Shown: positions 1-64,000 of the stretch, in pieces
Numbering within the stretch: position 1 is the first letter of the stretch
Layout: the number at the start of each line of letters is the position of its first letter
DNA from: Planctomycetales bacterium
GTDB lineage: Bacteria; Planctomycetota; Planctomycetia; Isosphaerales; Isosphaeraceae
Assembly (NCBI GenBank): GCA_027449865.1
Contig: DAIDKV010000004.1
Location: 8,253 to 72,252 of the forward strand
Length of the DNA stretch: 64,000 nucleotides
Direction: 5' to 3'
Position numbers and translations under genes: made by a program
Notes under the pieces: model-generated
The model's input: only the letters and a program-made list of their open reading frames with translations
What the model was told of the DNA's origin: nothing
Database searches by the model: none

Positions 1-38
1 AACACCCCGATCGAGGAGGGGCCGACCCCGAGGCAGGC

Positions 39-1334
39 ATGAAATTGGGAATGATCGGACGGCTATCGACGCTGATGGCCCTGACCTACGCGGTCCAGGG
101 GTCGTTCTGGCCGCTCCTGGCCGTCCATCTGACGGATCTGGGCATCCACGCTCGCGATCGAGGCTGGATCTTCGCCACGCTGGCGATCGCCTCGACGACC
201 GTCCCCCTGGGCGCGGGCCAACTGGTCGACCGGCTGATGGCGACTCAGCGGGTACTGGCCGCGATTTACGGCCTGGGGACGCTGTTCCTGGTCTATCTGG
301 CGAGCGGACGCGTGACCTCGGCACCGGCCATTTTTGGGGTCTTTCTGGTCTACTGGCTGTTGTCGGCCCCGGCGTACAGCCTGGCGAACTCACTCGCGAT
401 GCGAAACCTCGACAACGCCGGCCGCGATTTCGGACGGGTTCGGTCGTTTGGAACGGCGGGCTGGATGGTCGCCGGCTGGGTGGTCTCGCTGGCGATGGCC
501 GCCTCGGGCTCGACCCGAGCGGGGAACGGAGCCTACGAAGCGCTCTGGGTCGCCGCGGCGTTCTCGGCCGCGACGTCGGTCTACTGCCTGACACTCCCGA
601 ATACCCCGCCGCTGGCCGTCGGCACCCGGGCGATCCGCCTGCGCGAGGCTGGCGGCGAGATCCTCCGACGCCCCGGAGTCCTCTGCGTCCTGATCCTCGG
701 CCTGGGCGTCTACATGACGATGCCGGTGAACTTCCAGGTCATCCCCGGCTACATGGAATCGGCGGGACTCCCCCGCGCCTGGGTCACGTCGGCAATGAGC
801 CTCGGCCAGACCAGCGAGATCGCCCTGCTGGTCGCGCTCCCCTGGATTCTCCGCCGGGCCGGCGCGAAGGCCACCCTGGCGATGGGTATCGCCGCCTGGC
901 TGGTCCGGTATCTGAGCCTGGCTTTCCACCCGCCGCTCTGGGTGGTCGTCGTCGGGGCGCTTCTCCAGGGAGTCGGGATCGCCTGCTTCACGGTCGGTGC
1001 CCAGGTCTACCTCGACGGCAAGGCGCCCGGACACCTCCGCGCCACCGCCCAGGCCATGATGCTCGTCGCGACCTCCGGTCTCGGCGCTCTGCTCGGGAGC
1101 CTGCTCGTCGGCGAGCTGACAACGTGGTCTCCTTCGAGAGATGTTCTGGTGTTCCTGTTCCCTTGCACCATCCTTGGGGCGTTGCTACTCTATCTACTAC
1201 GAGGCTTTCGGGAATCAGCCTCCGATGTGCCGTGGGCCGGCGCACCCCAAGACGAGCCCCCCTCCGGGCCGACAGCCTCGAGGGGCCCGACGGCTCACTT
1301 GGGTCATCTGGTGACGGAGTCGGCCGATGGGTGA
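39..1334 (+). CDS. MFS-type transporter (about 12 TM, nucleoside/H+ symporter-like)
   Basis: 431-aa ORF, hydrophobic throughout with a central charged loop. The overlapping ORFs in other frames are Arg/Pro-rich shadow frames. Confidence 0.75.
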   Translation: MKLGMIGRLSTLMALTYAVQGSFWPLLAVHLTDLGIHARDRGWIFATLAIASTTVPLGAGQLVDRLMATQRVLAAIYGLGTLFLVYLASGRVTSAPAIFGVFLVYWLLSAPAYSLANSLAMRNLDNAGRDFGRVRSFGTAGWMVAGWVVSLAMAASGSTRAGNGAYEALWVAAAFSAATSVYCLTLPNTPPLAVGTRAIRLREAGGEILRRPGVLCVLILGLGVYMTMPVNFQVIPGYMESAGLPRAWVTSAMSLGQTSEIALLVALPWILRRAGAKATLAMGIAAWLVRYLSLAFHPPLWVVVVGALLQGVGIACFTVGAQVYLDGKAPGHLRATAQAMMLVATSGLGALLGSLLVGELTTWSPSRDVLVFLFPCTILGALLLYLLRGFRESASDVPWAGAPQDEPPSGPTASRGPTAHLGHLVTESADG

Positions 1335-1950
1335 CTACCTCCGCCTGTTGACGGTCAATGATCGGGATATCCCGATGGCGAGCCTTCAGCGCGCCGTCCC
1401 GGACGTCGCGATCTGGTCGGTGGACCAACCCGGAACCCTGGGCAACTACCTGGCCATCGGCCCGGAGCTCAACGACCTGCGCTCCGTCTGGGCGACCATC
1501 GAGCGCAACCCCGTTGGGCCCAACACCCTCGGTGCCGAGGAAGTCGCCGAATTCATCGACAGCCTCGAATCCGGCGGGCCCCCCTCGGCCATCCGATGGC
1601 TCGGCGACTACCTGGAAACCATCCGCGCGATTTACGCAATCCGAATCTATCCCGAGGCCATCCTCGACCATCCCGAGGCCGAGGACGCCGTCTTCGTCGT
1701 CCGCTCCGCCCTGCGCGACAACGTCGGCGGGATCGGCCAGTGGGACGGACAGGGCTTCACCAACGAGGACGACCGCCTCATCTGGTGCGACCCCCAAATG
1801 ACCCTCAAAGGCCGCAAGGAAGCCGCTCTCCTCGACGAATCCACCGGCCTGTGGATCCCCCTCGAGCTCAACCTCGAAGACTCAGACGAGCTCGCACAGT
1901 TCCTCCGCGGCGAACTACCCCGCAGGCATCAACGGCACTCCCGATTCTAG
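1327..1950 (+). CDS. hypothetical protein (soluble, acidic)
   Basis: 207-aa ORF with protein-like composition. Its ATG overlaps the MFS stop by 8 nt, which suggests co-transcription. No motif recognised. Confidence 0.55.
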   Translation: MGDYLRLLTVNDRDIPMASLQRAVPDVAIWSVDQPGTLGNYLAIGPELNDLRSVWATIERNPVGPNTLGAEEVAEFIDSLESGGPPSAIRWLGDYLETIRAIYAIRIYPEAILDHPEAEDAVFVVRSALRDNVGGIGQWDGQGFTNEDDRLIWCDPQMTLKGRKEAALLDESTGLWIPLELNLEDSDELAQFLRGELPRRHQRHSRF

Positions 1951-2012
1951 GGGGGCGGTCCGACCGCACCGTCGAACCTAAGCAGGAAGACAACCCTCAG
2001 CGAGTCAAGAAC

Positions 2013-3053
2013 TCAGCGACGCCCGGACAAGACGACCAGGGACGAAAAAGCCCCCTGAACGAAGGACAGAATCCGGGACTCAAGCCATCGACGATCGCCC
2101 TGCCAGGGGCGCCGGCTGACATAGCCCAGGTGTCCACCATGCGGAACCAGCTCCAGCGCCAGGCTGGGCCGCCGCTCCGCTTGCAGAAACGGCTCATGCG
2201 GGACAAACGGATCGTCCACTGCGTGGACGATCAGCCCAGGCACCTCGATCCGTCCCAGCGTGGCGACCAGGCTGCAACGTTCATAATAATCGTCGGCCGA
2301 GGCGAAGCCATTCCGACGCGCTGTGTATCGGTCGTCGAACTCGTAGAGCGTCCGAACGCCTTCGAGACCGGTCGGGCCGAGGTCCGGGAAACGTCGATGG
2401 AGCCGGTCGACCGTGGACCGAAGCCATCGGACGAAGTTCCAGTCGTAAAGCCGGTTCTCAGGCTCGGACATCCGGCGGGCGCAGGCCGCCAGGTCGATCG
2501 GCGGATTCGCCGCGACGACGCAGGCGATCCGATCGGGACCGGCCTCCATCGCCAGTCTCAGGACGAGGTTGGCACCGAGTGAGAAACCGACGGCCGCCAC
2601 GGGCGAGTCCGGATGGCGAGCCCGCATCCAGTCGGCGACCGCGCGCAGGTCGTCGCTTCGGCCCGCGTGGTAGATCCCTCGGGACATCCCAAAGCTACGC
2701 CCTGCGCCCCGAAGGTTGACCCGGATCACCCGGATTCCCGAGCGGATCAGACGGTCCGCCAGGCGGACGACATAGGCCGACCCGGAGCATCCGGCCAGGC
2801 CGTGAACCAGCATCGCCGAGGGGTCTGACGGATTCCAGCCGGCCGGGGTCGACTCCAGCAGCAGAAGCCGATCGCCGTCCGGGAGGGTCAGCTCGTGGGA
2901 CGTCGCGGGCGGATGGGGCCGCGGGTTGGGCCAGTATCGACCAACAATCGTCTGCGCATGCCCGCCGCGGAGCCAGCCAGGAGGCTCGAAACGGGGAACC
3001 TTGTCCGCGATCTCCACCACCGAGCCGATCTCCTTTTCGATATCCCGGATCAC
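2013..3053 (-). CDS. alpha/beta-fold hydrolase (YheT/ABHD1-3-like)
   Basis: 346 aa. Shows 'LVHGLAGCSGSAY', a nucleophile elbow 'GFSLGAN' and 'DDPFVP' near the C-terminus. ATGA overlap with the upstream comEA-like gene. Confidence 0.78.
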   Translation of the reverse strand: MIRDIEKEIGSVVEIADKVPRFEPPGWLRGGHAQTIVGRYWPNPRPHPPATSHELTLPDGDRLLLLESTPAGWNPSDPSAMLVHGLAGCSGSAYVVRLADRLIRSGIRVIRVNLRGAGRSFGMSRGIYHAGRSDDLRAVADWMRARHPDSPVAAVGFSLGANLVLRLAMEAGPDRIACVVAANPPIDLAACARRMSEPENRLYDWNFVRWLRSTVDRLHRRFPDLGPTGLEGVRTLYEFDDRYTARRNGFASADDYYERCSLVATLGRIEVPGLIVHAVDDPFVPHEPFLQAERRPSLALELVPHGGHLGYVSRRPWQGDRRWLESRILSFVQGAFSSLVVLSGRR

Positions 3054-3622
3054 GGCGAGGCCGCCGCGACCTCCGCCCTCGACGCGAGCCGGCTCGACGC
3101 GCCTCGGGGCTTCCGCACCCTCGATCGTGAGCGACTCGGAGGAACTTCGCCCTCGGCGATCGCGATCGTCGACGACTCAGCCCGCACCCGCGAACCAGCC
3201 TCGAACCGCAGGTAGGGCTCGATCCGCGCCAGGGTCGCCGGGCCAATTCCGCGGACCCGGGCGCGCAAATCCTCCGGCGAGCGGAACGGACCGTCGGCCT
3301 GGGCCTCGACGATCCGACGGGCCAGGGTCGGACCAATCCTCGGCAGCCCGGCGAGCGACTCGGCGGTCGCGGTGCTGGGGTCGAGAGCCGGAGCAGGCCC
3401 CTTCGCGGCGGGGACCGGCCGATGTTCTCCCCGGCGATCCTCCCGTCGCGAGCCAACCATCAGACCCATCGCCAGGACAATCGCGATCGAGGCCAGCAGC
3501 AGTCGCGACCCATCCGGCCAGTTCCAGGGAAGAGCCGCAGAACGATCCTCGGACGCGAGAGGCGCATCCTCGGCGGTCGCGGTCGTTCGCGATCGGTCTT
3601 CCGGTTTCATCCGATCCGCCAT
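3050..3622 (-). CDS. comEA: ComEA-family helix-hairpin-helix DNA-binding protein (membrane-anchored)
   Basis: One N-terminal TM helix followed by tandem HhH motifs: 'LAGLPRIGPTLARRIVE...RGIGPATLARIEPYLRF'. Confidence 0.7.
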   Translation of the reverse strand: MADRMKPEDRSRTTATAEDAPLASEDRSAALPWNWPDGSRLLLASIAIVLAMGLMVGSRREDRRGEHRPVPAAKGPAPALDPSTATAESLAGLPRIGPTLARRIVEAQADGPFRSPEDLRARVRGIGPATLARIEPYLRFEAGSRVRAESSTIAIAEGEVPPSRSRSRVRKPRGASSRLASRAEVAAASP

Positions 3623-3707
3623 CCCAGGTGCAAGCTCGCGCCGACGTGCAGCTCAAGTTGATCGTAGGGATTTTAGCTTATCGGAGGAATTTGCCAACAA
3701 TCAAGGA

Positions 3708-3744
3708 CCCGCCGGAATCGAACCGTCTCGGCCGTTCCGGCGGG
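3708..3744 (-). terminator. candidate intrinsic terminator downstream of citrate synthase
   Basis: Perfect 10-bp stem CCCGCCGGAA/TTCCGGCGGG with a 17-nt loop, 20 nt after the gltA stop on the minus strand. It is followed by an imperfect U-rich tract (UCCUUGAUUGUU). Confidence 0.4.
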
Positions 3745-3763
3745 TGTTCGCAAAACCGATCGA

Positions 3764-4927
3764 TCAACGCTGTTCGATCGGCTTGACGGAGCGGTGGGGA
3801 GGGCCCGTGTACCGCGCCCGAGGTCGCATCAGACGGTTGTGATCAAGCTGCTCGATGATGTGCGCCGCCCACCCGGCGACGCGGGCCATCGCGAAGATCG
3901 GCGTGTAGATCTCGATCTCCAGGCCCATGTAGTGGTAGAGCCGGGCGCTCGGCCAGTCGACGTTGGGCGGCAGATTCTTCTGGGTGGTGACCGCCTGCTC
4001 GATCGGCTCGGCAATCCGCTCCCATCGATCGTCGCCCACCTCCTTCGCCAGCGCGACGCAGTGCTGCTTGAGGATCCGGGCGCGAGGGTCACCCGTCTTG
4101 TAGACGCGGTGGCCAAACCCCATGATCCGTTCCTTCCGCGCCAGGGCGTCCTGAATCCAGGCCTCGGCCTTGTCGGGCGAACCGACCTGCTCCAGAACCT
4201 TCCACGCCTCTTCGTTGGCGCCGCCGTGGAGCGGGCCCTTGAGCGTCCCGATCGCCGCGACGATCCCCGAATAGATGTCGGATAGCGTCGACACCGTCAC
4301 CCGGGCCGAAAACGTCGAGGCGTTCAGCTCGTGCTCGGTGTAGAGCACCAGCGAAAGGTCAAAGGCGTCGCGCATCGTCTTCGAGGGAGCCTTGCCGCTG
4401 ACCATGTGCAGGAAGTTGGCCGAGTGGTCCAGATCGTCGCGGGGAGGAACCAGCGGCAAGCCCTGGCTGATCCGCCGGCGGTAGGCCACCGCGGTCGCCA
4501 TCTGGGCCACCATTCGCTCGGCCTTGCGAACGTTCGCCGCATGATCCGTCGGCGCCGCGTTGACGTCCGGATCGAAGTGCGCCAGCACACTCACCGATGT
4601 CCGCAGTACGTCCATCGGATGAATATGCGCCGGAATCTCACTCAGAAGGGTGACCAGCGGCTCCGGCAGGGCCCGAGCCTTCCGCAGCCGGGCGTCGAAC
4701 TCTCGAAGCTGCTCGCGACTGGGAAGGTCGCCGTGAAGAAGCAGGAACGCCGTTTCCTCGTAGGAGACGTGATCCGCGAGGTCCTCGATCCGATAACCTC
4801 GGTATTCCAGTCCTCCAGCGCCATCGGTCCCCTCAATGTTGGCGATCGCCGTCTCGCTGGCGATGACGCCTTCCAGGCCGGGATGATAGTCGTTCGACGA
4901 CGCAACGCTCATGGAGGAGCTCCGCAA
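3764..4927 (-). CDS. gltA: citrate synthase
   Basis: 387 aa. Shows 'GLEGVIASETAI..I.G..G.L.YRGY.IEDL', 'GPLHGGANE' and 'GFGHRVYKTGDPRA', which are the catalytic His/His/Asp context. Confidence 0.92.
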   Translation of the reverse strand: MRSSSMSVASSNDYHPGLEGVIASETAIANIEGTDGAGGLEYRGYRIEDLADHVSYEETAFLLLHGDLPSREQLREFDARLRKARALPEPLVTLLSEIPAHIHPMDVLRTSVSVLAHFDPDVNAAPTDHAANVRKAERMVAQMATAVAYRRRISQGLPLVPPRDDLDHSANFLHMVSGKAPSKTMRDAFDLSLVLYTEHELNASTFSARVTVSTLSDIYSGIVAAIGTLKGPLHGGANEEAWKVLEQVGSPDKAEAWIQDALARKERIMGFGHRVYKTGDPRARILKQHCVALAKEVGDDRWERIAEPIEQAVTTQKNLPPNVDWPSARLYHYMGLEIEIYTPIFAMARVAGWAAHIIEQLDHNRLMRPRARYTGPPHRSVKPIEQR

Positions 4928-5130
4928 TGGGTTCGCCGATCTGTCGGATCCGATCCCGGCCGCGAGGCGTGGTGGCCGGGATCAACAGGGGAGCGGCCGG
5001 CGTAGGCTCCGGCGGGGCCAGGGAGGGCCCCGGCTCCCATTTCCGACTAGTTTAGTCGAATCGATGCCTCGCTTCCATGTCCCTGCCCCTTTTCCCCGTC
5101 CACCTGCCTCCAATTCCACGCGGCCATCCC

Positions 5131-5712
5131 TCACGACCCCTCATCTCCGGGCGACCGCTCCCTCTCATCGCGGATCAGGTGGCCGATTTCGGCCAGGTCG
5201 GCCGCCGGCATCGAAAGAACCTGATCGGCCAGCGTGTCGATCGCCCGGAAGAACCGTCGAAGCGATTCAATACGCTCCGCGATTCCACGCAACTCCTCTT
5301 GCCCCTCCGCCATCCTGGATGTCGACTCCAGTACGTGCAAGCTTGGCTCCAGCTCGCGACGCTTGCGCTCACGAAGAATCTTGCGGAAGAGTGTCCAGAC
5401 CTCGGTCTCAGCCCGAAAAAGCTCGCGACGCTCTCCCGGACGATGCACCTTGTGAACCACGCCCCACGCCATCAGCTCACGCAGATTCATGCTCACGTTG
5501 CCACGTGAAACTCCGAGCGAACGCCGCAAGTCCTCGGCCGTCCAGTCACTTCCGGTGATATACAGGAGCGCGAACAGCTCCCCCATCGACGAATTGATCC
5601 CCCAGGAGCGGGCCATCAGGCCCCAGTGCTCGACAAATTGGCGGATGAGGGCCTCGGCATGGGGGAATGGGGCCGTCGTGTCGCGACCGGCCGGGATGGC
5701 CGTATTATCCAT
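5131..5712 (-). CDS. GbsR/MarR-family winged-helix transcriptional regulator
   Basis: 193 aa. 'GINSSMGELFALLYITGSDWTAEDLRRSLGVSRGNVSMNLRELMAWGVVHKV' is typical of the GbsR-type wHTH. Confidence 0.7.
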   Translation of the reverse strand: MDNTAIPAGRDTTAPFPHAEALIRQFVEHWGLMARSWGINSSMGELFALLYITGSDWTAEDLRRSLGVSRGNVSMNLRELMAWGVVHKVHRPGERRELFRAETEVWTLFRKILRERKRRELEPSLHVLESTSRMAEGQEELRGIAERIESLRRFFRAIDTLADQVLSMPAADLAEIGHLIRDERERSPGDEGS

Positions 5713-5929
5713 GGGAACTCCGGGCTCATCGTTGGTCCGATGTTGTGGTCATTTGTACCGACATCCTGCGATTTCGTGGCTGGGGGCCGACATCCGGGAG
5801 GGACGAGAAATCTCTTGAAAAGGGTCTCGATTCCTCGATCCCCCCATCCAGGGATGCGCGGCTGTCTCCGGGGATCTATGCGGATGGACATGGCTCAAGG
5901 CACGCGAAAAATCGTTGGATAAGTTGAGT

Positions 5930-6014
5930 GAATTCGGAGAAATAGGTGCAAAGCGACGACCGAATTCGGATAGAATACCAATGCATGCCCCGATTCGCCG
6001 TGTAGAATTCCGAA
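5930..6014. promoter_or_regulatory. candidate operator repeats (GAATTCGGA x2 direct, GAATTCCGAA x1) in an AT-richer divergent intergenic region
   Basis: GAATTCGGA occurs at 5930-5938 and 5962-5970 (32 bp apart) and GAATTCCGAA at 6005-6014. The repeats lie between the GbsR-like gene and the Arc-like gene. Confidence 0.25.
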
Positions 6015-6080
6015 GTGGGCTTGTTACCCGACTGGATGCTTCCTGTTACGGGTGCCTGTGTCGAACCGAGGAGATGTTCC

Positions 6081-6242
6081 ATGCCTGAGACAGTGGTACA
6101 CTTCCAGATCCGCATGCCTCCCGTGCTCCATGAGCAGTTGGCAAGCTGGGCCAAAGAGGACAAGGCATCGCTGAATGCGCTGATTGTCGGAATCCTCGAA
6201 AAGGCCATTGAGCAGCACGAGAAGTCAGGAACCAAGGAGTAA
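6081..6242 (+). CDS. Arc/MetJ-type ribbon-helix-helix DNA-binding protein
   Basis: 53 aa: 'VHFQIRMPPVLHEQLASWAKEDKASLNALIVGILEKAI', a beta-strand followed by two helices. GAGGAG lies 8 nt upstream of the ATG at 6081. The track ORF begins earlier, at 6015. Confidence 0.65.
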   Translation: MPETVVHFQIRMPPVLHEQLASWAKEDKASLNALIVGILEKAIEQHEKSGTKE

Positions 6243-6418
6243 TCCGACTGCCGGGCGACGAGGGCCGGTCCGACGGGCCGCGGGCCCGGCCGCCGAAGTT
6301 GAGCCCTCCCGCCGGCGGATGGAGACCTGATTTCGCTGACCCCTGCAGCCTCTTCGAGAGGATTTGGCCGACTCGTCTTGAGTCGGCTCGATCGTCCGAG
6401 TATGCTCTAGGGGTCGAG

Positions 6419-6491
6419 TCCCCGATAGCTCAATCGGTAGAGCGAGCGGCTGTTAACCGCTAGGTTCAAGGTTCGAGTCCTTGTCGGGGAG
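6419..6491 (+). tRNA. tRNA-Asn (anticodon GTT)
   Basis: Manual cloverleaf: acceptor TCCCCGA/TCGGGGA, D-arm GCTC..GAGC, anticodon stem AGCGG/CCGCT with loop CTGTTAA, T-arm CAAGG-TTCGAGT-CCTTG. 73 nt, no encoded CCA. Confidence 0.93.
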
Positions 6492-6506
6492 CCTAAGGTG
6501 AGAAAC

Positions 6507-6542
6507 GATGGGCCGTCCTGGAATCTTCCAGGGCGGCCCATC
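6507..6542. terminator. bidirectional intrinsic terminator between tRNA-Asn (+) and glgX (-)
   Basis: 16-bp stem GATGGGCCGTCCTGGA / TCCAGGGCGGCCCATC (one G.U pair) with loop ATCT. T-rich on the + side (GGCATTTGTGGGTTTCTT) and GTTTCTC on the - side. Confidence 0.6.
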
Positions 6543-6559
6543 GGCATTTGTGGGTTTCT

Positions 6560-8671
6560 TCAGGTCGCCTCGGAGACCAGCACGATCATCGCGTGCGACT
6601 CGACCGGGTAAATCTGGCCGACCTCGATGCGAGGGCCGGTGTCGGGCTCGAGGATATCCCTGGGGGATGGCTGGGCGGTATCGACGGCGAGCCGCCAGAT
6701 CCGGCCGGTCGGGGCGGCGGGAATCCGGAATTCCAACGGCCTGCGCCAGGCGTTGAAGGCGACGTAGAGATCGCGATCGACCACGCCCGGCCGATCGCCG
6801 CCTCGACCGTCGAGGGCCAGGGCGATCGCGTGACTCTCACGGCCGAAGTCGGGCTGGGACGGCACGACACCGTGCCAGAGGATCTCGGGTGGGCGGCCCG
6901 TTCGATCCCCGTGGAAGAACGACCGACGCCGAAGAATCGGGTGTGCCTTCCGGATCGCGATCATCATCCGGGTGAACCGGTGGAAACCGGCCTCACGATC
7001 CAGGAGTCCCCAGTCGATCCAGCTCACCGGGTTATCCTGGCACCAGGCGTTGTTGTTTCCGCCCTGGGTTCGAAGAAATTCGTCGCCGGCGAGAATCATG
7101 GGAACGCCCTGGCTGAGCAGAAGGGTCGCCATCAGGTTGCGAGCCTGCCGGGCGCGAAGGCCGTTGATGGTCGGGTCGTTGGTCGGGCCCTCGACGCCGC
7201 AGTTCCAGCTATTGTTGTCGTTGCCGCCGTCGTGATTCCCCTCGCCGTTCGCCTCGTTGTGCTTTTCGTTGTAGGAGACGAGGTCGGCCAGGGTGAAGCC
7301 GTCGTGGCAGGAAATGAAGTTGATCGAGTGCAGCGGGCCGCGACCGGCGTAGAGGTCGTCGCTCCCGCAAAGCCGGGTCGCCAGCGCCGAGGTCATCCCC
7401 GGATCGCCACGCCAGAAGCGCCGGACGTCGTCGCGGAACCGGCCGTTCCAGTCCGACCACCGGCTCTCGCCGGGGAACGTGCCGACCTGATATAGCCCCG
7501 CGGCGTCCCAGGGCTCGGCGATCAACTTGGTGTCGCGGAGCAGGGAATCCTCGGAAATTCGACGGATCACCGGCGGCTCGACCAGAACATTGCCCCGGGC
7601 GTCACGCCCGAGGACCGAGGCCAGATCGAACCGAAAACCATCGACGCCCGCCTCGGCCACCCAGCTTCGAAGGCAATCGAGCAGGTAGTTCCGCACGATC
7701 GGGTGATCGCTGCTAAACGTGTTGCCGCAGCCGCTATAGTTTAGATAATTCCCGTGGTCGTCGAGCATGTAATAGAGCGTGTTGTCGACCCCTCGAAAGT
7801 TATAGGTCGGCCCGTCGTCGCCTCCCTCGGCGGTGTGGTTGAAGACGACGTCGAGATAGATTTCCAGCCCCTCGGCGTGGAACTGCTCCACAACCTCGAC
7901 CAGTTCGTGCAGCGGAGCGGCCCGCTCGGGGTTGGAGGAATACCCCGCCTTCGGAGCGCCGAAGGCGATCGGGTTATATCCCCAGTAGTTGCGTAGCCGC
8001 TCTCCGGTGAAAGGGTTGACGAATCGGCAATCGTCCTCGTCGAACTCGTCGATCGGAAGAAGCTCGACCGCGGTGACGCCCAGCTCCTTCAGATAGTCGA
8101 TCTTCTCGGCGAGTCCGCGGAAGGTGCCGGGATGCCGGACGTCGGCCTGGATGGTGAAGCCTCGAACGTGAAGCTCGTAGATGATCGTATCTTCCAGGGG
8201 CGTCCGCGGGTTGACGCGTCGCTCGCCCTCGATCAACGATTCGACCATCAGGCTCCTGCGCGGGAGGCCGTTGCCGGTTCCCCAGGGACGGCCGCACGAA
8301 AGGGCCCGGGTGTAAGGATCATGGAGGACCACCGAGGGATCGTATCGGTGGCCGTTGTCTCGGGGACCATCCACGCGAAACCCGTAGCAAAACTCCTCCG
8401 GGAGCCCGTCGACGCGAATGTGCCAGTGGTCCCCGGTCCGGTTGATGCTCGGATCCATCGGGATTTCGGCGTGAATCTCGGTGTTGCAGGGCTCGGAGAG
8501 GACCAGGGTGACGTCCGTCCCATGTCGGCAGAGGAGAACGAAGTTCACGCCGAGAGGCGTCTCGGTCGCGCCCGCGGGCAGGGGACTACCCCGGCTGACC
8601 AGCAACAGCCGGTCGCGGTAGGTGTATTCGGAGGCCGTCATCGACTCGATCCGTTCCGTCGCCCTGGTCAT
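6560..8671 (-). CDS. glgX: glycogen debranching enzyme GlgX (GH13 isoamylase-type)
   Basis: GH13 regions are present: 'VYLDVVFNHTAEG', 'GVDGFRFDLASVLGR', 'LIAEPWD', 'FISCHDGFTLADLVSYN'. The start is set at MTRATE (8671); the longest ORF start at 8893 would run into the divergent gene at 8863. Confidence 0.9.
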   Translation of the reverse strand: MTRATERIESMTASEYTYRDRLLLVSRGSPLPAGATETPLGVNFVLLCRHGTDVTLVLSEPCNTEIHAEIPMDPSINRTGDHWHIRVDGLPEEFCYGFRVDGPRDNGHRYDPSVVLHDPYTRALSCGRPWGTGNGLPRRSLMVESLIEGERRVNPRTPLEDTIIYELHVRGFTIQADVRHPGTFRGLAEKIDYLKELGVTAVELLPIDEFDEDDCRFVNPFTGERLRNYWGYNPIAFGAPKAGYSSNPERAAPLHELVEVVEQFHAEGLEIYLDVVFNHTAEGGDDGPTYNFRGVDNTLYYMLDDHGNYLNYSGCGNTFSSDHPIVRNYLLDCLRSWVAEAGVDGFRFDLASVLGRDARGNVLVEPPVIRRISEDSLLRDTKLIAEPWDAAGLYQVGTFPGESRWSDWNGRFRDDVRRFWRGDPGMTSALATRLCGSDDLYAGRGPLHSINFISCHDGFTLADLVSYNEKHNEANGEGNHDGGNDNNSWNCGVEGPTNDPTINGLRARQARNLMATLLLSQGVPMILAGDEFLRTQGGNNNAWCQDNPVSWIDWGLLDREAGFHRFTRMMIAIRKAHPILRRRSFFHGDRTGRPPEILWHGVVPSQPDFGRESHAIALALDGRGGDRPGVVDRDLYVAFNAWRRPLEFRIPAAPTGRIWRLAVDTAQPSPRDILEPDTGPRIEVGQIYPVESHAMIVLVSEAT

Positions 8672-8862
8672 CGGCTGAGCGCTCCCCGTCGTGGAGGACC
8701 CGGGCTCGTCTCGTCGCGTGCCCGGAGAGAGGTGTCCCGGATTCTCCGCCGATCGGCCATTGGAAACAATCACAATCCCGCGATATCCTGAATCAGCATG
8801 GAACGAACCCCGGCCTTGCCCGCCCTGGACCCAGACGACTCCAGCCACCAGGACCCCCCTCG

Positions 8863-11193
<2,331 letters not shown>

Positions 11194-11197
11194 TCGG

Positions 11198-12667
11198 ATG
11201 GGCCCGTATCCGCCAGGATCGAGAGGAACGCCGATGCTCGACGAGACCCAGGCCCGTATCCATCGCCGCGCCTTCCTCGGCCGATCCTCAACCGGCATCG
11301 GCACGCTGGCGCTGGCCTCGCTGCTCGACCCAACGCTGCTGAATGCAACCGAGGCCACGCCAGGGCACGATCGGCCCGCCAGCACGCTCGGCCTGCCTCA
11401 CTTCGCGCCGAAGGCAAAGCGGATCATCTACCTGTACATGGCCGGCGGACCCTCGCACCTCGAAACGCTCGACCACAAGCCCGAACTGGCCCGGATGCAC
11501 GGCCAGCCGATGCCCGAGTCGTTCACGAAGGGAATGCCCATCGCGCAGTTGCAGGGGCAAAAACTCGTCTGCTTCGCGCCCCAGCACCCCTTCCAGCGTC
11601 ACGGCGCCAGCGGACAGGAGATCAGCGCGATCTTCCCGCATGTCGCCGGGATCGCCGATGATATCTGCATCATCCGATCGATGGTGACCGAGGCGATCAA
11701 CCACGACCCGGCGCACACGTTCATGAACACGGGGACGACCATCTCAGGCCGACCGGCGATGGGCTCCTGGCTCACCTACGGACTCGGCAGCGAGAGCCGC
11801 GATCTTCCCGGCTTCGTCGTGCTGACCTCCACCGGCCGGTTCGGTCAGGCGCAACCGATCTCCACCCGGCAGTGGCACAGCGGCTTCCTCCCAAGCCGGT
11901 TCCAGGGCGTCCGGTTCTACTCCAAGGGCGACCCGGTGCTCTACCTCGGCAACCCCAGGGGAACAACCGACGGCCGCCAGCGCGACGTCGTCGACGCCGT
12001 CGAGCGGCTCAATCGGATCGAGGAGGACCGCTCCGCCGACCCCGAGATCGCCACGCGGATCTCAGCCTACGAGACGGCGTTCCGGATGCAGTCGAGCGTC
12101 CCCGAGTTGATCGACGTCTCGGCCGAGCCGAGTCACGTCCGGAAGCTCTACGGTACCGACGGCGGCGACGGAACCTTCGCGGCCAACTGCCTGCTCGCCC
12201 GGCGGCTGGCCGAGCGGGGTGTCCGCTTCATCCAGCTCTACCACCGCGACTGGGACCACCATGGCGCCATCAAGGAGCACGTCGCCGGAACGGCCCGCGA
12301 GGTCGACCAGGCCGCCGCGGCACTCGTCAAGGATTTGAAGCAGCGGGGGATGCTCGACGAAACCCTGGTGATCTGGGGCGGCGAATTCGGCCGGACACCG
12401 ATGGCCCAGGGCAACGGCCGCGATCACCACATCAAGGGCTTCTCGATCTGGATGGCCGGCGGCGGCATCAAGGGCGGCATGACCTTCGGCGCCACCGACG
12501 AGTTCGGCTACTCGGCGGTCCACGACGTGGTCCACGTCCACGACCTCCACGCGACGATCCTGGCTCTTTTCGGGATCGACCACACCCGGCTGACCTACCG
12601 CTCCCAGGGCCGAGACTTCCGCCTCACCGACGTCGCCGGAAGAGTCGTCCGGCCGATCCTCGCCTGA
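11198..12667 (+). CDS. DUF1501 domain protein (sulfatase/phosphatase-fold, Tat-type signal)
   Basis: 'RRAFLGRSSTGIGTLALA' twin-arginine leader, 'YLYMAGGPSHLETLD', and 'WGGEFGRTP...GRDHH' near the C-terminus. It starts 5 nt after the DUF1553 stop. Confidence 0.87.
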   Translation: MGPYPPGSRGTPMLDETQARIHRRAFLGRSSTGIGTLALASLLDPTLLNATEATPGHDRPASTLGLPHFAPKAKRIIYLYMAGGPSHLETLDHKPELARMHGQPMPESFTKGMPIAQLQGQKLVCFAPQHPFQRHGASGQEISAIFPHVAGIADDICIIRSMVTEAINHDPAHTFMNTGTTISGRPAMGSWLTYGLGSESRDLPGFVVLTSTGRFGQAQPISTRQWHSGFLPSRFQGVRFYSKGDPVLYLGNPRGTTDGRQRDVVDAVERLNRIEEDRSADPEIATRISAYETAFRMQSSVPELIDVSAEPSHVRKLYGTDGGDGTFAANCLLARRLAERGVRFIQLYHRDWDHHGAIKEHVAGTAREVDQAAAALVKDLKQRGMLDETLVIWGGEFGRTPMAQGNGRDHHIKGFSIWMAGGGIKGGMTFGATDEFGYSAVHDVVHVHDLHATILALFGIDHTRLTYRSQGRDFRLTDVAGRVVRPILA

Positions 12668-12921
12668 TCGAGACCGGTCGAACGAACACGCGGAAGCCAA
12701 GGCAGCCACGTTCCACTCGCCGCGGGGGCGACCGATTCCACGCCGGTCGGAGCCACCGCGCCGGGGATCTCGTCCGACGGCAGCGGCGGCAGCGTCTCGC
12801 CCGTGGTCGACGGCACCGCCGAGCCCGTCGACGACGGGAGAGGTATCTCGAAGGTATCCGCCGTGTCCCCGCCCACAACCGGAGAGGCAACCCCCGACGA
12901 GGCGATCTTCCGCGACCGCCC

Positions 12922-13193
12922 AAACTTGATGTTCACGCCGGCCCAGAGCGTGTCGACCTGAGCGTCGAATTCGGGATCTGGAGAACCGGCCCCTCGATCG
13001 CGTTGCGGAACCCGTGCACCCACGACATCGAGAACGTGACGTCCTCGTTCAGGTCGTACGAGGCACCGAGAGATAACGTATTGGTGATGATCCCAGGTGC
13101 CTGGACGTTGAACAACGTCGCCTCATGGTGGATCGGGTTGGTGTTGTAAAGGGAAATGTGCCGGGCTTCGGAACGGGGAATACCTTCAAGCAC
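12922..13193 (-). pseudogene. possible N-terminally truncated, frame-disrupted beta-barrel outer-membrane protein fragment (FadL/TodX-like C-terminus)
   Basis: Alternating beta-strand pattern 'ATLFNVQAPGIITNTLSLGASYDLNEDVTFSMSWVHGF' in one frame. 'DAQVDTLWAGVNIKF' (OMP-like terminal strand ending in Phe) lies in a second frame. No signal peptide or N-terminal part is present. Confidence 0.3.
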
Positions 13194-13272
13194 ACCGGTC
13201 GGGGCGAGTACGACGTGATCCTCGACCTGGATAAGCTCCTGGGCTTCCTCGAACCATCAGGTTCCCGAAGAC

Positions 13273-13398
13273 CCCACCCCGCGCTGGAGGGCATGGGAAG
13301 CGAAACGGTTCGGAATCAAGATGTCGCCTCTTGTGCCGATGACCACGCAGAAGCGGGCCTCTACCTCGCCGATCTGGTACACTCCCAGAGAGCCGTGA
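13273..13398 (+). pseudogene. remnant of the 3' end of a DUF3604 paralogue
   Basis: Translates to 'PTPRWRAWEAKRFGIKMSPLVPMTTQKRASTSPIWYTPREP*'. This is collinear with the true C-terminus of the downstream gene, 'PTPRWTAYDALRFGVKMSPNVPMTTQERAYTSPIWYTPGEAR*' (15226-15354). There is no upstream ORF continuity. Confidence 0.6.
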
Positions 13399-13434
13399 GT
13401 CTTCACGACCCGACGCAGAACAAGGAACGACACC

Positions 13435-15354
13435 ATGAGACGAGCCCTCTCGGTCACCGTTTTCGCGGCCTGTGCGTGGTTCCTCGGCGCATCGGCGTTC
13501 GCTCAGGAGGAAGTCAACGGCGAGGGGCTCCGCAAGGACGACCTTGCCAGGGTGAGCAAGCCGCAATACTCTCCCTATGCCGGCCGCAACTATCCGACCC
13601 GCGTCCTGTTCGGCGACACGCATCTGCACACGTCCGTTTCCGTTGACGCGGGCACCCTGAATCGCGTTGGCCAGGAGGACGCGTACCGCTTCGCGCGGGG
13701 TGAAGAGATCACCACGACCCACGGCCTGCGTGCCCGGCTCTCCCGGCCGCTCGACTTTCTGGTGATCTCGGATCACGCGGAAATGTACGGGCTGATGCCG
13801 CAGTTGCTCAGCGGTGATCCCGAGGTGCTCTCGACCGAGACCGGCCGGCGATGGCACACCGAGCTGACCAGCGGAAACTTCGACCGGATCTTCTCCACGG
13901 CGATGGAGATCGTCAAATCGCTCTCCGGCGATGAGCCGCCAATCAAAAGCCCGAAGGCCGTGCGGAATGCCTGGCAGGCTTACACCGCTCTGGCGGACCG
14001 GTACAACGATCCGGGGCATTTCACGGCGATCATCGGATTCGAGTGGACCGCCATCGGCGGGGATAACCTCCACCGCAACGTCCTGTTTCGCGGCGATGCG
14101 AGCGTCGCGAATCGCACTTTGCCCTTCTCTCAGTTCGACAGCAAGAACCCGGAAGACGTCTGGAAGTACATGGCCGATTTCGAGCGGCAGACAGGGTCGG
14201 AAGTGCTCGCGATCCCGCACAACGGCAACCTGAGCAACGGCCGGATGTTCACCGTCGAGACGTTCGCCGGCCAGCCGCTCACCCGCGAGCTTGCGGCCCT
14301 GCGCATCCGGTTCGAGTCGCTGGTCGAGGTGACCCAGATCAAGGGAGACGGCGAAGCTCATCCGCTGCTCTCTCCCAACGACGAGTTCGCCGATTACGAG
14401 AAGTGGGACCGGTCGAACCTCACCGGGACCGAGGCGAAGAAGCCAGAAATGTTGAAGTGGGAATACGCTCGCGAAGCCCTCAAGACGGGCCTCTGGCTGG
14501 AGCGAAAGCTCGGCGTGAACCCCTACAAGTTCGGCATGGTCGGGAGCACCGATTCCCACACATCGATGTCGGCGGTGGAAGAGGACAACTTCTTCGGCAA
14601 GCACTCGGGCGTCGAGCCCGAGCCGCACCGCTGGGAACACGTCGTCATTCAGGCGCCCGACCCCAAATTCACGACCAGGGGCTGGCAGCAGGCCGCCGGG
14701 GGCTATGCGGCGGTCTGGGCAAAGGAGAACACACGGGAAGCGATCTTCGATGCCATGAAGCGGAAGGAGACCTACGCGACCACCGGAACCCGGATGACCG
14801 TCCGTTTCTTCGGCGGGTGGGAATTCACCGACGAGGACGCCCAGTCGCGTCTGCCGGCCTCCGTGGGCTACACCCGAGGAGTTCCCATGGGCGGCGACCT
14901 GCGGTCGGCGCCAGCCGGCAAGTCGCCATCCTTCCTGGTGGCCGCCCTGAAAGACTCATACAGCGGGAATCTCGACCGCATCCAGATCGTCAAGGGATGG
15001 CTGGACCGCGACGGGAAGACGCACGAGCGAGTCCACGACGTGGTCTGGTCGGGCGCCCGCAAGCCAGGCTCCGACGGCAAACTGCCCCCCGTCGGAAACA
15101 CGGTCGATGTCAAACGTGCGACCTGGAAGAATACGATTGGCTCGCCCGAATTGATCGGTGTCTGGACCGATCCGAGCTTCGACCCCACCGAGCCGGCCTT
15201 CTACTACGCGAGAGTGATCGAGATTCCCACGCCGCGCTGGACGGCCTACGATGCCCTGCGGTTTGGGGTCAAGATGTCGCCCAACGTGCCGATGACCACG
15301 CAGGAGCGGGCCTATACCTCGCCGATCTGGTACACGCCGGGAGAGGCTCGGTGA
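13435..15354 (+). CDS. DUF3604 domain protein (secreted, PHP-like metal-dependent hydrolase fold)
   Basis: 639 aa, signal peptide 'VFAACAWFLGASAFA'. Shows 'VLFGDTHLHTSVSVDAG', 'VISDHAE' and 'AIPHNGNLSNG', which are typical of DUF3604. Confidence 0.85.
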   Translation: MRRALSVTVFAACAWFLGASAFAQEEVNGEGLRKDDLARVSKPQYSPYAGRNYPTRVLFGDTHLHTSVSVDAGTLNRVGQEDAYRFARGEEITTTHGLRARLSRPLDFLVISDHAEMYGLMPQLLSGDPEVLSTETGRRWHTELTSGNFDRIFSTAMEIVKSLSGDEPPIKSPKAVRNAWQAYTALADRYNDPGHFTAIIGFEWTAIGGDNLHRNVLFRGDASVANRTLPFSQFDSKNPEDVWKYMADFERQTGSEVLAIPHNGNLSNGRMFTVETFAGQPLTRELAALRIRFESLVEVTQIKGDGEAHPLLSPNDEFADYEKWDRSNLTGTEAKKPEMLKWEYAREALKTGLWLERKLGVNPYKFGMVGSTDSHTSMSAVEEDNFFGKHSGVEPEPHRWEHVVIQAPDPKFTTRGWQQAAGGYAAVWAKENTREAIFDAMKRKETYATTGTRMTVRFFGGWEFTDEDAQSRLPASVGYTRGVPMGGDLRSAPAGKSPSFLVAALKDSYSGNLDRIQIVKGWLDRDGKTHERVHDVVWSGARKPGSDGKLPPVGNTVDVKRATWKNTIGSPELIGVWTDPSFDPTEPAFYYARVIEIPTPRWTAYDALRFGVKMSPNVPMTTQERAYTSPIWYTPGEAR

Positions 15355-15362
15355 TCGTCCGC

Positions 15363-16229
15363 ATGTCGTTTCTCCGCCGGCTGCTTCGAGAACCGCTCTT
15401 GCACTTCGCCGCGATCGGAGCCTTGCTGTTCGCGGCCTACGCGATCATCCCGGGCCAGCGCACCTCGCCCGCGGAGATCGTCGTCACGCGCGGAAAGATC
15501 GACCAGCTCGCGTCCGGCTTCACCAAGATCTGGCAACGGCCGCCGACCGAATCCGAATTAAAGGGTCTGATCGACGACTGGGTACGCGAGGAGATCGCGG
15601 TGCGCGAGGCCACCGCGATGGGGCTCGACCGCGACGACACGGTCATCCGTCGGCGCCTCCGGCAGAAGCTCGAGTTCCTGTCCGACGATGTCGCCGCCGA
15701 GACCGCTCCCACCGACGACGATCTGAAAGCGTACCTTGCGGCCCATCCGGAGAAGTTCCGGGTGGAGCGTCGGTTCTCGTTCCACCAGATCTACCTGAAT
15801 CCTCAGCGCCACGAGCACGACCTGCCAACCCGGCTGGCCGCCGTCCAGCAGGCGTTGAACCGGCCCGTGACGGACGACGCGATCGAAGCCCTCGGCGACC
15901 CATCGCTCCTCGAACCCCGGTTCGAAAACCTGCGACGGAGCGAGGTCGAATCACAATTCGGTCCCACCTTCGCGTCCGCCCTCGAACGCCTTGCCCCTGG
16001 CAAGTGGGAGGGGCCCATCGAGTCGGGCTACGGCCTCCATTTCGTGCGTCTCGTCGAACGTGTGGAGGGACATGTCGCCGACCTGGCCGAGGTTCGCGAC
16101 GCCCTCCGGCGAGAGTGGGCGAACGACCGCCGGCTCAAAGCCCTTGAGTCGTTCTACGACGCAGCGCTGGAACGCTACACCGTCCAGATCGAGCCGCTTG
16201 CCCCGGCTTCCAGGGAGGCCCGGCGATGA
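15363..16229 (+). CDS. PpiC/parvulin-type peptidyl-prolyl isomerase (membrane-anchored, Rotamase_2-like)
   Basis: N-terminal TM 'LLHFAAIGALLFAAYAI' and C-terminal 'GKWEGPIESGYGLHFVRLVER'. An alternative GTG at 15351 overlaps the DUF3604 stop. Confidence 0.8.
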   Translation: MSFLRRLLREPLLHFAAIGALLFAAYAIIPGQRTSPAEIVVTRGKIDQLASGFTKIWQRPPTESELKGLIDDWVREEIAVREATAMGLDRDDTVIRRRLRQKLEFLSDDVAAETAPTDDDLKAYLAAHPEKFRVERRFSFHQIYLNPQRHEHDLPTRLAAVQQALNRPVTDDAIEALGDPSLLEPRFENLRRSEVESQFGPTFASALERLAPGKWEGPIESGYGLHFVRLVERVEGHVADLAEVRDALRREWANDRRLKALESFYDAALERYTVQIEPLAPASREARR

Positions 16230-17221
16230 ACCGCGCGCTGCTGACCATCCTCGTATGGCTCGTGACCGCGGCCAGCGTCGCGGCACACGAAATGCGCCCC
16301 GCCTACCTCGAACTGAAGCAAACGTCGGAATCGACCTACAGCGTTCTCTGGAAGGTGCCCGGCCGCGGCGAGGACCTTCGCCTCGCGCTCGACGTCGTGT
16401 TCCCTGACGGCACCACCAACGCCAGCGAGCACCGAGCCGTCATGCAGGGGGGTGCTTTTACCGAGCGCTGGACGATCCGACGCGAGGTCGGCCTGGACGG
16501 TGGCACGGTCCGCATCGCCGGGCTGAGCGAAACCATGACCGACGTCCTGGTCCGGCTGGAACGGCTCGACGGCACCACGCAGGTCTCGCGGCTTCTGCCG
16601 ACCTCTCCCTCGTTCATCGTGGAGCCCGCGCCCCGGGCGCTCGACGTGGCCGCCACCTACACAGCGCTCGGTGTCGAGCACATCCTCCAGGGCGTTGACC
16701 ACCTGCTGTTTGTCCTGGGGCTGCTCATCCTGACGCGCGGCGGCTGGAAACTGGTCAAGACGGTGACGGCCTTCACGATCTCGCACAGCCTGACGCTCAC
16801 AGCCGCGACGCTCGGCTGGGTCCACGTTCCGCCGCCGCCGGTGGAGGCCTGCATCGCGCTAAGTATCATGTTCGTCGCGGCCGAGATTTTACGGGTCCGC
16901 CAGGGCGAGGCGACGTTCACCTCCCGGAATCCCTGGCTCGTCGCGTTTGTCTTCGGCCTGATGCACGGGCTGGGCTTCGCGGGCGGGCTGAGCGAGGCCG
17001 GACTGCCCGAAAGTCACATTCCGGTGGCTCTTCTGTTCTTCAGCATGGGCGTGGAGACGGGCCACTTTCTGTTCATCGGTGCCGTACTCGCCGCGTGGTG
17101 GCTACTGCGCCGGTCACCGATCGCACCGCCACGGTGGGCGGATATCGTCCCGTCCTACGCCATCGGCGGCATCGCGGCGTTCTGGTTCCTCGACCGGACG
17201 ATTTCGTTTGTCGCTCCGTAG
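16226..17221 (+). CDS. HupE/UreJ-family membrane protein (HupE_UreJ_2-like)
   Basis: Signal peptide ending 'AAHEMRPAYLEL', a periplasmic beta-domain, then 'GVEHILQGVDHLLFVLGLLIL' plus about 5 further TM helices. ATGA overlap with the PPIase gene. Confidence 0.8.
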   Translation: MNRALLTILVWLVTAASVAAHEMRPAYLELKQTSESTYSVLWKVPGRGEDLRLALDVVFPDGTTNASEHRAVMQGGAFTERWTIRREVGLDGGTVRIAGLSETMTDVLVRLERLDGTTQVSRLLPTSPSFIVEPAPRALDVAATYTALGVEHILQGVDHLLFVLGLLILTRGGWKLVKTVTAFTISHSLTLTAATLGWVHVPPPPVEACIALSIMFVAAEILRVRQGEATFTSRNPWLVAFVFGLMHGLGFAGGLSEAGLPESHIPVALLFFSMGVETGHFLFIGAVLAAWWLLRRSPIAPPRWADIVPSYAIGGIAAFWFLDRTISFVAP

Positions 17222-17365
17222 CCCGTGAACTCGCCGATCCAACGCCACTTCGCGTCCTGAAACCACCGGGCGGCCTCTCTCGGGAGGATCAGGCCGCGTC
17301 GGCCAGTGGCTTCTCTCCAGACGCGGAGGAGGAACGTGGCATCGGCTCGGATGCCTGTGCCGAGG

Positions 17366-19063
17366 CTACTTCTCGCCGCCCGCGTTCTGAAGTTGCTTGA
17401 TGACCGAGTCGAGGTTAAACGCCCCGGGTTTCTGGCTCGGGGGGAACTCGCGGAGGGTCATCAGGAACTTCAGGGCGTAGGCATTGGCACCATACATCAG
17501 GAAGGCCCGATCAATGAGCCAGTCGTTGTAGCTGTTGGACTCGTGCTGGGCTCGCTCGAACGGGTCGCGGCGAAGGTTGAACAGCAACGGCACACGAAGT
17601 TGGATGAACGGCTCGCGCCAGACCCCGAATCCCACTCCTCGATTTTCGAGGTACACCACCTTCCAGTCGTCGTGTCGGACCGCAACGACCTGGCCCTCAT
17701 CACTCACGTAGATAAACCCCTTCCGGGCCGACTCCTTCGCCTTGCCGGTCAGGTAGTCAAGCTGGTCGTGTCCATCGATGTAATTTTTGTAGTGGCGGCT
17801 ATTCAGGTCGGTGCCCTTCGCCAGCTTCCCCTTGATCTCGGGCTCTCCGGCGACGGCGGCAAAGGTCGGGAGCCAGTCCTCATGAGCGACGATCCCGTTG
17901 AGAGTCGCTCCAGCGGGGAACTTCCCCGGCCATCGGACAAACGCCGGAACGCGGTACGCTCCCTCCCAGTTGCTGTTCTTCTCGCTGCGGAACGGCGTGT
18001 TCGCCCCGTCCGGCCAGGTGTTGAAGTGGGGACCGTTGTCGGTCGAATAGAGAACGATGGTCTCGTCGGCGATACCCAGGTCGTCAAGCTGTTTGAGAAG
18101 CTCGCCGACGTGCTGGTCGTGCTCGATCATCCCATCGGTGTACTCGTCGTGCCCGGGAACCCGATGCTCCTTCTTGACGTGAGTCCGGAAGTGCATCCGG
18201 GTTCCGTTCCACCAGCAGAAGAACGGCTTGCCCTCTTTATGCTGGCGGGCGACGAAGTCCTTTGCGGCGGCGACCGTTTCCTCGTCGATGGTCTCCATGC
18301 GCTTCCGGGTCAGCGGACCGGTATCCTCGATCGACTGACCGCCCTTACCATCCGCCTTGCACTTCAGCACGCCCCGCGGGCCAAACCTTTTGCGAAACTC
18401 GGGATCCCGAGGATAATCCTCGTGTTCCGGCTCTTCCTCGGCGTTGAGGTGGTACAGGTTCCCCAGGAACTCATCGAAGCCGTGCATCGTGGGCAGATTT
18501 TCGTCGCGGTCGCCCTGGTGATTCTTGCCGAACTGGCCGGTGGCGTACCCGAGGCTCTTCAACACCGTGGCGATGGTGACGTCGGCCCTGTTCCATCCCT
18601 CCTTCGCTCCCGGAAGCCCGACCTTCGTCATCCCGGTTCGCAGTGGCACGTTCCCGCCGAGAAACGCGGCGCGACCCGCGGTGCAACTCTGCTGGCCGTA
18701 GTAATCGGTGAAATAAATCCCCTCGCGAGCGATTCGGTCGATGTTCGGCGTTCTGTACCCCATCATGCCGCGGTTGATGTGGCTGATGTTCCAGAGGCCG
18801 ATGTCATCCCCCCAGATCACGAGGATATTGGGTTGCTTCCCCTGGCTCCGAAGGTTCGCGGCCACCTCGTTGTTATGTCGCGAGACGGCGGCGACAGCCT
18901 GGGCCTTCGCGCTTTCGACCTGGCCCGATGCCGAGGCGGCGACCGCCCCAGCCGGCGGATCGACGGGCTGCCCGATGGCCCGCGAAAGGCCCCCGGCAAG
19001 CCCGGCCAGTGTCGCCCCCATCGCGATCGAGGCGGCGATGCCCCAGGTGCAAATTCGACTCAT
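17366..19063 (-). CDS. arylsulfatase (formylglycine-dependent sulfatase family)
   Basis: 'NILVIWGDDIG', sulfatase signature 'SCTAGRAAFLGG' (C-x-A-x-R), 'GKNHQGD', 'YSTDNGPH'. The start is set at the ATG at 19063; the track start at 19087 is a TTG. Confidence 0.9.
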   Translation of the reverse strand: MSRICTWGIAASIAMGATLAGLAGGLSRAIGQPVDPPAGAVAASASGQVESAKAQAVAAVSRHNNEVAANLRSQGKQPNILVIWGDDIGLWNISHINRGMMGYRTPNIDRIAREGIYFTDYYGQQSCTAGRAAFLGGNVPLRTGMTKVGLPGAKEGWNRADVTIATVLKSLGYATGQFGKNHQGDRDENLPTMHGFDEFLGNLYHLNAEEEPEHEDYPRDPEFRKRFGPRGVLKCKADGKGGQSIEDTGPLTRKRMETIDEETVAAAKDFVARQHKEGKPFFCWWNGTRMHFRTHVKKEHRVPGHDEYTDGMIEHDQHVGELLKQLDDLGIADETIVLYSTDNGPHFNTWPDGANTPFRSEKNSNWEGAYRVPAFVRWPGKFPAGATLNGIVAHEDWLPTFAAVAGEPEIKGKLAKGTDLNSRHYKNYIDGHDQLDYLTGKAKESARKGFIYVSDEGQVVAVRHDDWKVVYLENRGVGFGVWREPFIQLRVPLLFNLRRDPFERAQHESNSYNDWLIDRAFLMYGANAYALKFLMTLREFPPSQKPGAFNLDSVIKQLQNAGGEK

Positions 19064-19432
19064 AACACATCTCTCTATTTGAGTCAATTATTGAAATGGC
19101 AGACGAAAAATGGGAGACCCATCGTGGTCGATTAGTTTGGCGGTACGAGAGAATGAAATCAATGCGATATCCACTTGAGATGCCGCTTTCTCGGCATTGT
19201 GATGCACAGGAATTTCCGGACAAGAATCTCCCCTGGTCGAGCCTCGGCTGGCGGCTCCATTCCTCCGACCCCTCGCGGTCCCCACCTCGAAACCCAGATT
19301 CTCCCGGGCCCGGGGACTCGCGGAGCGGCGTGCGCAACGACACAATAGGGGCCCGTGCCGCTCGATCCCCCGATCGAGCAGCACAGGCTTGCGGTCGAAT
19401 TGATGCGAGAAACGAAGCGTCCGGGGAACGAG

Positions 19433-21643
19433 ATGATGAAATTCCTTGGCATTCCCGTCCTTCCGCGTGTTCTGTGGGCGAGCGGAACGGCGGCCCTCCT
19501 GCTAACCATGGGGGCCACTGGAACCGCCGCTCCCCGGCAGGACCAGAAAGCGGCGAAGTCCGAACAGGCGAAGCCCGCCCCGGTGAAGCTCGGACTCCTG
19601 ATCAACGAGCCGAAGGCTCTCAAGGGCTACACCCTCATCTCCCCGTTCGACTCGACCGCTTCCTTCCTGCTGGACATGGAAGGTCGCGTCGTGCACTCGT
19701 GGGAGGCGGGCTGTCCGCCGGCGCTCTCGGCCTTCCTGCTCGAAAACGGCCATCTGATCCGTCCCGGCTCGATCGGCGACGATGCCAGCGTTTTCGGACC
19801 CGGGCCGGGTACCGGCGGACGCATCCAGGAATTCACCTGGGACGGCGACCTCGTCTGGGACTTCCGGTTCTACAACCCGAAACAGCTCCCCCACCATGAC
19901 ATCACGCGGCTGCCCAACGGCAACTTTCTGCTGGTCGTCTGGGATCGGAAGACCGCCGAGGAGGCCATCGCCGCCGGTCGACGGCCCGAGATGACCGGCG
20001 ACCGACACTTCATGCCCGACTCGCTCGTGGAAATCCACCCGACCGGCAAGACCTCCGGCGAGGTCGTCTGGGAATGGCACCTCTGGGACCACCTGATCCA
20101 GGATGCCGACCCCACCAAGGCCAACTTCGGCGATGTCGCCGCTCATCCGGAGCGGGTCGATATTAACTTCTGGGAAGACGAAAACATCTCGGTGACCGCC
20201 GCCTGGCAGGGGGACAACCCGGCAAAAAAGACCGACGGTCCACCCACGAAAAAAGCCGATGGCCCACCCGCGAAGAAAACCGATAGCCCGCCCGCGAAGA
20301 ACCAGAAGCCCCGGATCGACCCCGATTTCACGCACTTCAACGGCATCTCGTACAACCCGGATCTCGACCAGATCGCCATGAGCGTCTGGGCCTTCAGCGA
20401 GGTCTGGATCATCGACCACGGCACGACGACCGCCGAGGCCGCCAGCCATTCCGGCGGACGCAGGGGCCGCGGCGGCGATCTCCTCTACCGATGGGGTAAC
20501 CCGGTCGCCTACCGGGCCGGTACTCGGGCCGACCGAAGGCTCTTCAACCAGCACAACACCCACTGGATTCCCGCCGGACTCCCCGGCGCGGGGCATCTGA
20601 TGCTCTTCAACAACGGCGGGAAGCGGCCGGATGGCCCCTACTCGTCGGTGGACGAGCTGATCCTCCCCGTCAATTCGGAGGGGCGATACGATCGCAAGCC
20701 TGGCAAGCCCTTCGGCCCGGATGGACCCTTCTGGAGATACACCGCGCCGAAGAAGTCCGACTTCTTTTCCTCGTTCATCTCCGGGGCGCAGCGGCTCCCG
20801 AACCGCAACACGCTCATCTGCTCGGGCGCCAATGGCACGATCTTCGAGGTGACGCCGGAGAATCAGATCGTCTGGAAGTACATCAATCCGATCAAGGGCG
20901 ACACGCCGATGGGCCCGCCCCGACGGCCAGGCCAGATCCTCACGCCGATCGCCGGAGAAATTCTCGGGATCTCCGCCGACCAGCGCAAGCAGATCGACGA
21001 GGTCCAGGGCGATATCGACGCCCACCTGGACCGCCTCCTCTCGGCCGAACAGAAGAAGCAGGCGGCCGCGCCTCGGGCGCCGGGCGGCCCAGGTTCCGGG
21101 CCGCAAAATCGGCCAGGCCAGGTGCTTGCCCTCGCCGAGCAGGACCGCCTGAAACTGACCGACGACCAGAAAAAGGACATGCTCGCCCTTCAGAAATCGG
21201 TGGAGGCCCGGTTCGACCGGCTTCTGACCCCGACACAAAGGAAGCAGATTACGACCGTCTTCGCCCAGCATGATCCGACACCCGGCGCTCCCGGCGGCGG
21301 CGAGGCTCCGCAACCCGGCAAGCTCTTCTCCTCGTCTCAGCAGGACGCCCTGAAGCTCTCCACGGAACAGAAAGCACGTCTGGAGGCGATGCAGAAGGAG
21401 ATTGATGCGAGACTCGAAACCCTGCTCACCGAGGATCAGAAAAAGCAGCTTCAAGCGATGCAACACCGTCCGCCCGGCGGCCCAGGTCCGAATGGTCCCC
21501 CGGGCGGTCGCCCGCTCTTCCGCGCCTATCGATATGCGGCCAGCTTCCCCGGCTTCGCGGGCCGGGAGATGAAACCCGGAAAACCCCTGGAGGAATGGCA
21601 GCCGAAAGGTGCCGACGCGAAGGTGGCCGCGAAGGGGGGTTGA
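19433..21643 (+). CDS. ASST-type aryl-sulfate sulfotransferase-like beta-propeller fused to a C-terminal 3x LTXXQ (Spy/CpxP-like) repeat region
   Basis: Signal peptide. ASST motifs 'HHDITRLPNGNFLLV', 'WEWHLWDHLIQD', 'IIDHGTTTAEAASHSGG..GGDLLYRWGNP', 'RLPNRNTLICSG..GTIFEV'. From about 20930 there are three repeats of the form 'L.L(T/S)..Q+..+..+Q..+.AR(L/F)..LLT..Q+KQ'. Confidence 0.8.
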   Translation: MMKFLGIPVLPRVLWASGTAALLLTMGATGTAAPRQDQKAAKSEQAKPAPVKLGLLINEPKALKGYTLISPFDSTASFLLDMEGRVVHSWEAGCPPALSAFLLENGHLIRPGSIGDDASVFGPGPGTGGRIQEFTWDGDLVWDFRFYNPKQLPHHDITRLPNGNFLLVVWDRKTAEEAIAAGRRPEMTGDRHFMPDSLVEIHPTGKTSGEVVWEWHLWDHLIQDADPTKANFGDVAAHPERVDINFWEDENISVTAAWQGDNPAKKTDGPPTKKADGPPAKKTDSPPAKNQKPRIDPDFTHFNGISYNPDLDQIAMSVWAFSEVWIIDHGTTTAEAASHSGGRRGRGGDLLYRWGNPVAYRAGTRADRRLFNQHNTHWIPAGLPGAGHLMLFNNGGKRPDGPYSSVDELILPVNSEGRYDRKPGKPFGPDGPFWRYTAPKKSDFFSSFISGAQRLPNRNTLICSGANGTIFEVTPENQIVWKYINPIKGDTPMGPPRRPGQILTPIAGEILGISADQRKQIDEVQGDIDAHLDRLLSAEQKKQAAAPRAPGGPGSGPQNRPGQVLALAEQDRLKLTDDQKKDMLALQKSVEARFDRLLTPTQRKQITTVFAQHDPTPGAPGGGEAPQPGKLFSSSQQDALKLSTEQKARLEAMQKEIDARLETLLTEDQKKQLQAMQHRPPGGPGPNGPPGGRPLFRAYRYAASFPGFAGREMKPGKPLEEWQPKGADAKVAAKGG
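20225..20296 (+). repeat. in-frame 3 x 24-bp tandem repeat inside the ASST gene
   Basis: Encodes KKTDGPPT / KKADGPPA / KKTDSPPA. Unit boundaries are 20225, 20249 and 20273. Confidence 0.8.
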
Positions 21644-21676
21644 GAGCGATTTGAGGCTCCCCCCGCCGCTCTCTCC

Positions 21677-21685
21677 TGGTAGAAT
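21677..21685 (+). promoter_or_regulatory. candidate extended -10 promoter element for fabI
   Basis: TGgTAGAAT lies 55 nt upstream of the fabI ATG. No convincing -35 at canonical spacing. Confidence 0.3.
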
Positions 21686-21740
21686 GCGACCAAACCGGTT
21701 TGACGGTCTTGCCATCGTATTTCGAAGGGGGAGCGGCGGG

Positions 21741-22619
21741 ATGGGTCTGTTCACGGGGAAAAAGGGGCTGGTTCTGGGCGTCGCGAACGATTTCAGCATC
21801 GCCTGGGCGATCAGCAAGAAGCTGCACGAGGAGGGCGCCGAACTTGGCTTCACCCACCTCCCCGGCGACAAGATGGAGCGTCGCGTTCGCAAGCTGGCCG
21901 ACCCCATCGGCGCGAAGCTGATCACGCCCTGCGACGTCCAGAAAGACGAGGACGTCGCCCGCATCTTCGCCGAGGCGAAGCAGACCTACGGCCAGCTCGA
22001 CTTCGTCCTGCACTCGATCGCGTTTGCCCCGATCGACGACCTCAAATGCCCGTTCGTGAACGCCAGCCGGGAAGGCTTCAAGACGGCGATGGACATCAGC
22101 GTGTACTCGCTGGCGATCGTCGCCCGGCATGCGGCCGAGGTGATGCCCGACGGCGGCTCGATCGTCACCCTCACCTACTTCGGCGGCGAGCGCGTCGTCC
22201 CTGGTTATAACATGATGGGCGTCTGCAAGGCGGCGCTCGACGCCTCGGTGAAGTACCTGGCGTTTGACCTCGGGCCCAGGAAGATCCGGGTCAACGCGGT
22301 CTCGGCCGGGCCGGTGAAGACGCTGGCGGCCTCGGCGGTCGGCGACTTCGACAAGCTCGGCGGCCTTTATGAAATGGCCGCGCCAATGGACCGGAACATC
22401 ACCCGAGAAGAAGTCGGCGCCGCTGGGATGTTCCTTCTCTCCGACCTCGCGAGCGGGATCAGCGGCGAGATCATGCACGTCGACTGCGGCTACAACGTGA
22501 TGGGTTCGCCAGGCCGGGCGGTTGAGAAGGTCAAGGGTCTGATCCTCTCGAAGGTGGAGGCCGCGAATCCCGACCTGGCCGCCTCCCTCCGAAACGACGA
22601 CGATCTGAAGCGGCTATGA
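21741..22619 (+). CDS. fabI: enoyl-[acyl-carrier-protein] reductase (NADH), FabI
   Basis: 'GKKGLVLGVANDFSIAWAI', 'LDFVLHSIAFAP' and 'YNMMGVCKAALDASVKYLA' (catalytic Y-x6-K). GGAGCGGCGGG lies upstream of the ATG. Confidence 0.9.
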   Translation: MGLFTGKKGLVLGVANDFSIAWAISKKLHEEGAELGFTHLPGDKMERRVRKLADPIGAKLITPCDVQKDEDVARIFAEAKQTYGQLDFVLHSIAFAPIDDLKCPFVNASREGFKTAMDISVYSLAIVARHAAEVMPDGGSIVTLTYFGGERVVPGYNMMGVCKAALDASVKYLAFDLGPRKIRVNAVSAGPVKTLAASAVGDFDKLGGLYEMAAPMDRNITREEVGAAGMFLLSDLASGISGEIMHVDCGYNVMGSPGRAVEKVKGLILSKVEAANPDLAASLRNDDDLKRL

Positions 22620-23032
22620 GCGCCGGCGAGGCTTTGATCCGCGGCGGAATCGGCCTGATCCGCCGCGGCAATTCGTTTTTGATCCGCCGACGGCCCGCCG
22701 GAACCATCTACGCCGGATACTGGGAGTTCCCCGGCGGCAAGCTCGAAGGCGACGAGACCCCGGCCGAGGCCACGGCCCGCGAATGCCTCGAAGAGACCGG
22801 CCTGACGATCGTGGTCGGCCGCCAGCGCCGGGTCGTCACCCACCGCTATCCCCACGGGCTGGTCGAGCTGACCTTTCACGACTGCGAGACCGAAGATCCA
22901 GCCGCCGAGCCCGACCCGGCGACCGGCTTCCTCTGGGTCCCGATCGACCAGCTCGCCAGCCTGACCTTCCCCGAGGCCAACGAGCCGATCCTCGAAGAAC
23001 TCGCCCGCGAGCATCGCGAGACCATCCGTTGA
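22616..23032 (+). CDS. mutT: Nudix hydrolase (MutT/8-oxo-dGTP diphosphatase-like)
   Basis: Nudix box 'GGKLEGDETPAEATARECLEETGL'. ATGA overlap with the fabI stop. Confidence 0.8.
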   Translation: MSAGEALIRGGIGLIRRGNSFLIRRRPAGTIYAGYWEFPGGKLEGDETPAEATARECLEETGLTIVVGRQRRVVTHRYPHGLVELTFHDCETEDPAAEPDPATGFLWVPIDQLASLTFPEANEPILEELAREHRETIR

Positions 23033-23059
23033 TGGCTGGGGCTACCTGGGAGCCCGCGA

Positions 23060-24451
23060 TCACATCGCCCCCGTCGCGGCGGATTCGTCCAGAACCTCGC
23101 CGAGGCTCTGATCGAGGATCGCGACCATCTCGTCGATCTGCTCGGCCGTCGAAATCAGAGGCGGACCAAAAGCGATCCAGTTCGGATCGAAACGGCAAAG
23201 CAAACCGTGGTCGAGAGCCCGACGGCCGACCTTCACGCCGAAACCGTCCGCGAACGGCTGTCGCGTGGCGCGGTCCTGGACGAATTCCACCGCCTGAAAC
23301 AAACCCTTGCCCCGAATATCGCCGATCACGCCGTACTTCGCCGCGAGCCCCTCGAAGCCCGCCCGGAGCCGCTCGCCCTGGCGCCTGGCGTTGCCCAGAA
23401 GATCGCGCTCGAGGATCTCGCGAAGAACGGCGATCCCAGCGGCGCAGGAAATCGGGTTCCCCTCGAAGGTGTGGCCCTCGACGAATCCCGGATTTTCCTC
23501 GATCGGTCCCCAGAAGGCGTCAGCGATCGGACGCCGGCAGATCATCGCCGAAAGCGGAGCATAACCGCCGCTCAGCCCCTTCGCCGTGCAAAGAACATCC
23601 GGCACGACACCGAACGTCTCCGCGGCGAACATCCGCCCGGTCCGGCCCACTCCGGTGATGATCTCATCGAAAATGAGCAGAATGTTGTGGCGATCACAGA
23701 TCGCTCGGAGGATCGGTAAATACTCGTCGGGCGGGTCGATCACTCCGCCGGTGTGGCCGATCGGCTCGACCATGACCGCGGCCACCGTCGCCGGATCCTC
23801 CATCGCGATCACCTGCTCGACAATCGTGGCACAGGTCACGCCGCAATCGGGGTACGCCTTGCCGAACGGGCACCGATAACAGGTCGGCGGAAAAACGTGA
23901 AGAAACCCTGGCGCCATCGGCTCATTGACCGTCTTCCGCGACTTCAATCCCGAGGCCGAGAGCGAGGCCAGCGTCGAGCCGTGCCACGACTGGTATCGGC
24001 TGATGATTTTGTACTTGCCCGGCGATCCTGTCAGGCGATGATACTGGCGGGCGAGCTTGATGGCGGCCTCGGTCACCTCCGATCCGCCGCACTGAAACTT
24101 GACCGTCGAGAGGTCGCCCGGAGTCAGCTCGGCCAGCAGGTTGGCAAGCTGGATGGCGACCGGGTTGGTCCCGTGCATCGGCGGCGAGAAGTGCAGAACG
24201 TCAAGCTGCCGGCGGATCGCCTCGATCACGCGGCGGTTGTTGTGGCCCACCGAGGCGACATAGATCCCCGAAAGCGCATCAAGATAGCGCCGGCCCTGAA
24301 CGTCCCAGTAATGGACGCCGTCCGCCCGGGCCATGATGAGCGGGCGCTTCGACCACTCGGCCATCTGGTCGCGCACGAAGATCTGGCGCAGGAACCGCTC
24401 CTCGGTGACCTGAGCCTCGGCGATCAGGTCGATCGTCGTCGCTGTGGACAT
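23060..24451 (-). CDS. class-III (omega) aminotransferase, PLP-dependent
   Basis: 'YLDALSGIYVASVGHNN', 'FQCGGSEVTEAAIKLAR', 'LIFDEIITGVGRTG', 'DVLCTAKGLSGGY' (PLP lysine). The start is set at MSTATT. Confidence 0.87.
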   Translation of the reverse strand: MSTATTIDLIAEAQVTEERFLRQIFVRDQMAEWSKRPLIMARADGVHYWDVQGRRYLDALSGIYVASVGHNNRRVIEAIRRQLDVLHFSPPMHGTNPVAIQLANLLAELTPGDLSTVKFQCGGSEVTEAAIKLARQYHRLTGSPGKYKIISRYQSWHGSTLASLSASGLKSRKTVNEPMAPGFLHVFPPTCYRCPFGKAYPDCGVTCATIVEQVIAMEDPATVAAVMVEPIGHTGGVIDPPDEYLPILRAICDRHNILLIFDEIITGVGRTGRMFAAETFGVVPDVLCTAKGLSGGYAPLSAMICRRPIADAFWGPIEENPGFVEGHTFEGNPISCAAGIAVLREILERDLLGNARRQGERLRAGFEGLAAKYGVIGDIRGKGLFQAVEFVQDRATRQPFADGFGVKVGRRALDHGLLCRFDPNWIAFGPPLISTAEQIDEMVAILDQSLGEVLDESAATGAM

Positions 24452-24712
24452 GCGTCGCCTCACTCCTCGGGCGGAATCGTCCACCGTGGTTTTCGAGAGG
24501 ATCAGCCGACGTCGGCCAATTCACGCTCGATCGCATCCCTCGCCGCGGAGAACTCCCTCCCGAACCGATCTTCCCGGTCCTGCGCCGGCGACGCAAGACC
24601 TGGTCGCGCCACGCTCGAGAGAGGAGGGCCTGGTCCCCCTGGGATCGGAGGACGATTCCGATTAGGATGAGGTACGCCTACCGAACCCTACTCGCCTTCA
24701 GGGACCAACCCC

Positions 24713-27373
24713 GTGAATCGAAACGGCGAAGGCATTCTGGCTCGACGATCCGGCGGCCTGGCCCTGGCGGTCGGGTTGCTGGCGATCTCCTCGGCGCGCG
24801 CGGCCGATCGCGTCGACTACGCCCGGCAGGTCAAACCGATACTCACCGCCCGATGCTTCGCCTGCCACGGAGCGCTGAAGCAGGAGTCCGGATTGCGCGT
24901 CGACACCGCGAGGGCGATGCTCGCCGGAGGTGAAGGCGGGCCAGCGGTCGTCCCAGGATCGGCCGGCGAGAGCCCGCTCATCGATCGGGTGTGCGGCGAG
25001 GGCGGCGATCGAATGCCGCCGACCAGCGAGGGCGTCGGGCTCGCGGCCGATCAGATCGCCGTTCTGAGAGCCTGGATCGAGCAGGGCGCGCGGGCCCCGG
25101 CCGACGAGACGCCCGAGCCCGACCCACGCGACCACTGGGCCTTCCGCCCTCCAGCGCGTCCGGTGGTGCCGCCCTCCCCGGGAGGCAACCCGATCGACGC
25201 CTTCCTCGCGAAGCGATGGGTCGATCAAAACCTGAAACCACAGCCGCCCGCCGAGAAGGGGATTTGGCTCCGACGGGTCACGCTCGACCTGATCGGCGTG
25301 CCGCCGACCGACGCCGATCGATCCGCCTTCGAGGCCGATCGATCACCCGACGCCTGCGAAAAAGTCGTCGACCGATTGCTCGCGAGCCCCCACCACGGCG
25401 AGCGATGGGGACGTCACTGGCTCGATGTCTGGCGATACAGCGACTGGTGGGGCCTCGGGCAGGAGCTACGAAACAGCCAGAAACATATCTGGCACTGGCG
25501 AGACTGGGTCGTCGAATCGCTCAACCAGGACGTCGGCTACGACGAGATGATCCGCGCGATGCTCGCCGCCGACGAGCAGACGCCGAACGACCTCGGCCGC
25601 CTCCGCGCGACCGGATTCCTCGCTCGACCCTATTTCCTCTTCAACCGAAACACCTGGCTCGAAGAGGTGGTCGAGCACACGGGCAAGGCCTTCCTCGGCC
25701 TGACCCTCAACTGCGCGAAGTGCCACGACCACAAGTACGACCCGATCGGCCAGCCAGACTACTACCGCTTCCGCGCCTTCTTCGAGCCGTATCAACTACG
25801 GACCGACGTCCTCCCCGGCTCGACAGACCTCGACCGCGACGGCCTCCCGCGCGCCTTCGATGGCAACCCTGACGCCCCCACGTTCCTCTTCATCCGGGGC
25901 GACGAGCGGCGGCCGAGGAAGGATCGGCCGATCAAGCCGGGCCTGCCCGCACTGCTGGCGCCGGAAGGAATCACGATCGAGCCGGTCGAGTTGCCGACCG
26001 AAGCCGCGTCGCCAGGTTTGCGAGCGTTCGTCGTCCGGGATCTCTTGAACGAAGCCGACGCCAGGGTCAAGGCCGCCCGATCGGCCCAATCGACGGCCCT
26101 GATCCGATCGGCCGTCGCTTCGGCCCGATCCCTCGTCGGCTCGACCCAGGGCCCGGACCTCGCCAACGTCCCCGCCTGGATTCTCGCGACCAGGGCGCTC
26201 GAGTCGGCTGAGTCCCATCGTGTTTCCCTTCGCGCCCGAGCCGATGCGGATCGGGCGCGGGCCCAGAATCTCCCCGCCAGCGCCCTCATGGCGAGGGCCT
26301 CGAAACTCGCACGGCAAGCGGCCCTCGCAAAGGCCGAGGAGGATCTCGCCCTGGCGATCTTCGCGGCCGGAAAGAACGAGAGCAAGAAACGTGACGCCGC
26401 CCGAAAGGCCGTCGAGGAGGCCCGCAAGAGGCTCGACGCTCCGGGAGATTTCTACACGCCGATCGCCGGCGCCCGGAAGTCGGCCGAGTCGAATGTCGAA
26501 ACGGCCGAATCGAAGGCCCGACGCTTCCCAACGACCAGCACCGGCCGACGATCGGCGCTGGCCCGATGGATCGCCGATCGAAAAAACCCGCTCACGGCCC
26601 GGGTGGCGGTGAATCATGTCTGGATGCGGCACTTCGGCGCGCCGATCGTGCCGACCGTCGCCGACTTCGGCCGGAAAGGGACGCCGCCGACCCACCCCGA
26701 GCTGCTCGACTGGCTCGCCGTCGACTTCATGGAACATGGCTGGAGCATGAAGCGGCTGCATCGGCTGATCGTCACGTCCGACGCCTACCGGCGGACATCG
26801 TCCGCCCGAGGAGCCGATCCCGCGACGCTCGCCGCCGACCCCGAAAACCGCCTCTACTGGCGGATGAACCCGACCCGAATGGAGGCACAGGTCGTCCGCG
26901 ATAGCCTGCTCAGCCTGGCCGACTCGCTCGACCAGACATTGGGCGGGCCGACCGTCCCCACGAAGGACGAATCCTCGCGAAGACGCAGCCTCTACTTCTT
27001 CCACTCCCACAACGACTATCCGAAATTCCTGGCGACGTTCGACGACGCGAGCGTCCTCGAATGTTATCGGCGATCCGAAAGCATCGTCCCGGCCCAGGCG
27101 CTGGCCCTCTCGAACAGCAAGCTCGCCCTCGCGATGGCCGGCCGAATCGCCGATCAGATCGCCAGATCAAAGAATCCGGATTTCATCCGAGCGGCTTTCG
27201 AAAGAGTTCTCGGCGAGGCTCCGACCTCGGCCGAGCGCGCGACCTGCGAGCAGGCCCTCGCGCAATGGCGAGTCCTTCTGAAGGCACGCGGCCTGGCCGA
27301 CCCAGACCAGCGCGCCCAGGTCAACCTTGTGCAAGCGCTTCTGAATCATAACGACTTCGTCACCATCCGATAG
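24713..27373 (+). CDS. PSCyt / DUF1549 / DUF1553 domain protein (second copy)
   Basis: GTG start, signal peptide, 'CFACHG', '[13 protein letters not shown]', '[14 protein letters not shown]', '[18 protein letters not shown]'. Same architecture as 8863-11193. Confidence 0.87.
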
Positions 27374-27384
27374 GGGCCGAGCCC

Positions 27385-28839
27385 ATGCCGTACCCTGGAC
27401 CTGCCCCCAGCCGACGCGACTTTCTCGGCGGTCTCGGCACCAGCTTCGCCGGGCTCGCCCTCGCCGCGATCCTGCACCGCGACCGCGTCTCGCTCGGCGC
27501 CGAGGCCGGATGGTCGCCCCCAGACGGCAAGCCTCACTTTCCGCCAAAAGCGCGGTCGGTTATCTGGCTCTTCATGAACGGCGGCGTCAGCCACCTGGAG
27601 ACATTCGACCCCAAGCCCGAGCTGAACAGGTACGCCGGCAAGACGATCGAGGCCACGCCCTACAAGAGCGCGCTCGACCCGAAAAAGCTGGCCCTCTCCC
27701 GGGTGGTGGTCGTCAACGACGCCAACGGCCAGCAGCGAAACACGCTCTTCCCCACGCAGGTCGGCTTCAAGAAATACGGTCAGAGCGGGATCGAGGTGAG
27801 CGACTGGCTACCGCGCCTCGGCGGCTGCGTCGACGATCTCGCCGTGGTCCGGTCGATCTACACGACCGACAACAACCACGGAGCTCAGACGCAATTCCAC
27901 TCGGGCCGGCACATGCTCGATGGCGAGTTTCCCAACCTCGGCGCCTGGGTCCATTACGGGCTCGGCACGCTCAACGACGACCTCCCGCAATACGTCTCGA
28001 TCGGGCACCGCGAGTACTGGAACAAATCCGACGGCCACTACCTCGGCCCCGAGCACGACGCCGTCCCGATTCGGGTCGATCCGACCAGCCCGCTCGACTA
28101 CGCCCGTCCCGAGGGGGATCTCAGCACCGACGAGCAGCGGCTGGGCTTCTCGCTGGTCGACCGCCTCGACCGCCTTCGCGGCGACTCCTATCCGGGCGAT
28201 CCCGCGCTCGCGGCGCGGATCAAGTCCTATGAGCTGGCCTTCCGCATGCAGCGGTCGCTTCCCGAGGCCCTCGACTTCCGCGGCGAGCCCGAATCGACGC
28301 GAGGACTCTACGGCCTGGACGATCCGGCCTCTCGACCGTTCGGCGAGCAACTCCTGGCGACAAGGCGTCTCGTCGAGCGCGGCGTCCGCTTCATCCAGGT
28401 GCAGCACGGGGCAGGGGGCGCCGGCGTCTGGGACGCTCACAGTGGCCTCCGAAACAATCACGCCGCCAACTGCCGGAAGATCGACCAGCCCATCGCCGGC
28501 CTGCTGATCGATCTGAAGCGGCGGGGCCTGCTCGACGAAACCCTGGTCGTCTTCGGCACCGAGTTCGGCCGGACGCCCGGATCCCAGGGCGGCGACGGCC
28601 GCGATCACCACATCTACGGCTTCACCGTCTGGATGGCCGGCGGCGGCCTGAAGCGCGGCGTCGTCCACGGCGCCACCGACGAGATCGGCTTCCACGCCGT
28701 CGAAAATCGCCACTACGTCACCGACATCCACGCGACGATCCTGCATCAACTCGGCCTCGACAGCCGGCGCCTCGAACTTCCCGGCCGCAAGCGGCTCGAC
28801 ATCGACCACGGCCAGCCGATCCGCGAGATCCTCGCCTGA
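27385..28839 (+). CDS. DUF1501 domain protein (second copy)
   Basis: '[19 protein letters not shown]' Tat-like leader, '[15 protein letters not shown]', 'FGTEFGRTP...GRDHH'. It starts 11 nt after the DUF1553 gene. Confidence 0.87.
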
Positions 28840-28939
28840 ACCCCGACGACGTCCCCACGACACCTCCTGGTACAATGAATTCCTCACCCGGCGGGCCGTC
28901 CCGCCGAGCACGGCTCAGGGGCCCAGGTTCAGGTGGAAG

Positions 28940-30403
28940 ATGTCCGTCGAGCATTTCGATGTCCTCATCGTCGGCGCGGGAATTTCCGGAATCGCAGCCG
29001 GCTATTACCTGCAAAAACACTCCCCGTCCCGGAATTACGCCATCCTCGAAGGACGCGAGGACCTCGGCGGAACCTGGAGCCTCTTCCAATATCCCGGCGT
29101 CCGATCCGACTCCGATATGTTCACGCTCGGATACTCGTTCCGACCATGGGAAGACGCCAGGTCGATCGCCGAAGGCCCCGCCATCCTCGAGTACCTGCGC
29201 GCGACCGCCCGGGAGTTCGGCATCGACCGCCGCATCCGCTTCGGCCATCGAGTCCTCTCCGCCTCGTGGTCCTCGACCGAAGGCCGCTGGACGATCGAGG
29301 CCAGGATCGGCGACCGCGAGGACCCGGTCCGGTTGACCTGCCAGTTTCTCTTCATGTGCAGCGGCTATTATAACTATCAGGAAGGCTATCTGCCCGAATT
29401 CGCCGGTCGCGACGACTTCCGGGGACGGATCGTCCACCCGCAGCACTGGCCCGCGGATCTCGACAGCCGGGATCGTCGCGTGGTGGTGATCGGCAGCGGT
29501 GCCACGGCGGTCACGCTGGTCCCCGCGCTGGCGAAGACCGCCGCGCACGTCACAATGCTCCAGCGATCCCCCTCGTACATCCTCTCCATCCCCGCCGAGG
29601 ACCACGCCGCCCGGTCGATCCGCCGCTACTTTCCCGGCCGGATCGGGCACGCGCTCATTCGATGGAAGAATATTCTGCTATCGATGTCCCTCTATCGGTT
29701 TTGCCGCCAGAAGCCCGAACAGGCGAAACAGCTCCTGCGTCGGGGCCTGGTCCGGCATTTGCCCCCCGAGATCGACCTCGAAACGCACTTCCAGCCGCGG
29801 TACGAGCCCTGGGACCAACGCCTCTGCTTCGTCCCCGACGGCGACTTTTTCCGGGCGATCCGCTCGGGGCTCGCCTCGGTGGTCACCGATGAGGTGGAAC
29901 GGTTCACGCCCGAGGGGATCCTCCTGAAATCCGGACGCGAGATCCCGGCCGACATCATCGTCACCGCGACCGGCCTGAACCTCCTGGCCTGGGGCGGAAT
30001 TCGGATGGACGTGGATGGCCAGGTCCTGGAACCGGCCCGATGCCTGACCTACCGGGGCGTAATGCTCGGCAACGTTCCCAACGCCGCCTTCTGCGCCGGC
30101 TATGCCAACAATTCGTGGACCTTGCGCGCCGAGCTGGTGGCGAAGTACGTCTGCCGGCTCCTGAATCACATGAAGCGCCGAAAATATGATCGATGCGTCC
30201 CACGATGCGAGCTGAATCCAGAGACCGCGCAGGAGTTGCTCCCGCTGACTTCCGGGTACGTCCGCCGCGGGTCTGGGGCACTCGTGAAACAGGGGACCCA
30301 ATCGCCCTGGATCATGCCCCAAAATTATCTGCGCGACCTGCTCAACCTTCGATGGACACGCTTGAACGATGGCGTCCTGAAGTTCACCCGGGCCACCCGA
30401 TAA
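28940..30403 (+). CDS. flavin-dependent (Baeyer-Villiger/FMO-type) monooxygenase
   Basis: FAD 'VGAGISG', 'DLGGTW', BVMO fingerprint 'FRGRIVHPQHWP' (FxGxxxHxxxW[P]), NADPH 'VIGSGATA'. Confidence 0.85.
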   Translation: MSVEHFDVLIVGAGISGIAAGYYLQKHSPSRNYAILEGREDLGGTWSLFQYPGVRSDSDMFTLGYSFRPWEDARSIAEGPAILEYLRATAREFGIDRRIRFGHRVLSASWSSTEGRWTIEARIGDREDPVRLTCQFLFMCSGYYNYQEGYLPEFAGRDDFRGRIVHPQHWPADLDSRDRRVVVIGSGATAVTLVPALAKTAAHVTMLQRSPSYILSIPAEDHAARSIRRYFPGRIGHALIRWKNILLSMSLYRFCRQKPEQAKQLLRRGLVRHLPPEIDLETHFQPRYEPWDQRLCFVPDGDFFRAIRSGLASVVTDEVERFTPEGILLKSGREIPADIIVTATGLNLLAWGGIRMDVDGQVLEPARCLTYRGVMLGNVPNAAFCAGYANNSWTLRAELVAKYVCRLLNHMKRRKYDRCVPRCELNPETAQELLPLTSGYVRRGSGALVKQGTQSPWIMPQNYLRDLLNLRWTRLNDGVLKFTRATR

Positions 30404-30539
30404 GGGCCTGCCGGGCCTCCGGGTCGCCGAGGCGGACGGCACTCTCGCCGAAGGCTCTCGGCGACTGTACGATGTCCGGGTCGATCGATCCGAAGGATTC
30501 GATCCCCCGACCCCACCCAGGAGCCGGCTGAGTGCCGGG

Positions 30540-31784
30540 ATGATCCGCATGGGATACCTCGGCCGCCTCCTCGATCGGTTCGCTTACTCCCGCTTTGCCG
30601 CCCGGCTGCTGCGGGCCGTCCGCGAGTCGGGCGAGGCCGGCGACGAATTCCAGTACGATCCGACCGAGCAGCGAATCACCCGAATCCGCGACGGCGAGCC
30701 GGTTGGGGTGATGAATTTGGGGAATATCTACGGAAACTATCGCCAGGTCCCGCTGTCGCGCCGAGGCGAGTTTATCCGCGCCTGTGTCCGATCGCTGGCC
30801 CTGGCGCATCGTCGTGAGCTTCCCGACGACTTCGAATCGGCCAGCCACGACCTTCGCCCGAGAATCTGGCCCCGGGCCGCCGTCGAGCAGGAGCGGCTCC
30901 GCGGCCAGCTCGGCGACCAGGGACCCGGCCTCGCCGATCTCCCCCACGAACCGATCGGCGAGCACCTGCTCGCCTGCCTTGCCTACGACTGGCCCGAATC
31001 GGTCCAGTCGATCACTGCCGAGAACCTCGAAGACTGGGGCGTCTCGGTTTACGAGGCCATGGAAGTCGCCCGCCGCAACCTCGAAGAAACCACCACTTCC
31101 TACGGCAAGATCGGCGAGAACCTCTACTGCTTCAACAGCGGCGATACCTACGACGCCTCGCGCCTCGTCCTCGTCGACCGGATTGCGTCCTTCGAGCTGA
31201 CCGGACGTCCGGTTGCCATGGCCCCCTCTCGCGACCACCTGCTCATCACCGGCTCGGAGGATGAGGTGGGTCTCTCGATGATGGCAGACCTCGCCGCGCA
31301 GGTTCAGGGCGGCCCATATTCCCTGGGCGCCGGCGCTCTGATCCTTGAGGAGGGCGAGTGGATCGACTGGATGCCCCCGCCCGACTCGGCCGCCTACCCA
31401 CGCTTCAAGCGGATGGCCGTCCAGTGGCTCGGCTCGCTCCATGCCGAGCAAAAGCGGCTCCTCGAAGCCGCTCGCTCGCCCGACGATGACGATGCTCCCT
31501 TCGTGGCCACCTTCTCCGCCCTCGAAAAACCCAGCGGCGAGGTCATCACCTATTGCGTCTGGGGCGAGGGCGTCGACTCGCTCCTCCCGGTCACCGACCG
31601 CGTCGTCATCATGAAGCGCGATCACGATAAGCCCGTCGCCCTGGCCGACTGGAACCGAGTCGCCCAGCTCGCCGCCGACCTGCTCGAACCCACCGACCAC
31701 TACCCGCCTCGCTTCCGCGCACGCCAGATCCCAGACGATGCCACCCTCGACGCCATCGGCCGACACGAAAACCTGATCGATTAA
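30540..31784 (+). CDS. hypothetical protein (soluble, 414 aa)
   Basis: Long ORF with balanced composition. The opposite-strand 460-aa ORF is Gly/Arg/Asp junk. No motif recognised. Confidence 0.6.
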   Translation: MIRMGYLGRLLDRFAYSRFAARLLRAVRESGEAGDEFQYDPTEQRITRIRDGEPVGVMNLGNIYGNYRQVPLSRRGEFIRACVRSLALAHRRELPDDFESASHDLRPRIWPRAAVEQERLRGQLGDQGPGLADLPHEPIGEHLLACLAYDWPESVQSITAENLEDWGVSVYEAMEVARRNLEETTTSYGKIGENLYCFNSGDTYDASRLVLVDRIASFELTGRPVAMAPSRDHLLITGSEDEVGLSMMADLAAQVQGGPYSLGAGALILEEGEWIDWMPPPDSAAYPRFKRMAVQWLGSLHAEQKRLLEAARSPDDDDAPFVATFSALEKPSGEVITYCVWGEGVDSLLPVTDRVVIMKRDHDKPVALADWNRVAQLAADLLEPTDHYPPRFRARQIPDDATLDAIGRHENLID

Positions 31785-31798
31785 GCCAGACCGGTCTC

Positions 31799-31827
31799 TT
31801 GACAGAGCCAGAAGGCCGGGTTACCAT
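31799..31827 (+). promoter_or_regulatory. candidate sigma70-type promoter (TTGACA-17 nt-TACCAT)
   Basis: TTGACA at 31799-31804 and TACCAT at 31822-31827, 17-nt spacer, about 190 nt upstream of the DUF1559 gene. Confidence 0.3.
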
Positions 31828-32014
31828 CCCGATGTTCTGAGTGGTGCATCGAGATGTGTCTGAATTCGGCAATCCTGCTTCTTTAGGATATCCAGCGACC
31901 TCTCCACGTTCCCGTGCCCCCACGTCCCGGGGCTCGCAGACCGAGCTTTCGTTCCTCTCCCTTCTTGCGCTCACTTCTGAAGCGTCCTTTCCGAATCCAT
32001 GGGGAGATTCCGCG

Positions 32015-33040
32015 ATGAGGCTCCGCTCTCGGTCCGGTTTCACGTTGATTGAGCTCCTGGTGGTGATCGCGATCATCGCCGTGCTGATCGCTCTGCTGTT
32101 ACCCGCCGTGCAGGCCGCCCGCGAGGCCGCTCGCCGCGCCCAATGTAGCAACAATCTCAAGCAAATGGGTCTGGCGATCCACAATTACAACGAGACCTGG
32201 GAGGTCTTCCCGCCCGGTGAGGGCTCCGGCGCGATCAGCCCCCACATCGCAATGCTCCCCTTCATGGAGCAGGTCCCCGTCTACAACTCGATCAATTTCA
32301 ACCTCCCCAGCCGATGGATCTGGACCGACCCCTCCAGCCTCACCGCCGGCCGGGCGCGGGTCTCCAGCTACATTTGTCCGTCCGAGGTCAATACCGCCAA
32401 CAACAACGACGGATTTTTCTTTTACGGGACGAACTACGCCTGGAACTCAGGCTCGTGGTGGCCCCGGTTCCAGCAGTGGGACGGCGTCTTCGGCCGAACC
32501 TACGACGACGACTCAACCGTCCGCCCCTTCAAGCCGTCCCTGATCGGCATCGCCGCCATTGTTGACGGAACGAGCAACACCCTGCTCAGTGCCGAGGTCG
32601 CGCAGGGCCCCGACGGCAACTCGGGCGCGCCTCGAACCCGCGTCTCCGACTGCTACCACATCGCGGGGCTTCAGCCGACCGGCCCGGCCACGACCTTGCA
32701 GATGCAGCAGGTCGTCACGCAGTGCAACGCCACCAACTGGGTGACTGGCCCCATCCCCTGGGGCGGAGGCTGGCGCTACAAGGGATACCCCTGGATGGAA
32801 GGCAGCATGTGGCGCAACTGGTTCAACACCATCCGAACGCCCAACCAGACCTGCTGCACCATGGACGGTATTAGCTGGTGGTACATCATGAAGCCCGCTT
32901 CGAGCTACCACCCGGGCGTTGTCAACGCGGCGATGTGCGACGGAAGCGTCCGGGTCGCGAAGGAGTCGGTCAGCCAGGTGGTCTGGATGGCCCTCGGCAC
33001 CCGGGCCGGCAACGAGGTGATCTCGGCCGATTCGTACTGA
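32015..33040 (+). CDS. DUF1559 protein with prepilin-type N-terminal methylation motif (H-X9-DG family)
   Basis: '[47 protein letters not shown]' and C-terminal '[17 protein letters not shown]'. Confidence 0.87.
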
Positions 33041-33081
33041 GACGGCGTCCGATAAGACACGTCCGACCACAGATGGTCGGC

Positions 33082-33396
33082 CGCCGGCTGGAGCCGGCTT
33101 TTACAACTGGCCACCCATGAGTCGAGAGAAACCGCCGATGTAGGAGCGAGCTCCAGCTCCCGATCCGACCGCAGCAAAAGCGATCGCGATGATCGCCGGC
33201 TGGAGCCGGCTCCTACAACGGGCCACCCACGAGTGTCGAGAGAAACCGCCGATGTAGGAGCGAGCTCCAGCTCCCGATCCGACCGCAGCAAAAGCGATCG
33301 CGATGATCGCCGGCTGGAGCCGGCTCCTACAACTGGCGGGTCCCGCCCAAGCAAAAGCGAACGCGAAGATCGCCGGCTGGAGCCGGCTCCTACAAC
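33082..33396. repeat. array of REP/MITE-like palindromic elements (family 1: CGCCGGCTGGAGCCGGCTCCTACAAC)
   Basis: Four direct copies of the 26-bp core at 33082, 33194, 33308 and 33371. Two inverted partners TGTAGGAGCGAGCTCCAGCTCCCG lie at 33139 and 33253. Two near-identical ~113-bp units are followed by shorter units. Confidence 0.85.
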
Positions 33397-33520
33397 GACC
33401 GGACGGATGCGGTCTCCAAGACGCGACGCTTCTCGTACCCCTTTGAGTCCGGCCCGGCGACAGGGCAGGGCGGGGTCATCCGTTGAACTTCTTAAGACTC
33501 TATGAAAGGGCACAAATTCC

Positions 33521-33751
33521 ATGCACACGATTGCCCGTCGATTGCGTGCGCTGATGGCAATGATTGCCTCGGCTGTGGTGGTCGCCTCGACCGTGGTCGG
33601 TTGCAGCGAGCCGGAACCGCCGCCGCTCACCAAGGAGGGCTTCGAGGCCGCGAAGAAGGATCGCGAGGAAATCATCCGGAAAGAATACGGTGAGAGTGCT
33701 TATAAACAGGCCACCAGGGAAACCGCGAAGGCGTCGCCAAAAGCAAAATGA
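33521..33751 (+). CDS. small lipoprotein
   Basis: 76 aa with lipobox 'VVGC' after a hydrophobic leader, then a Lys/Glu-rich mature part. Its stop overlaps the next gene's ATG (ATGA). Confidence 0.6.
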   Translation: MHTIARRLRALMAMIASAVVVASTVVGCSEPEPPPLTKEGFEAAKKDREEIIRKEYGESAYKQATRETAKASPKAK

Positions 33752-35574
33752 TCCCCGCCGGGGGGAGTGTTCCGATGGTTCGGGCCTCTGAAGTCGACCG
33801 AGTGGCCGGGCCTGCGCTCGGCCCCGGCCGATGGGTCGTGATGTTCGCGGGCCTGCTGCTCGCGACCTCGGCCGCGCGATGCGGCGGTGGACCCCGTCCG
33901 TCCGCCTCTCCCGTTCCCGACGAGCCCCCACGCGCTCGGCCCGACTCTGGTCCCTGGTTCGTCGACCGCGCCCGCGATTATGGCCTCGACGTCGTCACCA
34001 CCTGCGGCGGACCCGAGAAACGCTCGGTCGTCGAATCGCTCGGAACTGGTCTGACCCTCTTCGACGCCGACAACGACGGCGACCTCGACCTCTTCGTCGC
34101 GGGGACCAGCCGGGTTGAAGGCGGCACCATCCGGCCGGCCGGCGGACCCTGGCTCTTCCGCAACGACGGACCCGGACGCTGGGTCGACGTCTCCGCCCCA
34201 TCCGGCCTGCACCACACCGGATGGTCCCAGGCCGTGGCACCGGCCGACTACGACGGCGACGGCGACCTCGACCTCTTCGTCGCCCAGCTCGGCCCCGATG
34301 TCCTCTGGCGAAACCAGGGCGACGGCACCTTCCGCGACGTCACCCAGGCCGCCGGACTTCGCGACGCTTACTGGGGTGTCGGCGCGACCTGGGGCGATGT
34401 CGACGGCGACGGCTGGCCTGACCTCTACGTCACAAACTATCTCGAGGCCGACCCCATCCATCCGGAGCCCCCGATCGACTACCTTCCGGGCTTCCCTGTC
34501 TTTCGGGGTCCGACCGCCCTGCCGGGCCAGCCCGACCTCCTCTGGAGGAATCGGGGCGACGGCACCTTCGAGGACGTCACCGCCAGGTCGGGCGTCGCCC
34601 GTCCCGACGGAAAAGGGATGGCCGCCCTGTTCGCCGATCTCGACGACGACGGCCGCCTCGACCTGTTCGTCACCAACGACACTCAGAGCAACGACCTCTT
34701 CCGCGGACTCGGCGACGGCCGGTTCCATCAGGTGGCGCACGAGGCTGGAGTCGCGCTCAATCCCATGGGAATCGCCGAGGGAAGCATGGGTATCGACGTG
34801 GCCGACGTCGATGGCGACGGCCGCCTCGACCTCGCCTTCACCAATTTCCGACACGAGGGAACCCGACTCTACCGAAACCTGGGCCACCATCTTTTCGAGG
34901 ACATCTCGACCGGCTCGTTCGTCGGCGTCAATACGCTTCGCTTCGTCGGCTGGGGGCTCATCCTGGTCGACTTCGACAACGACGGCTGGCCCGATCTCTT
35001 TCAGGCCAACGGACACGTCTACCCCGGCGTCCCCGATGCCGACTACGACCAGCCGCTCCTGTTCCTCAAGAACACTGGCGAAGCCCGTTTCGAGCCCGCC
35101 ACCGAGACCTGGGGCCCCAGCCTCGACCGGCTCCGATCCGGTCGAGGCGCCGCTGTGGGTGACCTCGACAACGATGGTGATCTCGACCTGGTCGTGTCGA
35201 CCATCGACGGACCGCTCCGCGTACTGGTCAACGAGGGACGAAGAACCTCAAACGCCGTCCAGATCCGCCTCGTCGGCCAGGCTCCTCGTCGCGAGGCGAT
35301 CGGAACACGTCTCGAAATTCAGGCGGGCGGGCGAACTCAGATCGGTGTCGTCCGACGCGGCGGCGCCTTCCTCTCCGCGTCCGACCTCACCCTGCATTTC
35401 GGACTCGCCGATGCGTCCTCCATCGATCGAGTCACCATCCGCTGGCCCGGCGGTCGCTCGCAAACCCATGCCCGCCTCCCCGTCAACGCTCGACTCACCA
35501 TCCGAGAAGCCGAAGCGGCCGTCGCTGTCGCCCCGTTCCTCACCCCCATCGATGATGAGGCTGCAACACCATGA
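33748..35574 (+). CDS. CRTAC1-family FG-GAP/VCBS repeat protein with ASPIC/UnbV C-terminal domain
   Basis: Repeated 'D(A/Y/V)D(N/G)DGDLDLFV' calcium-binding FG-GAP loops (at least 6 copies). C-terminal 'IGTRLEIQAGGRTQ...GGAFLSASD..LHFGL' is the UnbV_ASPIC pattern. An alternative start is at 33775. Confidence 0.85.
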   Translation: MIPAGGSVPMVRASEVDRVAGPALGPGRWVVMFAGLLLATSAARCGGGPRPSASPVPDEPPRARPDSGPWFVDRARDYGLDVVTTCGGPEKRSVVESLGTGLTLFDADNDGDLDLFVAGTSRVEGGTIRPAGGPWLFRNDGPGRWVDVSAPSGLHHTGWSQAVAPADYDGDGDLDLFVAQLGPDVLWRNQGDGTFRDVTQAAGLRDAYWGVGATWGDVDGDGWPDLYVTNYLEADPIHPEPPIDYLPGFPVFRGPTALPGQPDLLWRNRGDGTFEDVTARSGVARPDGKGMAALFADLDDDGRLDLFVTNDTQSNDLFRGLGDGRFHQVAHEAGVALNPMGIAEGSMGIDVADVDGDGRLDLAFTNFRHEGTRLYRNLGHHLFEDISTGSFVGVNTLRFVGWGLILVDFDNDGWPDLFQANGHVYPGVPDADYDQPLLFLKNTGEARFEPATETWGPSLDRLRSGRGAAVGDLDNDGDLDLVVSTIDGPLRVLVNEGRRTSNAVQIRLVGQAPRREAIGTRLEIQAGGRTQIGVVRRGGAFLSASDLTLHFGLADASSIDRVTIRWPGGRSQTHARLPVNARLTIREAEAAVAVAPFLTPIDDEAATP

Positions 35575-36437
35575 GCGACCCAACACCAACCAGGAACACC
35601 CAGGCTTCCCAGGCCGGACGCTGGCGTCTCCTCTTTCACGTCTCCGCCACGCTGGCGACCTGCGCGATGGGCGCGGCGCTCCTCTGGTATCTCAGCGGCC
35701 GGCACCTCTGGTCCGAGTATCAAAAGTGGCGGGTCGAGGTGCGCGCCACCGAGGACTCCGTGCCGATCGGCTACCTGGGAGCCAACTATCGACGTTCCTA
35801 CAACGACCGGGCCGCCAACTTCCACTTCGAGAAGGACGGGAAAAAACTCCTCTGGGCCGCGGGAGGCGCGGGGCAAACCAGGGAATTCTACGACGTGACC
35901 GAGGCCGACTTCCCCGTCCAGGAGGCCGACGGCGGCTTTGGTCGCGACTCCATCCCCGGCATCGATTATCCCATCCTCGAAAAGACCGACGGCGAACACG
36001 CCAGGAACCTGCGCGACCGCCAGCCCGTTTTCGGCCTGATCCTCGACGAGGGACCACGAGCCTACCCCGACGATCTGCTCCTCAAAATCGAGGTCGTCAA
36101 CGACCGCGATGGAACAACGCCCTTTGTCGTCGTCCACGATCGCGGACGCGGGCGCGCCTACGCCTTCCTTCGCGACGTCTCGGGGCAGGTCCTCAGCTTC
36201 GGCACGACCGGCTACTCCCTGCGCAGGGCTCCGCTCCTTTACGACCGAAAAACCAAAAGCCTCTGGTGGATCGTCCAGGAAGGCGTCCTTCGTTGCGTGA
36301 ACGGACCCCTCAAGGGGACGACTCTCTCACCCTATCGGCCCGTCGAGCCTCTCCCGTGGGGCGAGTGGCTCTCGCAACATCCGAAGACCCTGGTCCTCGT
36401 CGGCAACGATCGCGGCAAGCCCATCCCCGCGGAATAG
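35571..36437 (+). CDS. DUF3179 domain protein (membrane-anchored)
   Basis: N-terminal TM, then 'RDSIPGIDYPIL...QPVFGLILDEGPRAYP...TPFVVVHD'. ATGA overlap with the CRTAC1 gene. Confidence 0.72.
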   Translation: MSDPTPTRNTQASQAGRWRLLFHVSATLATCAMGAALLWYLSGRHLWSEYQKWRVEVRATEDSVPIGYLGANYRRSYNDRAANFHFEKDGKKLLWAAGGAGQTREFYDVTEADFPVQEADGGFGRDSIPGIDYPILEKTDGEHARNLRDRQPVFGLILDEGPRAYPDDLLLKIEVVNDRDGTTPFVVVHDRGRGRAYAFLRDVSGQVLSFGTTGYSLRRAPLLYDRKTKSLWWIVQEGVLRCVNGPLKGTTLSPYRPVEPLPWGEWLSQHPKTLVLVGNDRGKPIPAE

Positions 36438-36461
36438 CAAGCCACTCCGGAACTCCCGGGA

Positions 36462-37259
36462 TCAGGTCAGGTGCCGGGCCAGGACGTCGAGGACGACGTC
36501 GTGCAGCCGGCCGTTGGTCGCGAGGATGTCAGTGCTCGCCAGCGGAAGCTCCGCGCCCCGGCAGGTGGTCACCCGCCCGCCCGCCTCCTCGACGAAAAGC
36601 CGACCAGCGGCGAAATCCCAGGGCGAAAGCTCCAGCTCGAAATAGGCGCCGAACATCCCCATGCCGACCATGCAGAGGTCCAGCGAGGCCGTCCCAAACC
36701 GGCGAATCCCGTGAATTTGCCGACGCTTAAGGTCGCCGATGGCCTCGAGTGTCGCCTCCATCATCGCGCCTCGGTTGTAATAAAACCCGACCCCCACCAG
36801 AGACTGGTCCAGGCTCTCGTGGTCGGCGACGCGCACCCGATTCCCATTCAAGTAGGCGCCCTGACCCCTCGCGGCCACATGCCACTCGTCTCGGACCGGG
36901 TTGTAGACGATCCCTGCCTCGGCACGTCCCTCGCGGTAGTAGGCGATCGAGACGGCGTGATGCGGTATCCGGTGGGCGAAGTTATTGGTCCCGTCCAGCG
37001 GGTCGATGATCCAGAGGTGCTCCGCGCTCACGTCGCCCCGGTGCGACTCCTCGCCAAGAACCTCGTGGCCGGGATGAGCCGCCCGGATCACCTCGACGAT
37101 CGCACGCTCGGCCTCGATATCGGCGTCGGAGACCAGGTTGGCGACATCCTTGTTCCGGATCTCGAAGCCATCGCGGAAGTACCGCCGAAGAACCTCCCCA
37201 CCGGCGAGAGCCGCCCGCTCGGCGACGGAAAGTTCGGGAGTCTGGATCGGTGCGATCAT
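36462..37259 (-). CDS. suhB: inositol monophosphatase family protein (SuhB/HisN-like)
   Basis: 'GEE' metal site, 'WIIDPLDGTNNFAH', 'WDFAAG'. Confidence 0.87.
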   Translation of the reverse strand: MIAPIQTPELSVAERAALAGGEVLRRYFRDGFEIRNKDVANLVSDADIEAERAIVEVIRAAHPGHEVLGEESHRGDVSAEHLWIIDPLDGTNNFAHRIPHHAVSIAYYREGRAEAGIVYNPVRDEWHVAARGQGAYLNGNRVRVADHESLDQSLVGVGFYYNRGAMMEATLEAIGDLKRRQIHGIRRFGTASLDLCMVGMGMFGAYFELELSPWDFAAGRLFVEEAGGRVTTCRGAELPLASTDILATNGRLHDVVLDVLARHLT

Positions 37260-37419
37260 CGGTTGGTGATCTCAGGGGCCGAGGCGGATCGATTCGACCG
37301 AACATTCTACGCGAATCGCCCAGCCCGGACGATCCAGGCTGGCCAGGGCTCGCGATCGACCTACCATTTCTGATACAAGAGCCTGAACCCATACCCCCAG
37401 ATTGTACCACGGCGAGCTT

Positions 37420-38634
37420 ATGGTCCCTCTCGACATCACCCCGATCCTGCTGTCCCTGATCGAAGGGGTCCTCCTGGCCATCTTCTGCGGCATCCTGGCA
37501 AGCTGGGGGTGGCTGATCGTTCGCCTGCTCGAGCGCAGGCCCTGCCTACCGCCGGAGTCCCTCGTCGAACGAAGGCCGACGCCCTGGGGAGCGGGAACGA
37601 TCCTGCTCGTCATGCTGACCTATTTCGTGGTCAGTTACGAGGCTTTCCTCCAGTACCACGATGCGACTCACCCCCCCGCGCCCGTGGTGAAGGCACCCGC
37701 CCAACCGGACGGCAAACCCGCCGAGGCCGCTCCGGCGAAGCCCGAGGGCGCCGCTCGCGGTCGCCGCTTTCTCGAATTGAGCTACGCCGAGATGCTCGCG
37801 ATCCAGGGAACGGTCAATGCCGTTCTGCTGATCCTTCTGCCAGGCATCGCCCGCCTGACCTCCGGAGCCCGGCCCATCGACCTGGGTCTCACCCTCCGAA
37901 ACGGCCGCCGTCAGATCGCCGTTGGAATCATCGCGGTCCTGGTCCTGATGCCGGTCGTCTACATCGTCCAGACCGCCAGCGTCTGGCTCCTTGGCCTCAC
38001 GCCCGATCAGCAAAAGGAGTTTCAGCACCCGATCGCCAAGATGCTCCACGCCGAGTTCTCGCCTGGAATTGCCATCCTGGCGCTCCTCACGGCCGTCGTT
38101 CTCGCACCGGCCTTCGAGGAGCTTCTCTTCCGTGGCTTCATCCAGTCGTGGCTGGTAAAGTCGCTCGGACAGATCCTTCAGCCTCGCCCCACCCCATTGG
38201 AAATCGTCGAGCTTCCCGATCCCGATCTCGACCTCTGGGAGGCCATCGACGAGCCCAGCCCGCAAGGGACCGTTCCGGTCGAGACGCCGCCGCGATCCAA
38301 AACCGCCGCCGGCGCGGCCATTGTCCTCTCCTCGATGATCTTCGCCGGCCTCCACGCCGACCAGTGGCCCGCCCCCATCGCCCTGTTCCTCCTCGCGCTG
38401 GGCCTCGGCTACGTCTACGAACGAACCGGTAGCCTCCTCGCCCCAATTTGCATGCACGCTGTCTTCAACGGCTTCGCCACGCTGATGCTCTTTCTCGTCG
38501 CCCTCTCGCCTCAGTCCCCCGAAAAAGAGCCCGCCCCAAACGCCGTCAAACCACCCACGCCGGTCAAGCAGGCAAACCAGGAAAACCACGCAAAGTCTCC
38601 CGACGCCCCGTCGACACCGACGTTGAAAAAGTGA
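37420..38634 (+). CDS. CPBP-family (CAAX/Abi) intramembrane glutamic protease
   Basis: 'APAFEELLFRGF' (motif 1), 'FAGLHADQW' (motif 2), 'HAVFNGFA' (motif 3), multiple TM helices. The ATG at 37420 is preferred over the TTG at 37402. Confidence 0.8.
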   Translation: MVPLDITPILLSLIEGVLLAIFCGILASWGWLIVRLLERRPCLPPESLVERRPTPWGAGTILLVMLTYFVVSYEAFLQYHDATHPPAPVVKAPAQPDGKPAEAAPAKPEGAARGRRFLELSYAEMLAIQGTVNAVLLILLPGIARLTSGARPIDLGLTLRNGRRQIAVGIIAVLVLMPVVYIVQTASVWLLGLTPDQQKEFQHPIAKMLHAEFSPGIAILALLTAVVLAPAFEELLFRGFIQSWLVKSLGQILQPRPTPLEIVELPDPDLDLWEAIDEPSPQGTVPVETPPRSKTAAGAAIVLSSMIFAGLHADQWPAPIALFLLALGLGYVYERTGSLLAPICMHAVFNGFATLMLFLVALSPQSPEKEPAPNAVKPPTPVKQANQENHAKSPDAPSTPTLKK

Positions 38635-38872
38635 AACCGCCTCGGCTTTTTTCTGGACGTGGTGGTCTCCGACTGGTAGAGTCCGAGTGGTTGTGCTTCA
38701 TGGAGATGGTTGTGCGACCGTCCTGTCATCGGATTTTCCGGGTGGCCTTCGTGGGAAGCAATCTCAGGCTTCCGATGAAAGTTAAGCCAGCGGTCATCCG
38801 ATGAGATAGGGACCTGGTTCCGACGATCTCACCCCTTCGAGCGGTCGATGCGAGTCGACTCGCTTCTTGAGA

Positions 38873-39277
38873 ATGAAGTGGCGTCCGATGGTGGAGATCC
38901 TCGACGATCTCTCGATCGGGGCGCCGGCAACGGTGACGGGCGAAGTCCCGTTGCCTGAGGCCCTCATCCCGCCAGGATGGCCGATTTCGGGGGGGATTGG
39001 TATCCCTCACGACCCAAGGGATTGGTGGAGCGTGGACCTGTTGTTCGGGTCGCGTTTCTACTCGTGGGAGCAGTGTTCGATGAACGAATCGAAGTCCAAG
39101 AAGAACACACCTTTGCACGACGGTTTTGAATGGGCCGGAGCCGTTGCCCGGGTGCGACGGGGAGCTCGGTCCAATCGCGCGGGTCGTCGGACCGCGCTGC
39201 TGAGCATGCTCACCGCCGCCTATGTCAACTCCAGCCGCGGCGGACGGACCAGCGAGCGAACCACCGGTGAGCGCTGA
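38873..39277 (+). CDS. doubtful hypothetical protein
   Basis: This is the only ORF in the 38.64-39.58 kb gap with moderately protein-like composition and mostly G/C third positions. No motif and no clear RBS. Confidence 0.3.
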   Translation: MKWRPMVEILDDLSIGAPATVTGEVPLPEALIPPGWPISGGIGIPHDPRDWWSVDLLFGSRFYSWEQCSMNESKSKKNTPLHDGFEWAGAVARVRRGARSNRAGRRTALLSMLTAAYVNSSRGGRTSERTTGER

Positions 39278-39428
39278 GCTTCCGTGATCGAAAACAAGAT
39301 TCCTCGACCGCCGAGGTTCCTATCGGCCGACTCCCCATGAGTCTCTCTCTCCGCGGTACGCCGTGAGGCGTTCCCGACCGACTGCTATGGATTGCCGCCT
39401 CGTTGAGGCCGCAATCGACCAAAACATC

Positions 39429-39482
39429 GACCGAACCTTTCCCCTGACACCTTCACGGTGGGAAAGGTTCGGTCTTTTCGTT
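39429..39482. terminator. strong intrinsic terminator hairpin
   Basis: Perfect 15-bp stem GACCGAACCTTTCCC / GGGAAAGGTTCGGTC with a 16-nt loop, followed by TTTTCGTT on the + strand. On the - strand it is followed by GATGTTTT, about 110 nt after the stop of the 39586-40332 gene. Confidence 0.6.
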
Positions 39483-39585
39483 GGTCCCTCAGGCGCGGGC
39501 CGAAGTCGGCCTAAAAAGACAACGTCCCAGGCCCGCGGAAGGGGAGGGCCGGGGACGTCGGAGAAGGTCGATCATCGAACCGCCC

Positions 39586-40332
39586 TCAGAACGCGGCGGG
39601 GGCCGCGTTGGCGGTATCCTCGCCGGTGACCTCGTCCTGACCGCTGTAGAGAGCGGCGGCTCTCGGTCCGAGCACCAGCGAATTCAGGCTGTAGTCGATC
39701 TGGGAGATGAGGGCGCGGAGCGCCTCCTTCGATCCCTCGAAGATCAGTGCCACCTGGGTCGGACTGTTCTTGTCGCCATGGAACCGGACCATCACCTGCC
39801 GGTCGCCAAGATCGACCGTCGCCCCCTTGTACGAGACGCCCTTGCGGCCGTGCGCATTGGGATCGACCGGCTTGAGCTTCGCGGCGGTGAATTCCTCGGT
39901 GCTGTAAGTGATCTTGAGAAAATCCAGAACATCCGTCACGAAATCGCCGCGCGCGGCGGGCGCGGGTTGCTCGGGCCCCTGCGGGCCGGGCGCCTTCTTC
40001 GCCGGCGCCTTCGCCGCGTTACTCCGGGCGAGGATGTGCAGGCTGGCCGGCTTCTCGCCCGAGGCGATGAAGGTATCCGTCGCGTCAAACTTGCCGGGCT
40101 CAACCGCGTAGGCAAACTGGGTGGCCGGACCCTTCAGACCCTTCGGGGCCCGAAGGTAAATCTTCAGGGTCTCCAGGTTCGACTTGGCCGGAGGCGCCTC
40201 GGTGTTATTGTCGAGGTCCCGCCGATAGAGCATATTCTGGATGGTCCTCTCGACGCGAATGTCGTAGGACTGGGCGCATCCCATCGCCAGCGACAGGGAG
40301 GCGCCCGCCAGGAGCCCGAGAACCCTCTTCAT
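39586..40332 (-). CDS. hypothetical lipoprotein
   Basis: 248 aa with lipobox 'LAMGC' after 'MKRVLGLLAGASLS'. Ala/Pro/Lys-rich linker in the middle. Confidence 0.7.
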   Translation of the reverse strand: MKRVLGLLAGASLSLAMGCAQSYDIRVERTIQNMLYRRDLDNNTEAPPAKSNLETLKIYLRAPKGLKGPATQFAYAVEPGKFDATDTFIASGEKPASLHILARSNAAKAPAKKAPGPQGPEQPAPAARGDFVTDVLDFLKITYSTEEFTAAKLKPVDPNAHGRKGVSYKGATVDLGDRQVMVRFHGDKNSPTQVALIFEGSKEALRALISQIDYSLNSLVLGPRAAALYSGQDEVTGEDTANAAPAAF

Positions 40333-40477
40333 CGTTTACCTCTTCGTGGCTGGGGCCGGGCCGGCGGCCCGTTGCATCGGCTTTCGGATGGCGGTGATCG
40401 GTATCGCGTCCCATGGTCAACACGAACGGGCCGGAAGTCAAGGCACACGCCCCGCCCCAGATCGAATCGAGGCCGAG

Positions 40478-40864
40478 ATGTCCGCCGAGGATCCATCCGA
40501 GAAGCAAACCGCCGGCTCGGACGAGTCGTCCCCCATCCAGCGAACCGCCGGAGTCGTCCAGATCATCGCCCTGGTCAAACCCTTCCGCGCCCAGGCCGTG
40601 CTCGACGCCCTGGCGAACGTCGGCGTGCTCGGCGGCTCCGTCCGCGAGGCCATGGGCTATGGCCGACAGAAGAACCGGCTCCATCAGTACCTCGGCAGCG
40701 AATACAACACCTCGTTCGTGCCGAAGGTCGAACTCTCCGTCTTCGTCGTCGAGTCGGCCGTCCCCGCCGCGATCCGGGCCATCGTCGGCCAGGCTCGAAC
40801 CGGCCGGATCGGCGACGGCAAGATCCTCGTCCTTCCCTGCGCCGGCGATTTCCTGAGCTGGTAA
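40478..40864 (+). CDS. P-II family signal-transduction protein
   Basis: 'IIALVKPFRAQAVLDAL', T-loop 'GYGRQKNRLHQYLGSEY', 'PKVELSVFV', 'TGRIGDGKILVLP'. Carries a ~25-aa N-terminal extension. Confidence 0.8.
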   Translation: MSAEDPSEKQTAGSDESSPIQRTAGVVQIIALVKPFRAQAVLDALANVGVLGGSVREAMGYGRQKNRLHQYLGSEYNTSFVPKVELSVFVVESAVPAAIRAIVGQARTGRIGDGKILVLPCAGDFLSW

Positions 40865-40898
40865 CATCTCAAGATCGCCCGCCCAGCCTCACCCACCG

Positions 40899-41729
40899 TC
40901 AATGAGGCGTGTTGATCCAGAGAACCCGGCGGAAACGCGGCGGATTCTCGTGAGACTCCAGGTCAATCAGCCGCTGCTGAGGCACAGCCCCGGGATTCTC
41001 GGCGCGGAGCAGCGCATACCGCCCGCAGTGCTGGAACCACCGGACAACCGGCTGACCCTCGATCCAGGCAATGACCAGCTTGTCGTGGAGATGCTCGGGA
41101 GCCTCGTCGACAGCCGAGTACGCGACCGAGGCTCCGTCGGCCACGACCGGAACCATCGCGTCGCCCACAACATCAATGCAGCGCCCCTCGCGACGGGCCG
41201 CCAGCCACTCCGATCGAGCCGACACATTGGCCTCGCTCGGCGCCAGGGCTCCGTTTTCATGGACATATCCTCCACGATCGAGCGGTCGCCCGATCCCCGA
41301 GACCGAAGGCTCGCTCGATACCGACGAAACCCACGTCGGTTCCTCGAGCACCTTCGGCTCCGAGCCCGCCTGCCCCTCCAGAAGCTGAAGGGCCGTCCGA
41401 AGCAGGGCATGAACCGTCATCGCCGGACTGGAACCCGACTCCGACCGGTCCCCCATCCCCTGACCAAGACCCTGACGATACTTCGACCCCTGGCCGTGAA
41501 GCAGCCAGCCCGGCTCGATCGAGGTCAGCTCAATGATCTTGAGAATCACCTCGGCCGGTACCGTCACACCCGCCTCATAGTTGTACCACGTTCGGACGGG
41601 GATACCCAGCCTCCGGGCCATCTCCGGTCCACCCCGCTCGCCATAGAGCTCCGAGCGCAAACTCGCGAGCCGCTCGGCAAGGGCCAGCTTTGCACGCACC
41701 GACTCCGGTAAGGTCTTTCGACGAGCCAT
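40899..41729 (-). CDS. XRE-type HTH + S24 (LexA/CI-like) domain regulator with substituted catalytic dyad
   Basis: HTH '[29 protein letters not shown]'. The C-terminal S24 fold shows '[16 protein letters not shown]' (GDSM changed to GDAM) and 'GQPVVRWF' (Arg in the Lys position). Confidence 0.75.
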
Positions 41730-42053
41730 GAAGGGAATCCCAGAAAGATGGAGAGGAAATTTCTCCCTGCTCTCGCAACTCGCACATCACCTTATCATTC
41801 TTACAGCTATTTAAAGCGTTTTCTCCGAAAAAATCAACAGACTCCACGGGGCCTCGACGATTTTTCCTCGCCGCCCGCCCGATACGTTTCCCAAAAGCAA
41901 CAGAGGGGCGTCTCGCGATGCGGCCAGCAACCGTTGGAATGCCTGGAAGGACAATCCACGAGACTGGGAAAACCGAGCAGCTGACCGCTTCGGCCCGAAT
42001 GGAGGCGGATTCCAGGTTTTTCCAGGTGGCTCTCCCCCTTTTGGCGGGATCTT

Positions 42054-42650
42054 TTACTCCTCGTCAAGATCGAGATCCATCAGAAACGCGGCGACGGCGT
42101 CGTCATCTTCCTTTTTCACGGCCGGCTTGGAGGAAGCAGGCCGGGCGGGAGCCGGCTCCTCGGCCCCGGAATGCAAGGCGGCGGAGGCTTTGGGCTCCTC
42201 CTCCAGTGGGATCGATTCCACCTCCTCGCCGGGCGTTCCCTCGTCGAACTCGATCTCGAATTCCTCGTCGTCCCCCACGGCGACCGCCTCGACCACGGCC
42301 GTATCCCCAGCCTTCGGCGCCGCGGCTCCCTGCGGATGCGAGGCGGGAACCGGCTGGCCAAGTGTCGCCACACGAAGCGTGACCGACCCCACCGTCAGCT
42401 CATCCCCCACCTTCAACGCCTGCTGACCCAGCACCCGCTTGCCATTGACAAACGTCCCGTTCGAGCTACCGAGGTCGCGCACCGTGAGCGTCCCGCTGGC
42501 CTCGTGTAGCTCGCAATGCCGACGGCTTACCTGCGACGACTTGATCCGGATCAGGCAATCATCATGACGCCCAACGCTCGTCACACCGTCGCCCAGACGT
42601 AACGTCGTCGTCGCACTCCGACCCCGGACGACTTGAAGTACGTAGTTCAT
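42054..42650 (-). CDS. FHA domain-containing protein
   Basis: 'TSVGRHDDCLIRIKSSQVSRRHCEL......VRDLGSSNGTFVNGKRV', followed by an acidic/Pro-rich tail. Confidence 0.87.
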   Translation of the reverse strand: MNYVLQVVRGRSATTTLRLGDGVTSVGRHDDCLIRIKSSQVSRRHCELHEASGTLTVRDLGSSNGTFVNGKRVLGQQALKVGDELTVGSVTLRVATLGQPVPASHPQGAAAPKAGDTAVVEAVAVGDDEEFEIEFDEGTPGEEVESIPLEEEPKASAALHSGAEEPAPARPASSKPAVKKEDDDAVAAFLMDLDLDEE

Positions 42651-42937
42651 CGTGGCTCATTCCCAAGTGAAGACGCCCGACTCGTCGGCTCTCTTCGACG
42701 ATGTGTATTCAAAAACAGATTATCCTGCCGACGCCACCGACGCAAATAGAGGAGACGAAAACCGCCCGCCAGCGCTCGATCGATCCGCTCGTGATCCCCC
42801 GGCCATTCGCCTCGCTGAGGATTCTGGGAAGACGGCTTGAAATCCAGGGTCGGGGCGCTATACTGGGAAGTCGGCCGGACGATCAGGGCCGTCGGGAGCC
42901 TTTTCCCGACTTCAAGCCCCTTTCGTTCCGGGTTGCC

Positions 42938-43009
42938 GCGGGAGTAGCTCAGGGGTAGAGCACCACGTTGCCAACGTGGGTGTCGAGGGTTCAAATCCCT
43001 TCTCCCGCT
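42938..43009 (+). tRNA. tRNA-Gly (anticodon GCC)
   Basis: Acceptor GCGGGAG/CTCCCGC, D-arm GCTC..GAGC, anticodon stem CCACG/CGTGG with loop TTGCCAA, T-arm GAGGG-TTCAAAT-CCCTT. 72 nt. Confidence 0.93.
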
Positions 43010-43116
43010 CTGGATCGATGCCATCTCGGGTTGGCGGCTTTCGCTCGAGCGCGTAGGTTGCGTGTGGCGGACCCGAAGCCATCCCAACCTGGTGTCACGG
43101 CGAGAGGAAGCCTTTG

Positions 43117-44631
43117 ATGAGCAGCGTGGAAGAGGATCGCGACGGTGGGACCGCCGTCACGGTTGGCGACGATTCGACCGAGACCGCCAAGCGCAAGCTG
43201 GAGATGGAGGTCGACATCCGCGATGTCGGCCCGTGCAAGAAGCACGTGAAGGTCTCTATCCCTCGATCCGAAATCGATCGTCAATTCGACGAATCGCTTC
43301 AGGACTTCGGCAAGGACGTGGCCGTCCCCGGCTTCCGGCCCGGCCGGGCTCCCCGTCAGCTTGTGATCAAGCGGTTCAAGAAGCAGGTCAGCGATCAGGT
43401 CAAGTCCTCCTTGCTGATGGCCTCGCTCGAACAGCTCGACGCCGATTACAAGCTCGACCCGATCACTCAGCCCCAGCTTGACCCGGCGGCCATCGAATTG
43501 CCCGAAACCGGGCCGATGAATTTCGAGATCGATGTCGAGGTCCGTCCTCAGTTCGATCTCCCCGAATTCAAGGGTTTGCACCTGAAGCGCCCGGTCCGTC
43601 CCATCGGCGAGACCGAAATCGAGGCGCAAACCAAATCCTACCTCGAACGGCACGGCCAGATGGTGCCGAAACTCGAGGGAGACGCCGAACTCGGCGACTT
43701 CGTCACGGCCGACCTGGTCTTCTTCCGCCCCGATGGAAGCACCCTCAGCGAGGTCAAGGAAATCCAGTTCCGGCTCCAGCCCGAACTCCGGTTCCGCGAC
43801 GGCTCCATCCCCAGGCTGGGTGAGACCCTCGTCGGTGCCAAACCCGGCGAGACGCGAAAGGGCGAGGCGAATCTGGGAACCTCCACAGGCGAGGTCGCTC
43901 TCCGAGGCGCCACGGTTCCCGTCGAGATTCGGCTCCACGACCTCAAGCAGATCCGCCTCCCCGAGATCAATACCTCGTTCCTGAACTCGATCGGTTTCTT
44001 GAGCCTCGAAGAACTGCGAGAGGCCGTGCAGGAAGCCCTCCAGCGCCGGGCGGAGACCCAGCAGCGGCAGTCCCTCCGCCGCCAGATCCTCGATCAACTC
44101 CTGGAGAAGACGCCGTTCGACCTTCCCGCGGACCTCGTCCGTCGTGAAGAGCAGGGGACCATCCGCCGGCTGGTCGCCGATCTTCGGGCCGAAGGGATCG
44201 ACGATAACGAGATCCGGGCGAGCGAGGCCGCGATCCGGGCCAATGCCCACGAATCCACCCTCCGGTCGCTCAAGGAACTGCTCCTGCTCTCCCGGATCGC
44301 CGAGGCCGAGGATCTGGAGGTCGATGCCGATGATCTCGAGATCGAGATCGAGTCAATCGCTGAACGAACCGGCGAGAGCCCCCGCCGAATCCGATCCCGG
44401 CTGGAGAAGGAGGGGACCCTCCAGCAGTACAGCACTCAGATCCTCGAGCGGAAGGTGATCGATCATATCCTCCAGTTGAGCCACGTGGAGGACGATCTCA
44501 CCGCCGCGGCCACGACGGAGGAGTCGGTCGAGACGGTCGACCACGCCGCGGCCGAACCCGATCCCAACGGCGAGGCCGAGGGCGACGTCGAGCCTGGAGA
44601 CGCCCCCCCAACCGTCTCGGACGAGGCCTGA
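43117..44631 (+). CDS. tig: trigger factor
   Basis: 'VKVSIPRSEIDRQFDESLQDFGKDVAVPGFRPGRAPRQLVIKRF' (ribosome-binding GFRxGxxP motif). Length and domain order fit Tig. GAGAGGAAG RBS. Confidence 0.9.
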   Translation: MSSVEEDRDGGTAVTVGDDSTETAKRKLEMEVDIRDVGPCKKHVKVSIPRSEIDRQFDESLQDFGKDVAVPGFRPGRAPRQLVIKRFKKQVSDQVKSSLLMASLEQLDADYKLDPITQPQLDPAAIELPETGPMNFEIDVEVRPQFDLPEFKGLHLKRPVRPIGETEIEAQTKSYLERHGQMVPKLEGDAELGDFVTADLVFFRPDGSTLSEVKEIQFRLQPELRFRDGSIPRLGETLVGAKPGETRKGEANLGTSTGEVALRGATVPVEIRLHDLKQIRLPEINTSFLNSIGFLSLEELREAVQEALQRRAETQQRQSLRRQILDQLLEKTPFDLPADLVRREEQGTIRRLVADLRAEGIDDNEIRASEAAIRANAHESTLRSLKELLLLSRIAEAEDLEVDADDLEIEIESIAERTGESPRRIRSRLEKEGTLQQYSTQILERKVIDHILQLSHVEDDLTAAATTEESVETVDHAAAEPDPNGEAEGDVEPGDAPPTVSDEA

Positions 44632-44713
44632 TCGGGAAGCCAGGCCCCGGCCCCGGCACTACAATATTCAGGTGGGCCGCCGATCCGATCCAATCGAGAG
44701 CGGCGGCTCCGCC

Positions 44714-44768
44714 GTTCTCGGCCAGAACCGATCGGCCCGCCACCAAACCGGCGCCACCGGCCGAGAAC
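44714..44768 (+). promoter_or_regulatory. stem-loop in the clpP leader
   Basis: Perfect 10-bp inverted repeat GTTCTCGGCC (44714-44723) / GGCCGAGAAC (44759-44768), 35-nt loop, ending 37 nt before the clpP ATG. Confidence 0.25.
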
Positions 44769-44805
44769 GACCGAACCCGGACGCGACCCCTTCAAGGACT
44801 GCGCC

Positions 44806-45438
44806 ATGCCCCTAGAACCTCCGCTCGCCGACCCGCTGCTCCAGCGCTACCGCGACTACGCGCGCCAGCGGCAGATGACGCTCGGGGACCTGCTCCTCGA
44901 AAACCGGATCGTCTTCCTCGAAGGCGTCATCAACGACGCGGTCGCCAACCTCGCCGTGATGAAATTCCTCTTCCTCCAGTACGAAAACCGGACGCAGGGG
45001 ATCAGCTTCTACATCAACAGCCCCGGTGGTAGCGTCACCAGCACGCTGGCGATCTACGACACGATGCAGTTCATCGAGTGCCCGATCGCGACGTACTGCA
45101 TCGGCCTGGCTGCCTCGGGCGCCGCGGTCCTGCTCGCCGGCGGCACCAAGGGGAAGCGGTTCGCCCTGCCCCACTCGAAAATCATGATCCACCAGCCTTA
45201 CGGCCAGGTGGGAGGCCAGGTCTCCGACATCGAAATCCAGGCCGAGGAGATCGTCAAGAGCAAGCAGACGATCAACGAAATCCTCGCCCGCCACACCGGC
45301 CAGCCGATCGAGCGCGTCGCCCGAGATACCGAGCGCGACCGCTACCTCAACGCCACCCAGGCCAAGGAATATGGCCTGGTCGACGAGGTCGTCGGCCGGA
45401 TCACCACCGACAAGGACCGGCCGGTCTCCGTGACCTGA
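44806..45438 (+). CDS. clpP: ATP-dependent Clp protease proteolytic subunit (paralogue 1)
   Basis: '[20 protein letters not shown]', Ser in 'GLAASGAAVL', His in 'IMIHQP', Asp in 'RDTERDRYL'. Confidence 0.9.
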   Translation: MPLEPPLADPLLQRYRDYARQRQMTLGDLLLENRIVFLEGVINDAVANLAVMKFLFLQYENRTQGISFYINSPGGSVTSTLAIYDTMQFIECPIATYCIGLAASGAAVLLAGGTKGKRFALPHSKIMIHQPYGQVGGQVSDIEIQAEEIVKSKQTINEILARHTGQPIERVARDTERDRYLNATQAKEYGLVDEVVGRITTDKDRPVSVT

Positions 45439-45557
45439 TCTGAGCCAGCCGGTTCCGCCGCGACAACTGACTTCCACCGCCAATCGCGAGCGAGCTTCCA
45501 TCGCCGACCCGGAGCGACGGCCCGCCCGTCGGCTCCCTTTCTCGAAGGGCGCCTCCC

Positions 45558-46172
45558 ATGCCACTGGTCCCGATCGTCATCGAGCGAAGCGGCCGCGAAG
45601 AGCGGGCGATGGATATTTACTCCCGCCTGCTCCAGGACCGCATCATCATCCTGGGCACCGCGATCGACGACAACGTCTCGAACCTCGTCGTCGCGCAGAT
45701 GCTGGTCCTGGCCCACCAGGACCCCAAGGCCGATATCCACCTTTACATCAACAGCCCAGGCGGGAGCGTCACCGCCGGCCTGGCGATCTACGACACGATG
45801 CAATGGGTCTCCTGCGACGTGCAGACCTATTGCATCGGTCAGTGCGCCAGCATGGGCTCGCTCCTGCTCTGCGCGGGTGCCAAGGGGAAGCGAAACGCCC
45901 TGCCGCACGGCCGAATCATGATCCACCAGCCACTCGCCGGGATGGAAGGGACGGCCACCGACATCATGATCCATGCGGAAGAATTCATCCGCATGAAGAA
46001 GCAGCTCAACGGAATTTACCAGAAGCACACCGGGCAATCGCTGGAGCGGCTCCAGGACGACACCGACCGCGACCGATTCATGTCGCCCGAGGAAGCGCGC
46101 GAATACGGCCTGATCGACAACGTCGTGGACCGAGAGCCCGCGATCCCGCTCAACCCGAACCCGGTCCCCTGA
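45558..46172 (+). CDS. clpP: ATP-dependent Clp protease proteolytic subunit (paralogue 2)
   Basis: '[20 protein letters not shown]', '[11 protein letters not shown]', 'IMIHQP', 'DTDRDRFM'. Confidence 0.9.
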
Positions 46173-47716
46173 TGAGACGACATCCGACAACCGCCCTCCT
46201 GGCCATGCTGACCGCCGCCCTTCCCATCTCGGTCTCGGCCGGTGATCGCGTCGAGACGACCCGGGGCCTGGTCGAGGGGACGACCGGCCCCGTCGGCGTT
46301 CGGTCGTTCCTCGGCATCCCCTACGCCCGGCCGCCGATCGGCGACCTCCGATGGAAACCGCCGCAGCCCACCGAGCGCTGGGAGGGCGTCCGAAAGGCCG
46401 ACGCCTTCGGCCCACGCCCGATGCAGCGTCGGATCTTCGCCGACATGGTCTTCCGCTCGCCCGGAGTCTCGGAAGACTGCCTCTACCTCAACATCTGGAC
46501 GCCCGCCGCCACCGCCGCCGCCGAGCCCCGACCGGTCCTCGTCTACTTCTACGGCGGCGGTTTTGTCGCTGGAGACAGCTCCGAGCCTCGGTACGATGGC
46601 GCCGGCATGGCCCAGCGCGGGATCGTCGCGGTAACGGTCAACTACCGGCTCGGTGTCTTCGGCTTCCTCGCGCATCCCGACCTCACGAAGGAATCGCCGC
46701 ATCACTCCTCGGGCAATTACGGCCTGCTCGACCAGCACGCCGCGCTGGAGTGGGTGAGAGAAAACATCGCCCGCTTCGGCGGCGATCCGAGGCGGGTGAC
46801 GATCGCCGGTGAGTCGGCCGGGTCGATCTCGGTGAGTGCCCAGATGGCCTCGCCGCTCTCAAAGGGCCTCTTCGCCGGCGCCATCGCCGAGAGCGGCTCT
46901 CTGTTGCGAACGCTCGCGCCCGTCCCGCTCGCCGATGCGGAAAAGGCGGGCCTTCACCTGGCCGACGCGTTGCATGCCGGATCGATCGCCGATCTCCGCG
47001 CCATCCCGGCCGAGAAGCTACTTGAGGACGCTGCCACTTCGGGGGTCGGCCGGTTCCCGATCACGATCGACGGATACTTGCTCCCCCGCGAACCGGGCGC
47101 GATCTTCGAGGCTGGCGAGCAGGCGCATGTTCCGCTTCTGGTCGGCTGGAACACCGAGGAATCGGGCGCGGGTGCCATCCTGCGCGACCAGCCCCCGACC
47201 CGGGCGAACTTCGAAAAGGCGGTCCGGGCTCTCTACAAGGACCACGCCGACGAGGTCCTCTCGGCCTATCCGGGCGAAACCGAGGACGAGGTCCGCCAGG
47301 CGGCCACCGACCTGGCGAGCGACCGCTTCATCGCCTACGGCACCTGGAAGCTGGCCGACCTCCACGCCCAGACCGGCGGAAAGCCAGTCTATCGCTACCT
47401 CTACGCCCAGCCTCGTCCGGGCGCCCGAGGCGCGGTGCATTCCGCCGAGATCGAGTATGCCCTCGGCAACCTCGCGACGAACAAGGTCTACGCCTGGACG
47501 CCCGACGACTTCCGCGTCTCCGATCGGATGCAGGGATCCTTCGCCCGCTTCATCCAGACGGGCGACCCGAACGGCCCCGGCCTCCCGGAATGGCCGGCGC
47601 TCCAGAGCGGGGGTTCCGCGCAGTATCTTCGGATCGACGCTCATCCCCAGGCCGAGCCCGATCGGCACCGCAACCGCTACCTGCTGCTCGACCGGCTCCG
47701 TCAAGCGAAAGACTGA
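46172..47716 (+). CDS. type-B carboxylesterase/lipase family protein (secreted)
   Basis: Signal peptide, 'FLGIPYARPP', 'PVLVYFYGGGF', nucleophile 'IAGESAGS'. Its ATG shares one nucleotide with the clpP2 TGA. Confidence 0.85.
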   Translation: MRRHPTTALLAMLTAALPISVSAGDRVETTRGLVEGTTGPVGVRSFLGIPYARPPIGDLRWKPPQPTERWEGVRKADAFGPRPMQRRIFADMVFRSPGVSEDCLYLNIWTPAATAAAEPRPVLVYFYGGGFVAGDSSEPRYDGAGMAQRGIVAVTVNYRLGVFGFLAHPDLTKESPHHSSGNYGLLDQHAALEWVRENIARFGGDPRRVTIAGESAGSISVSAQMASPLSKGLFAGAIAESGSLLRTLAPVPLADAEKAGLHLADALHAGSIADLRAIPAEKLLEDAATSGVGRFPITIDGYLLPREPGAIFEAGEQAHVPLLVGWNTEESGAGAILRDQPPTRANFEKAVRALYKDHADEVLSAYPGETEDEVRQAATDLASDRFIAYGTWKLADLHAQTGGKPVYRYLYAQPRPGARGAVHSAEIEYALGNLATNKVYAWTPDDFRVSDRMQGSFARFIQTGDPNGPGLPEWPALQSGGSAQYLRIDAHPQAEPDRHRNRYLLLDRLRQAKD

Positions 47717-47726
47717 TCGCGGGCCA

Positions 47727-49523
47727 TCACGACGGCGGCAGGACATATCCCAGCTTTCGGAGCCGGGCCCTGAGGGCTGACTCGTCCTCGGCCCGGAACA
47801 CGAGGCTCCGATCGCCGGCCCGCTGGCAAAGTTTGGCGAGCGGTCGGTCCGCGGCCAGGAGCTGGGCCGTCTCGGCATCAGCGCATTCGATCAGCCGGAC
47901 GGTCCCCAGGTCGCGGAGGCGACCAGACTGCTCCGAGAGGTCGGCCATCAAAACCTGCACCGGCTGGGGCAGGGGGCCCTGTCCGTTCTCGACCAGGAAC
48001 GCCTCCAGCTCGGCGGGAGCCATCCCGCGCTCGACCGCGGCGAGGATCTTCCCACGATCCAGTTTCCAGACCGAGTCAGACGTCCGCTCGGCCACGCGAT
48101 CGAGCATCAGCACGTCGGACGGGTCGGGAGGGCGTTGCAGGGCAACCACGTCCTGGTTCGGCAGGATGCGGAAGTGGGGTTCCGACGCCGAGGGCTCGGG
48201 ATGATATTCCTCGGCGAGGTCCAGGCACCAGGCGCCGAGGGGATTGAGCCGGAGGAATTTGAGGCCGTCGTAGCGGCTCAGGCAGCTCAGATCGTCCGCG
48301 CCCCATCGCGAGGAGAAATCGTCGCGGGCGTCGTGCGGCGGGATGTAGGCCACATCGATCAGGCCGAGCGTGGCGGCCGGCTCGAAGAGCATCGCCAGGA
48401 TGAACCGGCCCTGAAGCTGCTCCCAGGTATGCGGATCGTCGTAGCCGAGCGAGCCATACTGCGAATCGGAGATGTACAGATCCCAGTCATCGCGGCAGAC
48501 CTCGAACCGAAGCCCCATCGCCCGGATGTACCGGAAAAAATCGTCGACGCCGACCCATCGGCCAGGCGGACACCCGCGGAGCGCCTCGACAACCTTCTTC
48601 CGTCGCCCCGAGACCGCGGTAAGGCCGGCCTTACGCTGGCCCTTGATCGCGTCGACCCGGTGAAACTCGTCGAAGTCGGTCGTCGTGAGCCACCTCCGCC
48701 AGGCGATGCGCAGCACGACATGGGGCGGCTGGTTCAGGGCCTTGCGCCCGGCCTCGGTCAATTCGAGGATGTTCCGGGACGTCGCGGCGAGCCCCGCCGC
48801 CTGCACCAGCGCCGGCCAGGCGGCGGCCCGGATGGTCAAATCGTTCACGGGTTCGTCGCGATACTCGCGGGACACGGACGGATCGAAGAAATCCCCGTTG
48901 GTCAGCACGGAGCGAACCGCGTCGATCGTCTCTCCGATCGGCCGACGGGTCTTGTCACTGACCCGGACCCGGCCCGCCTCGATCAACCGGAGGACCGCAC
49001 GAAGCTCGCGTTCCGCGACCGGAGCCGTCGCGCGGATGCGGAGCGGAACTTCCTCTTCCTCGTGCGAGGACTCCGGCCCGAGGTCGATCGTCTCGGGTAG
49101 TTCGTCGATCGTGGCGATCGTAAAGGCCGGAGGCGGGGGGACGAAGGATTTGAGGATCGCTTGCACGTCGGTCGGGAGCTGCCAGTCTCTCGGCAGGAAG
49201 AGGGCCAGGGCCGTCGGGGTTTTTCTCACGCCGAACGATGGGGAACGGCCGTAGCTGGCCCGGAACCGCTCCAGGTCCAGCAGACCGGCCGGGGCGTGCG
49301 TCGCCTCCTGCACGGCCGACCGGTTCGTCTCGTCGAGCGCCTCATAGAGCCGTCGGACGTTCGCCTCGCGCGACATCGTGTCGGCCAGAAATGGGACGAG
49401 ATCTGTCTTGCGCGTCGGCGGATCGGCCGAGACGAGCCTGGAGAGAGGCCGGAGTTCATCGAGGGTCAGACGCTCGTAACTCGCAAGGGTTCCTAGCCGG
49501 GGAACGATCATGCTTCGAACCAT
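47727..49523 (-). CDS. large hypothetical protein (598 aa, soluble)
   Basis: Long ORF with balanced composition; the opposite-frame ORFs are Arg/Pro-rich. It weakly reminds me of helicase-associated (XPB-neighbour type) proteins, but no catalytic motif is seen. Confidence 0.65.
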   Translation of the reverse strand: MVRSMIVPRLGTLASYERLTLDELRPLSRLVSADPPTRKTDLVPFLADTMSREANVRRLYEALDETNRSAVQEATHAPAGLLDLERFRASYGRSPSFGVRKTPTALALFLPRDWQLPTDVQAILKSFVPPPPAFTIATIDELPETIDLGPESSHEEEEVPLRIRATAPVAERELRAVLRLIEAGRVRVSDKTRRPIGETIDAVRSVLTNGDFFDPSVSREYRDEPVNDLTIRAAAWPALVQAAGLAATSRNILELTEAGRKALNQPPHVVLRIAWRRWLTTTDFDEFHRVDAIKGQRKAGLTAVSGRRKKVVEALRGCPPGRWVGVDDFFRYIRAMGLRFEVCRDDWDLYISDSQYGSLGYDDPHTWEQLQGRFILAMLFEPAATLGLIDVAYIPPHDARDDFSSRWGADDLSCLSRYDGLKFLRLNPLGAWCLDLAEEYHPEPSASEPHFRILPNQDVVALQRPPDPSDVLMLDRVAERTSDSVWKLDRGKILAAVERGMAPAELEAFLVENGQGPLPQPVQVLMADLSEQSGRLRDLGTVRLIECADAETAQLLAADRPLAKLCQRAGDRSLVFRAEDESALRARLRKLGYVLPPS

Positions 49524-49881
49524 CTCATCCGCTACCGTGATCTCGACGACTTCCCCTCCCGCAGCTCCCTCCCCATGTTACGAGATCGTGCGCGCCGGCG
49601 ACATCGGGTGTCGGACTCGCGGGCGCTCGGAAAAATGGAGACTCCTCGCTCACCACCATTCCGAGCGACGGCCGGCGTCCCCGCGGACTGGCTTGGCCCT
49701 CGGGCCGCGCACACCAACCCGAAGCGCCCGCGAGGGGCCTCCCACGCTGGGCCCGCCTCGGTCTCCGGAACCCTCGCTAGCGCTTCGGGTTAGTGGGCCT
49801 CGCTCCGCTCTTCCAGTTGGTGGTGAGCGAGGAGTCTTGAAAAATACCCCCGCGCCTCGGCGGAGGCGCTGGGGGCGTCGA

Positions 49882-50985
49882 TCACAGCAGGTTAACGATC
49901 CGATCAGCGAGCCCCTTCTCGCCGAGGACAACGCTGAGCTTGCCGTTACCGGCAACCTTCTCCAGGACCTCCAGCTCCCGGAGCCGCATCAAAACCGGGT
50001 TCTCGGCGAGCAGCTTCGCCGTGTTCGCCTGGCTCCGAAGCGCCGCGGTCTCCTCACGACGAGTGACCAGGTTGGCCTCGGCGGCCTTGCGAGCCTCGGT
50101 TACGCGGTTCATCAGCTCCTTCATGTCGCCCGGCAGAATGATGTCGCGGACGCCCGCCGAGAGCACCTCCATCCCGAGCGCAAGCGACCGAGGGCCAAGT
50201 AGCTCCTCGACCTCGCGTGCCACGACCTCCTTGTCGGCGAGCAGGGCATCCAGCTCGCGAGCCCCGACCACGGCCCGGAGCGCAAGCTGAGCCTCTCGGT
50301 AGAGGGCCTGTCGGGCGTCGTCAGCCGCGTCGAGGGCGCGTCGAGGATCGACGATCCGGTAGTTGACGATCGCATTGAGCCGGAGCGTCACCTTGTCGGC
50401 CGTCATCACGTCCTGGCCGCTGACATCCAGCGACGCCTCCCGCAGATCCACCTCCACGACCTTCGCCTCGGCCTCGCCCCTCCAGAAAGCGTAAATCCCA
50501 GGCGCGAGCGTCTCGGTATACCGGCCGTCGAGGAACAACACACCCGCGCAGCCGCGGTTGACCGTGCAGATGTCGAGCATCGCCGAGACCGACGACCGCG
50601 CGATGGCGCGCAGGTCCTCGTGCTCGAACCGCGACCGACGAGCGTCGACGACCTCGACGCGAACGTCCCTCGGCTCGGTCCAGTAAGCGTACAGCCCCGG
50701 GGGCAAGATCGCGGCGAACCGGCCGTCGATCCAGACCAGCCCCCGCTGATCATCCTTCAAATCGACCACCAGCGCGAGCCCCTTCAGCGCCCCCGAGGCG
50801 ACGATCAAATCGAGCTTCTCGTGAGCGAGCCGAGGCGCCCGTCGCGAGACGACCTCCACCGAGACCTGCCCGAGCGGGTCAAGGAACCAGTGCGTCCCCT
50901 CGCCGAGCAGGCCGACGAACTCGCCATCGCGGAAGTGGAGGCCGACCTCGTAGCTCTGGATCCGGTAGTTTTTCATCGGGTACAT
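49882..50985 (-). CDS. SPFH/band-7 (slipin-like) protein with a triplicated N-terminal module
   Basis: C-terminal half 'TADKVTLRLNAIVNYRIVDP...GMEVLSAGVRDIILP...EA+KAAEANL' is the SPFH core plus coiled coil. The start is set at MYPMKNY, with GGAGG 8 nt upstream; the track ORF extends to 51297. Confidence 0.8.
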   Translation of the reverse strand: MYPMKNYRIQSYEVGLHFRDGEFVGLLGEGTHWFLDPLGQVSVEVVSRRAPRLAHEKLDLIVASGALKGLALVVDLKDDQRGLVWIDGRFAAILPPGLYAYWTEPRDVRVEVVDARRSRFEHEDLRAIARSSVSAMLDICTVNRGCAGVLFLDGRYTETLAPGIYAFWRGEAEAKVVEVDLREASLDVSGQDVMTADKVTLRLNAIVNYRIVDPRRALDAADDARQALYREAQLALRAVVGARELDALLADKEVVAREVEELLGPRSLALGMEVLSAGVRDIILPGDMKELMNRVTEARKAAEANLVTRREETAALRSQANTAKLLAENPVLMRLRELEVLEKVAGNGKLSVVLGEKGLADRIVNLL

Positions 50986-51345
50986 CGATCGCCCTCCTCG
51001 CCCCGGGCCTCGACCGCGGGGCCTTTTCTCAACGCTTCGTGATCGCTCAGAGTGAAGGGCCGTCGGGAGCCGGCGCGTCCGCCGGTCACAGTCGGTTATG
51101 CGGGGTGGCGCCCCGATCGAAACGGCCGCCGGTCCCGTGCCGCCCCGGCAGGACAGGCCCATAGGAGACGGGCTCCGACCTGCGTCGACGGCGGTGATCC
51201 GACGGCGCGCGACGTCGGGAATCGCGCACCACAGGGCCAACCTTCCTGCTGCCGACGTCCGACCCCGGAAACCCAGGGCCGATCGTCGGCCGACCAAGCG
51301 GACGTCCGACCCCCTCGGGCCGGCTGTTGGAGACCTTTTCAGGGT

Positions 51346-51418
51346 CTAGGTGGACGGGAGTCGAACCCGCGACACCCGGGTTTGGAGCCCGGTGCTCTAT
51401 CCGCTGAGCTACCAAAGA
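51346..51418 (-). tRNA. tRNA-Trp(CCA)-like gene with a non-pairing acceptor stem (possible pseudo-tRNA)
   Basis: On the minus strand: D-arm GCTC-AGCGGATA-GAGC, anticodon stem CCGGG/CCCGG with loop CTCCAAA, T-arm GCGGG-TTCGACT-CCCGT. The acceptor strands are TCTTTGG / CCACCTA, so pairs 2:71, 3:70 and 4:69 are pyrimidine-pyrimidine mismatches. Confidence 0.6.
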
Positions 51419-51563
51419 CGGAGGCCGCGGGGTTTCGAATCCCTGCACGGGACACGACGGGCCGATCGCCGACCGGCGAGGCCGTCGCGCCGCGGGCCGC
51501 CGCATGCCTCTCGTCGGAAGGATGGAGACCGTACCCGCCCCTGATGTTCGCGCGAAAAAACCG

Positions 51564-51943
51564 ATTCACCACAGAGCCACAGCGCGGCCGAGCCGCCTCC
51601 CATCAGAATGAATTCACCACAGAGCCACAGAGAGCACAGAGAAAAATCTTCGTAGAATACATTGCGTGAAAAAGTGGCTCTGTTATTTATAGTGATGAGA
51701 TTGTACTCGGCGTACAAGATTCTCAAGTTTAGTAGTGCAGAGATTTAATTTTGCTGGGATTTCTCTGTGTCTCTGTGGTTAACTCTTGTCCGACGCCTTT
51801 CCTCAGGTCGTCACAGATGTTCGATCTTCCTGGGATTTCTCTGTGTCTCTGTGTCTCTGTGGTAAATTCTTGTCCGGCGCCTTTCCTCAGGTCCTCACAG
51901 ATGTTCGATCTTGCTGGGATTTCTCTGTGTCTCTGTGGTAAAT
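51564..51943. repeat. repeat family 2 (CACAGAG-rich): two left copies, an AT-rich core, then 2.4 tandem inverted copies of a 76-84-bp unit
   Basis: ATTCACCACAGAGCCACAG occurs at 51564 and 51612. Inverted units starting CTGGGATTTCTCTGTGTCTCTGTGGT lie at 51754-51829, 51830-51913 (with an extra CTGTGTCT) and 51914-51943 (partial). The AT-rich segment is 51651-51753. Confidence 0.8.
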
Positions 51944-52045
51944 CGTCCGGGATTTCTTCGCATTCGGCCCGCACGCCTGCTAGGATGACCGGGCCTGCGT
52001 GCGATGGCTCGTGAGACGATGCGGGGCAGGGGGGGGATGTTATCC

Positions 52046-54970
52046 ATGTCGGCGGCGGTCTGGAGTACCGATCAGGTCCTGGCGCTGGCGCCCGACGCCT
52101 CCTCGGCGAAGTCGGGGAAGGACCTCGGCACGCCGCGGAAGTGGGTCCGACTCGGCCAGGCCGAGGGCGTGATCTGGGGCGAATGTCAGGGGAGCGGATC
52201 GACTCCTTACAGGGTCCAGGTTGAGCTTTCCGAGCCGGCCTTTCACTGCTCGTGCCCGAGCCGAAAATTCCCCTGCAAGCACGGCCTGGGTCTCCTCCTG
52301 ATCTGGGCCGGACAATCCTCGGCGCTTTCCCAGGGAGACCCGCCGACGTGGGTCTCCGAGTGGCTCGAAGGCCGCGCCCAACGAGCCGAGAAGAAGGCCG
52401 CGAAAGATCAGGCGAAGCAGGAAAAAAGCGAGCGCGGCGAGCCGGCCATCGATCGGGTCGCGAAGCAGAAGCGGGAATCCGCGCGACGGATCAAGGTCGT
52501 TGACGGCCTTGACGAGCTGGCCCGATGGCTCTCCGACCTCGTCCGTCAGGGTCTTGCCGGCGTCTCCGACCGCCCGCCCAGCTTCTGGGACGACCGCGCC
52601 CGCCGCCTGATCGACGCCCAGGCTCCCGGCGTGGCTCGCCGGGTGAGACAGCTTGCCGACCTTCCGACCACCGGCGAGGGCTGGCAAGGCGCCCTGCTCG
52701 ATCGGCTTGCCCGTCTTCATCTGATGATCGAGGCGCATCGACGGATCGACTCCCTCCCGCCCGATGTCCAGGCCGATCTGCGCGCCGCCGTCGGCTACCC
52801 GATCGATCTGGACGAGGTCCGCGCTGGTCCCGGATTTCGCGACCACTGGCAGGTCGTCGGCCAGCGGACAGAGCGTGAGGAGATGCTGCGCGTTCGTCGG
52901 ACCTGGCTCGTCGGCCGCACCACCGGCCAGCCCGCGCTCCTGCTCGACTTCTCCCACGTGAGGCAGCCGATCGCCGAGGTCTCCATCCCGCCCGGGGCCG
53001 AGATCGATGCGGATTTGTCGTTCTTCTCGAGCGCCTTCCCGCTCCGGGCACTGGTGAAGGCCCGACACGGGGCACCATCGGCGATCGCCGAGATCGGCGG
53101 ATTCTCCCGGATCGCCGACGCCCTGGCCGCCCACGCCGGTGCGATCGCAAAGAACCCCTGGCTGGAAACCTTCCCGATCGTCCTCCTGGGCGTCGTCCCG
53201 GTGTTTCGCGACGAGCAATGGATCGTCCGCGATGCCGAGTGCCGCGCGCTGCCGATCTCTCCGAGGTTCGAGGGCGGATGGAGCCTGCTCGCGGCCTCCG
53301 GCGGTCGGCCAATCTCGATCGCCGGCGAATATGATGGCGCGTGTTTCTTACCGCTCTCGACCGTGATCGATGGCCGGTTCCGGGCGATCGTCGGACCCGA
53401 GGCCGAGGCGCGGGCGACCGCCTTGCCATCCCCCGAGGGACCGCCCGAGATCGCCCGGGCCTGGCAGCAGGCGTCGGCCGTGGCGATGGTCGGCGTCGCG
53501 CGGAAGCCGGCCGCGATCGAGTTGCCCGACGGACCGATCGGTCCCGCGTTGCAGAAGATCCAGGGACAGGAGCCGACGGCGGCCCTGCTGGGTTCCTCGG
53601 CCCTTTTGACACTTTACGCCCGCGCCGGGCAGAGACCACCCACGGACGACGGCCCGATCCCCGATCCAGCCCCCAGGGATCACCGCCCCGAATGCCGGCC
53701 CGAGGCCGCGAACCGACTCCGCTCGATGATCGGCGGGCCCTACGTCGCGATGATCGAGGAATGGCTCGACCTGCTGGCCGAATCGGGGTGCCGGCTGCCC
53801 GACGATTTGCTTGTCGACCTGATCGATCTCGGGCGCCGCGAATCCGTCTATCGTCCGATGCTCCAAAAAGTCGTCAGCGCACGGGGCCGATGGCTCTCGG
53901 CACAGAACCCGACCGCGTGGGGCTACCTCGGCGGCGAGGCCGGGCGGGACCCCGAAGAGGTCTGGCAGACCGGGGCGAAGAAGGAGCGGCTGGTCGCCCT
54001 CCGGGAACTCCGGGCGAGCGATCCCGCGAAGGCCCGCCATCTGATCGCCACAACCTGGTCGACCGAGCCCGCCGACGGCCGCGCCGCGATCGTCGAGGCG
54101 CTCGGCGAGGGGCTCCAGCCCGAAGACGAGCCGTTCCTGGAATCGGCGCTCGACGACCGGGCGAAGACGGTCCGGCGCGCCGCCGCCGAGCTGCTCCCGC
54201 GGCTGACCGGCTCCCGGCTCTCGGCGCGGATGGCCGAGCGGGCGCGGGCCTGCGTCCGGTGGAGCGACCAGGGCCTCATCGTCGACCCGCCGAAGGCGTC
54301 CGACGCCGCGATGGTCCGCGACGGCGTCGAGCCGAAGCCGCCGGTCGGCACGGGCGAGCGGGCCTGGTGGCTCCGCCAGATCATCGCCGCGGCGCCGCTG
54401 TCGACATGGGCGACTACTGACCTCCCGACCCCCGATCGCCTGATCGCATCCCTTCGTTCGAACCCGTGGGGACAGGACCTCTGGATTTCCTTGTCCCGCC
54501 CCGTCGTCCGCGAGCGAGACGGAGACTGGGCTGAGGCCCTCCTGCGGAACCTGCCCGGGGAGGAATATGGACTCCCCGGCCTCATCCGGGGGCTTCTCCA
54601 ATCCATGGGCCCCGACCGTCGCGACGCGATGATCCTCGAATCCCTCCGCGTCGAGGACCGCGTCTTCCGGCCCGGCAGCCCGACCTTCCACCTGCTGTAC
54701 ATGATCCAGGCACCGATCGGCGAGGAGCTGGCCCGCGAGGTGCTTCGACACATCCGCGAGGAGATCGCGGCCGACGGCGGGGAGTCGAAGTACGACCGGT
54801 TCTTCTGGGCTTACCTCAACGCGCTGGGGAGTCGGGTCCCGCCCCATCTGGCGAGCGAGGTCGAGGGTGTCTCGCCCTCCGGCGATCTCGGCCACCTCGT
54901 CCAGTACTTCCATCAGTTCGTCAGCACGCTTCAGCAACGCCGCGAGATGCACCAGGAGCTCGCCCGATGA
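52046..54970 (+). CDS. SWIM zinc-finger protein fused to a long helical-repeat region (YehQ/DUF5691-like)
   Basis: 'VLALAPDASSAKSGKDL', 'WGECQGSGSTPYRVQV', SWIM 'FHCSCPSRKFPCKHGLGLL' (CxC..CxH), followed by about 850 aa of Leu/Ala/Arg-rich helical sequence. The ATG at 52046 is preceded by a G-run RBS; the longest ORF starts at 52004. Confidence 0.8.
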   Translation: MSAAVWSTDQVLALAPDASSAKSGKDLGTPRKWVRLGQAEGVIWGECQGSGSTPYRVQVELSEPAFHCSCPSRKFPCKHGLGLLLIWAGQSSALSQGDPPTWVSEWLEGRAQRAEKKAAKDQAKQEKSERGEPAIDRVAKQKRESARRIKVVDGLDELARWLSDLVRQGLAGVSDRPPSFWDDRARRLIDAQAPGVARRVRQLADLPTTGEGWQGALLDRLARLHLMIEAHRRIDSLPPDVQADLRAAVGYPIDLDEVRAGPGFRDHWQVVGQRTEREEMLRVRRTWLVGRTTGQPALLLDFSHVRQPIAEVSIPPGAEIDADLSFFSSAFPLRALVKARHGAPSAIAEIGGFSRIADALAAHAGAIAKNPWLETFPIVLLGVVPVFRDEQWIVRDAECRALPISPRFEGGWSLLAASGGRPISIAGEYDGACFLPLSTVIDGRFRAIVGPEAEARATALPSPEGPPEIARAWQQASAVAMVGVARKPAAIELPDGPIGPALQKIQGQEPTAALLGSSALLTLYARAGQRPPTDDGPIPDPAPRDHRPECRPEAANRLRSMIGGPYVAMIEEWLDLLAESGCRLPDDLLVDLIDLGRRESVYRPMLQKVVSARGRWLSAQNPTAWGYLGGEAGRDPEEVWQTGAKKERLVALRELRASDPAKARHLIATTWSTEPADGRAAIVEALGEGLQPEDEPFLESALDDRAKTVRRAAAELLPRLTGSRLSARMAERARACVRWSDQGLIVDPPKASDAAMVRDGVEPKPPVGTGERAWWLRQIIAAAPLSTWATTDLPTPDRLIASLRSNPWGQDLWISLSRPVVRERDGDWAEALLRNLPGEEYGLPGLIRGLLQSMGPDRRDAMILESLRVEDRVFRPGSPTFHLLYMIQAPIGEELAREVLRHIREEIAADGGESKYDRFFWAYLNALGSRVPPHLASEVEGVSPSGDLGHLVQYFHQFVSTLQQRREMHQELAR

Positions 54971-56124
54971 GCAAGGCCGTCGGCAAGACAAAGTCGCCTC
55001 CCGCCAAATCGACGGCCGCCGTCCAGGCCGCCTCCGAGGACGCCGCCGTCACCGTCCTCCGTCGACACGCCGAGGAGCAGTTCGCCGAGGAACTCTCGGC
55101 GTTCCGGAAGGCCGACGACCGCCCGCGACCGCCCCAATGGCAGCTCTCACCGTGGGCCGTCTCGACCTACCTCCTCGGCGGCAAGCTGCCGGACGGGTTC
55201 GTCGTCTCGCCCAAGTACATCGGCAACCGACGATTGATCGAGATCGCCGTCTCGACGCTCGCGACCGACCGCGCCCTGCTCCTGCTCGGGGTGCCGGGAA
55301 CGGCCAAGAGCTGGGTCTCGGAGCACCTGGCCGCGGCGATCTCGGGCGACTCGACCCGGCTGGTGCAGGGGACCGCCGGCACCAGCGAGGAGGCCATCCG
55401 ATACGGATGGAACTACGCCCTCCTGCTGGCGAAGGGCCCGTCGATGGAGGCGCTCGTCCCGAGCCCGCTCATGCGGGCGATGAAGGACGGTCAAATCGCC
55501 CGGATCGAGGAATTGACCCGCATCCCGGCCGACGTCCAGGACACGCTCATCACGATTCTCTCCGAGAAGACCCTCCCGATCCCCGAGCTGAACGCCCAGC
55601 TCCAGGCAACGAAGGGCTTCAACGTGATCGCCACCGCGAACAACCGCGACAAGGGCGTCAACGACCTGTCGAGCGCGCTGAAGCGGCGGTTCAACACGGT
55701 CGTCCTGCCGCCGCCGTCCACCGCCGAGGAGGAAGTGGATATCGTCCGAATTCGGGTCGAGGCCCTGGGGCGTGCGCTGGAGTTGCCGGCCGAGCCGCCG
55801 GGGCTGGAGGAGATCCGTCGGGTCGTCACCGTCTTCCGCGAACTGCGCGACGGCCAGACCGCCGACGGCAAGACGAAGGTCAAGCAGCCGAGCGGGACCA
55901 TGAGCACCGGCGAGGCGATCTCGGTCGTGAACCAGGGGCTTGCCCTGGCGGCGCATTTTGGCGACGGCGTTTTGCGTGCTGGGGACGTCGCCTCGGGACT
56001 CGTCGGCGCCGTCGTGAAGGACCCGGTGCAGGATCGGGTCGTCTGGCTCGAATACCTCGAAGCCGTGGTGAAGGAACGCGACGGCTGGAAGGACCTCTAC
56101 CGCGCCTGTCGCGAGGTGAGCTGA
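54967..56124 (+). CDS. MoxR-type AAA+ ATPase (AAA_5, YehL-like)
   Basis: Walker A 'GVPGTAKS', Walker B-like 'IARIEELTR', sensor-1 'VIATANN', 'LSSALKRRF'. ATGA overlap with the SWIM gene. Confidence 0.88.
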   Translation: MSKAVGKTKSPPAKSTAAVQAASEDAAVTVLRRHAEEQFAEELSAFRKADDRPRPPQWQLSPWAVSTYLLGGKLPDGFVVSPKYIGNRRLIEIAVSTLATDRALLLLGVPGTAKSWVSEHLAAAISGDSTRLVQGTAGTSEEAIRYGWNYALLLAKGPSMEALVPSPLMRAMKDGQIARIEELTRIPADVQDTLITILSEKTLPIPELNAQLQATKGFNVIATANNRDKGVNDLSSALKRRFNTVVLPPPSTAEEEVDIVRIRVEALGRALELPAEPPGLEEIRRVVTVFRELRDGQTADGKTKVKQPSGTMSTGEAISVVNQGLALAAHFGDGVLRAGDVASGLVGAVVKDPVQDRVVWLEYLEAVVKERDGWKDLYRACREVS

Positions 56125-56154
56125 AACGGGAACGCTGCTCGCCCGGGTGGTCTC

Positions 56155-56227
56155 TTGCAGGAGCCGGCTCCAGCCGGCGATCTTCGAAAGATCGAGAGCC
56201 GATCGAACTCGCCTCGAAGATCGCCGG
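56155..56227. repeat. family-1 palindromic element copy in the moxR-downstream spacer
   Basis: TTGCAGGAGCCGGCTCCAGCCGGCGATCTTCG is the reverse complement of the 33.1-33.4 kb core with one substitution. CCGGCGATCTTCGA (56174-56187) and TCGAAGATCGCCGG (56214-56227) form a perfect 14-bp inverted repeat. Confidence 0.7.
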
Positions 56228-56253
56228 AAAATCCCGGAGGACTCGTCGTGGAC

Positions 56254-56910
56254 ATGGCCCCCAGCTTCTCGACCTCGGGACTCGCGCCGATCGGAATCCT
56301 CCTGATTGTGCTGCTGGCCCTGTTCGTGGCGGCCGTGGTCCTGGGGGCCCGCAGCCTGCTCCTGCTCGTCGTCCGACGGCCCGGCGACCGGAGGCGCGGG
56401 CTCCGTCTCGCGCTCATGGCCACCGGGCTAAGCGTCCTGGCCGAGGCGTGGAGCTTCCTGCTCCACCATATTCCCTACTCCCCGCATCCGGGCTTCTCGA
56501 ATTATCTGCTCGTCGTCCCGCTCCAGATCAGCCTCTGCGCGGTGATCTTCTGGGGGCTGGCCGGGAGCCGGCGAATCTCCGCCACGGGCCGGCTGGTGCT
56601 CGCGGTCCTGGCGATTGGTTTCCCGATGGGTGCCGTCCGAGGAATCCATCGGTGGGAGCGCAAGCAGTGGTTGCTGGCGGGGGCCGAGACCTGGGCGAAG
56701 CACGTGAGCGAGGGAGAGGCGAGTGCCGCCGGCTGGGCGGAGCGGGCGCGCGACGAAACGGGGGACTCCGCCCAGGTCTCGCGCGAGTTCGCGAATCGGG
56801 ATCGACTCTGGGCGCGATACAGTGCCGAGATGGCCCGGGCGTTCCGATGGGCCGCGGATCATCCGGAGGAGCCGTTGCCGGATGTCCCCGAGCCCGACTG
56901 GCGGCGATGA
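56254..56910 (+). CDS. 4-TM membrane protein, paralogue A (no family recognised)
   Basis: 218 aa with GGAGGA 12 nt upstream. TM segments 'IGILLIVLLALFVAAVVLG', 'LRLALMATGLSVLAEAWSFLL', 'LLVVPLQISLCAVIFWGLAG', 'LVLAVLAIGFPMGAV'. C-terminal soluble tail ends 'FRWAADHPEEPLP'. Confidence 0.7.
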   Translation: MAPSFSTSGLAPIGILLIVLLALFVAAVVLGARSLLLLVVRRPGDRRRGLRLALMATGLSVLAEAWSFLLHHIPYSPHPGFSNYLLVVPLQISLCAVIFWGLAGSRRISATGRLVLAVLAIGFPMGAVRGIHRWERKQWLLAGAETWAKHVSEGEASAAGWAERARDETGDSAQVSREFANRDRLWARYSAEMARAFRWAADHPEEPLPDVPEPDWRR

Positions 56911-56967
56911 ACGGAGAGTCTTGAGAACTCCGGCAAAATTGGGCCGCGGAATCCAGGAGGTCCCATC

Positions 56968-57576
56968 ATGATGGGCGTGCCCGACTTCGAGCTGCTGTTG
57001 GCAGGCCTCTTCATCGTGCTCTTGCAGTTAGTCTTTCTCACCGTCGCAATGCTCCTGGGATGCTGGAGCTTGTTCCTGCTCCTCCGCCGCTCCGCCGCCC
57101 CAAGGCGCGGGTTTCGGCTGGCCCTCATCGCCGTCATCCTCAGCGCCGTGGTTGAGACGTGGATCTACCTGTTCTTCACCCCGTGGCGATTCCTCAACGT
57201 CCGGCCCCTGCTGTTTTTGCCGCTCCCCTCACTTCAGGTCGGGCTCTGCGGGGTCGTCTTCTGGGGACTGGCCGGGAGCCAGCGGATCTCGGGCACGGGC
57301 CGGATGGCGATCGCGGTCCTGGCCATCGGTCTCGCGATGGGGGCCGTAATGGCGATTCGACGCCAGGATCAAAGGCGGGAGATGCTGTACTGGGCCGAAG
57401 CCAACGCGAAGGAGGCGCGCAGCTTCGAGGAGGCTTCGCGGGATTCGCATGGCATGGCGGATTACTTCCTCTGCCACGCGCGCAACCGCAAGGCCCTGTC
57501 GGAGGCCTACCGATGGGCCGCAGACCATCCCGGAGAGCCCGTGCCACGTGTCTCCTCGCCCGACTGCGGGTTCTGA
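56968..57576 (+). CDS. 4-TM membrane protein, paralogue B
   Basis: 202 aa, collinear with paralogue A ('RRGFRLALIAVILSAVVETW', 'LQVGLCGVVFWGLAGSQRISGTGRMAIAVLAIGLAMGAV', 'YRWAADHPGEPVP'). GGAGG RBS. Confidence 0.7.
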   Translation: MMGVPDFELLLAGLFIVLLQLVFLTVAMLLGCWSLFLLLRRSAAPRRGFRLALIAVILSAVVETWIYLFFTPWRFLNVRPLLFLPLPSLQVGLCGVVFWGLAGSQRISGTGRMAIAVLAIGLAMGAVMAIRRQDQRREMLYWAEANAKEARSFEEASRDSHGMADYFLCHARNRKALSEAYRWAADHPGEPVPRVSSPDCGF

Positions 57577-57586
57577 GCCGAAAACC

Positions 57587-59890
57587 ATGAAAACGGCAAA
57601 TCCCACCTCGATCCACGTCCTCGGCGTCCGTCATCACGGGCCGGGCTCGGCACGCAGCGTTGCCGCTGCGCTCGAAGCCATCGCGCCCGAGGTCGTCCTC
57701 ATCGAGGGCCCTCCCGATGCCAACGACCTCATCGCGCTCGCCGGGCTCAACGGGATGGAACCACCCGTCGCCCTCCTGATCTATCGACCCGAGGAGCCGA
57801 AGCAGGCCGTCTATTACCCGTTCGCCCTCTTCTCGCCCGAGTGGCAGGCGATCCAGTTCGCACTCGCGAAAAAGCTCGCGGTCCGGTTCATGGATCTCCC
57901 GATGAAACATCAACTCGGGATCGCATCTGACGAGGATGAGCCTGCGGAGGTGAAGCCGAATCCCGAGCCCGGCGCGAACGGTGAGGACGAACCGATCTCG
58001 CCGAAGCTCGCGAGACAGCTTCGGATCGACCCCTTGCAGGTGCTCGCCGAGGCGGCCGGCTTCGGCGAGGGCGAACGGTGGTGGGAGCACGTCGTCGAGC
58101 ACCGCCGCGACGGCGCCGACCTCTTCGCCGCGATCCTCGAAGCGATGGCCGAGGTGCGCGCCTCGGTCCCGCCGGTCGAGGACCGCCGAGAACTCCGCCG
58201 CGAGGCCCACATGAGGCGGACGATCCGCGCCGCCCGCGCCGAGGGCTTCCGCCGGATCGCCGTTGTCTGCGGCGCCTGGCACGCGCCGGCGCTCGCCGAG
58301 GACCGATGGCCGCCCGCCTCCAAGGACGACGCCCTCCTCAAAGAAATGCCAACGGCGAAGGTTGCCGCGACCTGGGTTCCCTGGACCCACGGCCGGCTCG
58401 GCTCCGAGAGTGGCTACGGCGCCGGGGTCGAGTCGCCGGGCTGGTATCACCACCTCTGGACCTGCTCCGGACAGGTCGCCGAACGCTGGATGACCCGCGT
58501 GGCCCGCCTGCTTCGTGACGAGGGGCTCGATGCCTCACCCGCCTCGGCGATCGAGGCCGTTCGCCTGGCCGAGGCGCTCGCCGCGCTCCGCGATCGCCAC
58601 CTGCCCGGCCTGGAAGAGCTGACCGAGGCCGCACGCGCCATCTTTTGCTTCGGCGACGACATTCCCATGCGGCTGATCCGTCGGAAGCTGATCGTCGGCG
58701 AAGCGCTGGGGCGCGTTCCCGAGGAGACGCCGACGGTCCCGCTGGTCCGCGACCTCGAACGGCTCCAGAAGTCGCTCCGCCTCAAGCCCGACCCCGAGCC
58801 AAGGCCCCTCGAACTGGATCTACGCAACGAGACCGATTTGCAGCGGAGCCGGTTGCTGCATCGGCTCGGGATGATCGGCGTGCCCTGGGGCTCCATCGAA
58901 CGCACAACCGGCCGCGGAACGTTCAAGGAAGCGTGGAAGCTCCAGTGGCGGCCCGAGCTGGCCGTGGCGCTGATCGAGGCCAGCCTCTGGGGGTCAACGG
59001 TGCTCGACGCCGCGACCGCCCGCGCCGACGACCTCGCCGCGAGGGCGCCCGATCTGCCCGCGCTGACGTCCCTCCTCGATCGTGCCATGCTCGCGGATCT
59101 CCCGGCCTCGGTCGAGCGGATCATGGCCCGTCTGGAGGAACGCGCCGCACTCTCCAGCGACGCGGTCCAGCTTCTCAACGCGCTACCGCCGCTGGCAAGC
59201 CTGCTCCGGTACGGCAACGTCCGCAAGACCGACGCCGAGGCCGTCGCCCACGCGACCAACGGGATCGTCGCGCGGGCCTGCATCGGGCTCCCAGGCGCCT
59301 GCGCCTCGCTCGACGACGAGGCCGCCGCCGCGATGTTCGAGGCGATTCACAGCGCCAACGACGCCATCGTCCTGATCGAAAATCCCGAACACCTGAAGAT
59401 GTGGCAGGCCACGCTCGCGAAGCTGACAGGCTCCGACCGACTGCACGGGCTGGTCGCGGGGCGATGCGTCCGGCTCCTGCTCGACGGAGGCACATTCGAC
59501 GCCGAGGAGACGGCCCGGCGGATGAACCTCGCCGTCTCGAAGGCCGCCGACCCTCCTCGCGCCGCCGCCTGGATCGACGGCTTCCTCCGAGGGAGCGGCG
59601 AACTTCTCTATCACGACGACGGTCTCTTCGCGATCCTCGACGGCTGGCTCGCCTCGGTCCCGGCCGACGCCTTCACCGAACTCCTGCCGATGCTCCGTCG
59701 GACGTTCTCAACCTTCGAGGCCCCGCTGCGCAGGAACCTCGGCGAGAAGGCGCGGCGGGGCGTGAAGGCGGGCGCTGCGTCGCCCGCCCGAAAGCCAGCC
59801 GCGCCCGTCGACTTCGACGAGGATCGGGCCGCGACAGTCCTCCCGCTGCTCTCGGCGATGCTCGGCCTCGACACCCCGGAGGCTTCCTGA
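57587..59890 (+). CDS. DUF5682/YehM-like large protein
   Basis: 767 aa. N-terminal 'IHVLGVRHHGPGSARSV...VLIEGPPD', then 'YYPFALFSPEWQAI' and 'VVCGAWHAPAL'. Size and position next to the vWA gene match the YehM-type component. Confidence 0.78.
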   Translation: MKTANPTSIHVLGVRHHGPGSARSVAAALEAIAPEVVLIEGPPDANDLIALAGLNGMEPPVALLIYRPEEPKQAVYYPFALFSPEWQAIQFALAKKLAVRFMDLPMKHQLGIASDEDEPAEVKPNPEPGANGEDEPISPKLARQLRIDPLQVLAEAAGFGEGERWWEHVVEHRRDGADLFAAILEAMAEVRASVPPVEDRRELRREAHMRRTIRAARAEGFRRIAVVCGAWHAPALAEDRWPPASKDDALLKEMPTAKVAATWVPWTHGRLGSESGYGAGVESPGWYHHLWTCSGQVAERWMTRVARLLRDEGLDASPASAIEAVRLAEALAALRDRHLPGLEELTEAARAIFCFGDDIPMRLIRRKLIVGEALGRVPEETPTVPLVRDLERLQKSLRLKPDPEPRPLELDLRNETDLQRSRLLHRLGMIGVPWGSIERTTGRGTFKEAWKLQWRPELAVALIEASLWGSTVLDAATARADDLAARAPDLPALTSLLDRAMLADLPASVERIMARLEERAALSSDAVQLLNALPPLASLLRYGNVRKTDAEAVAHATNGIVARACIGLPGACASLDDEAAAAMFEAIHSANDAIVLIENPEHLKMWQATLAKLTGSDRLHGLVAGRCVRLLLDGGTFDAEETARRMNLAVSKAADPPRAAAWIDGFLRGSGELLYHDDGLFAILDGWLASVPADAFTELLPMLRRTFSTFEAPLRRNLGEKARRGVKAGAASPARKPAAPVDFDEDRAATVLPLLSAMLGLDTPEAS

Positions 59891-61084
59891 ATGGCTCCCC
59901 GCACCGACGACGAACGGCTCCGACGATGGCGGCTCGTCCTGGGCGGCGATGCCGACGGCACCGGCGCGGGGCTTCAGGGAGACGACGCCAACATCGACGC
60001 CGCGCTGGCGCAGCTCTATAACCCCGGCGGCGGAGGAGGAGGCGGCGGCGGCAAGGGACGTCGGGGCGGGCTCGGCGGCTCGGCGCCCAACGTGGCGCGA
60101 TGGCTCGGCGACATCCGGAAGTATTTCCCGCGCCCGGTCGTCCAGCTTCTTCAGAAAGACGCCATCGAGCGGCTCGACCTCCGCGCCATGCTCGCCCAGC
60201 CCGAACTGCTCGAGGCCGTCGAGCCCGACATCCACCTCGTCGCCAATCTCCTCTCGCTCAGGCAGGCCCTCCCTGGCGAAAGCCTGGAGACGGCCCGACT
60301 GGTCGTCCGAAAAGTGGTCGAGGAGCTGGAACGCAAACTGGCGAGCCCGATGCGGCAGGCCGTGATGGGGAGCCTCAACCGGGCGGTCCGCAACCGACGC
60401 CCACGCCACAACGAGATCGACTGGAACCGGACCATCCGCGCCAACCTCCGACACTTCCAGCCCGACTACCAGACGATCATCCCCGAGGTCCGGATCGGCT
60501 ACGGCCGAAAGCGTCAGGCGTTACGCGAGATCGTCCTCTGCGTGGATCAGAGCGGATCGATGGCAAGCTCCGTCGTCTACGCCGGAATCTTCGGCGCCGT
60601 GCTGGCGAGCCTGCCGGCGGTGAAGACGAGCATCGTCGTCTTCGATACGGCGGTCGTCGACCTGACGGCCGAGTTGCACGATCCGGTCGAGCTACTCTTT
60701 GGCACTCAGCTCGGCGGCGGGACCGACATCCACCGCGCCCTCACCTACTGCCAGGGACTCATCCGACAGCCGGGCGAGACCATTCTCGTGCTGATCAGCG
60801 ACCTGTTCGAGGGGGGCGATCGCGAGGGGATGTTTCGCGTGCTGGGATCGCTGGCATCCTCAGGCGTACAGGTGATTGGTTTGCTGGCGCTCAATGATGA
60901 AGGCGCGCCGTGTTATGATCACGAGCACGCCCGACGGATGGCGGCCCTTCAAATGCCGGTCTTCGCCTGCACGCCGGATCTCTTCCCCGACCTGATGGCC
61001 GCCGCGATTTCTCGGCAGGATCTCAGGCAATGGGCCGCCGCGCACGATGTGGTCGCCGCTCGCGGAATTGAGGCCGGACCCTGA
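59891..61084 (+). CDS. vWA domain protein (CoxE/YehP-like, MIDAS-containing)
   Basis: 'RWRLVLGG' N-terminus, Gly-run linker, MIDAS 'LCVDQSGSM', 'GGGTDI', 'ILVLISDLFEGG'. Its ATG abuts the upstream TGA. Confidence 0.88.
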   Translation: MAPRTDDERLRRWRLVLGGDADGTGAGLQGDDANIDAALAQLYNPGGGGGGGGGKGRRGGLGGSAPNVARWLGDIRKYFPRPVVQLLQKDAIERLDLRAMLAQPELLEAVEPDIHLVANLLSLRQALPGESLETARLVVRKVVEELERKLASPMRQAVMGSLNRAVRNRRPRHNEIDWNRTIRANLRHFQPDYQTIIPEVRIGYGRKRQALREIVLCVDQSGSMASSVVYAGIFGAVLASLPAVKTSIVVFDTAVVDLTAELHDPVELLFGTQLGGGTDIHRALTYCQGLIRQPGETILVLISDLFEGGDREGMFRVLGSLASSGVQVIGLLALNDEGAPCYDHEHARRMAALQMPVFACTPDLFPDLMAAAISRQDLRQWAAAHDVVAARGIEAGP

Positions 61085-61387
61085 TTTTCCCGGCTGGCGG
61101 AAGGCGGTCGATCGTTTCGGCGTGCGGCGGTCTCCTTGAGACTCCCGAAAGTGGCTTTGGAGCCTATTTTGCAAGTCAGAATGGCATCGACGCAGACCTC
61201 AAAAAGTGCCGTGGAGCGCCGTGAGGTGCAACATCGTCTGGGGGGGTTGGTTATCCCTCCCGCGCCGGCCGGAGCGGTCTGTCTCGCACCGCCAACGCCC
61301 CCGATTCCGACGCAAGCCGCGTGCCCCGCATCGCCATTCCGAGCTTGAGATGAGTCGAGAAATCGCATCGAGGAGATTCCACCGACC

Positions 61388-62068
61388 ATGCCCGCGATCC
61401 GACCGAAAACCCTGCTGTCGTGGAGTTCCGGCAAGGATGCCGCCTGGGCGTTGCACATCCTTCGGGAGAGGGGCGAGGTCGAGGTTGTCGGTCTACTGAC
61501 AACGTTCAACGAGGCGTTCGATCGCGTCGCGATGCACGCCGTCCGGCGCGAGCTGGTCGAGGCTCAGGCCGAGGCCGCCGGTCTGCCGATGATCCCGGTC
61601 CCACTGCCATTCCCCTGCACCAACGAGGCGTACGAGGATCGGATGAGGTCCGCGATCGCCAGGGCAAGATCGGCGGGCATCACGCGAATGGCCTTCGGTG
61701 ACCTCTTCCTGGAAGACGTGCGAGACTATCGCGTCCGGCTTCTGGACGGTTCGGGTATCGAGCCGATCTTCCCGATCTGGGAGACCCCCAACGCGACCTC
61801 CGGCCTGGCCCAACGGATGATCCAGTCGGGAATGGAAGCCATTCTCACCTGCGTCGACCCCGCGCAACTGACGGAGCGATTCCTCGGCAGGTCGTTCGAT
61901 GCTTCGCTCATGGCCGAGCTTCCCGACGGGGTCGACCCTTGCGGCGAGCGGGGCGAGTTCCACACCTTCTGCACGCGATCCCCGGCCTTCCGCCGCAAGA
62001 TCGCCGTCCGTGCCGGTGAGGTCGTCCATCGCGATGGATTCTCGTTCCTGGATCTGCTCCCAGGCTAA
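61388..62068 (+). CDS. Dph6/MJ0570-related ATP pyrophosphatase (adenine-nucleotide alpha-hydrolase, DUF71)
   Basis: 'LLSWSSGKDAAWAL' PP-loop variant, 'FGDLFLEDVRDYR', 'DPCGERGEFHTF'. Confidence 0.75.
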   Translation: MPAIRPKTLLSWSSGKDAAWALHILRERGEVEVVGLLTTFNEAFDRVAMHAVRRELVEAQAEAAGLPMIPVPLPFPCTNEAYEDRMRSAIARARSAGITRMAFGDLFLEDVRDYRVRLLDGSGIEPIFPIWETPNATSGLAQRMIQSGMEAILTCVDPAQLTERFLGRSFDASLMAELPDGVDPCGERGEFHTFCTRSPAFRRKIAVRAGEVVHRDGFSFLDLLPG

Positions 62069-62083
62069 TCCCACGGGCGCGGC

Positions 62084-62998
62084 TCAGTCGTCTCGCGCGG
62101 CGGTCGCGATACGCAGCAAGAGATTTCGCCGGGCGATCCGAAGCGCCCGAGCCTCGGCGCGGGCCTCGTCGAGGGTGGTCCGTCGAAAGCGCAGGAGGTC
62201 TCCGGGACGGAGCTGGCCGAGGCGGTCGAGGTCGGCCGAGATCACCTGGGCGATGTGTGGGTATCCGCCCATCGTCCCACCCGCGACACCGAGAACGATC
62301 AAACGCCCACCGGCCACCTGGACGGCTCCCGGCGCCACCGGCGCCGAAAGTCGATTGACGGACGATTCGACCGCGATCGGCTCCCCTTCGAGGCGAAGCC
62401 CCATTCGGTCGCTCCGCGAGCCGACGCGATAAGACGGATCGATCCAGGCACCACGGATTGCGGCATCGGGGCCGTCGAGGACGCGGAACGGCTCGGCCGT
62501 GGGGAATCTCCCATCGGGCCTGGCCAGCCGCCGCGAGCGGATCGTTCCCGTCTCCGCCGGAAGGATGTCGCCAGACTGGAGCCGATCCTCGGACGACCGG
62601 CTTCCCATCCGGATCGGTGTCCGCCATCCGCCCCGGACCGCAAGATACGTCCGGGCCCCCTCGCCTGCCCAGCCCAGGATCAATCGATCGCCGGCTTGCA
62701 AGGTCACGCTTGACGGGATCTCCAGATCGCGAACGGCCCCATCCGACGACTCGATTCGGGCCTCCATCGGCGCGCCGGCAATCCCCAGAGCCAGGGGCGA
62801 TTTCGCTGAATACTCACCACCCAGGAGCGTCAGTTCCAGGACCGCCTGATCCGGGTCGTTACCGACGATCGCGTTGGCGATTCCAGCCGAACCTTGATCG
62901 AAGGCGCCTCCGGTCGGAACGCCCCACTCCCGATAGCCAATTCGGCCGGCGTCCTGCACAGTCGTGAAGAGCCCGGGCTTGAGGACGATCAGGCTCAT
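62084..62998 (-). CDS. pxpC: 5-oxoprolinase subunit C (biotin-independent carboxyltransferase/KipA family)
   Basis: 'GLFTTVQDAGRIGYREWGVPTGGAFD', 'GGYPHIAQVISADLD'. Confidence 0.85.
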   Translation of the reverse strand: MSLIVLKPGLFTTVQDAGRIGYREWGVPTGGAFDQGSAGIANAIVGNDPDQAVLELTLLGGEYSAKSPLALGIAGAPMEARIESSDGAVRDLEIPSSVTLQAGDRLILGWAGEGARTYLAVRGGWRTPIRMGSRSSEDRLQSGDILPAETGTIRSRRLARPDGRFPTAEPFRVLDGPDAAIRGAWIDPSYRVGSRSDRMGLRLEGEPIAVESSVNRLSAPVAPGAVQVAGGRLIVLGVAGGTMGGYPHIAQVISADLDRLGQLRPGDLLRFRRTTLDEARAEARALRIARRNLLLRIATAARDD

Positions 62999-63741
62999 CC
63001 CGCGTCCTCTCTCGCGGCGAAGCTACGAACGACCATGGCTTGAGCCAGCAAGACCCGGCGCACGAGTCGGGCATTCTCGACAGCGCGGGGATCGTCGCCG
63101 TGAATGCAGAGGGTCGCCGCGCGGCCGGAGGCGATCATGGCGAGCAACTGGACTTCCATTTCACGGGGATCGTGCAGGACGGCGTCGGGCTCGGAACGAG
63201 GGACCAGCGAACCGTCGTCGCGATATCGGCGGTCGGGGAATCCTTCGGGGATGTATCGGACTCCGCGAGCCGAGGCCAATCGGTGAAGGATCGAGTCGGG
63301 CAGGCCGAGCAAGGGAAGGCCCAGCGTCTCGGCCGCCGCGATCACGCCGCGAGCGATCTCCTCGTCGCGCTGAGCCTGATTGTAAAGCGCGCCGTGAGGC
63401 TTGAGGAAACGGATCGCGAGGCCCGCCTCGCCGGCCAGGTCGATCAGTGTGGCGGTCTGGTCAAGGATCAGCGCCGAGACCGCCTCGGCGGAGATCAACT
63501 GCTCGCGACGTCCGAAGTGCTCGCGGTCCGGAAATCCCGGATGGGCCCCCACAATCACTCCACGATCTCGGGCCCGGGCGAGCGTGGCGCAGATGACATC
63601 CGGGCCGCCGGCATGGGCGCCACAGCAGATGCTGGCCGAGGAAACCAGACCGTCCAGCAGCTCGGCGTCATGGGGACATCCCTCGCCGAGATCGGCGTTC
63701 AGATCGATGGTCGCGGGTCGGTCAGGGATGGTGATGGTCAT
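62995..63741 (-). CDS. pxpA: 5-oxoprolinase subunit A (LamB/YcsF family)
   Basis: 'IDLNADLGEG', 'SICCGAHAGGP', 'VGAHPGFPD', 'LKPHGALYN'. Confidence 0.88.
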   Translation of the reverse strand: MTITIPDRPATIDLNADLGEGCPHDAELLDGLVSSASICCGAHAGGPDVICATLARARDRGVIVGAHPGFPDREHFGRREQLISAEAVSALILDQTATLIDLAGEAGLAIRFLKPHGALYNQAQRDEEIARGVIAAAETLGLPLLGLPDSILHRLASARGVRYIPEGFPDRRYRDDGSLVPRSEPDAVLHDPREMEVQLLAMIASGRAATLCIHGDDPRAVENARLVRRVLLAQAMVVRSFAAREDAG

Positions 63742-64000
63742 GGCGTCGGATCTCGAATTCGTCCGTCAGGATCGGGTGGAAGCGGATGCGGTCGCCGGCC
63801 TGGATCGCAAAGACTCCCGCCTCCAGGTCGACCAGCCGAATCGGGGTCCGGCCGAGCAGATGCCAGCCGCCGGGCGACTCGCCTGGATAGATCCCCGTCT
63901 GGCGACCGGCGATCGCCACCGAACCCACCGGCACCCGAACCCTCGGCGACTCTCGACGGGCGAGGCCCGAGAGCCGATCCGGCAGGTAGCCGGCATACGG
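63722..64000 (-). CDS. pxpB: 5-oxoprolinase subunit B (KipI family), C-terminal part only; the gene continues beyond the window
   Basis: 'PYAGYLPDRLSGLARRESPRVRVPVGSVAIAGRQTGIYPGESPGGWHLLGRTP' read in frame up to position 64000. 20-nt overlap with pxpA. Confidence 0.8.
   Translation of the reverse strand, partial: PYAGYLPDRLSGLARRESPRVRVPVGSVAIAGRQTGIYPGESPGGWHLLGRTPIRLVDLEAGVFAIQAGDRIRFHPILTDEFEIRRHDHHHP

Follow-up and report, generated by a model that had tools for sequence, protein, structure and literature searches.

A MoxR/vWA gene cassette of a Planctomycetales bacterium with two apparently inserted membrane-protein genes

The stretch of Planctomycetales DNA analysed here (64,000 nucleotides, hereafter the window) contained a six-gene operon which we are somewhat inclined to regard as an intact copy of a self-contained, ATP-driven MoxR/vWA remodelling cassette, into which two genes encoding membrane proteins would have been inserted recently. 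This interpretation draws on domain content, on comparison with 80 other loci and on analogy with better-known machines. The locus would then be an ordinary, intact member of a widespread cassette.

Organization of the locus

The ORF list of the window displayed six tightly packed, co-directional ORFs between positions 52004 and 61084 (Table 1). The coupling signatures announced by an earlier sequence-only reading were borne out by the coordinates: the start of the MoxR ATPase gene overlapped the stop of the preceding gene (ATGA, 54967-54970) and the last two genes abutted as TGA-ATG (59888-59893), while the remaining gaps were 30-129, 57 and 10 nt long. No terminator-like site was found on the + strand inside the operon. 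All motifs quoted in that reading were recovered, namely FHCSCPSRKFPCKHGLG, GVPGTAKS/ATANN/ALKRRF, HVLGVRHHGPGSA and DQSGSM, and the suspected Pfam families (DUF5691, SWIM, AAA_5, DUF5682 and VWA_CoxE) were all assigned far beyond chance.

Table 1. Features of the operon and of its upstream region (positions in the window)
Feature	Position	Strand	Remarks
tRNA-Trp(CCA)-like remnant	51351-51414	-	Rfam RF00005, 49.8 bits, model positions 5-66 of 71
Lower-GC, repeat-rich intergenic patch	51560-51945		upstream of the operon
sigma-70-like site	51666-51693	+	inside the patch
Fused SWIM zinc-finger/DUF5691 (HEAT-like) gene	52004-54970	+	988 aa; Pfam
SWIM finger	52208-52300	+	Pfam E 1e-4, above its cutoff
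DUF5691	53477-54961	+	Pfam E 3.8e-129
YehL-type MoxR AAA+ ATPase gene	54967-56124	+
AAA_5	55276-55692	+	Pfam E 4.9e-38
TM1, 4-TM orphan membrane-protein gene	56254-56910	+	start uncertain: TTG 56155, GTG 56248 or ATG 56254
TM2, 4-TM paralogue of TM1	56968-57576	+	43% identity to TM1, E 2e-38
DUF5682 (YehM-type) gene	57587-59890	+	767 aa; Pfam E 3.8e-278
Predicted alpha/beta N-domain	57608-58381	+
Predicted all-helical repeat domain	58475-59866	+
CoxE-type (YehP-type) vWA gene	59891-61084	+	397 aa
VWA_CoxE	60350-60985	+	Pfam E 5.4e-53

Conserved components

SWIM and DUF5691 are encoded by two separate genes in most genomes (~440 and ~500 aa). Their fusion was encountered in three of the 60 loci considered for this count, in addition to the relative L003 and the present clade, and is a sporadic minority form. 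The fusion described by the sequence-only reading is real, but it also occurred in a Chloroflexia MAG and in an actinomycete. Both parts evolve far faster than the motor.

The MoxR ATPase displayed a Walker A motif (GVPGTAKS), a Walker B-like IEE, the sensor-1 ATANN and ALKRRF, and was 68-82% identical to orthologues from other phyla. Its closest sequences in the PDB were NorQ and the AAA modules of Midasin. The Pfam family bpMoxR remained below its cutoff (23.7 versus 27 bits), and the NCBIfam equivalogs GvpN and MadB scored far under theirs. The vWA protein carried a Gly-rich run in its N-terminal part and the MIDAS residues DQSGS, GGGT and SD within its VWA_CoxE domain. Judged from these residues, the catalytic motifs of the ATPase and the MIDAS of the vWA protein are intact.

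AlphaFold2 models of DUF5682 (pLDDT 78.6 and 75.1) displayed a two-domain architecture. Six residues of the N-domain were invariant (R15, H16, H17, E40, C228 and H232) and were conserved as far as E. coli YehM. Comparison of this domain with known folds gave a best Foldseek E of 0.028 and no fold was assigned. An hhalign comparison with the TraB-family protein YbaP gave E 0.17, and the RHH motif showed no significant resemblance to histidine phosphatases.

Distribution and gene order

The 80 cassette loci compared represented more than 10 bacterial phyla, and gene neighbourhood was strongly conserved among them. The AAA gene was situated upstream in 68 of 72 loci and the vWA gene downstream in 67 of 73; SWIM, DUF5691, AAA, DUF5682, vWA is the majority order. 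The locus had been described as rearranged because its SWIM gene comes first, which proved mistaken: this position is standard across phyla, and it is E. coli that displays the divergent form. On the plasmids pRSpK102d (Rhizobium sp. K102) and pOB3b3 (Methylosinus trichosporium OB3b), for example, the NCBI annotation gives a SWIM zinc finger family protein, DUF5691, an AAA family ATPase, DUF5682 and VWA. These five-gene cassettes shared families, order, orientation and short gaps with the window, and differed from it in that the window encodes SWIM and DUF5691 as one polypeptide and carries the two additional orphan 4-TM genes.

In E. coli K-12, yehLMP resembled the window by its adjacent AAA_5 MoxR ATPase, DUF5682 and CoxE-type vWA genes in the same relative order, with identities of 40% (YehL), 29% (YehM) and 38% (YehP). 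YehM shared the RHH, EGP and CGxWHxP motifs with the DUF5682 protein, and YehP shared the DQSGS MIDAS with the vWA protein. Both clusters include a SWIM-finger protein, but similarity to YehQ did not extend beyond the SWIM region at the N terminus (BLASTP E 0.8, hhalign E 0.023). Of the four yehLMPQ components proposed to recur here, three are homologous, whereas YehQ shares only the finger. Unlike the window, the E. coli cluster has its SWIM gene last, lacks DUF5691 and is preceded by WGR and DUF4132 genes, both absent from the window. Sequence comparison marks yehLMP(Q) as a divergent relative of the cassette. YehL forms a subfamily of MoxR ATPases in the Snider and Houry classification, as given in PMC3893208.

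No functional assignment and no biochemical or genetic data were found for any cassette member in the literature searched, and no solved structure was found in the PDB.

Proposed mechanism and alternatives

Taking Midasin, NorQ-NorD, CoxD-CoxE-CoxF and the CobS-CobT-CobN chelatase as examples, we propose that the AAA_5 protein would form a ring motor, coupled to its partner by the vWA protein through the intact MIDAS site. The role of working subunit would fall to DUF5682, with its alpha/beta domain on a helical solenoid, and its Arg-His-His/Glu/Cys..His pocket may be metal-binding or hydrolytic. The fast-evolving, HEAT-like SWIM-DUF5691 protein may serve as scaffold or target-recognition subunit. 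The target would be encoded in trans, elsewhere in the genome. The census of flanks (~55 loci) uncovered 116 Pfam families among the 104 nearest ORFs, of which only DUF4132 was recurrent (six Bacteroidota loci), and such heterogeneity speaks against a client gene in cis.

An NTP-dependent conflict or anti-phage system, in which MoxR-vWA would set a threshold, SWIM-DUF5691 would sense invaders and the DUF5682 N-domain would be the effector, appears unlikely. Several predicted conflict systems are built around a MoxR-vWA pair (PMC7159879), and the ternary ones (with VMAP, iSTAND, FtsH or beta-propeller components; Kaur et al. 2020, PMC7159879) resemble the cassette in this core, in having additional conserved components with scaffolds of helical repeats and in their abundance in planctomycetes, actinobacteria, cyanobacteria and myxobacteria. 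The cassette is patchily distributed, favouring large-genome, developmentally complex bacteria; some copies are found on megaplasmids, and the Methylosinus plasmid copy has IS elements, a recombinase and a VapC/Phd pair on its flanks. Flanks were non-syntenic even among close relatives, SWIM and DUF5691 outpace the motor in their evolution, and yehL and yehM of E. coli are silenced by H-NS/StpA (PMC3686432). However, the third components and effector domains that define the ternary systems were absent here, neither SWIM nor YehL is mentioned by Kaur et al. (PMC7159879), and bpMoxR was below its cutoff. PADLOC gave no specific match to the six proteins, only a marginal HEAT-repeat match (E 0.0016) to SWIM-DUF5691. 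The 104 nearest flanking ORFs included a single methyltransferase and no enrichment in defence genes, and the cassette was essentially absent from phage records. The E. coli cluster was single-copy and chromosomal in 5210 of 5426 complete genomes, being nearly core and unlike typical variable defence islands, and the identity of the AAA protein between phyla is likewise unfavourable to this explanation.

A module inserting a metal centre or cofactor into one dedicated enzyme is a still more doubtful proposal. CoxDEF serves the Mo-Cu CO dehydrogenase, NorQD the NO reductase and CbbQO Rubisco. These systems, like RavA-ViaA, Midasin and CobS-CobT-CobN, share with the cassette the logic of a motor and a MIDAS adaptor. 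The vWA domain is of the CoxE type, the AAA protein matched NorQ, three His, one Glu and one Cys among the invariant residues of DUF5682 are of the kind that typically bind metals, and this large third subunit parallels CobN and CoxF, an RHG-type motif being also present in CoxF in the CoxDEF model (PMC4240915). Yet membership among these systems was established at the level of the MoxR and vWA domains; DUF5682, DUF5691 and the SWIM protein are without counterpart in these systems. No candidate client enzyme was conserved beside the cassette in ~55 loci or in the window, in contrast to CoxDEF/NorQD/CbbQO-type systems, and neither the GvpN and MadB scores nor the histidine phosphatase comparison lent support.

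The two membrane-protein genes

TM1 and TM2, located between the AAA and DUF5682 genes, each displayed four hydrophobic segments and a common C-terminal YRWAADHP motif, without any match in Pfam, NCBIfam, PADLOC or PHROG. Their family is very small, with four matches among 5.8e9 proteins and 19 among 1.84e9 (1.84 billion) representatives.

The sequence-only reading considered them planctomycete-specific membrane subunits, which would anchor the machine or supply a membrane client. Co-directional and closely spaced within a terminator-free operon, they have good Shine-Dalgarno sites (GGAGG at 56236-56240; AGGAGG at 56955-56960); both have remained intact at 43% identity with a conserved YRWAADHP, which indicates proteins under selection; and some MoxR-vWA systems are membrane-bound, e.g. 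CoxD and CoxE (PMC4240915). Such dedicated subunits are nevertheless very improbable, as the genes were absent from the closest relatives L002 and L003 (78% and 63% identity) and from 80 of 80 other loci, homologues sat apart from any MoxR cassette in four of four other contexts examined, and the AAA-DUF5682 junction of other lineages hosted unrelated inserts (Uma2, 23S_rRNA_IVP, esterase/cyclase and unknown genes). This insert is unique among the loci examined. On comparative grounds it is an insertion of one lineage, outside the machine proper, which may have arisen recently from a tandem-duplicated planctomycete orphan gene. TM1 and TM2 are probably co-transcribed with the cassette and yet not conserved subunits of it; since they are intact, with ribosome-binding sites and the GC3 of the operon, they may have a local functional link with it.

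Genomic context

The damaged tRNA-like gene and the repeat-rich, lower-GC patch noticed beside the operon were both real. The former had a CCA anticodon, lacked its outer acceptor stem and was not called by ARAGORN; it is context, outside the operon. An island setting, suggested earlier from these elements, is weakly supported: the flanks (which encode Band_7, Helicase_C_3, Diphthami_syn_2 and 5-oxoprolinase-type genes) were without synteny to those of relatives, but the operon had the GC and GC3 of its flanks. The patch combined a tandem repeat of 84 nt with six inverted copies of ACCACAGAGNCACAGAG (6 found versus 0.02 expected). It also holds the region's sole sigma-70-like site, and so probably has a promoter or regulatory role.

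Composition of the operon

The six + strand ORFs delineated in the sequence-only reading were recovered with exactly the same coordinates, from which the ATGA overlap at 54967-54970 and the TGA/ATG abutment at 59888-59893 follow directly; the other gaps did not exceed 129 nt, and no + strand terminator-like site was found within the operon. Each motif quoted in that reading was present in the encoded proteins, and Pfam agreed with its family assignments for SWIM, DUF5691, AAA_5, DUF5682 and VWA_CoxE. The window locus displayed every defining feature of the cassette formed by these five domains.

Features of the window and of the comparison loci (L-numbers; L001, E. coli yeh region; L002, closest relative)
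Feature	Sequence	Position	Strand	Size or remark
Protein with Helicase_C_3 as only domain	window	47727-49523	-	597 aa
Band_7/SPFH protein	window	49882-51297	-	
tRNA-Trp(CCA)-like element	window	51351-51414	-	
Lower-GC patch	window	51560-51945		intergenic
Tandem repeat, first unit	window	51762-51845		84 nt
Tandem repeat, second unit	window	51846-51929		84 nt
SWIM+DUF5691	window	52004-54970	+	988 aa
AAA_5 MoxR ATPase	window	54967-56124	+	385 aa
TM1	window	56155/56248/56254-56910	+	start uncertain
TM2	window	56968-57576	+	202 aa
DUF5682	window	57587-59890	+	767 aa
vWA	window	59891-61084	+	397 aa
Glycine-rich part of vWA	window	60020-60080		residues ~44-63
DUF4132 gene	L001	4280-7912		upstream of yehL
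yehLMPQ	L001	8597-14945		
Broken cassette genes	L002	5779-13482		
TM1/TM2 homologue P0124 and neighbours	L004	10001-13889		
AAA-DUF5682 junction insert	L008	9313-9891		
AAA-DUF5682 junction insert	L013	9137-9715		
AAA-DUF5682 junction insert	L032	7234-9307		
AAA-DUF5682 junction insert	L033	8775-9446		
AAA-DUF5682 junction insert	L034	9486-9953		
AAA-DUF5682 junction insert	L037	4079-4801		
DUF4132 gene directly after vWA	L058, L059, L062, L072, L074, L081	about 13400-16450		Bacteroidota

The ~760-aa protein covered the full-length DUF5682 profile (PF18934, E 3.8e-278). DUF5691 (E 3.8e-129) shared its ORF, upstream of the ATPase gene, with SWIM (E 1e-4, 22.2 bits for a cutoff of 19.6). The AAA_5 ATPase (E 4.9e-38), encoded upstream of DUF5682 with a 1.46-kb insert carrying TM1 and TM2 in between, displayed complete Walker A, Walker B-like, sensor-1 and arginine motifs; its nearest PDB relatives were Midasin AAA modules and NorQ, and NCBIfam returned only matches far below cutoff. 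The vWA gene (VWA_CoxE, E 5.4e-53) abutted the DUF5682 stop codon, and its product harbored a DQSGS motif and a complete MIDAS site. In the N-terminal part of this protein, nine consecutive glycines also preceded KGRRGGLGGS; a conserved motif is thereby expanded with low-complexity sequence, only its GGLGGS core being kept in E. coli YehP.

Gene order and distribution

Homologues of DUF5682 numbered at least 7999 at E <= 1e-10, the nearest named ones belonging to Isosphaeraceae. A scan limited to one genome per species yielded more than 592 loci. The 80 that were kept originated from Cyanobacteriota, Chloroflexota, Acidobacteriota, Planctomycetota, Bacteroidota, Actinomycetota, Myxococcota, Pseudomonadota, Verrucomicrobiota and Deinococcota, as well as one Clostridia MAG and one Mailhella MAG. 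Mapping by tblastn gave the order SWIM, DUF5691, AAA, DUF5682, vWA, and conservation of the gene neighbourhood was borne out, as this five-gene order was kept across more than 10 phyla. AAA lay upstream of DUF5682 in 68 of the 72 loci with room for it and vWA downstream in 67 out of 73, exceptions being mostly cyanobacterial. The same five genes were encountered, according to NCBI annotation, on Rhizobium and Methylosinus plasmids. A SWIM gene in first position is therefore the standard arrangement and E. coli the variant, which reverses the earlier description of the window operon as rearranged.

Identity to the window proteins differed sharply between components. It was highest for AAA (68-82 %, median 74 %), followed by vWA (median 61 %), DUF5682 (median 50 %) and SWIM (median 40 %), while DUF5691 displayed 17-36 % in an alignment of 26 sequences with a mean column identity of 29 %. 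Plasmid-borne members of the family were mostly located on large non-mobilizable replicons, and the family was essentially absent from phage records. In L002, whose DUF5682 is 78 % identical to that of the window, the SWIM-DUF5691, AAA and vWA genes were each split into two frames or fragments and IS elements were found downstream; either the copy is decaying or indel errors affect the assembly.

Relation to the yeh genes of E. coli

The K-12 yeh region was fetched and its proteins were compared directly with those of the window. BLASTP matched YehL to the ATPase (40 % identity, E 2e-79), YehM to DUF5682 (29 %, E 1e-43) and YehP to vWA (38 %, E 9e-81), whereas YehQ and the SWIM-DUF5691 protein were not significantly similar (E 0.8). 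A profile of 26 SWIM proteins aligned with YehQ over its first ~80 residues only, finger included (hhalign E 0.023), and no counterpart of DUF5691 was detectable in YehQ or in YehI (DUF4132). The three core proteins are therefore homologous, the SWIM partner being merely analogous outside the finger. The equivalence to yehLMPQ initially suggested thus holds for the orthologues of YehL, YehM and YehP; it does not extend to a YehQ-type SWIM protein or to the order L-M-P-Q, the window operon having its SWIM gene in front.

In E. coli, yehLMPQ approaches core status: 5210 out of 5426 complete genomes contain it at >=80 % coverage, as a single chromosomal copy. DNA identity was no more than 90-95 % in 934 genomes. 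The cluster is repressed by H-NS/StpA (PMC3686432).

Particularities of the window copy

SWIM and DUF5691 were encoded by separate genes in 57 of 60 loci, and fused in a Planctomycetota MAG, a Chloroflexia MAG and Phytohabitans. Fused forms also occurred in two relatives of the window, L002 and L003 (1005 aa in the latter, whose DUF5682 is 63 % identical). The fusion is thus a sporadic feature, and its presence in Chloroflexia and Phytohabitans contradicts its interpretation as a planctomycete-specific addition. Programmed readthrough between the two genes was also considered and rejected: split genes in the same frame (12 out of 57 loci) showed no excess over chance.

TM1 and TM2 are paralogues (43 % identity), each with four hydrophobic segments and a good ribosome-binding site. 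They were missing from L002 and L003, where DUF5682 directly followed AAA, and from all 80 other loci. Their family was very small. A word-indexed search of 5.8 billion proteins returned four members, a metagenome scan one locus, and exhaustive HMM scanning of 1.84 billion proteins 19 representatives. Four other members with readable context resided in unrelated neighbourhoods, at least one of them with planctomycete-typical families. In L004, a series of small ORFs came after the homologue P0124, together with an HNH protein and a ParE-type toxin-antitoxin pair, suggesting that the orphan gene is able to sit in regions resembling mobile elements. The AAA-DUF5682 junction seems to tolerate insertions, since unrelated genes (Uma2, 23S_rRNA_IVP, an esterase plus a cyclase, and unknown ORFs) occupied it in other lineages and phyla. 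Insertion scars around TM1/TM2 were sought, and the spacers could not be aligned with those of L002 or L003. The absence from relatives, the tiny family elsewhere and the varied inserts at the junction therefore point to a lineage-specific, apparently incidental event in which a tandemly duplicated orphan gene was inserted at a permissive site. A functional link to the machine is possible locally; the same absences and the unrelated contexts of other members argue against the planctomycete-specific membrane subunits previously postulated.

The window copy is consequently an ordinary member of a genuinely uncharacterised family, which the sequence-only reading had correctly singled out. What sets it apart is a sporadic fusion and a seemingly incidental insertion rather than any planctomycete-specific elaboration, and it adds little of its own.

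Upstream region and flanks

The damaged tRNA-like gene reported upstream was recognized as an incomplete cloverleaf of tRNA-Trp(CCA) type: the Rfam match was partial (49.8 bits, model positions 5-66 of 71), the acceptor stem lacked the outer four of the 7 bp expected in a functional gene, and ARAGORN made no call. It may be the relic of an integration site. The lower-GC patch between this element and the operon contained a tandem repeat with 94 % identical units and, arranged as inverted repeats, six copies of the 17-mer ACCACAGAGNCACAGAG (0.02 expected by chance), which was present in none of 91 fetched loci. This patch may be a regulatory array, because the only sigma-70-like site of the region falls there, or what is left of a small mobile element.

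The operon was flanked by Helicase_C_3, Band_7, Diphthami_syn_2 and 5-oxoprolinase-type proteins, none of whose genes was common to L002 or L003, and the GC and GC3 contents of its six genes equalled those of the flanks. The cassette is therefore placed differently among relatives without being compositionally foreign. The supposed island context finds weak backing in the repeats, the tRNA-like remnant and the non-shared flanks, and is opposed by base composition. The Band_7/SPFH protein carried an N-terminal extension of ~240 aa without Pfam match.

Structure of DUF5682

The AlphaFold2 model, built with 40 homologues (pLDDT 78.6), predicted two domains, the first of alpha/beta type (residues ~8-265) and interrupted by two disordered insertions, the second made entirely of helical repeats (~297-760). 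Invariant residues were mostly located in the N-domain (G13, R15, H16, H17, E40-G41-P42 and C228-G229-x-x-H232-x-P234) and were kept in an alignment of 25 sequences including E. coli YehM. Foldseek searches of the PDB gave only generic helical-repeat/solenoid matches for the full-length model (E >= 8e-3) and nothing significant for the N-domain (pLDDT 75.1). Weak matches of the latter included 2rad and 2qgm, which we take to be EreA-like proteins (E 0.5-1.5), and the histidine phosphatases Sts-1/PGM (E 0.5-3), with TM-scores <=0.34.

A TraB/Tiki/ChaN-like N-domain was considered. In hhalign comparisons with the TraB-family protein YbaP of E. coli, used alone and as a profile, GxRHH...EGP fell over GSIHMG...VEAD, so that the RHH and EGP motifs aligned with the expected TraB GxxH and E motifs, at non-significant scores (E 0.17-0.3). 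The YbaP profile was shallow, because its search gave only close enterobacterial sequences; a TraB Pfam match was obtained for one of 40 DUF5682 members (E 0.08). A histidine-phosphatase reading of the RHG-like motif gained no support from a comparison with GpmA, which gave no match. Profile searches of the PDB detected no sequence relatives of DUF5682, DUF5691 or the SWIM protein.

Possible role

No published function was found, in agreement with the initial assessment: the literature on DUF5682, DUF5691, their Pfam accessions and the yeh gene names offered incidental mentions only. At least 7999 homologues of DUF5682, a cassette occurring in more than 10 phyla and its near-core status in E. 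coli make the family a genuine gap in knowledge, and three of its four core families are without solved structure.

By analogy with Midasin, NorQ-NorD, CoxD-CoxE-CoxF (PMC4240915) and chelatases made of AAA, vWA and a large subunit, the ATPase would most likely be a ring motor and the vWA protein a MIDAS adaptor. DUF5682 would be the working subunit, its solenoid bearing a putative pocket for metal binding or hydrolysis, and the fast-evolving SWIM/HEAT protein would be a scaffold or a selector of trans-encoded targets. Client enzyme genes are linked to CoxDEF, NorQD and CbbQO, whereas the window flanks were unrelated to such enzymes and flanks were heterogeneous throughout about 55 loci (116 different Pfam families among the 104 nearest ORFs), with no client linked in cis.

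A conflict system is a serious rival, to which the patchy distribution, H-NS silencing in E. coli and the rapid evolution of the putative sensor lend weight. Its near-core standing in E. coli counts against it, as do the very strongly conserved motor and the outcome of defence searches: PADLOC gave no specific match for any protein of the operon and, among the 104 flanking ORFs, one methyltransferase and generic ABC matches, hence no defence-island signal from immediate neighbours. The MoxR-vWA ternary conflict systems of Kaur et al. (2020) differ in combining a VMAP, iSTAND, FtsH or beta-propeller third component with effector domains, none of which was detected by Pfam in the operon proteins, and their survey mentions neither SWIM nor YehL (PMC7159879).

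We offer, as a speculative and rather unlikely proposal, that the cassette is an unrecognised, near-universal ATP-driven machine. In it, the MoxR-vWA motor would gate the DUF5682 N-domain, a novel fold whose invariant R-H-H/E/C..H pocket would act as an enzyme or bind metal, and the SWIM/HEAT subunit would recognise the target, a conserved component of the cell, either protein or nucleic acid. Such a machine would explain the strong conservation of the motor across phyla, the near-core status in E. coli and the unlinked client. Knowing that the standard unit is self-contained, comprises five genes in fixed order and lacks a defence signature is of practical use, and the conserved pocket together with this layout designates concrete mutagenesis targets in a tractable host, E. 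coli.

The only recurrent flanking family was DUF4132, the domain of E. coli YehI; none was encoded in the window. A large YehI-like protein directly followed vWA in six Bacteroidota loci, and the E. coli gene lies upstream of yehL. The DUF4132 protein may be a facultative sixth component.

Follow-up and report, generated by a model that had tools for sequence, protein, structure and literature searches.

In a planctomycete genome, two small membrane-protein genes lie between the MoxR and DUF5682 genes of an operon, which raises the question of whether they belong to the AAA+/vWA machine encoded around them or only share its location. We addressed this within the window, the whole stretch of 64,000 nucleotides that was analysed. 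In the preliminary description of this DNA, the pair had been proposed to tether or gate the machine at the cytoplasmic membrane. The features concerned are:

52004–54970, + strand, operon gene 1, SWIM zinc-finger/DUF5691 protein of 988 aa (Pfam DUF5691, E 3.8e-129)
54967–56124, + strand, operon gene 2, MoxR-type AAA+ ATPase of 385 aa (Pfam AAA_5, E 4.9e-38)
56125–56253, + strand, spacer of 129 nt 5' of orfA (inverted repeat and GGAGG)
56254–56910, + strand, orfA, four-helix membrane protein of 218 aa (ORF call, BLASTP paralogy, hydrophobicity)
56911–56967, + strand, orfA–orfB spacer of 57 nt (GGAGG at 56956–56960)
56968–57576, + strand, orfB, four-helix membrane protein of 202 aa (ORF call, BLASTP paralogy, AlphaFold2)
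57587–59890, + strand, gene 3 of the canonical module, DUF5682 protein of 767 aa (Pfam, E 3.8e-278)
59891–61084, + strand, operon gene 4, CoxE-like vWA protein of 397 aa (Pfam VWA_CoxE, E 5.4e-53)

All four Pfam families of the host module were present and co-oriented in the order DUF5691/SWIM–MoxR–DUF5682–VWA_CoxE, with the SWIM match in gene 1 at 22.2 bits (cut-off 19.6). The window thus has all the genes of the DUF5691/SWIM–MoxR–DUF5682–VWA_CoxE operon found elsewhere, in the same order and orientation, and differs from it in the two membrane-protein genes at MoxR–DUF5682, which are found only here. The stop of the DUF5691/SWIM gene overlapped the MoxR start by 4 nt, the orfB stop lay 10 nt upstream of the DUF5682 start, and the vWA gene began at the base directly after the DUF5682 stop (0-nt gap). 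Since the genes were co-oriented and no terminator-like or promoter-like site was detected on the + strand of 52004–61084, orfA and orfB are probably transcribed together with the operon. The spacer upstream of orfA contained a perfect 14-bp inverted repeat (56174–56187 and 56214–56227), the stem of which was retained in the centroid fold, although significant RNA structure was not supported for the whole 129 nt (fold z-score −0.38). The 57-nt spacer was open in the orfA/orfB frame, the two ORFs being parted by one TGA and 19 sense codons. In the searchable literature, no papers mentioning DUF5682, DUF5691, PF18934 or PF18944 were found.

orfA and orfB are genuine genes and anciently diverged paralogues. 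Their collinear paralogy on the + strand, previously claimed, was confirmed by BLASTP, in which 202 aligned columns were 43% identical (E 9e-39; 41% in the family comparison). Each protein had four segments with a 19-residue Kyte–Doolittle mean of 1.5–3.2, in agreement with the four helices first described and, for orfB, with the AlphaFold2 helices. The four sequence motifs quoted in the preliminary description were all found in both proteins, and so were the GGAGG-type ribosome-binding sites, located at 56236–56240 (13 nt 5' of the orfA ATG) and 56956–56960 (7 nt 5' of the orfB ATG). The GC content at codon positions 1/2/3 was 0.71/0.53/0.85 for orfA and 0.65/0.47/0.85 for orfB, and the GC3 of 0.85 resembled that of the flanking genes. 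Against a profile built from both proteins, orfA scored 422 bits (E 3.7e-122), being itself a member of that profile. The dN/dS between orfA and orfB was 0.64 overall (pS 0.45) and dropped to 0.40 in the TM3–TM4 core.

A nucleotide block of roughly 80% identity between the two genes had been taken to suggest recent duplication or gene conversion. The identity was real (81.5%), but at an offset of 711 rather than 710, where it was 30%, and the block is explained by amino-acid conservation together with GC3 bias. Of the positions with identical amino acids, 50 used the same codon, where local codon usage predicts 40.3 (z 2.2); in the conserved core, 17 did so and 13.3 were expected (z 1.5). Synonymous sites were almost saturated, and none of 200 bootstraps placed orfA and orfB as exclusive sisters; the duplication is therefore old, and recent duplication or gene conversion was rejected on these three grounds. 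orfB, the paralogue nearer the rest of the family, grouped with the closest homologue, P0018, in 130 of 200 bootstraps (approximately 60% identity to P0018, 48% to P0003). orfA was the more divergent paralogue, with 47% identity to P0018.

The two proteins belong to a family of integral membrane proteins that is very small, uncharacterised and probably restricted to Planctomycetota. When 1.84 billion representative proteins were searched exhaustively by HMMER with the orfA+orfB profile, 15 other matches were returned, of which 14 were family-sized (100–232 aa, E 3e-45 to 1e-5) and the 15th was a marginal match in a 1280-aa protein. A word-index search recovered only orfA itself with orfA as the query and six proteins with a 13-sequence profile. 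With a 7-sequence family alignment, a viral scan gave no locus and a metagenome scan gave one (L021), apparently the P0005 gene again, as its scores were identical to those of L015 and both were on 56,141-bp contigs. No homologues were found in phage, plasmid or viral-contig collections. In alignments of the family, defined as P0001–P0016 and P0018, the members shared four hydrophobic helices, a conserved Glu within TM2, a basic stretch (R-W-D/E-R-R-R) directly after TM4 and a C-terminal pair of helices with an R-W-A-A-D motif (RWAADHP) at its end, and orfA and orfB had all four of these traits. Eight of 13 aligned members additionally carried a C-x2-H-x7-C-x2-C knuckle between the two C-terminal helices, which was missing from orfA, orfB, P0006, P0007 and P0011, and also from P0018.

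The AlphaFold2 model of orfB (pLDDT 89.9, pTM 0.76) contained helices at residues 7–39, 45–69, 79–100 and 109–159. The predicted architecture is four transmembrane helices, with TM4 extended as one long helix that leads into a hairpin of antiparallel helices. Neither orfA nor orfB matched Pfam-A, NCBIfam, PADLOC or PHROGs, and across 13 members only scattered sub-threshold Pfam matches to differing families were obtained (best E 0.001–0.07). Foldseek, which the preliminary description had recommended, found no significant match in the PDB (best E 0.4, no TM-score >0.40) or in BFVD (best E 0.74), and the best E of a PDB sequence profile search was 0.31. The initial impression that these proteins belong to no recognised family therefore held for Pfam, NCBIfam, PADLOC, PHROG, PDB and BFVD. 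Small four-TM families such as DUF4190, DUF2165, MerC and CopD are similar in size and helix number, but their matches were isolated and below the Pfam thresholds, and no relationship was demonstrated.

The operon was compared with 12 related loci from representative genomes and a 13th relative on a JGI contig, which surfaced in a search with the DUF5682 N-terminus. This operon type occurs in Isosphaeraceae, Singulisphaera, Tepidisphaeraceae and Gemmataceae, as well as in Obscuribacterales, a cyanobacterium and Paenarthrobacter. The gene order of the window was found in L001–L010 and L012, and the window's operon proteins were 32–89% identical to those of the 12 loci. A homologue of orfA or orfB was detected in none of the 12 related loci with readable DNA (tblastn and hmmsearch). 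The MoxR–DUF5682 distance was at most approximately 130 bp in 10 of the 12 loci with DUF5682 and 3 nt in the 13th relative, so that the spacer in the relatives measured about 3–130 bp except in L003 and L009. L003 had a gap of 328 bp without a family homologue and, between DUF5682 and vWA, an unrelated insertion consisting of a NADAR fragment and DUF6881. In the closest relative, L009 (MoxR 89% and DUF5682 78% identical), a DDE_5 transposase, i.e. an insertion sequence (IS), occupied the MoxR–DUF5682 junction. This IS sits exactly at the junction, and an earlier loss of the orfA/orfB pair there is possible.

That the canonical module has no membrane subunit, as the preliminary description stated, was supported: MoxR and DUF5682 were adjacent or parted only by the IS in the 13 operons, and none of the window's four core operon proteins contained a hydrophobic segment of transmembrane grade. 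By this comparison, orfA and orfB are an insertion into a module that otherwise appears to have no membrane subunit. The MoxR–DUF5682 spacer, the only sizeable non-overlapping spacer of the operon, is a permissive site: the window's other junctions overlap or abut (−4 and 0 nt), while about 65–100 nt are retained between MoxR and DUF5682 in relatives. L003 has taken up its unrelated insert at another junction. Neither a target-site duplication nor a terminal inverted repeat was found flanking the insert, and comparison with L001, L002 and L009 gave no definable left edge. On the right, the approximately 12 nt before the DUF5682 ATG (GAGCCG..ACCATG) resembled L009 and L002 by eye; the insert therefore appears to end at about the orfB stop codon.

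Nine homologues had contexts with identifiable neighbours (P0003–P0010 and P0016). None of the nine contexts contained a MoxR, vWA or DUF5682 gene, and a single family copy was present in each. The preliminary description had named homologues that are widespread and unlinked to MoxR–vWA clusters as evidence against its proposal; they were unlinked, in nine of nine contexts, but not widespread (15 other hits in 1.84 billion proteins). The neighbours included ParE/antitoxin, HNH and T5orf172 genes within a few kb as well as Asd (L015), HNH (L018), Uma2 (L020), HicA/HicB (L022), RuBisCO (L024), and kdsA and CRCB (L014). P0018 was left out of this count; it lies on a 1081-bp contig of JGI sample 3300047160, where a 40-aa gene fragment downstream overlaps it by 4 nt. 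Among 16 candidates scored in a search with the DUF5682 N-terminus, none was 40 aa long and none was on a 1081-bp contig. If the fragment downstream of P0018 were DUF5682, a second lineage would share the linkage, counter to a passenger role of the pair.

Because the 13 related operons are without the pair and the nine homologue contexts are without MoxR, vWA or DUF5682, we favour the reading that orfA and orfB are a lineage-specific passenger, and that the MoxR/vWA machine neither conserves nor needs them as a subunit (probability roughly 0.6, on comparative genomic grounds). The proposed tether or gate is not supported by the same two observations. The pair would have arrived as one unit, probably already duplicated, and landed in the MoxR–DUF5682 spacer on the lineage leading to this genome, where, being co-oriented, it is probably transcribed with the operon. 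As is common for tandem paralogues, the two proteins may assemble into a hetero-oligomer in the cytoplasmic membrane, with the intramembrane Glu and the soluble hairpin as the putative functional core. The pair is intact and co-oriented, and the 10 nt between orfB and DUF5682 would fit an integrated gene equally well.

After its insertion, the pair could instead have been recruited by the SWIM/DUF5691–MoxR–DUF5682–vWA machine to serve as its membrane adaptor, anchor or client, in which case AAA+/vWA remodelling in this organism would work at or on the cytoplasmic membrane. The shared strand, the lack of a detectable terminator or promoter between the genes, the 10-nt gap before DUF5682 and the integrity of both copies under some purifying selection are consistent with this. 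MoxR–vWA systems are also known to handle membrane complexes, RavA–ViaA being an example. Pairs of the CoxD/CoxE and RavA/ViaA type act on client complexes by remodelling or maturing them, and some of these clients are membrane-bound; approximately 28% of iSTAND-type systems carry N-terminal TM segments (PMC7159879). CoxD/CoxE and RavA/ViaA resemble the window in pairing an AAA+ MoxR ATPase with a CoxE-like vWA protein, but they have neither DUF5682/DUF5691 partners nor a dedicated four-TM protein of this family. Recruitment is nevertheless rather unlikely, given that the pair occurred in 0 of 13 related operons and MoxR, vWA and DUF5682 in 0 of 9 homologue contexts with identifiable neighbours, and that the operon junctions accept unrelated DNA elsewhere (the IS in L009, NADAR/DUF6881 in L003). 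Topology may point the same way, if weakly: the N-terminus averaged +0.15/−1.2 charges, and loops 1 and 3 had 5.2 K/R versus 1.6 for the N-terminus and loop 2. These short-loop charges favour N-out/C-out, which would place the soluble hairpin on the periplasmic side of the membrane and the ATPase, being cytoplasmic, on the other, although the stretch after TM4 is itself basic (+3.8/−2.5 charges on average over 15 residues). A bolder proposal is that an orphan four-TM family, free-standing elsewhere, has supplied the machine with a dedicated membrane component in the form of a heterodimer; this is distinctly improbable. If true, a cytoplasmic AAA+/vWA remodelling system would have become membrane-coupled, and the pair would be the first clue (client, anchor or location) to the role of DUF5682-type operons.

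Very unlikely, in our view, is that the family is variable or defence accessory cargo, for instance an immunity protein or an effector that damages membranes or acts by abortive infection, and the pair an effector cassette captured by a MoxR–vWA system that is itself a conflict system. Toxin–antitoxin or nuclease genes did lie within a few kb in L015, L018, L020 and L022, but toxin–antitoxin genes are abundant throughout planctomycete genomes, and other contexts were housekeeping (RuBisCO in L024, kdsA and CRCB in L014, Asd in L015). MoxR–vWA pairs have repeatedly been co-opted as conflict-system regulators (PMC7159879), and ternary conflict systems combine MoxR–vWA with VMAP, iSTAND, FtsH or beta-propeller components (Kaur et al. 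2020, PMC7159879). While the window shares with these a MoxR–vWA core with extra, lineage-variable components, its third components are DUF5682 and DUF5691, and the membrane segments of ternary systems are fused to a component rather than encoded by separate genes. The bpMoxR match of the window's MoxR was below threshold (23.7 versus 27 bits). PADLOC gave no match at E ≤ 0.01 for MoxR, orfA, orfB, DUF5682 or vWA and one weak match for DUF5691 (HEAT-ARM, E 0.0016, 13.9 bits). Judged by bpMoxR score, neighbours and PADLOC, the operon does not appear to belong to the ternary conflict systems, and the family had no PHROG match and no homologue in phage, plasmid or viral-contig collections. Finally, chance open frames or decaying pseudogenes, suggested by the many long spurious ORFs in this 66% GC window and by the word-index search that gave orfA no relative except itself, are effectively refuted by the 14 homologues of family size, which lie on independent contigs (best E 3e-45), conserved motifs, the GC3 signature in the proposed frame, the AlphaFold2 pLDDT of 89.9 and properly spaced ribosome-binding sites.

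Operon position alone is not evidence of membership in a machine, and here the comparative data point against it. The pair belongs to a previously uncatalogued family of membrane proteins that is very rare, whose fold is predicted with confidence and for which neither the PDB nor BFVD yielded a structural neighbour; a new DUF entry could be considered for it. Recognising the MoxR–DUF5682 spacer as a tolerated insertion point helps to annotate the widespread but unstudied DUF5682/DUF5691 clusters.

A tight row of genes was found on the + strand of the window (52004-61084), pairing a MoxR-type ATPase and a CoxE-like vWA protein with DUF5682 and DUF5691 partners. Two membrane-protein genes, orfA and orfB, lay within it:

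52004-54970, + strand, SWIM/DUF5691 protein (Pfam E 3.8e-129)
54967-56124, + strand, MoxR-type AAA_5 ATPase (E 4.9e-38); start overlaps the DUF5691 stop by 4 nt
56125-57586, + strand, 1462-bp stretch with orfA and orfB
56254-56910, + strand, orfA, 218 aa; GGAGG 13 nt before the ATG
56968-57576, + strand, orfB, 202 aa; GGAGG 7 nt before the ATG
57587-59890, + strand, DUF5682 protein (E 3.8e-278)
59891-61084, + strand, CoxE-like vWA protein (E 5.4e-53); begins one base past the DUF5682 stop

Since a scan not tuned to planctomycetes detected neither terminator-like nor promoter-like sites on the + strand of 52004-61084, orfA and orfB are probably transcribed together with the operon. The MoxR-orfA spacer contained a perfect 14-bp inverted repeat (56174-56187 and 56214-56227, CCGGCGATCTTCGA / TCGAAGATCGCCGG, 26-nt loop) that was not followed by a T-run and could be an operator or RNA stem. 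Its arm occurred 10 times in the window with up to two mismatches, against 2.9 expected. Both genes shared one reading frame, interrupted between them by just one TGA and then 19 sense codons (56908-56967). Read-through of the orfA TGA would yield an 8-TM fusion; the shared frame is probably due to chance.

Just upstream of the DUF5691 start (52004), an 84-nt tandem repeat (51762-51937, 2.1 copies, 94% matches) contained TCTCTGTG octamer runs, and the sole sigma-70-like site of the region was located at 51666-51693. An Rfam tRNA match on the - strand (51351-51414; 49.8 bits, model positions 5-66 of 71), not called by ARAGORN, resembles a truncated or aberrant tRNA and may be left over from an integration site. 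It separated the operon from a SPFH/Band7 gene (471 aa) that, with a gene for a 598-aa protein containing a Helicase_C_3 domain, occupied 47727-51297 (- strand). These two genes are not part of the operon.

OrfA and OrfB were 43% identical over 202 columns (E 9e-39), with four hydrophobic segments each. The preliminary description of a paralogous tandem pair of four-helix proteins was thus confirmed, and all the shared motifs it quoted were found in both proteins. It had recognised no family, in agreement with the lack of matches in Pfam, NCBIfam, PADLOC and PHROGs. An exhaustive HMMER search of 1.84 billion representative proteins with an orfA+orfB profile (E ≤ 1e-3) returned 15 further matches, 14 of 100-232 aa and a last, marginal one in a 1280-aa protein; the metagenomic protein P0018 was added through a separate, later search. 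The family alignment showed four TM helices (with a Glu in TM2 of 11/13 members), a P-W-R-F-P loop, a basic R-W-D/E-R-R-R stretch after TM4 and two C-terminal helices ending in R-W-A-A-D-H-P. In eight of the 13 aligned members (P0003, P0004, P0005, P0008, P0009, P0010, P0012 and P0016), the loop between the last two helices carried C-x2-H-x7-C-x2-C (alignment columns about 196-211), probably a zinc knuckle. The motif was absent from the orfA/orfB/P0018 clade, P0006, P0007 and P0011, which, judging from the alignment, appear to have lost it. An AlphaFold2 model of OrfB from the 13-row alignment (pLDDT 89.9, pTM 0.76) had helices at 7-39, 45-69, 79-100, 109-159 and 164-186, so that TM4 continues into a long helix and hairpin. 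In a structure search, which had been proposed as a check, Foldseek matched nothing in PDB or BFVD (best E 0.4 and 0.74, respectively), and a sequence-profile search of PDB was likewise negative.

A search with the DUF5682 protein, covering a single genome for each species, returned 12 loci, which belonged to Isosphaeraceae, Singulisphaera, Tepidisphaeraceae, Gemmataceae, Obscuribacterales, a cyanobacterium and Paenarthrobacter. No orfA/orfB homologue was found in the readable DNA of these loci (tblastn and family HMM), and none of the four core operon proteins of the window had a TM-grade segment, in line with the earlier view that the canonical module lacks a membrane subunit. The MoxR-DUF5682 gap was at most about 130 bp in 10/12 loci and 328 bp, without a family homologue, in the cyanobacterial operon L003. 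In the closest relative, L009, a 1.75-kb gap held a DDE_5/DDE_Tnp_1 transposase (461 aa, 8365-9750, - strand, E 5e-28) exactly at the junction. A 13th relative, on a 4049-bp contig of JGI sample 3300047160, had a gap of 3 nt. With the junction free of family members in all 13 relatives, the pair is best described as an insertion, as first proposed. On the JGI contig, two genes of 195 and 392 aa stood in place of DUF5691, and DUF5682 was likewise broken into pieces of 49 and 305 aa, which suggests frameshifts through pseudogenisation or an error in the assembly. P0018, the closest OrfB homologue, came from this sample too, on another contig (1081 bp), where a downstream 40-aa gene fragment overlapped it by 4 nt.

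The other operon junctions overlap or abut, whereas a spacer of roughly 65-100 nt separates MoxR from DUF5682 in relatives. This spacer may be the only place that takes extra DNA without breaking translational coupling, which would fit the insertion sequence found at this junction in L009. Also compatible would be an unrelated insertion of 1.4 kb in L003 (8016-9442), located between DUF5682 and vWA, which encodes a 95-aa NADAR-domain fragment and a 111-aa DUF6881 protein.

The preliminary description had taken a nucleotide block of roughly 80% identity as a sign of recent duplication or gene conversion. The block was real (81.5% at an offset of 711 nt; the offset of 710 nt given at the time yields 30%), and its interpretation did not hold. 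Where the amino acids were identical, the two genes shared the codon at 50 positions, compared with 40.3 predicted by the codon usage of the operon itself (z 2.2); in the TM3-TM4 core, 17 such positions were observed and 13.3 expected (z 1.5). Amino-acid conservation plus GC3 bias therefore explains the block. Nei-Gojobori counts gave a pS of 0.45 and dN/dS of 0.64 overall (0.36 and 0.40 in the core). In neighbour-joining trees, orfA and orfB were exclusive sisters in 0/200 bootstraps, and OrfB grouped with P0018 (60% identity) in 130/200. Together, these results speak against a recent event. The orfA/orfB divergence was far deeper than that between the window operon and L009 (MoxR 89%, DUF5682 78% identity), so the duplication is probably older than the pair's insertion into the operon.

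For nine homologues (P0003-P0010, P0016), neighbouring genes could be named. All nine were single-copy, and none had MoxR, vWA, DUF5682 or DUF5691 genes nearby; neighbours were heterogeneous (PSCyt/DUF1501 genes, kdsA, asd, RuBisCO, CRCB, HNH nucleases, ParE, HicAB, Uma2). No homologues were found in phage, plasmid and viral-contig collections. Because the pair is absent from the related operons and these nine homologues occur apart from such genes, two independent tests speak against its being part of the MoxR/vWA module, and the proposal that it tethers or gates the AAA+/vWA machine is not supported. We consider it probable (roughly 0.6) that orfA and orfB are a lineage-specific passenger: orphan-family membrane proteins, probably forming a hetero-oligomer, whose expression would have been captured by the host operon.

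Recruitment in this lineage as a membrane adaptor or client of the operon seems unlikely, even with both genes intact, co-oriented with the operon and orfB stopping 10 nt before DUF5682. Charge counts of the short loops favoured N-out/C-out, which would place the soluble hairpin in the periplasm, although the basic stretch after TM4 weakens this topology call. Membrane anchoring has a precedent in MoxR-vWA systems; there, however, the TM segments are part of a component (PMC7159879) rather than encoded by separate genes. The host operon falls outside the four MoxR-vWA ternary conflict systems described by Kaur et al. 2020 (PMC7159879), since its bpMoxR match was below threshold and its third components differ. 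A literature search found no paper mentioning DUF5682 or DUF5691. Still more doubtful is a defence or accessory-island effector role for the family, for which toxin-antitoxin and HNH neighbours in four homologue contexts were the only hint and PADLOC and PHROGs gave no support. Spurious ORFs are effectively excluded. GC at codon positions 1/2/3 (orfA 0.71/0.53/0.85, orfB 0.65/0.47/0.85) followed the pattern of neighbouring genes. OrfA and orfB are genuine genes belonging to a rare orphan family and form an uncatalogued orphan membrane-protein pair in a known operon type.
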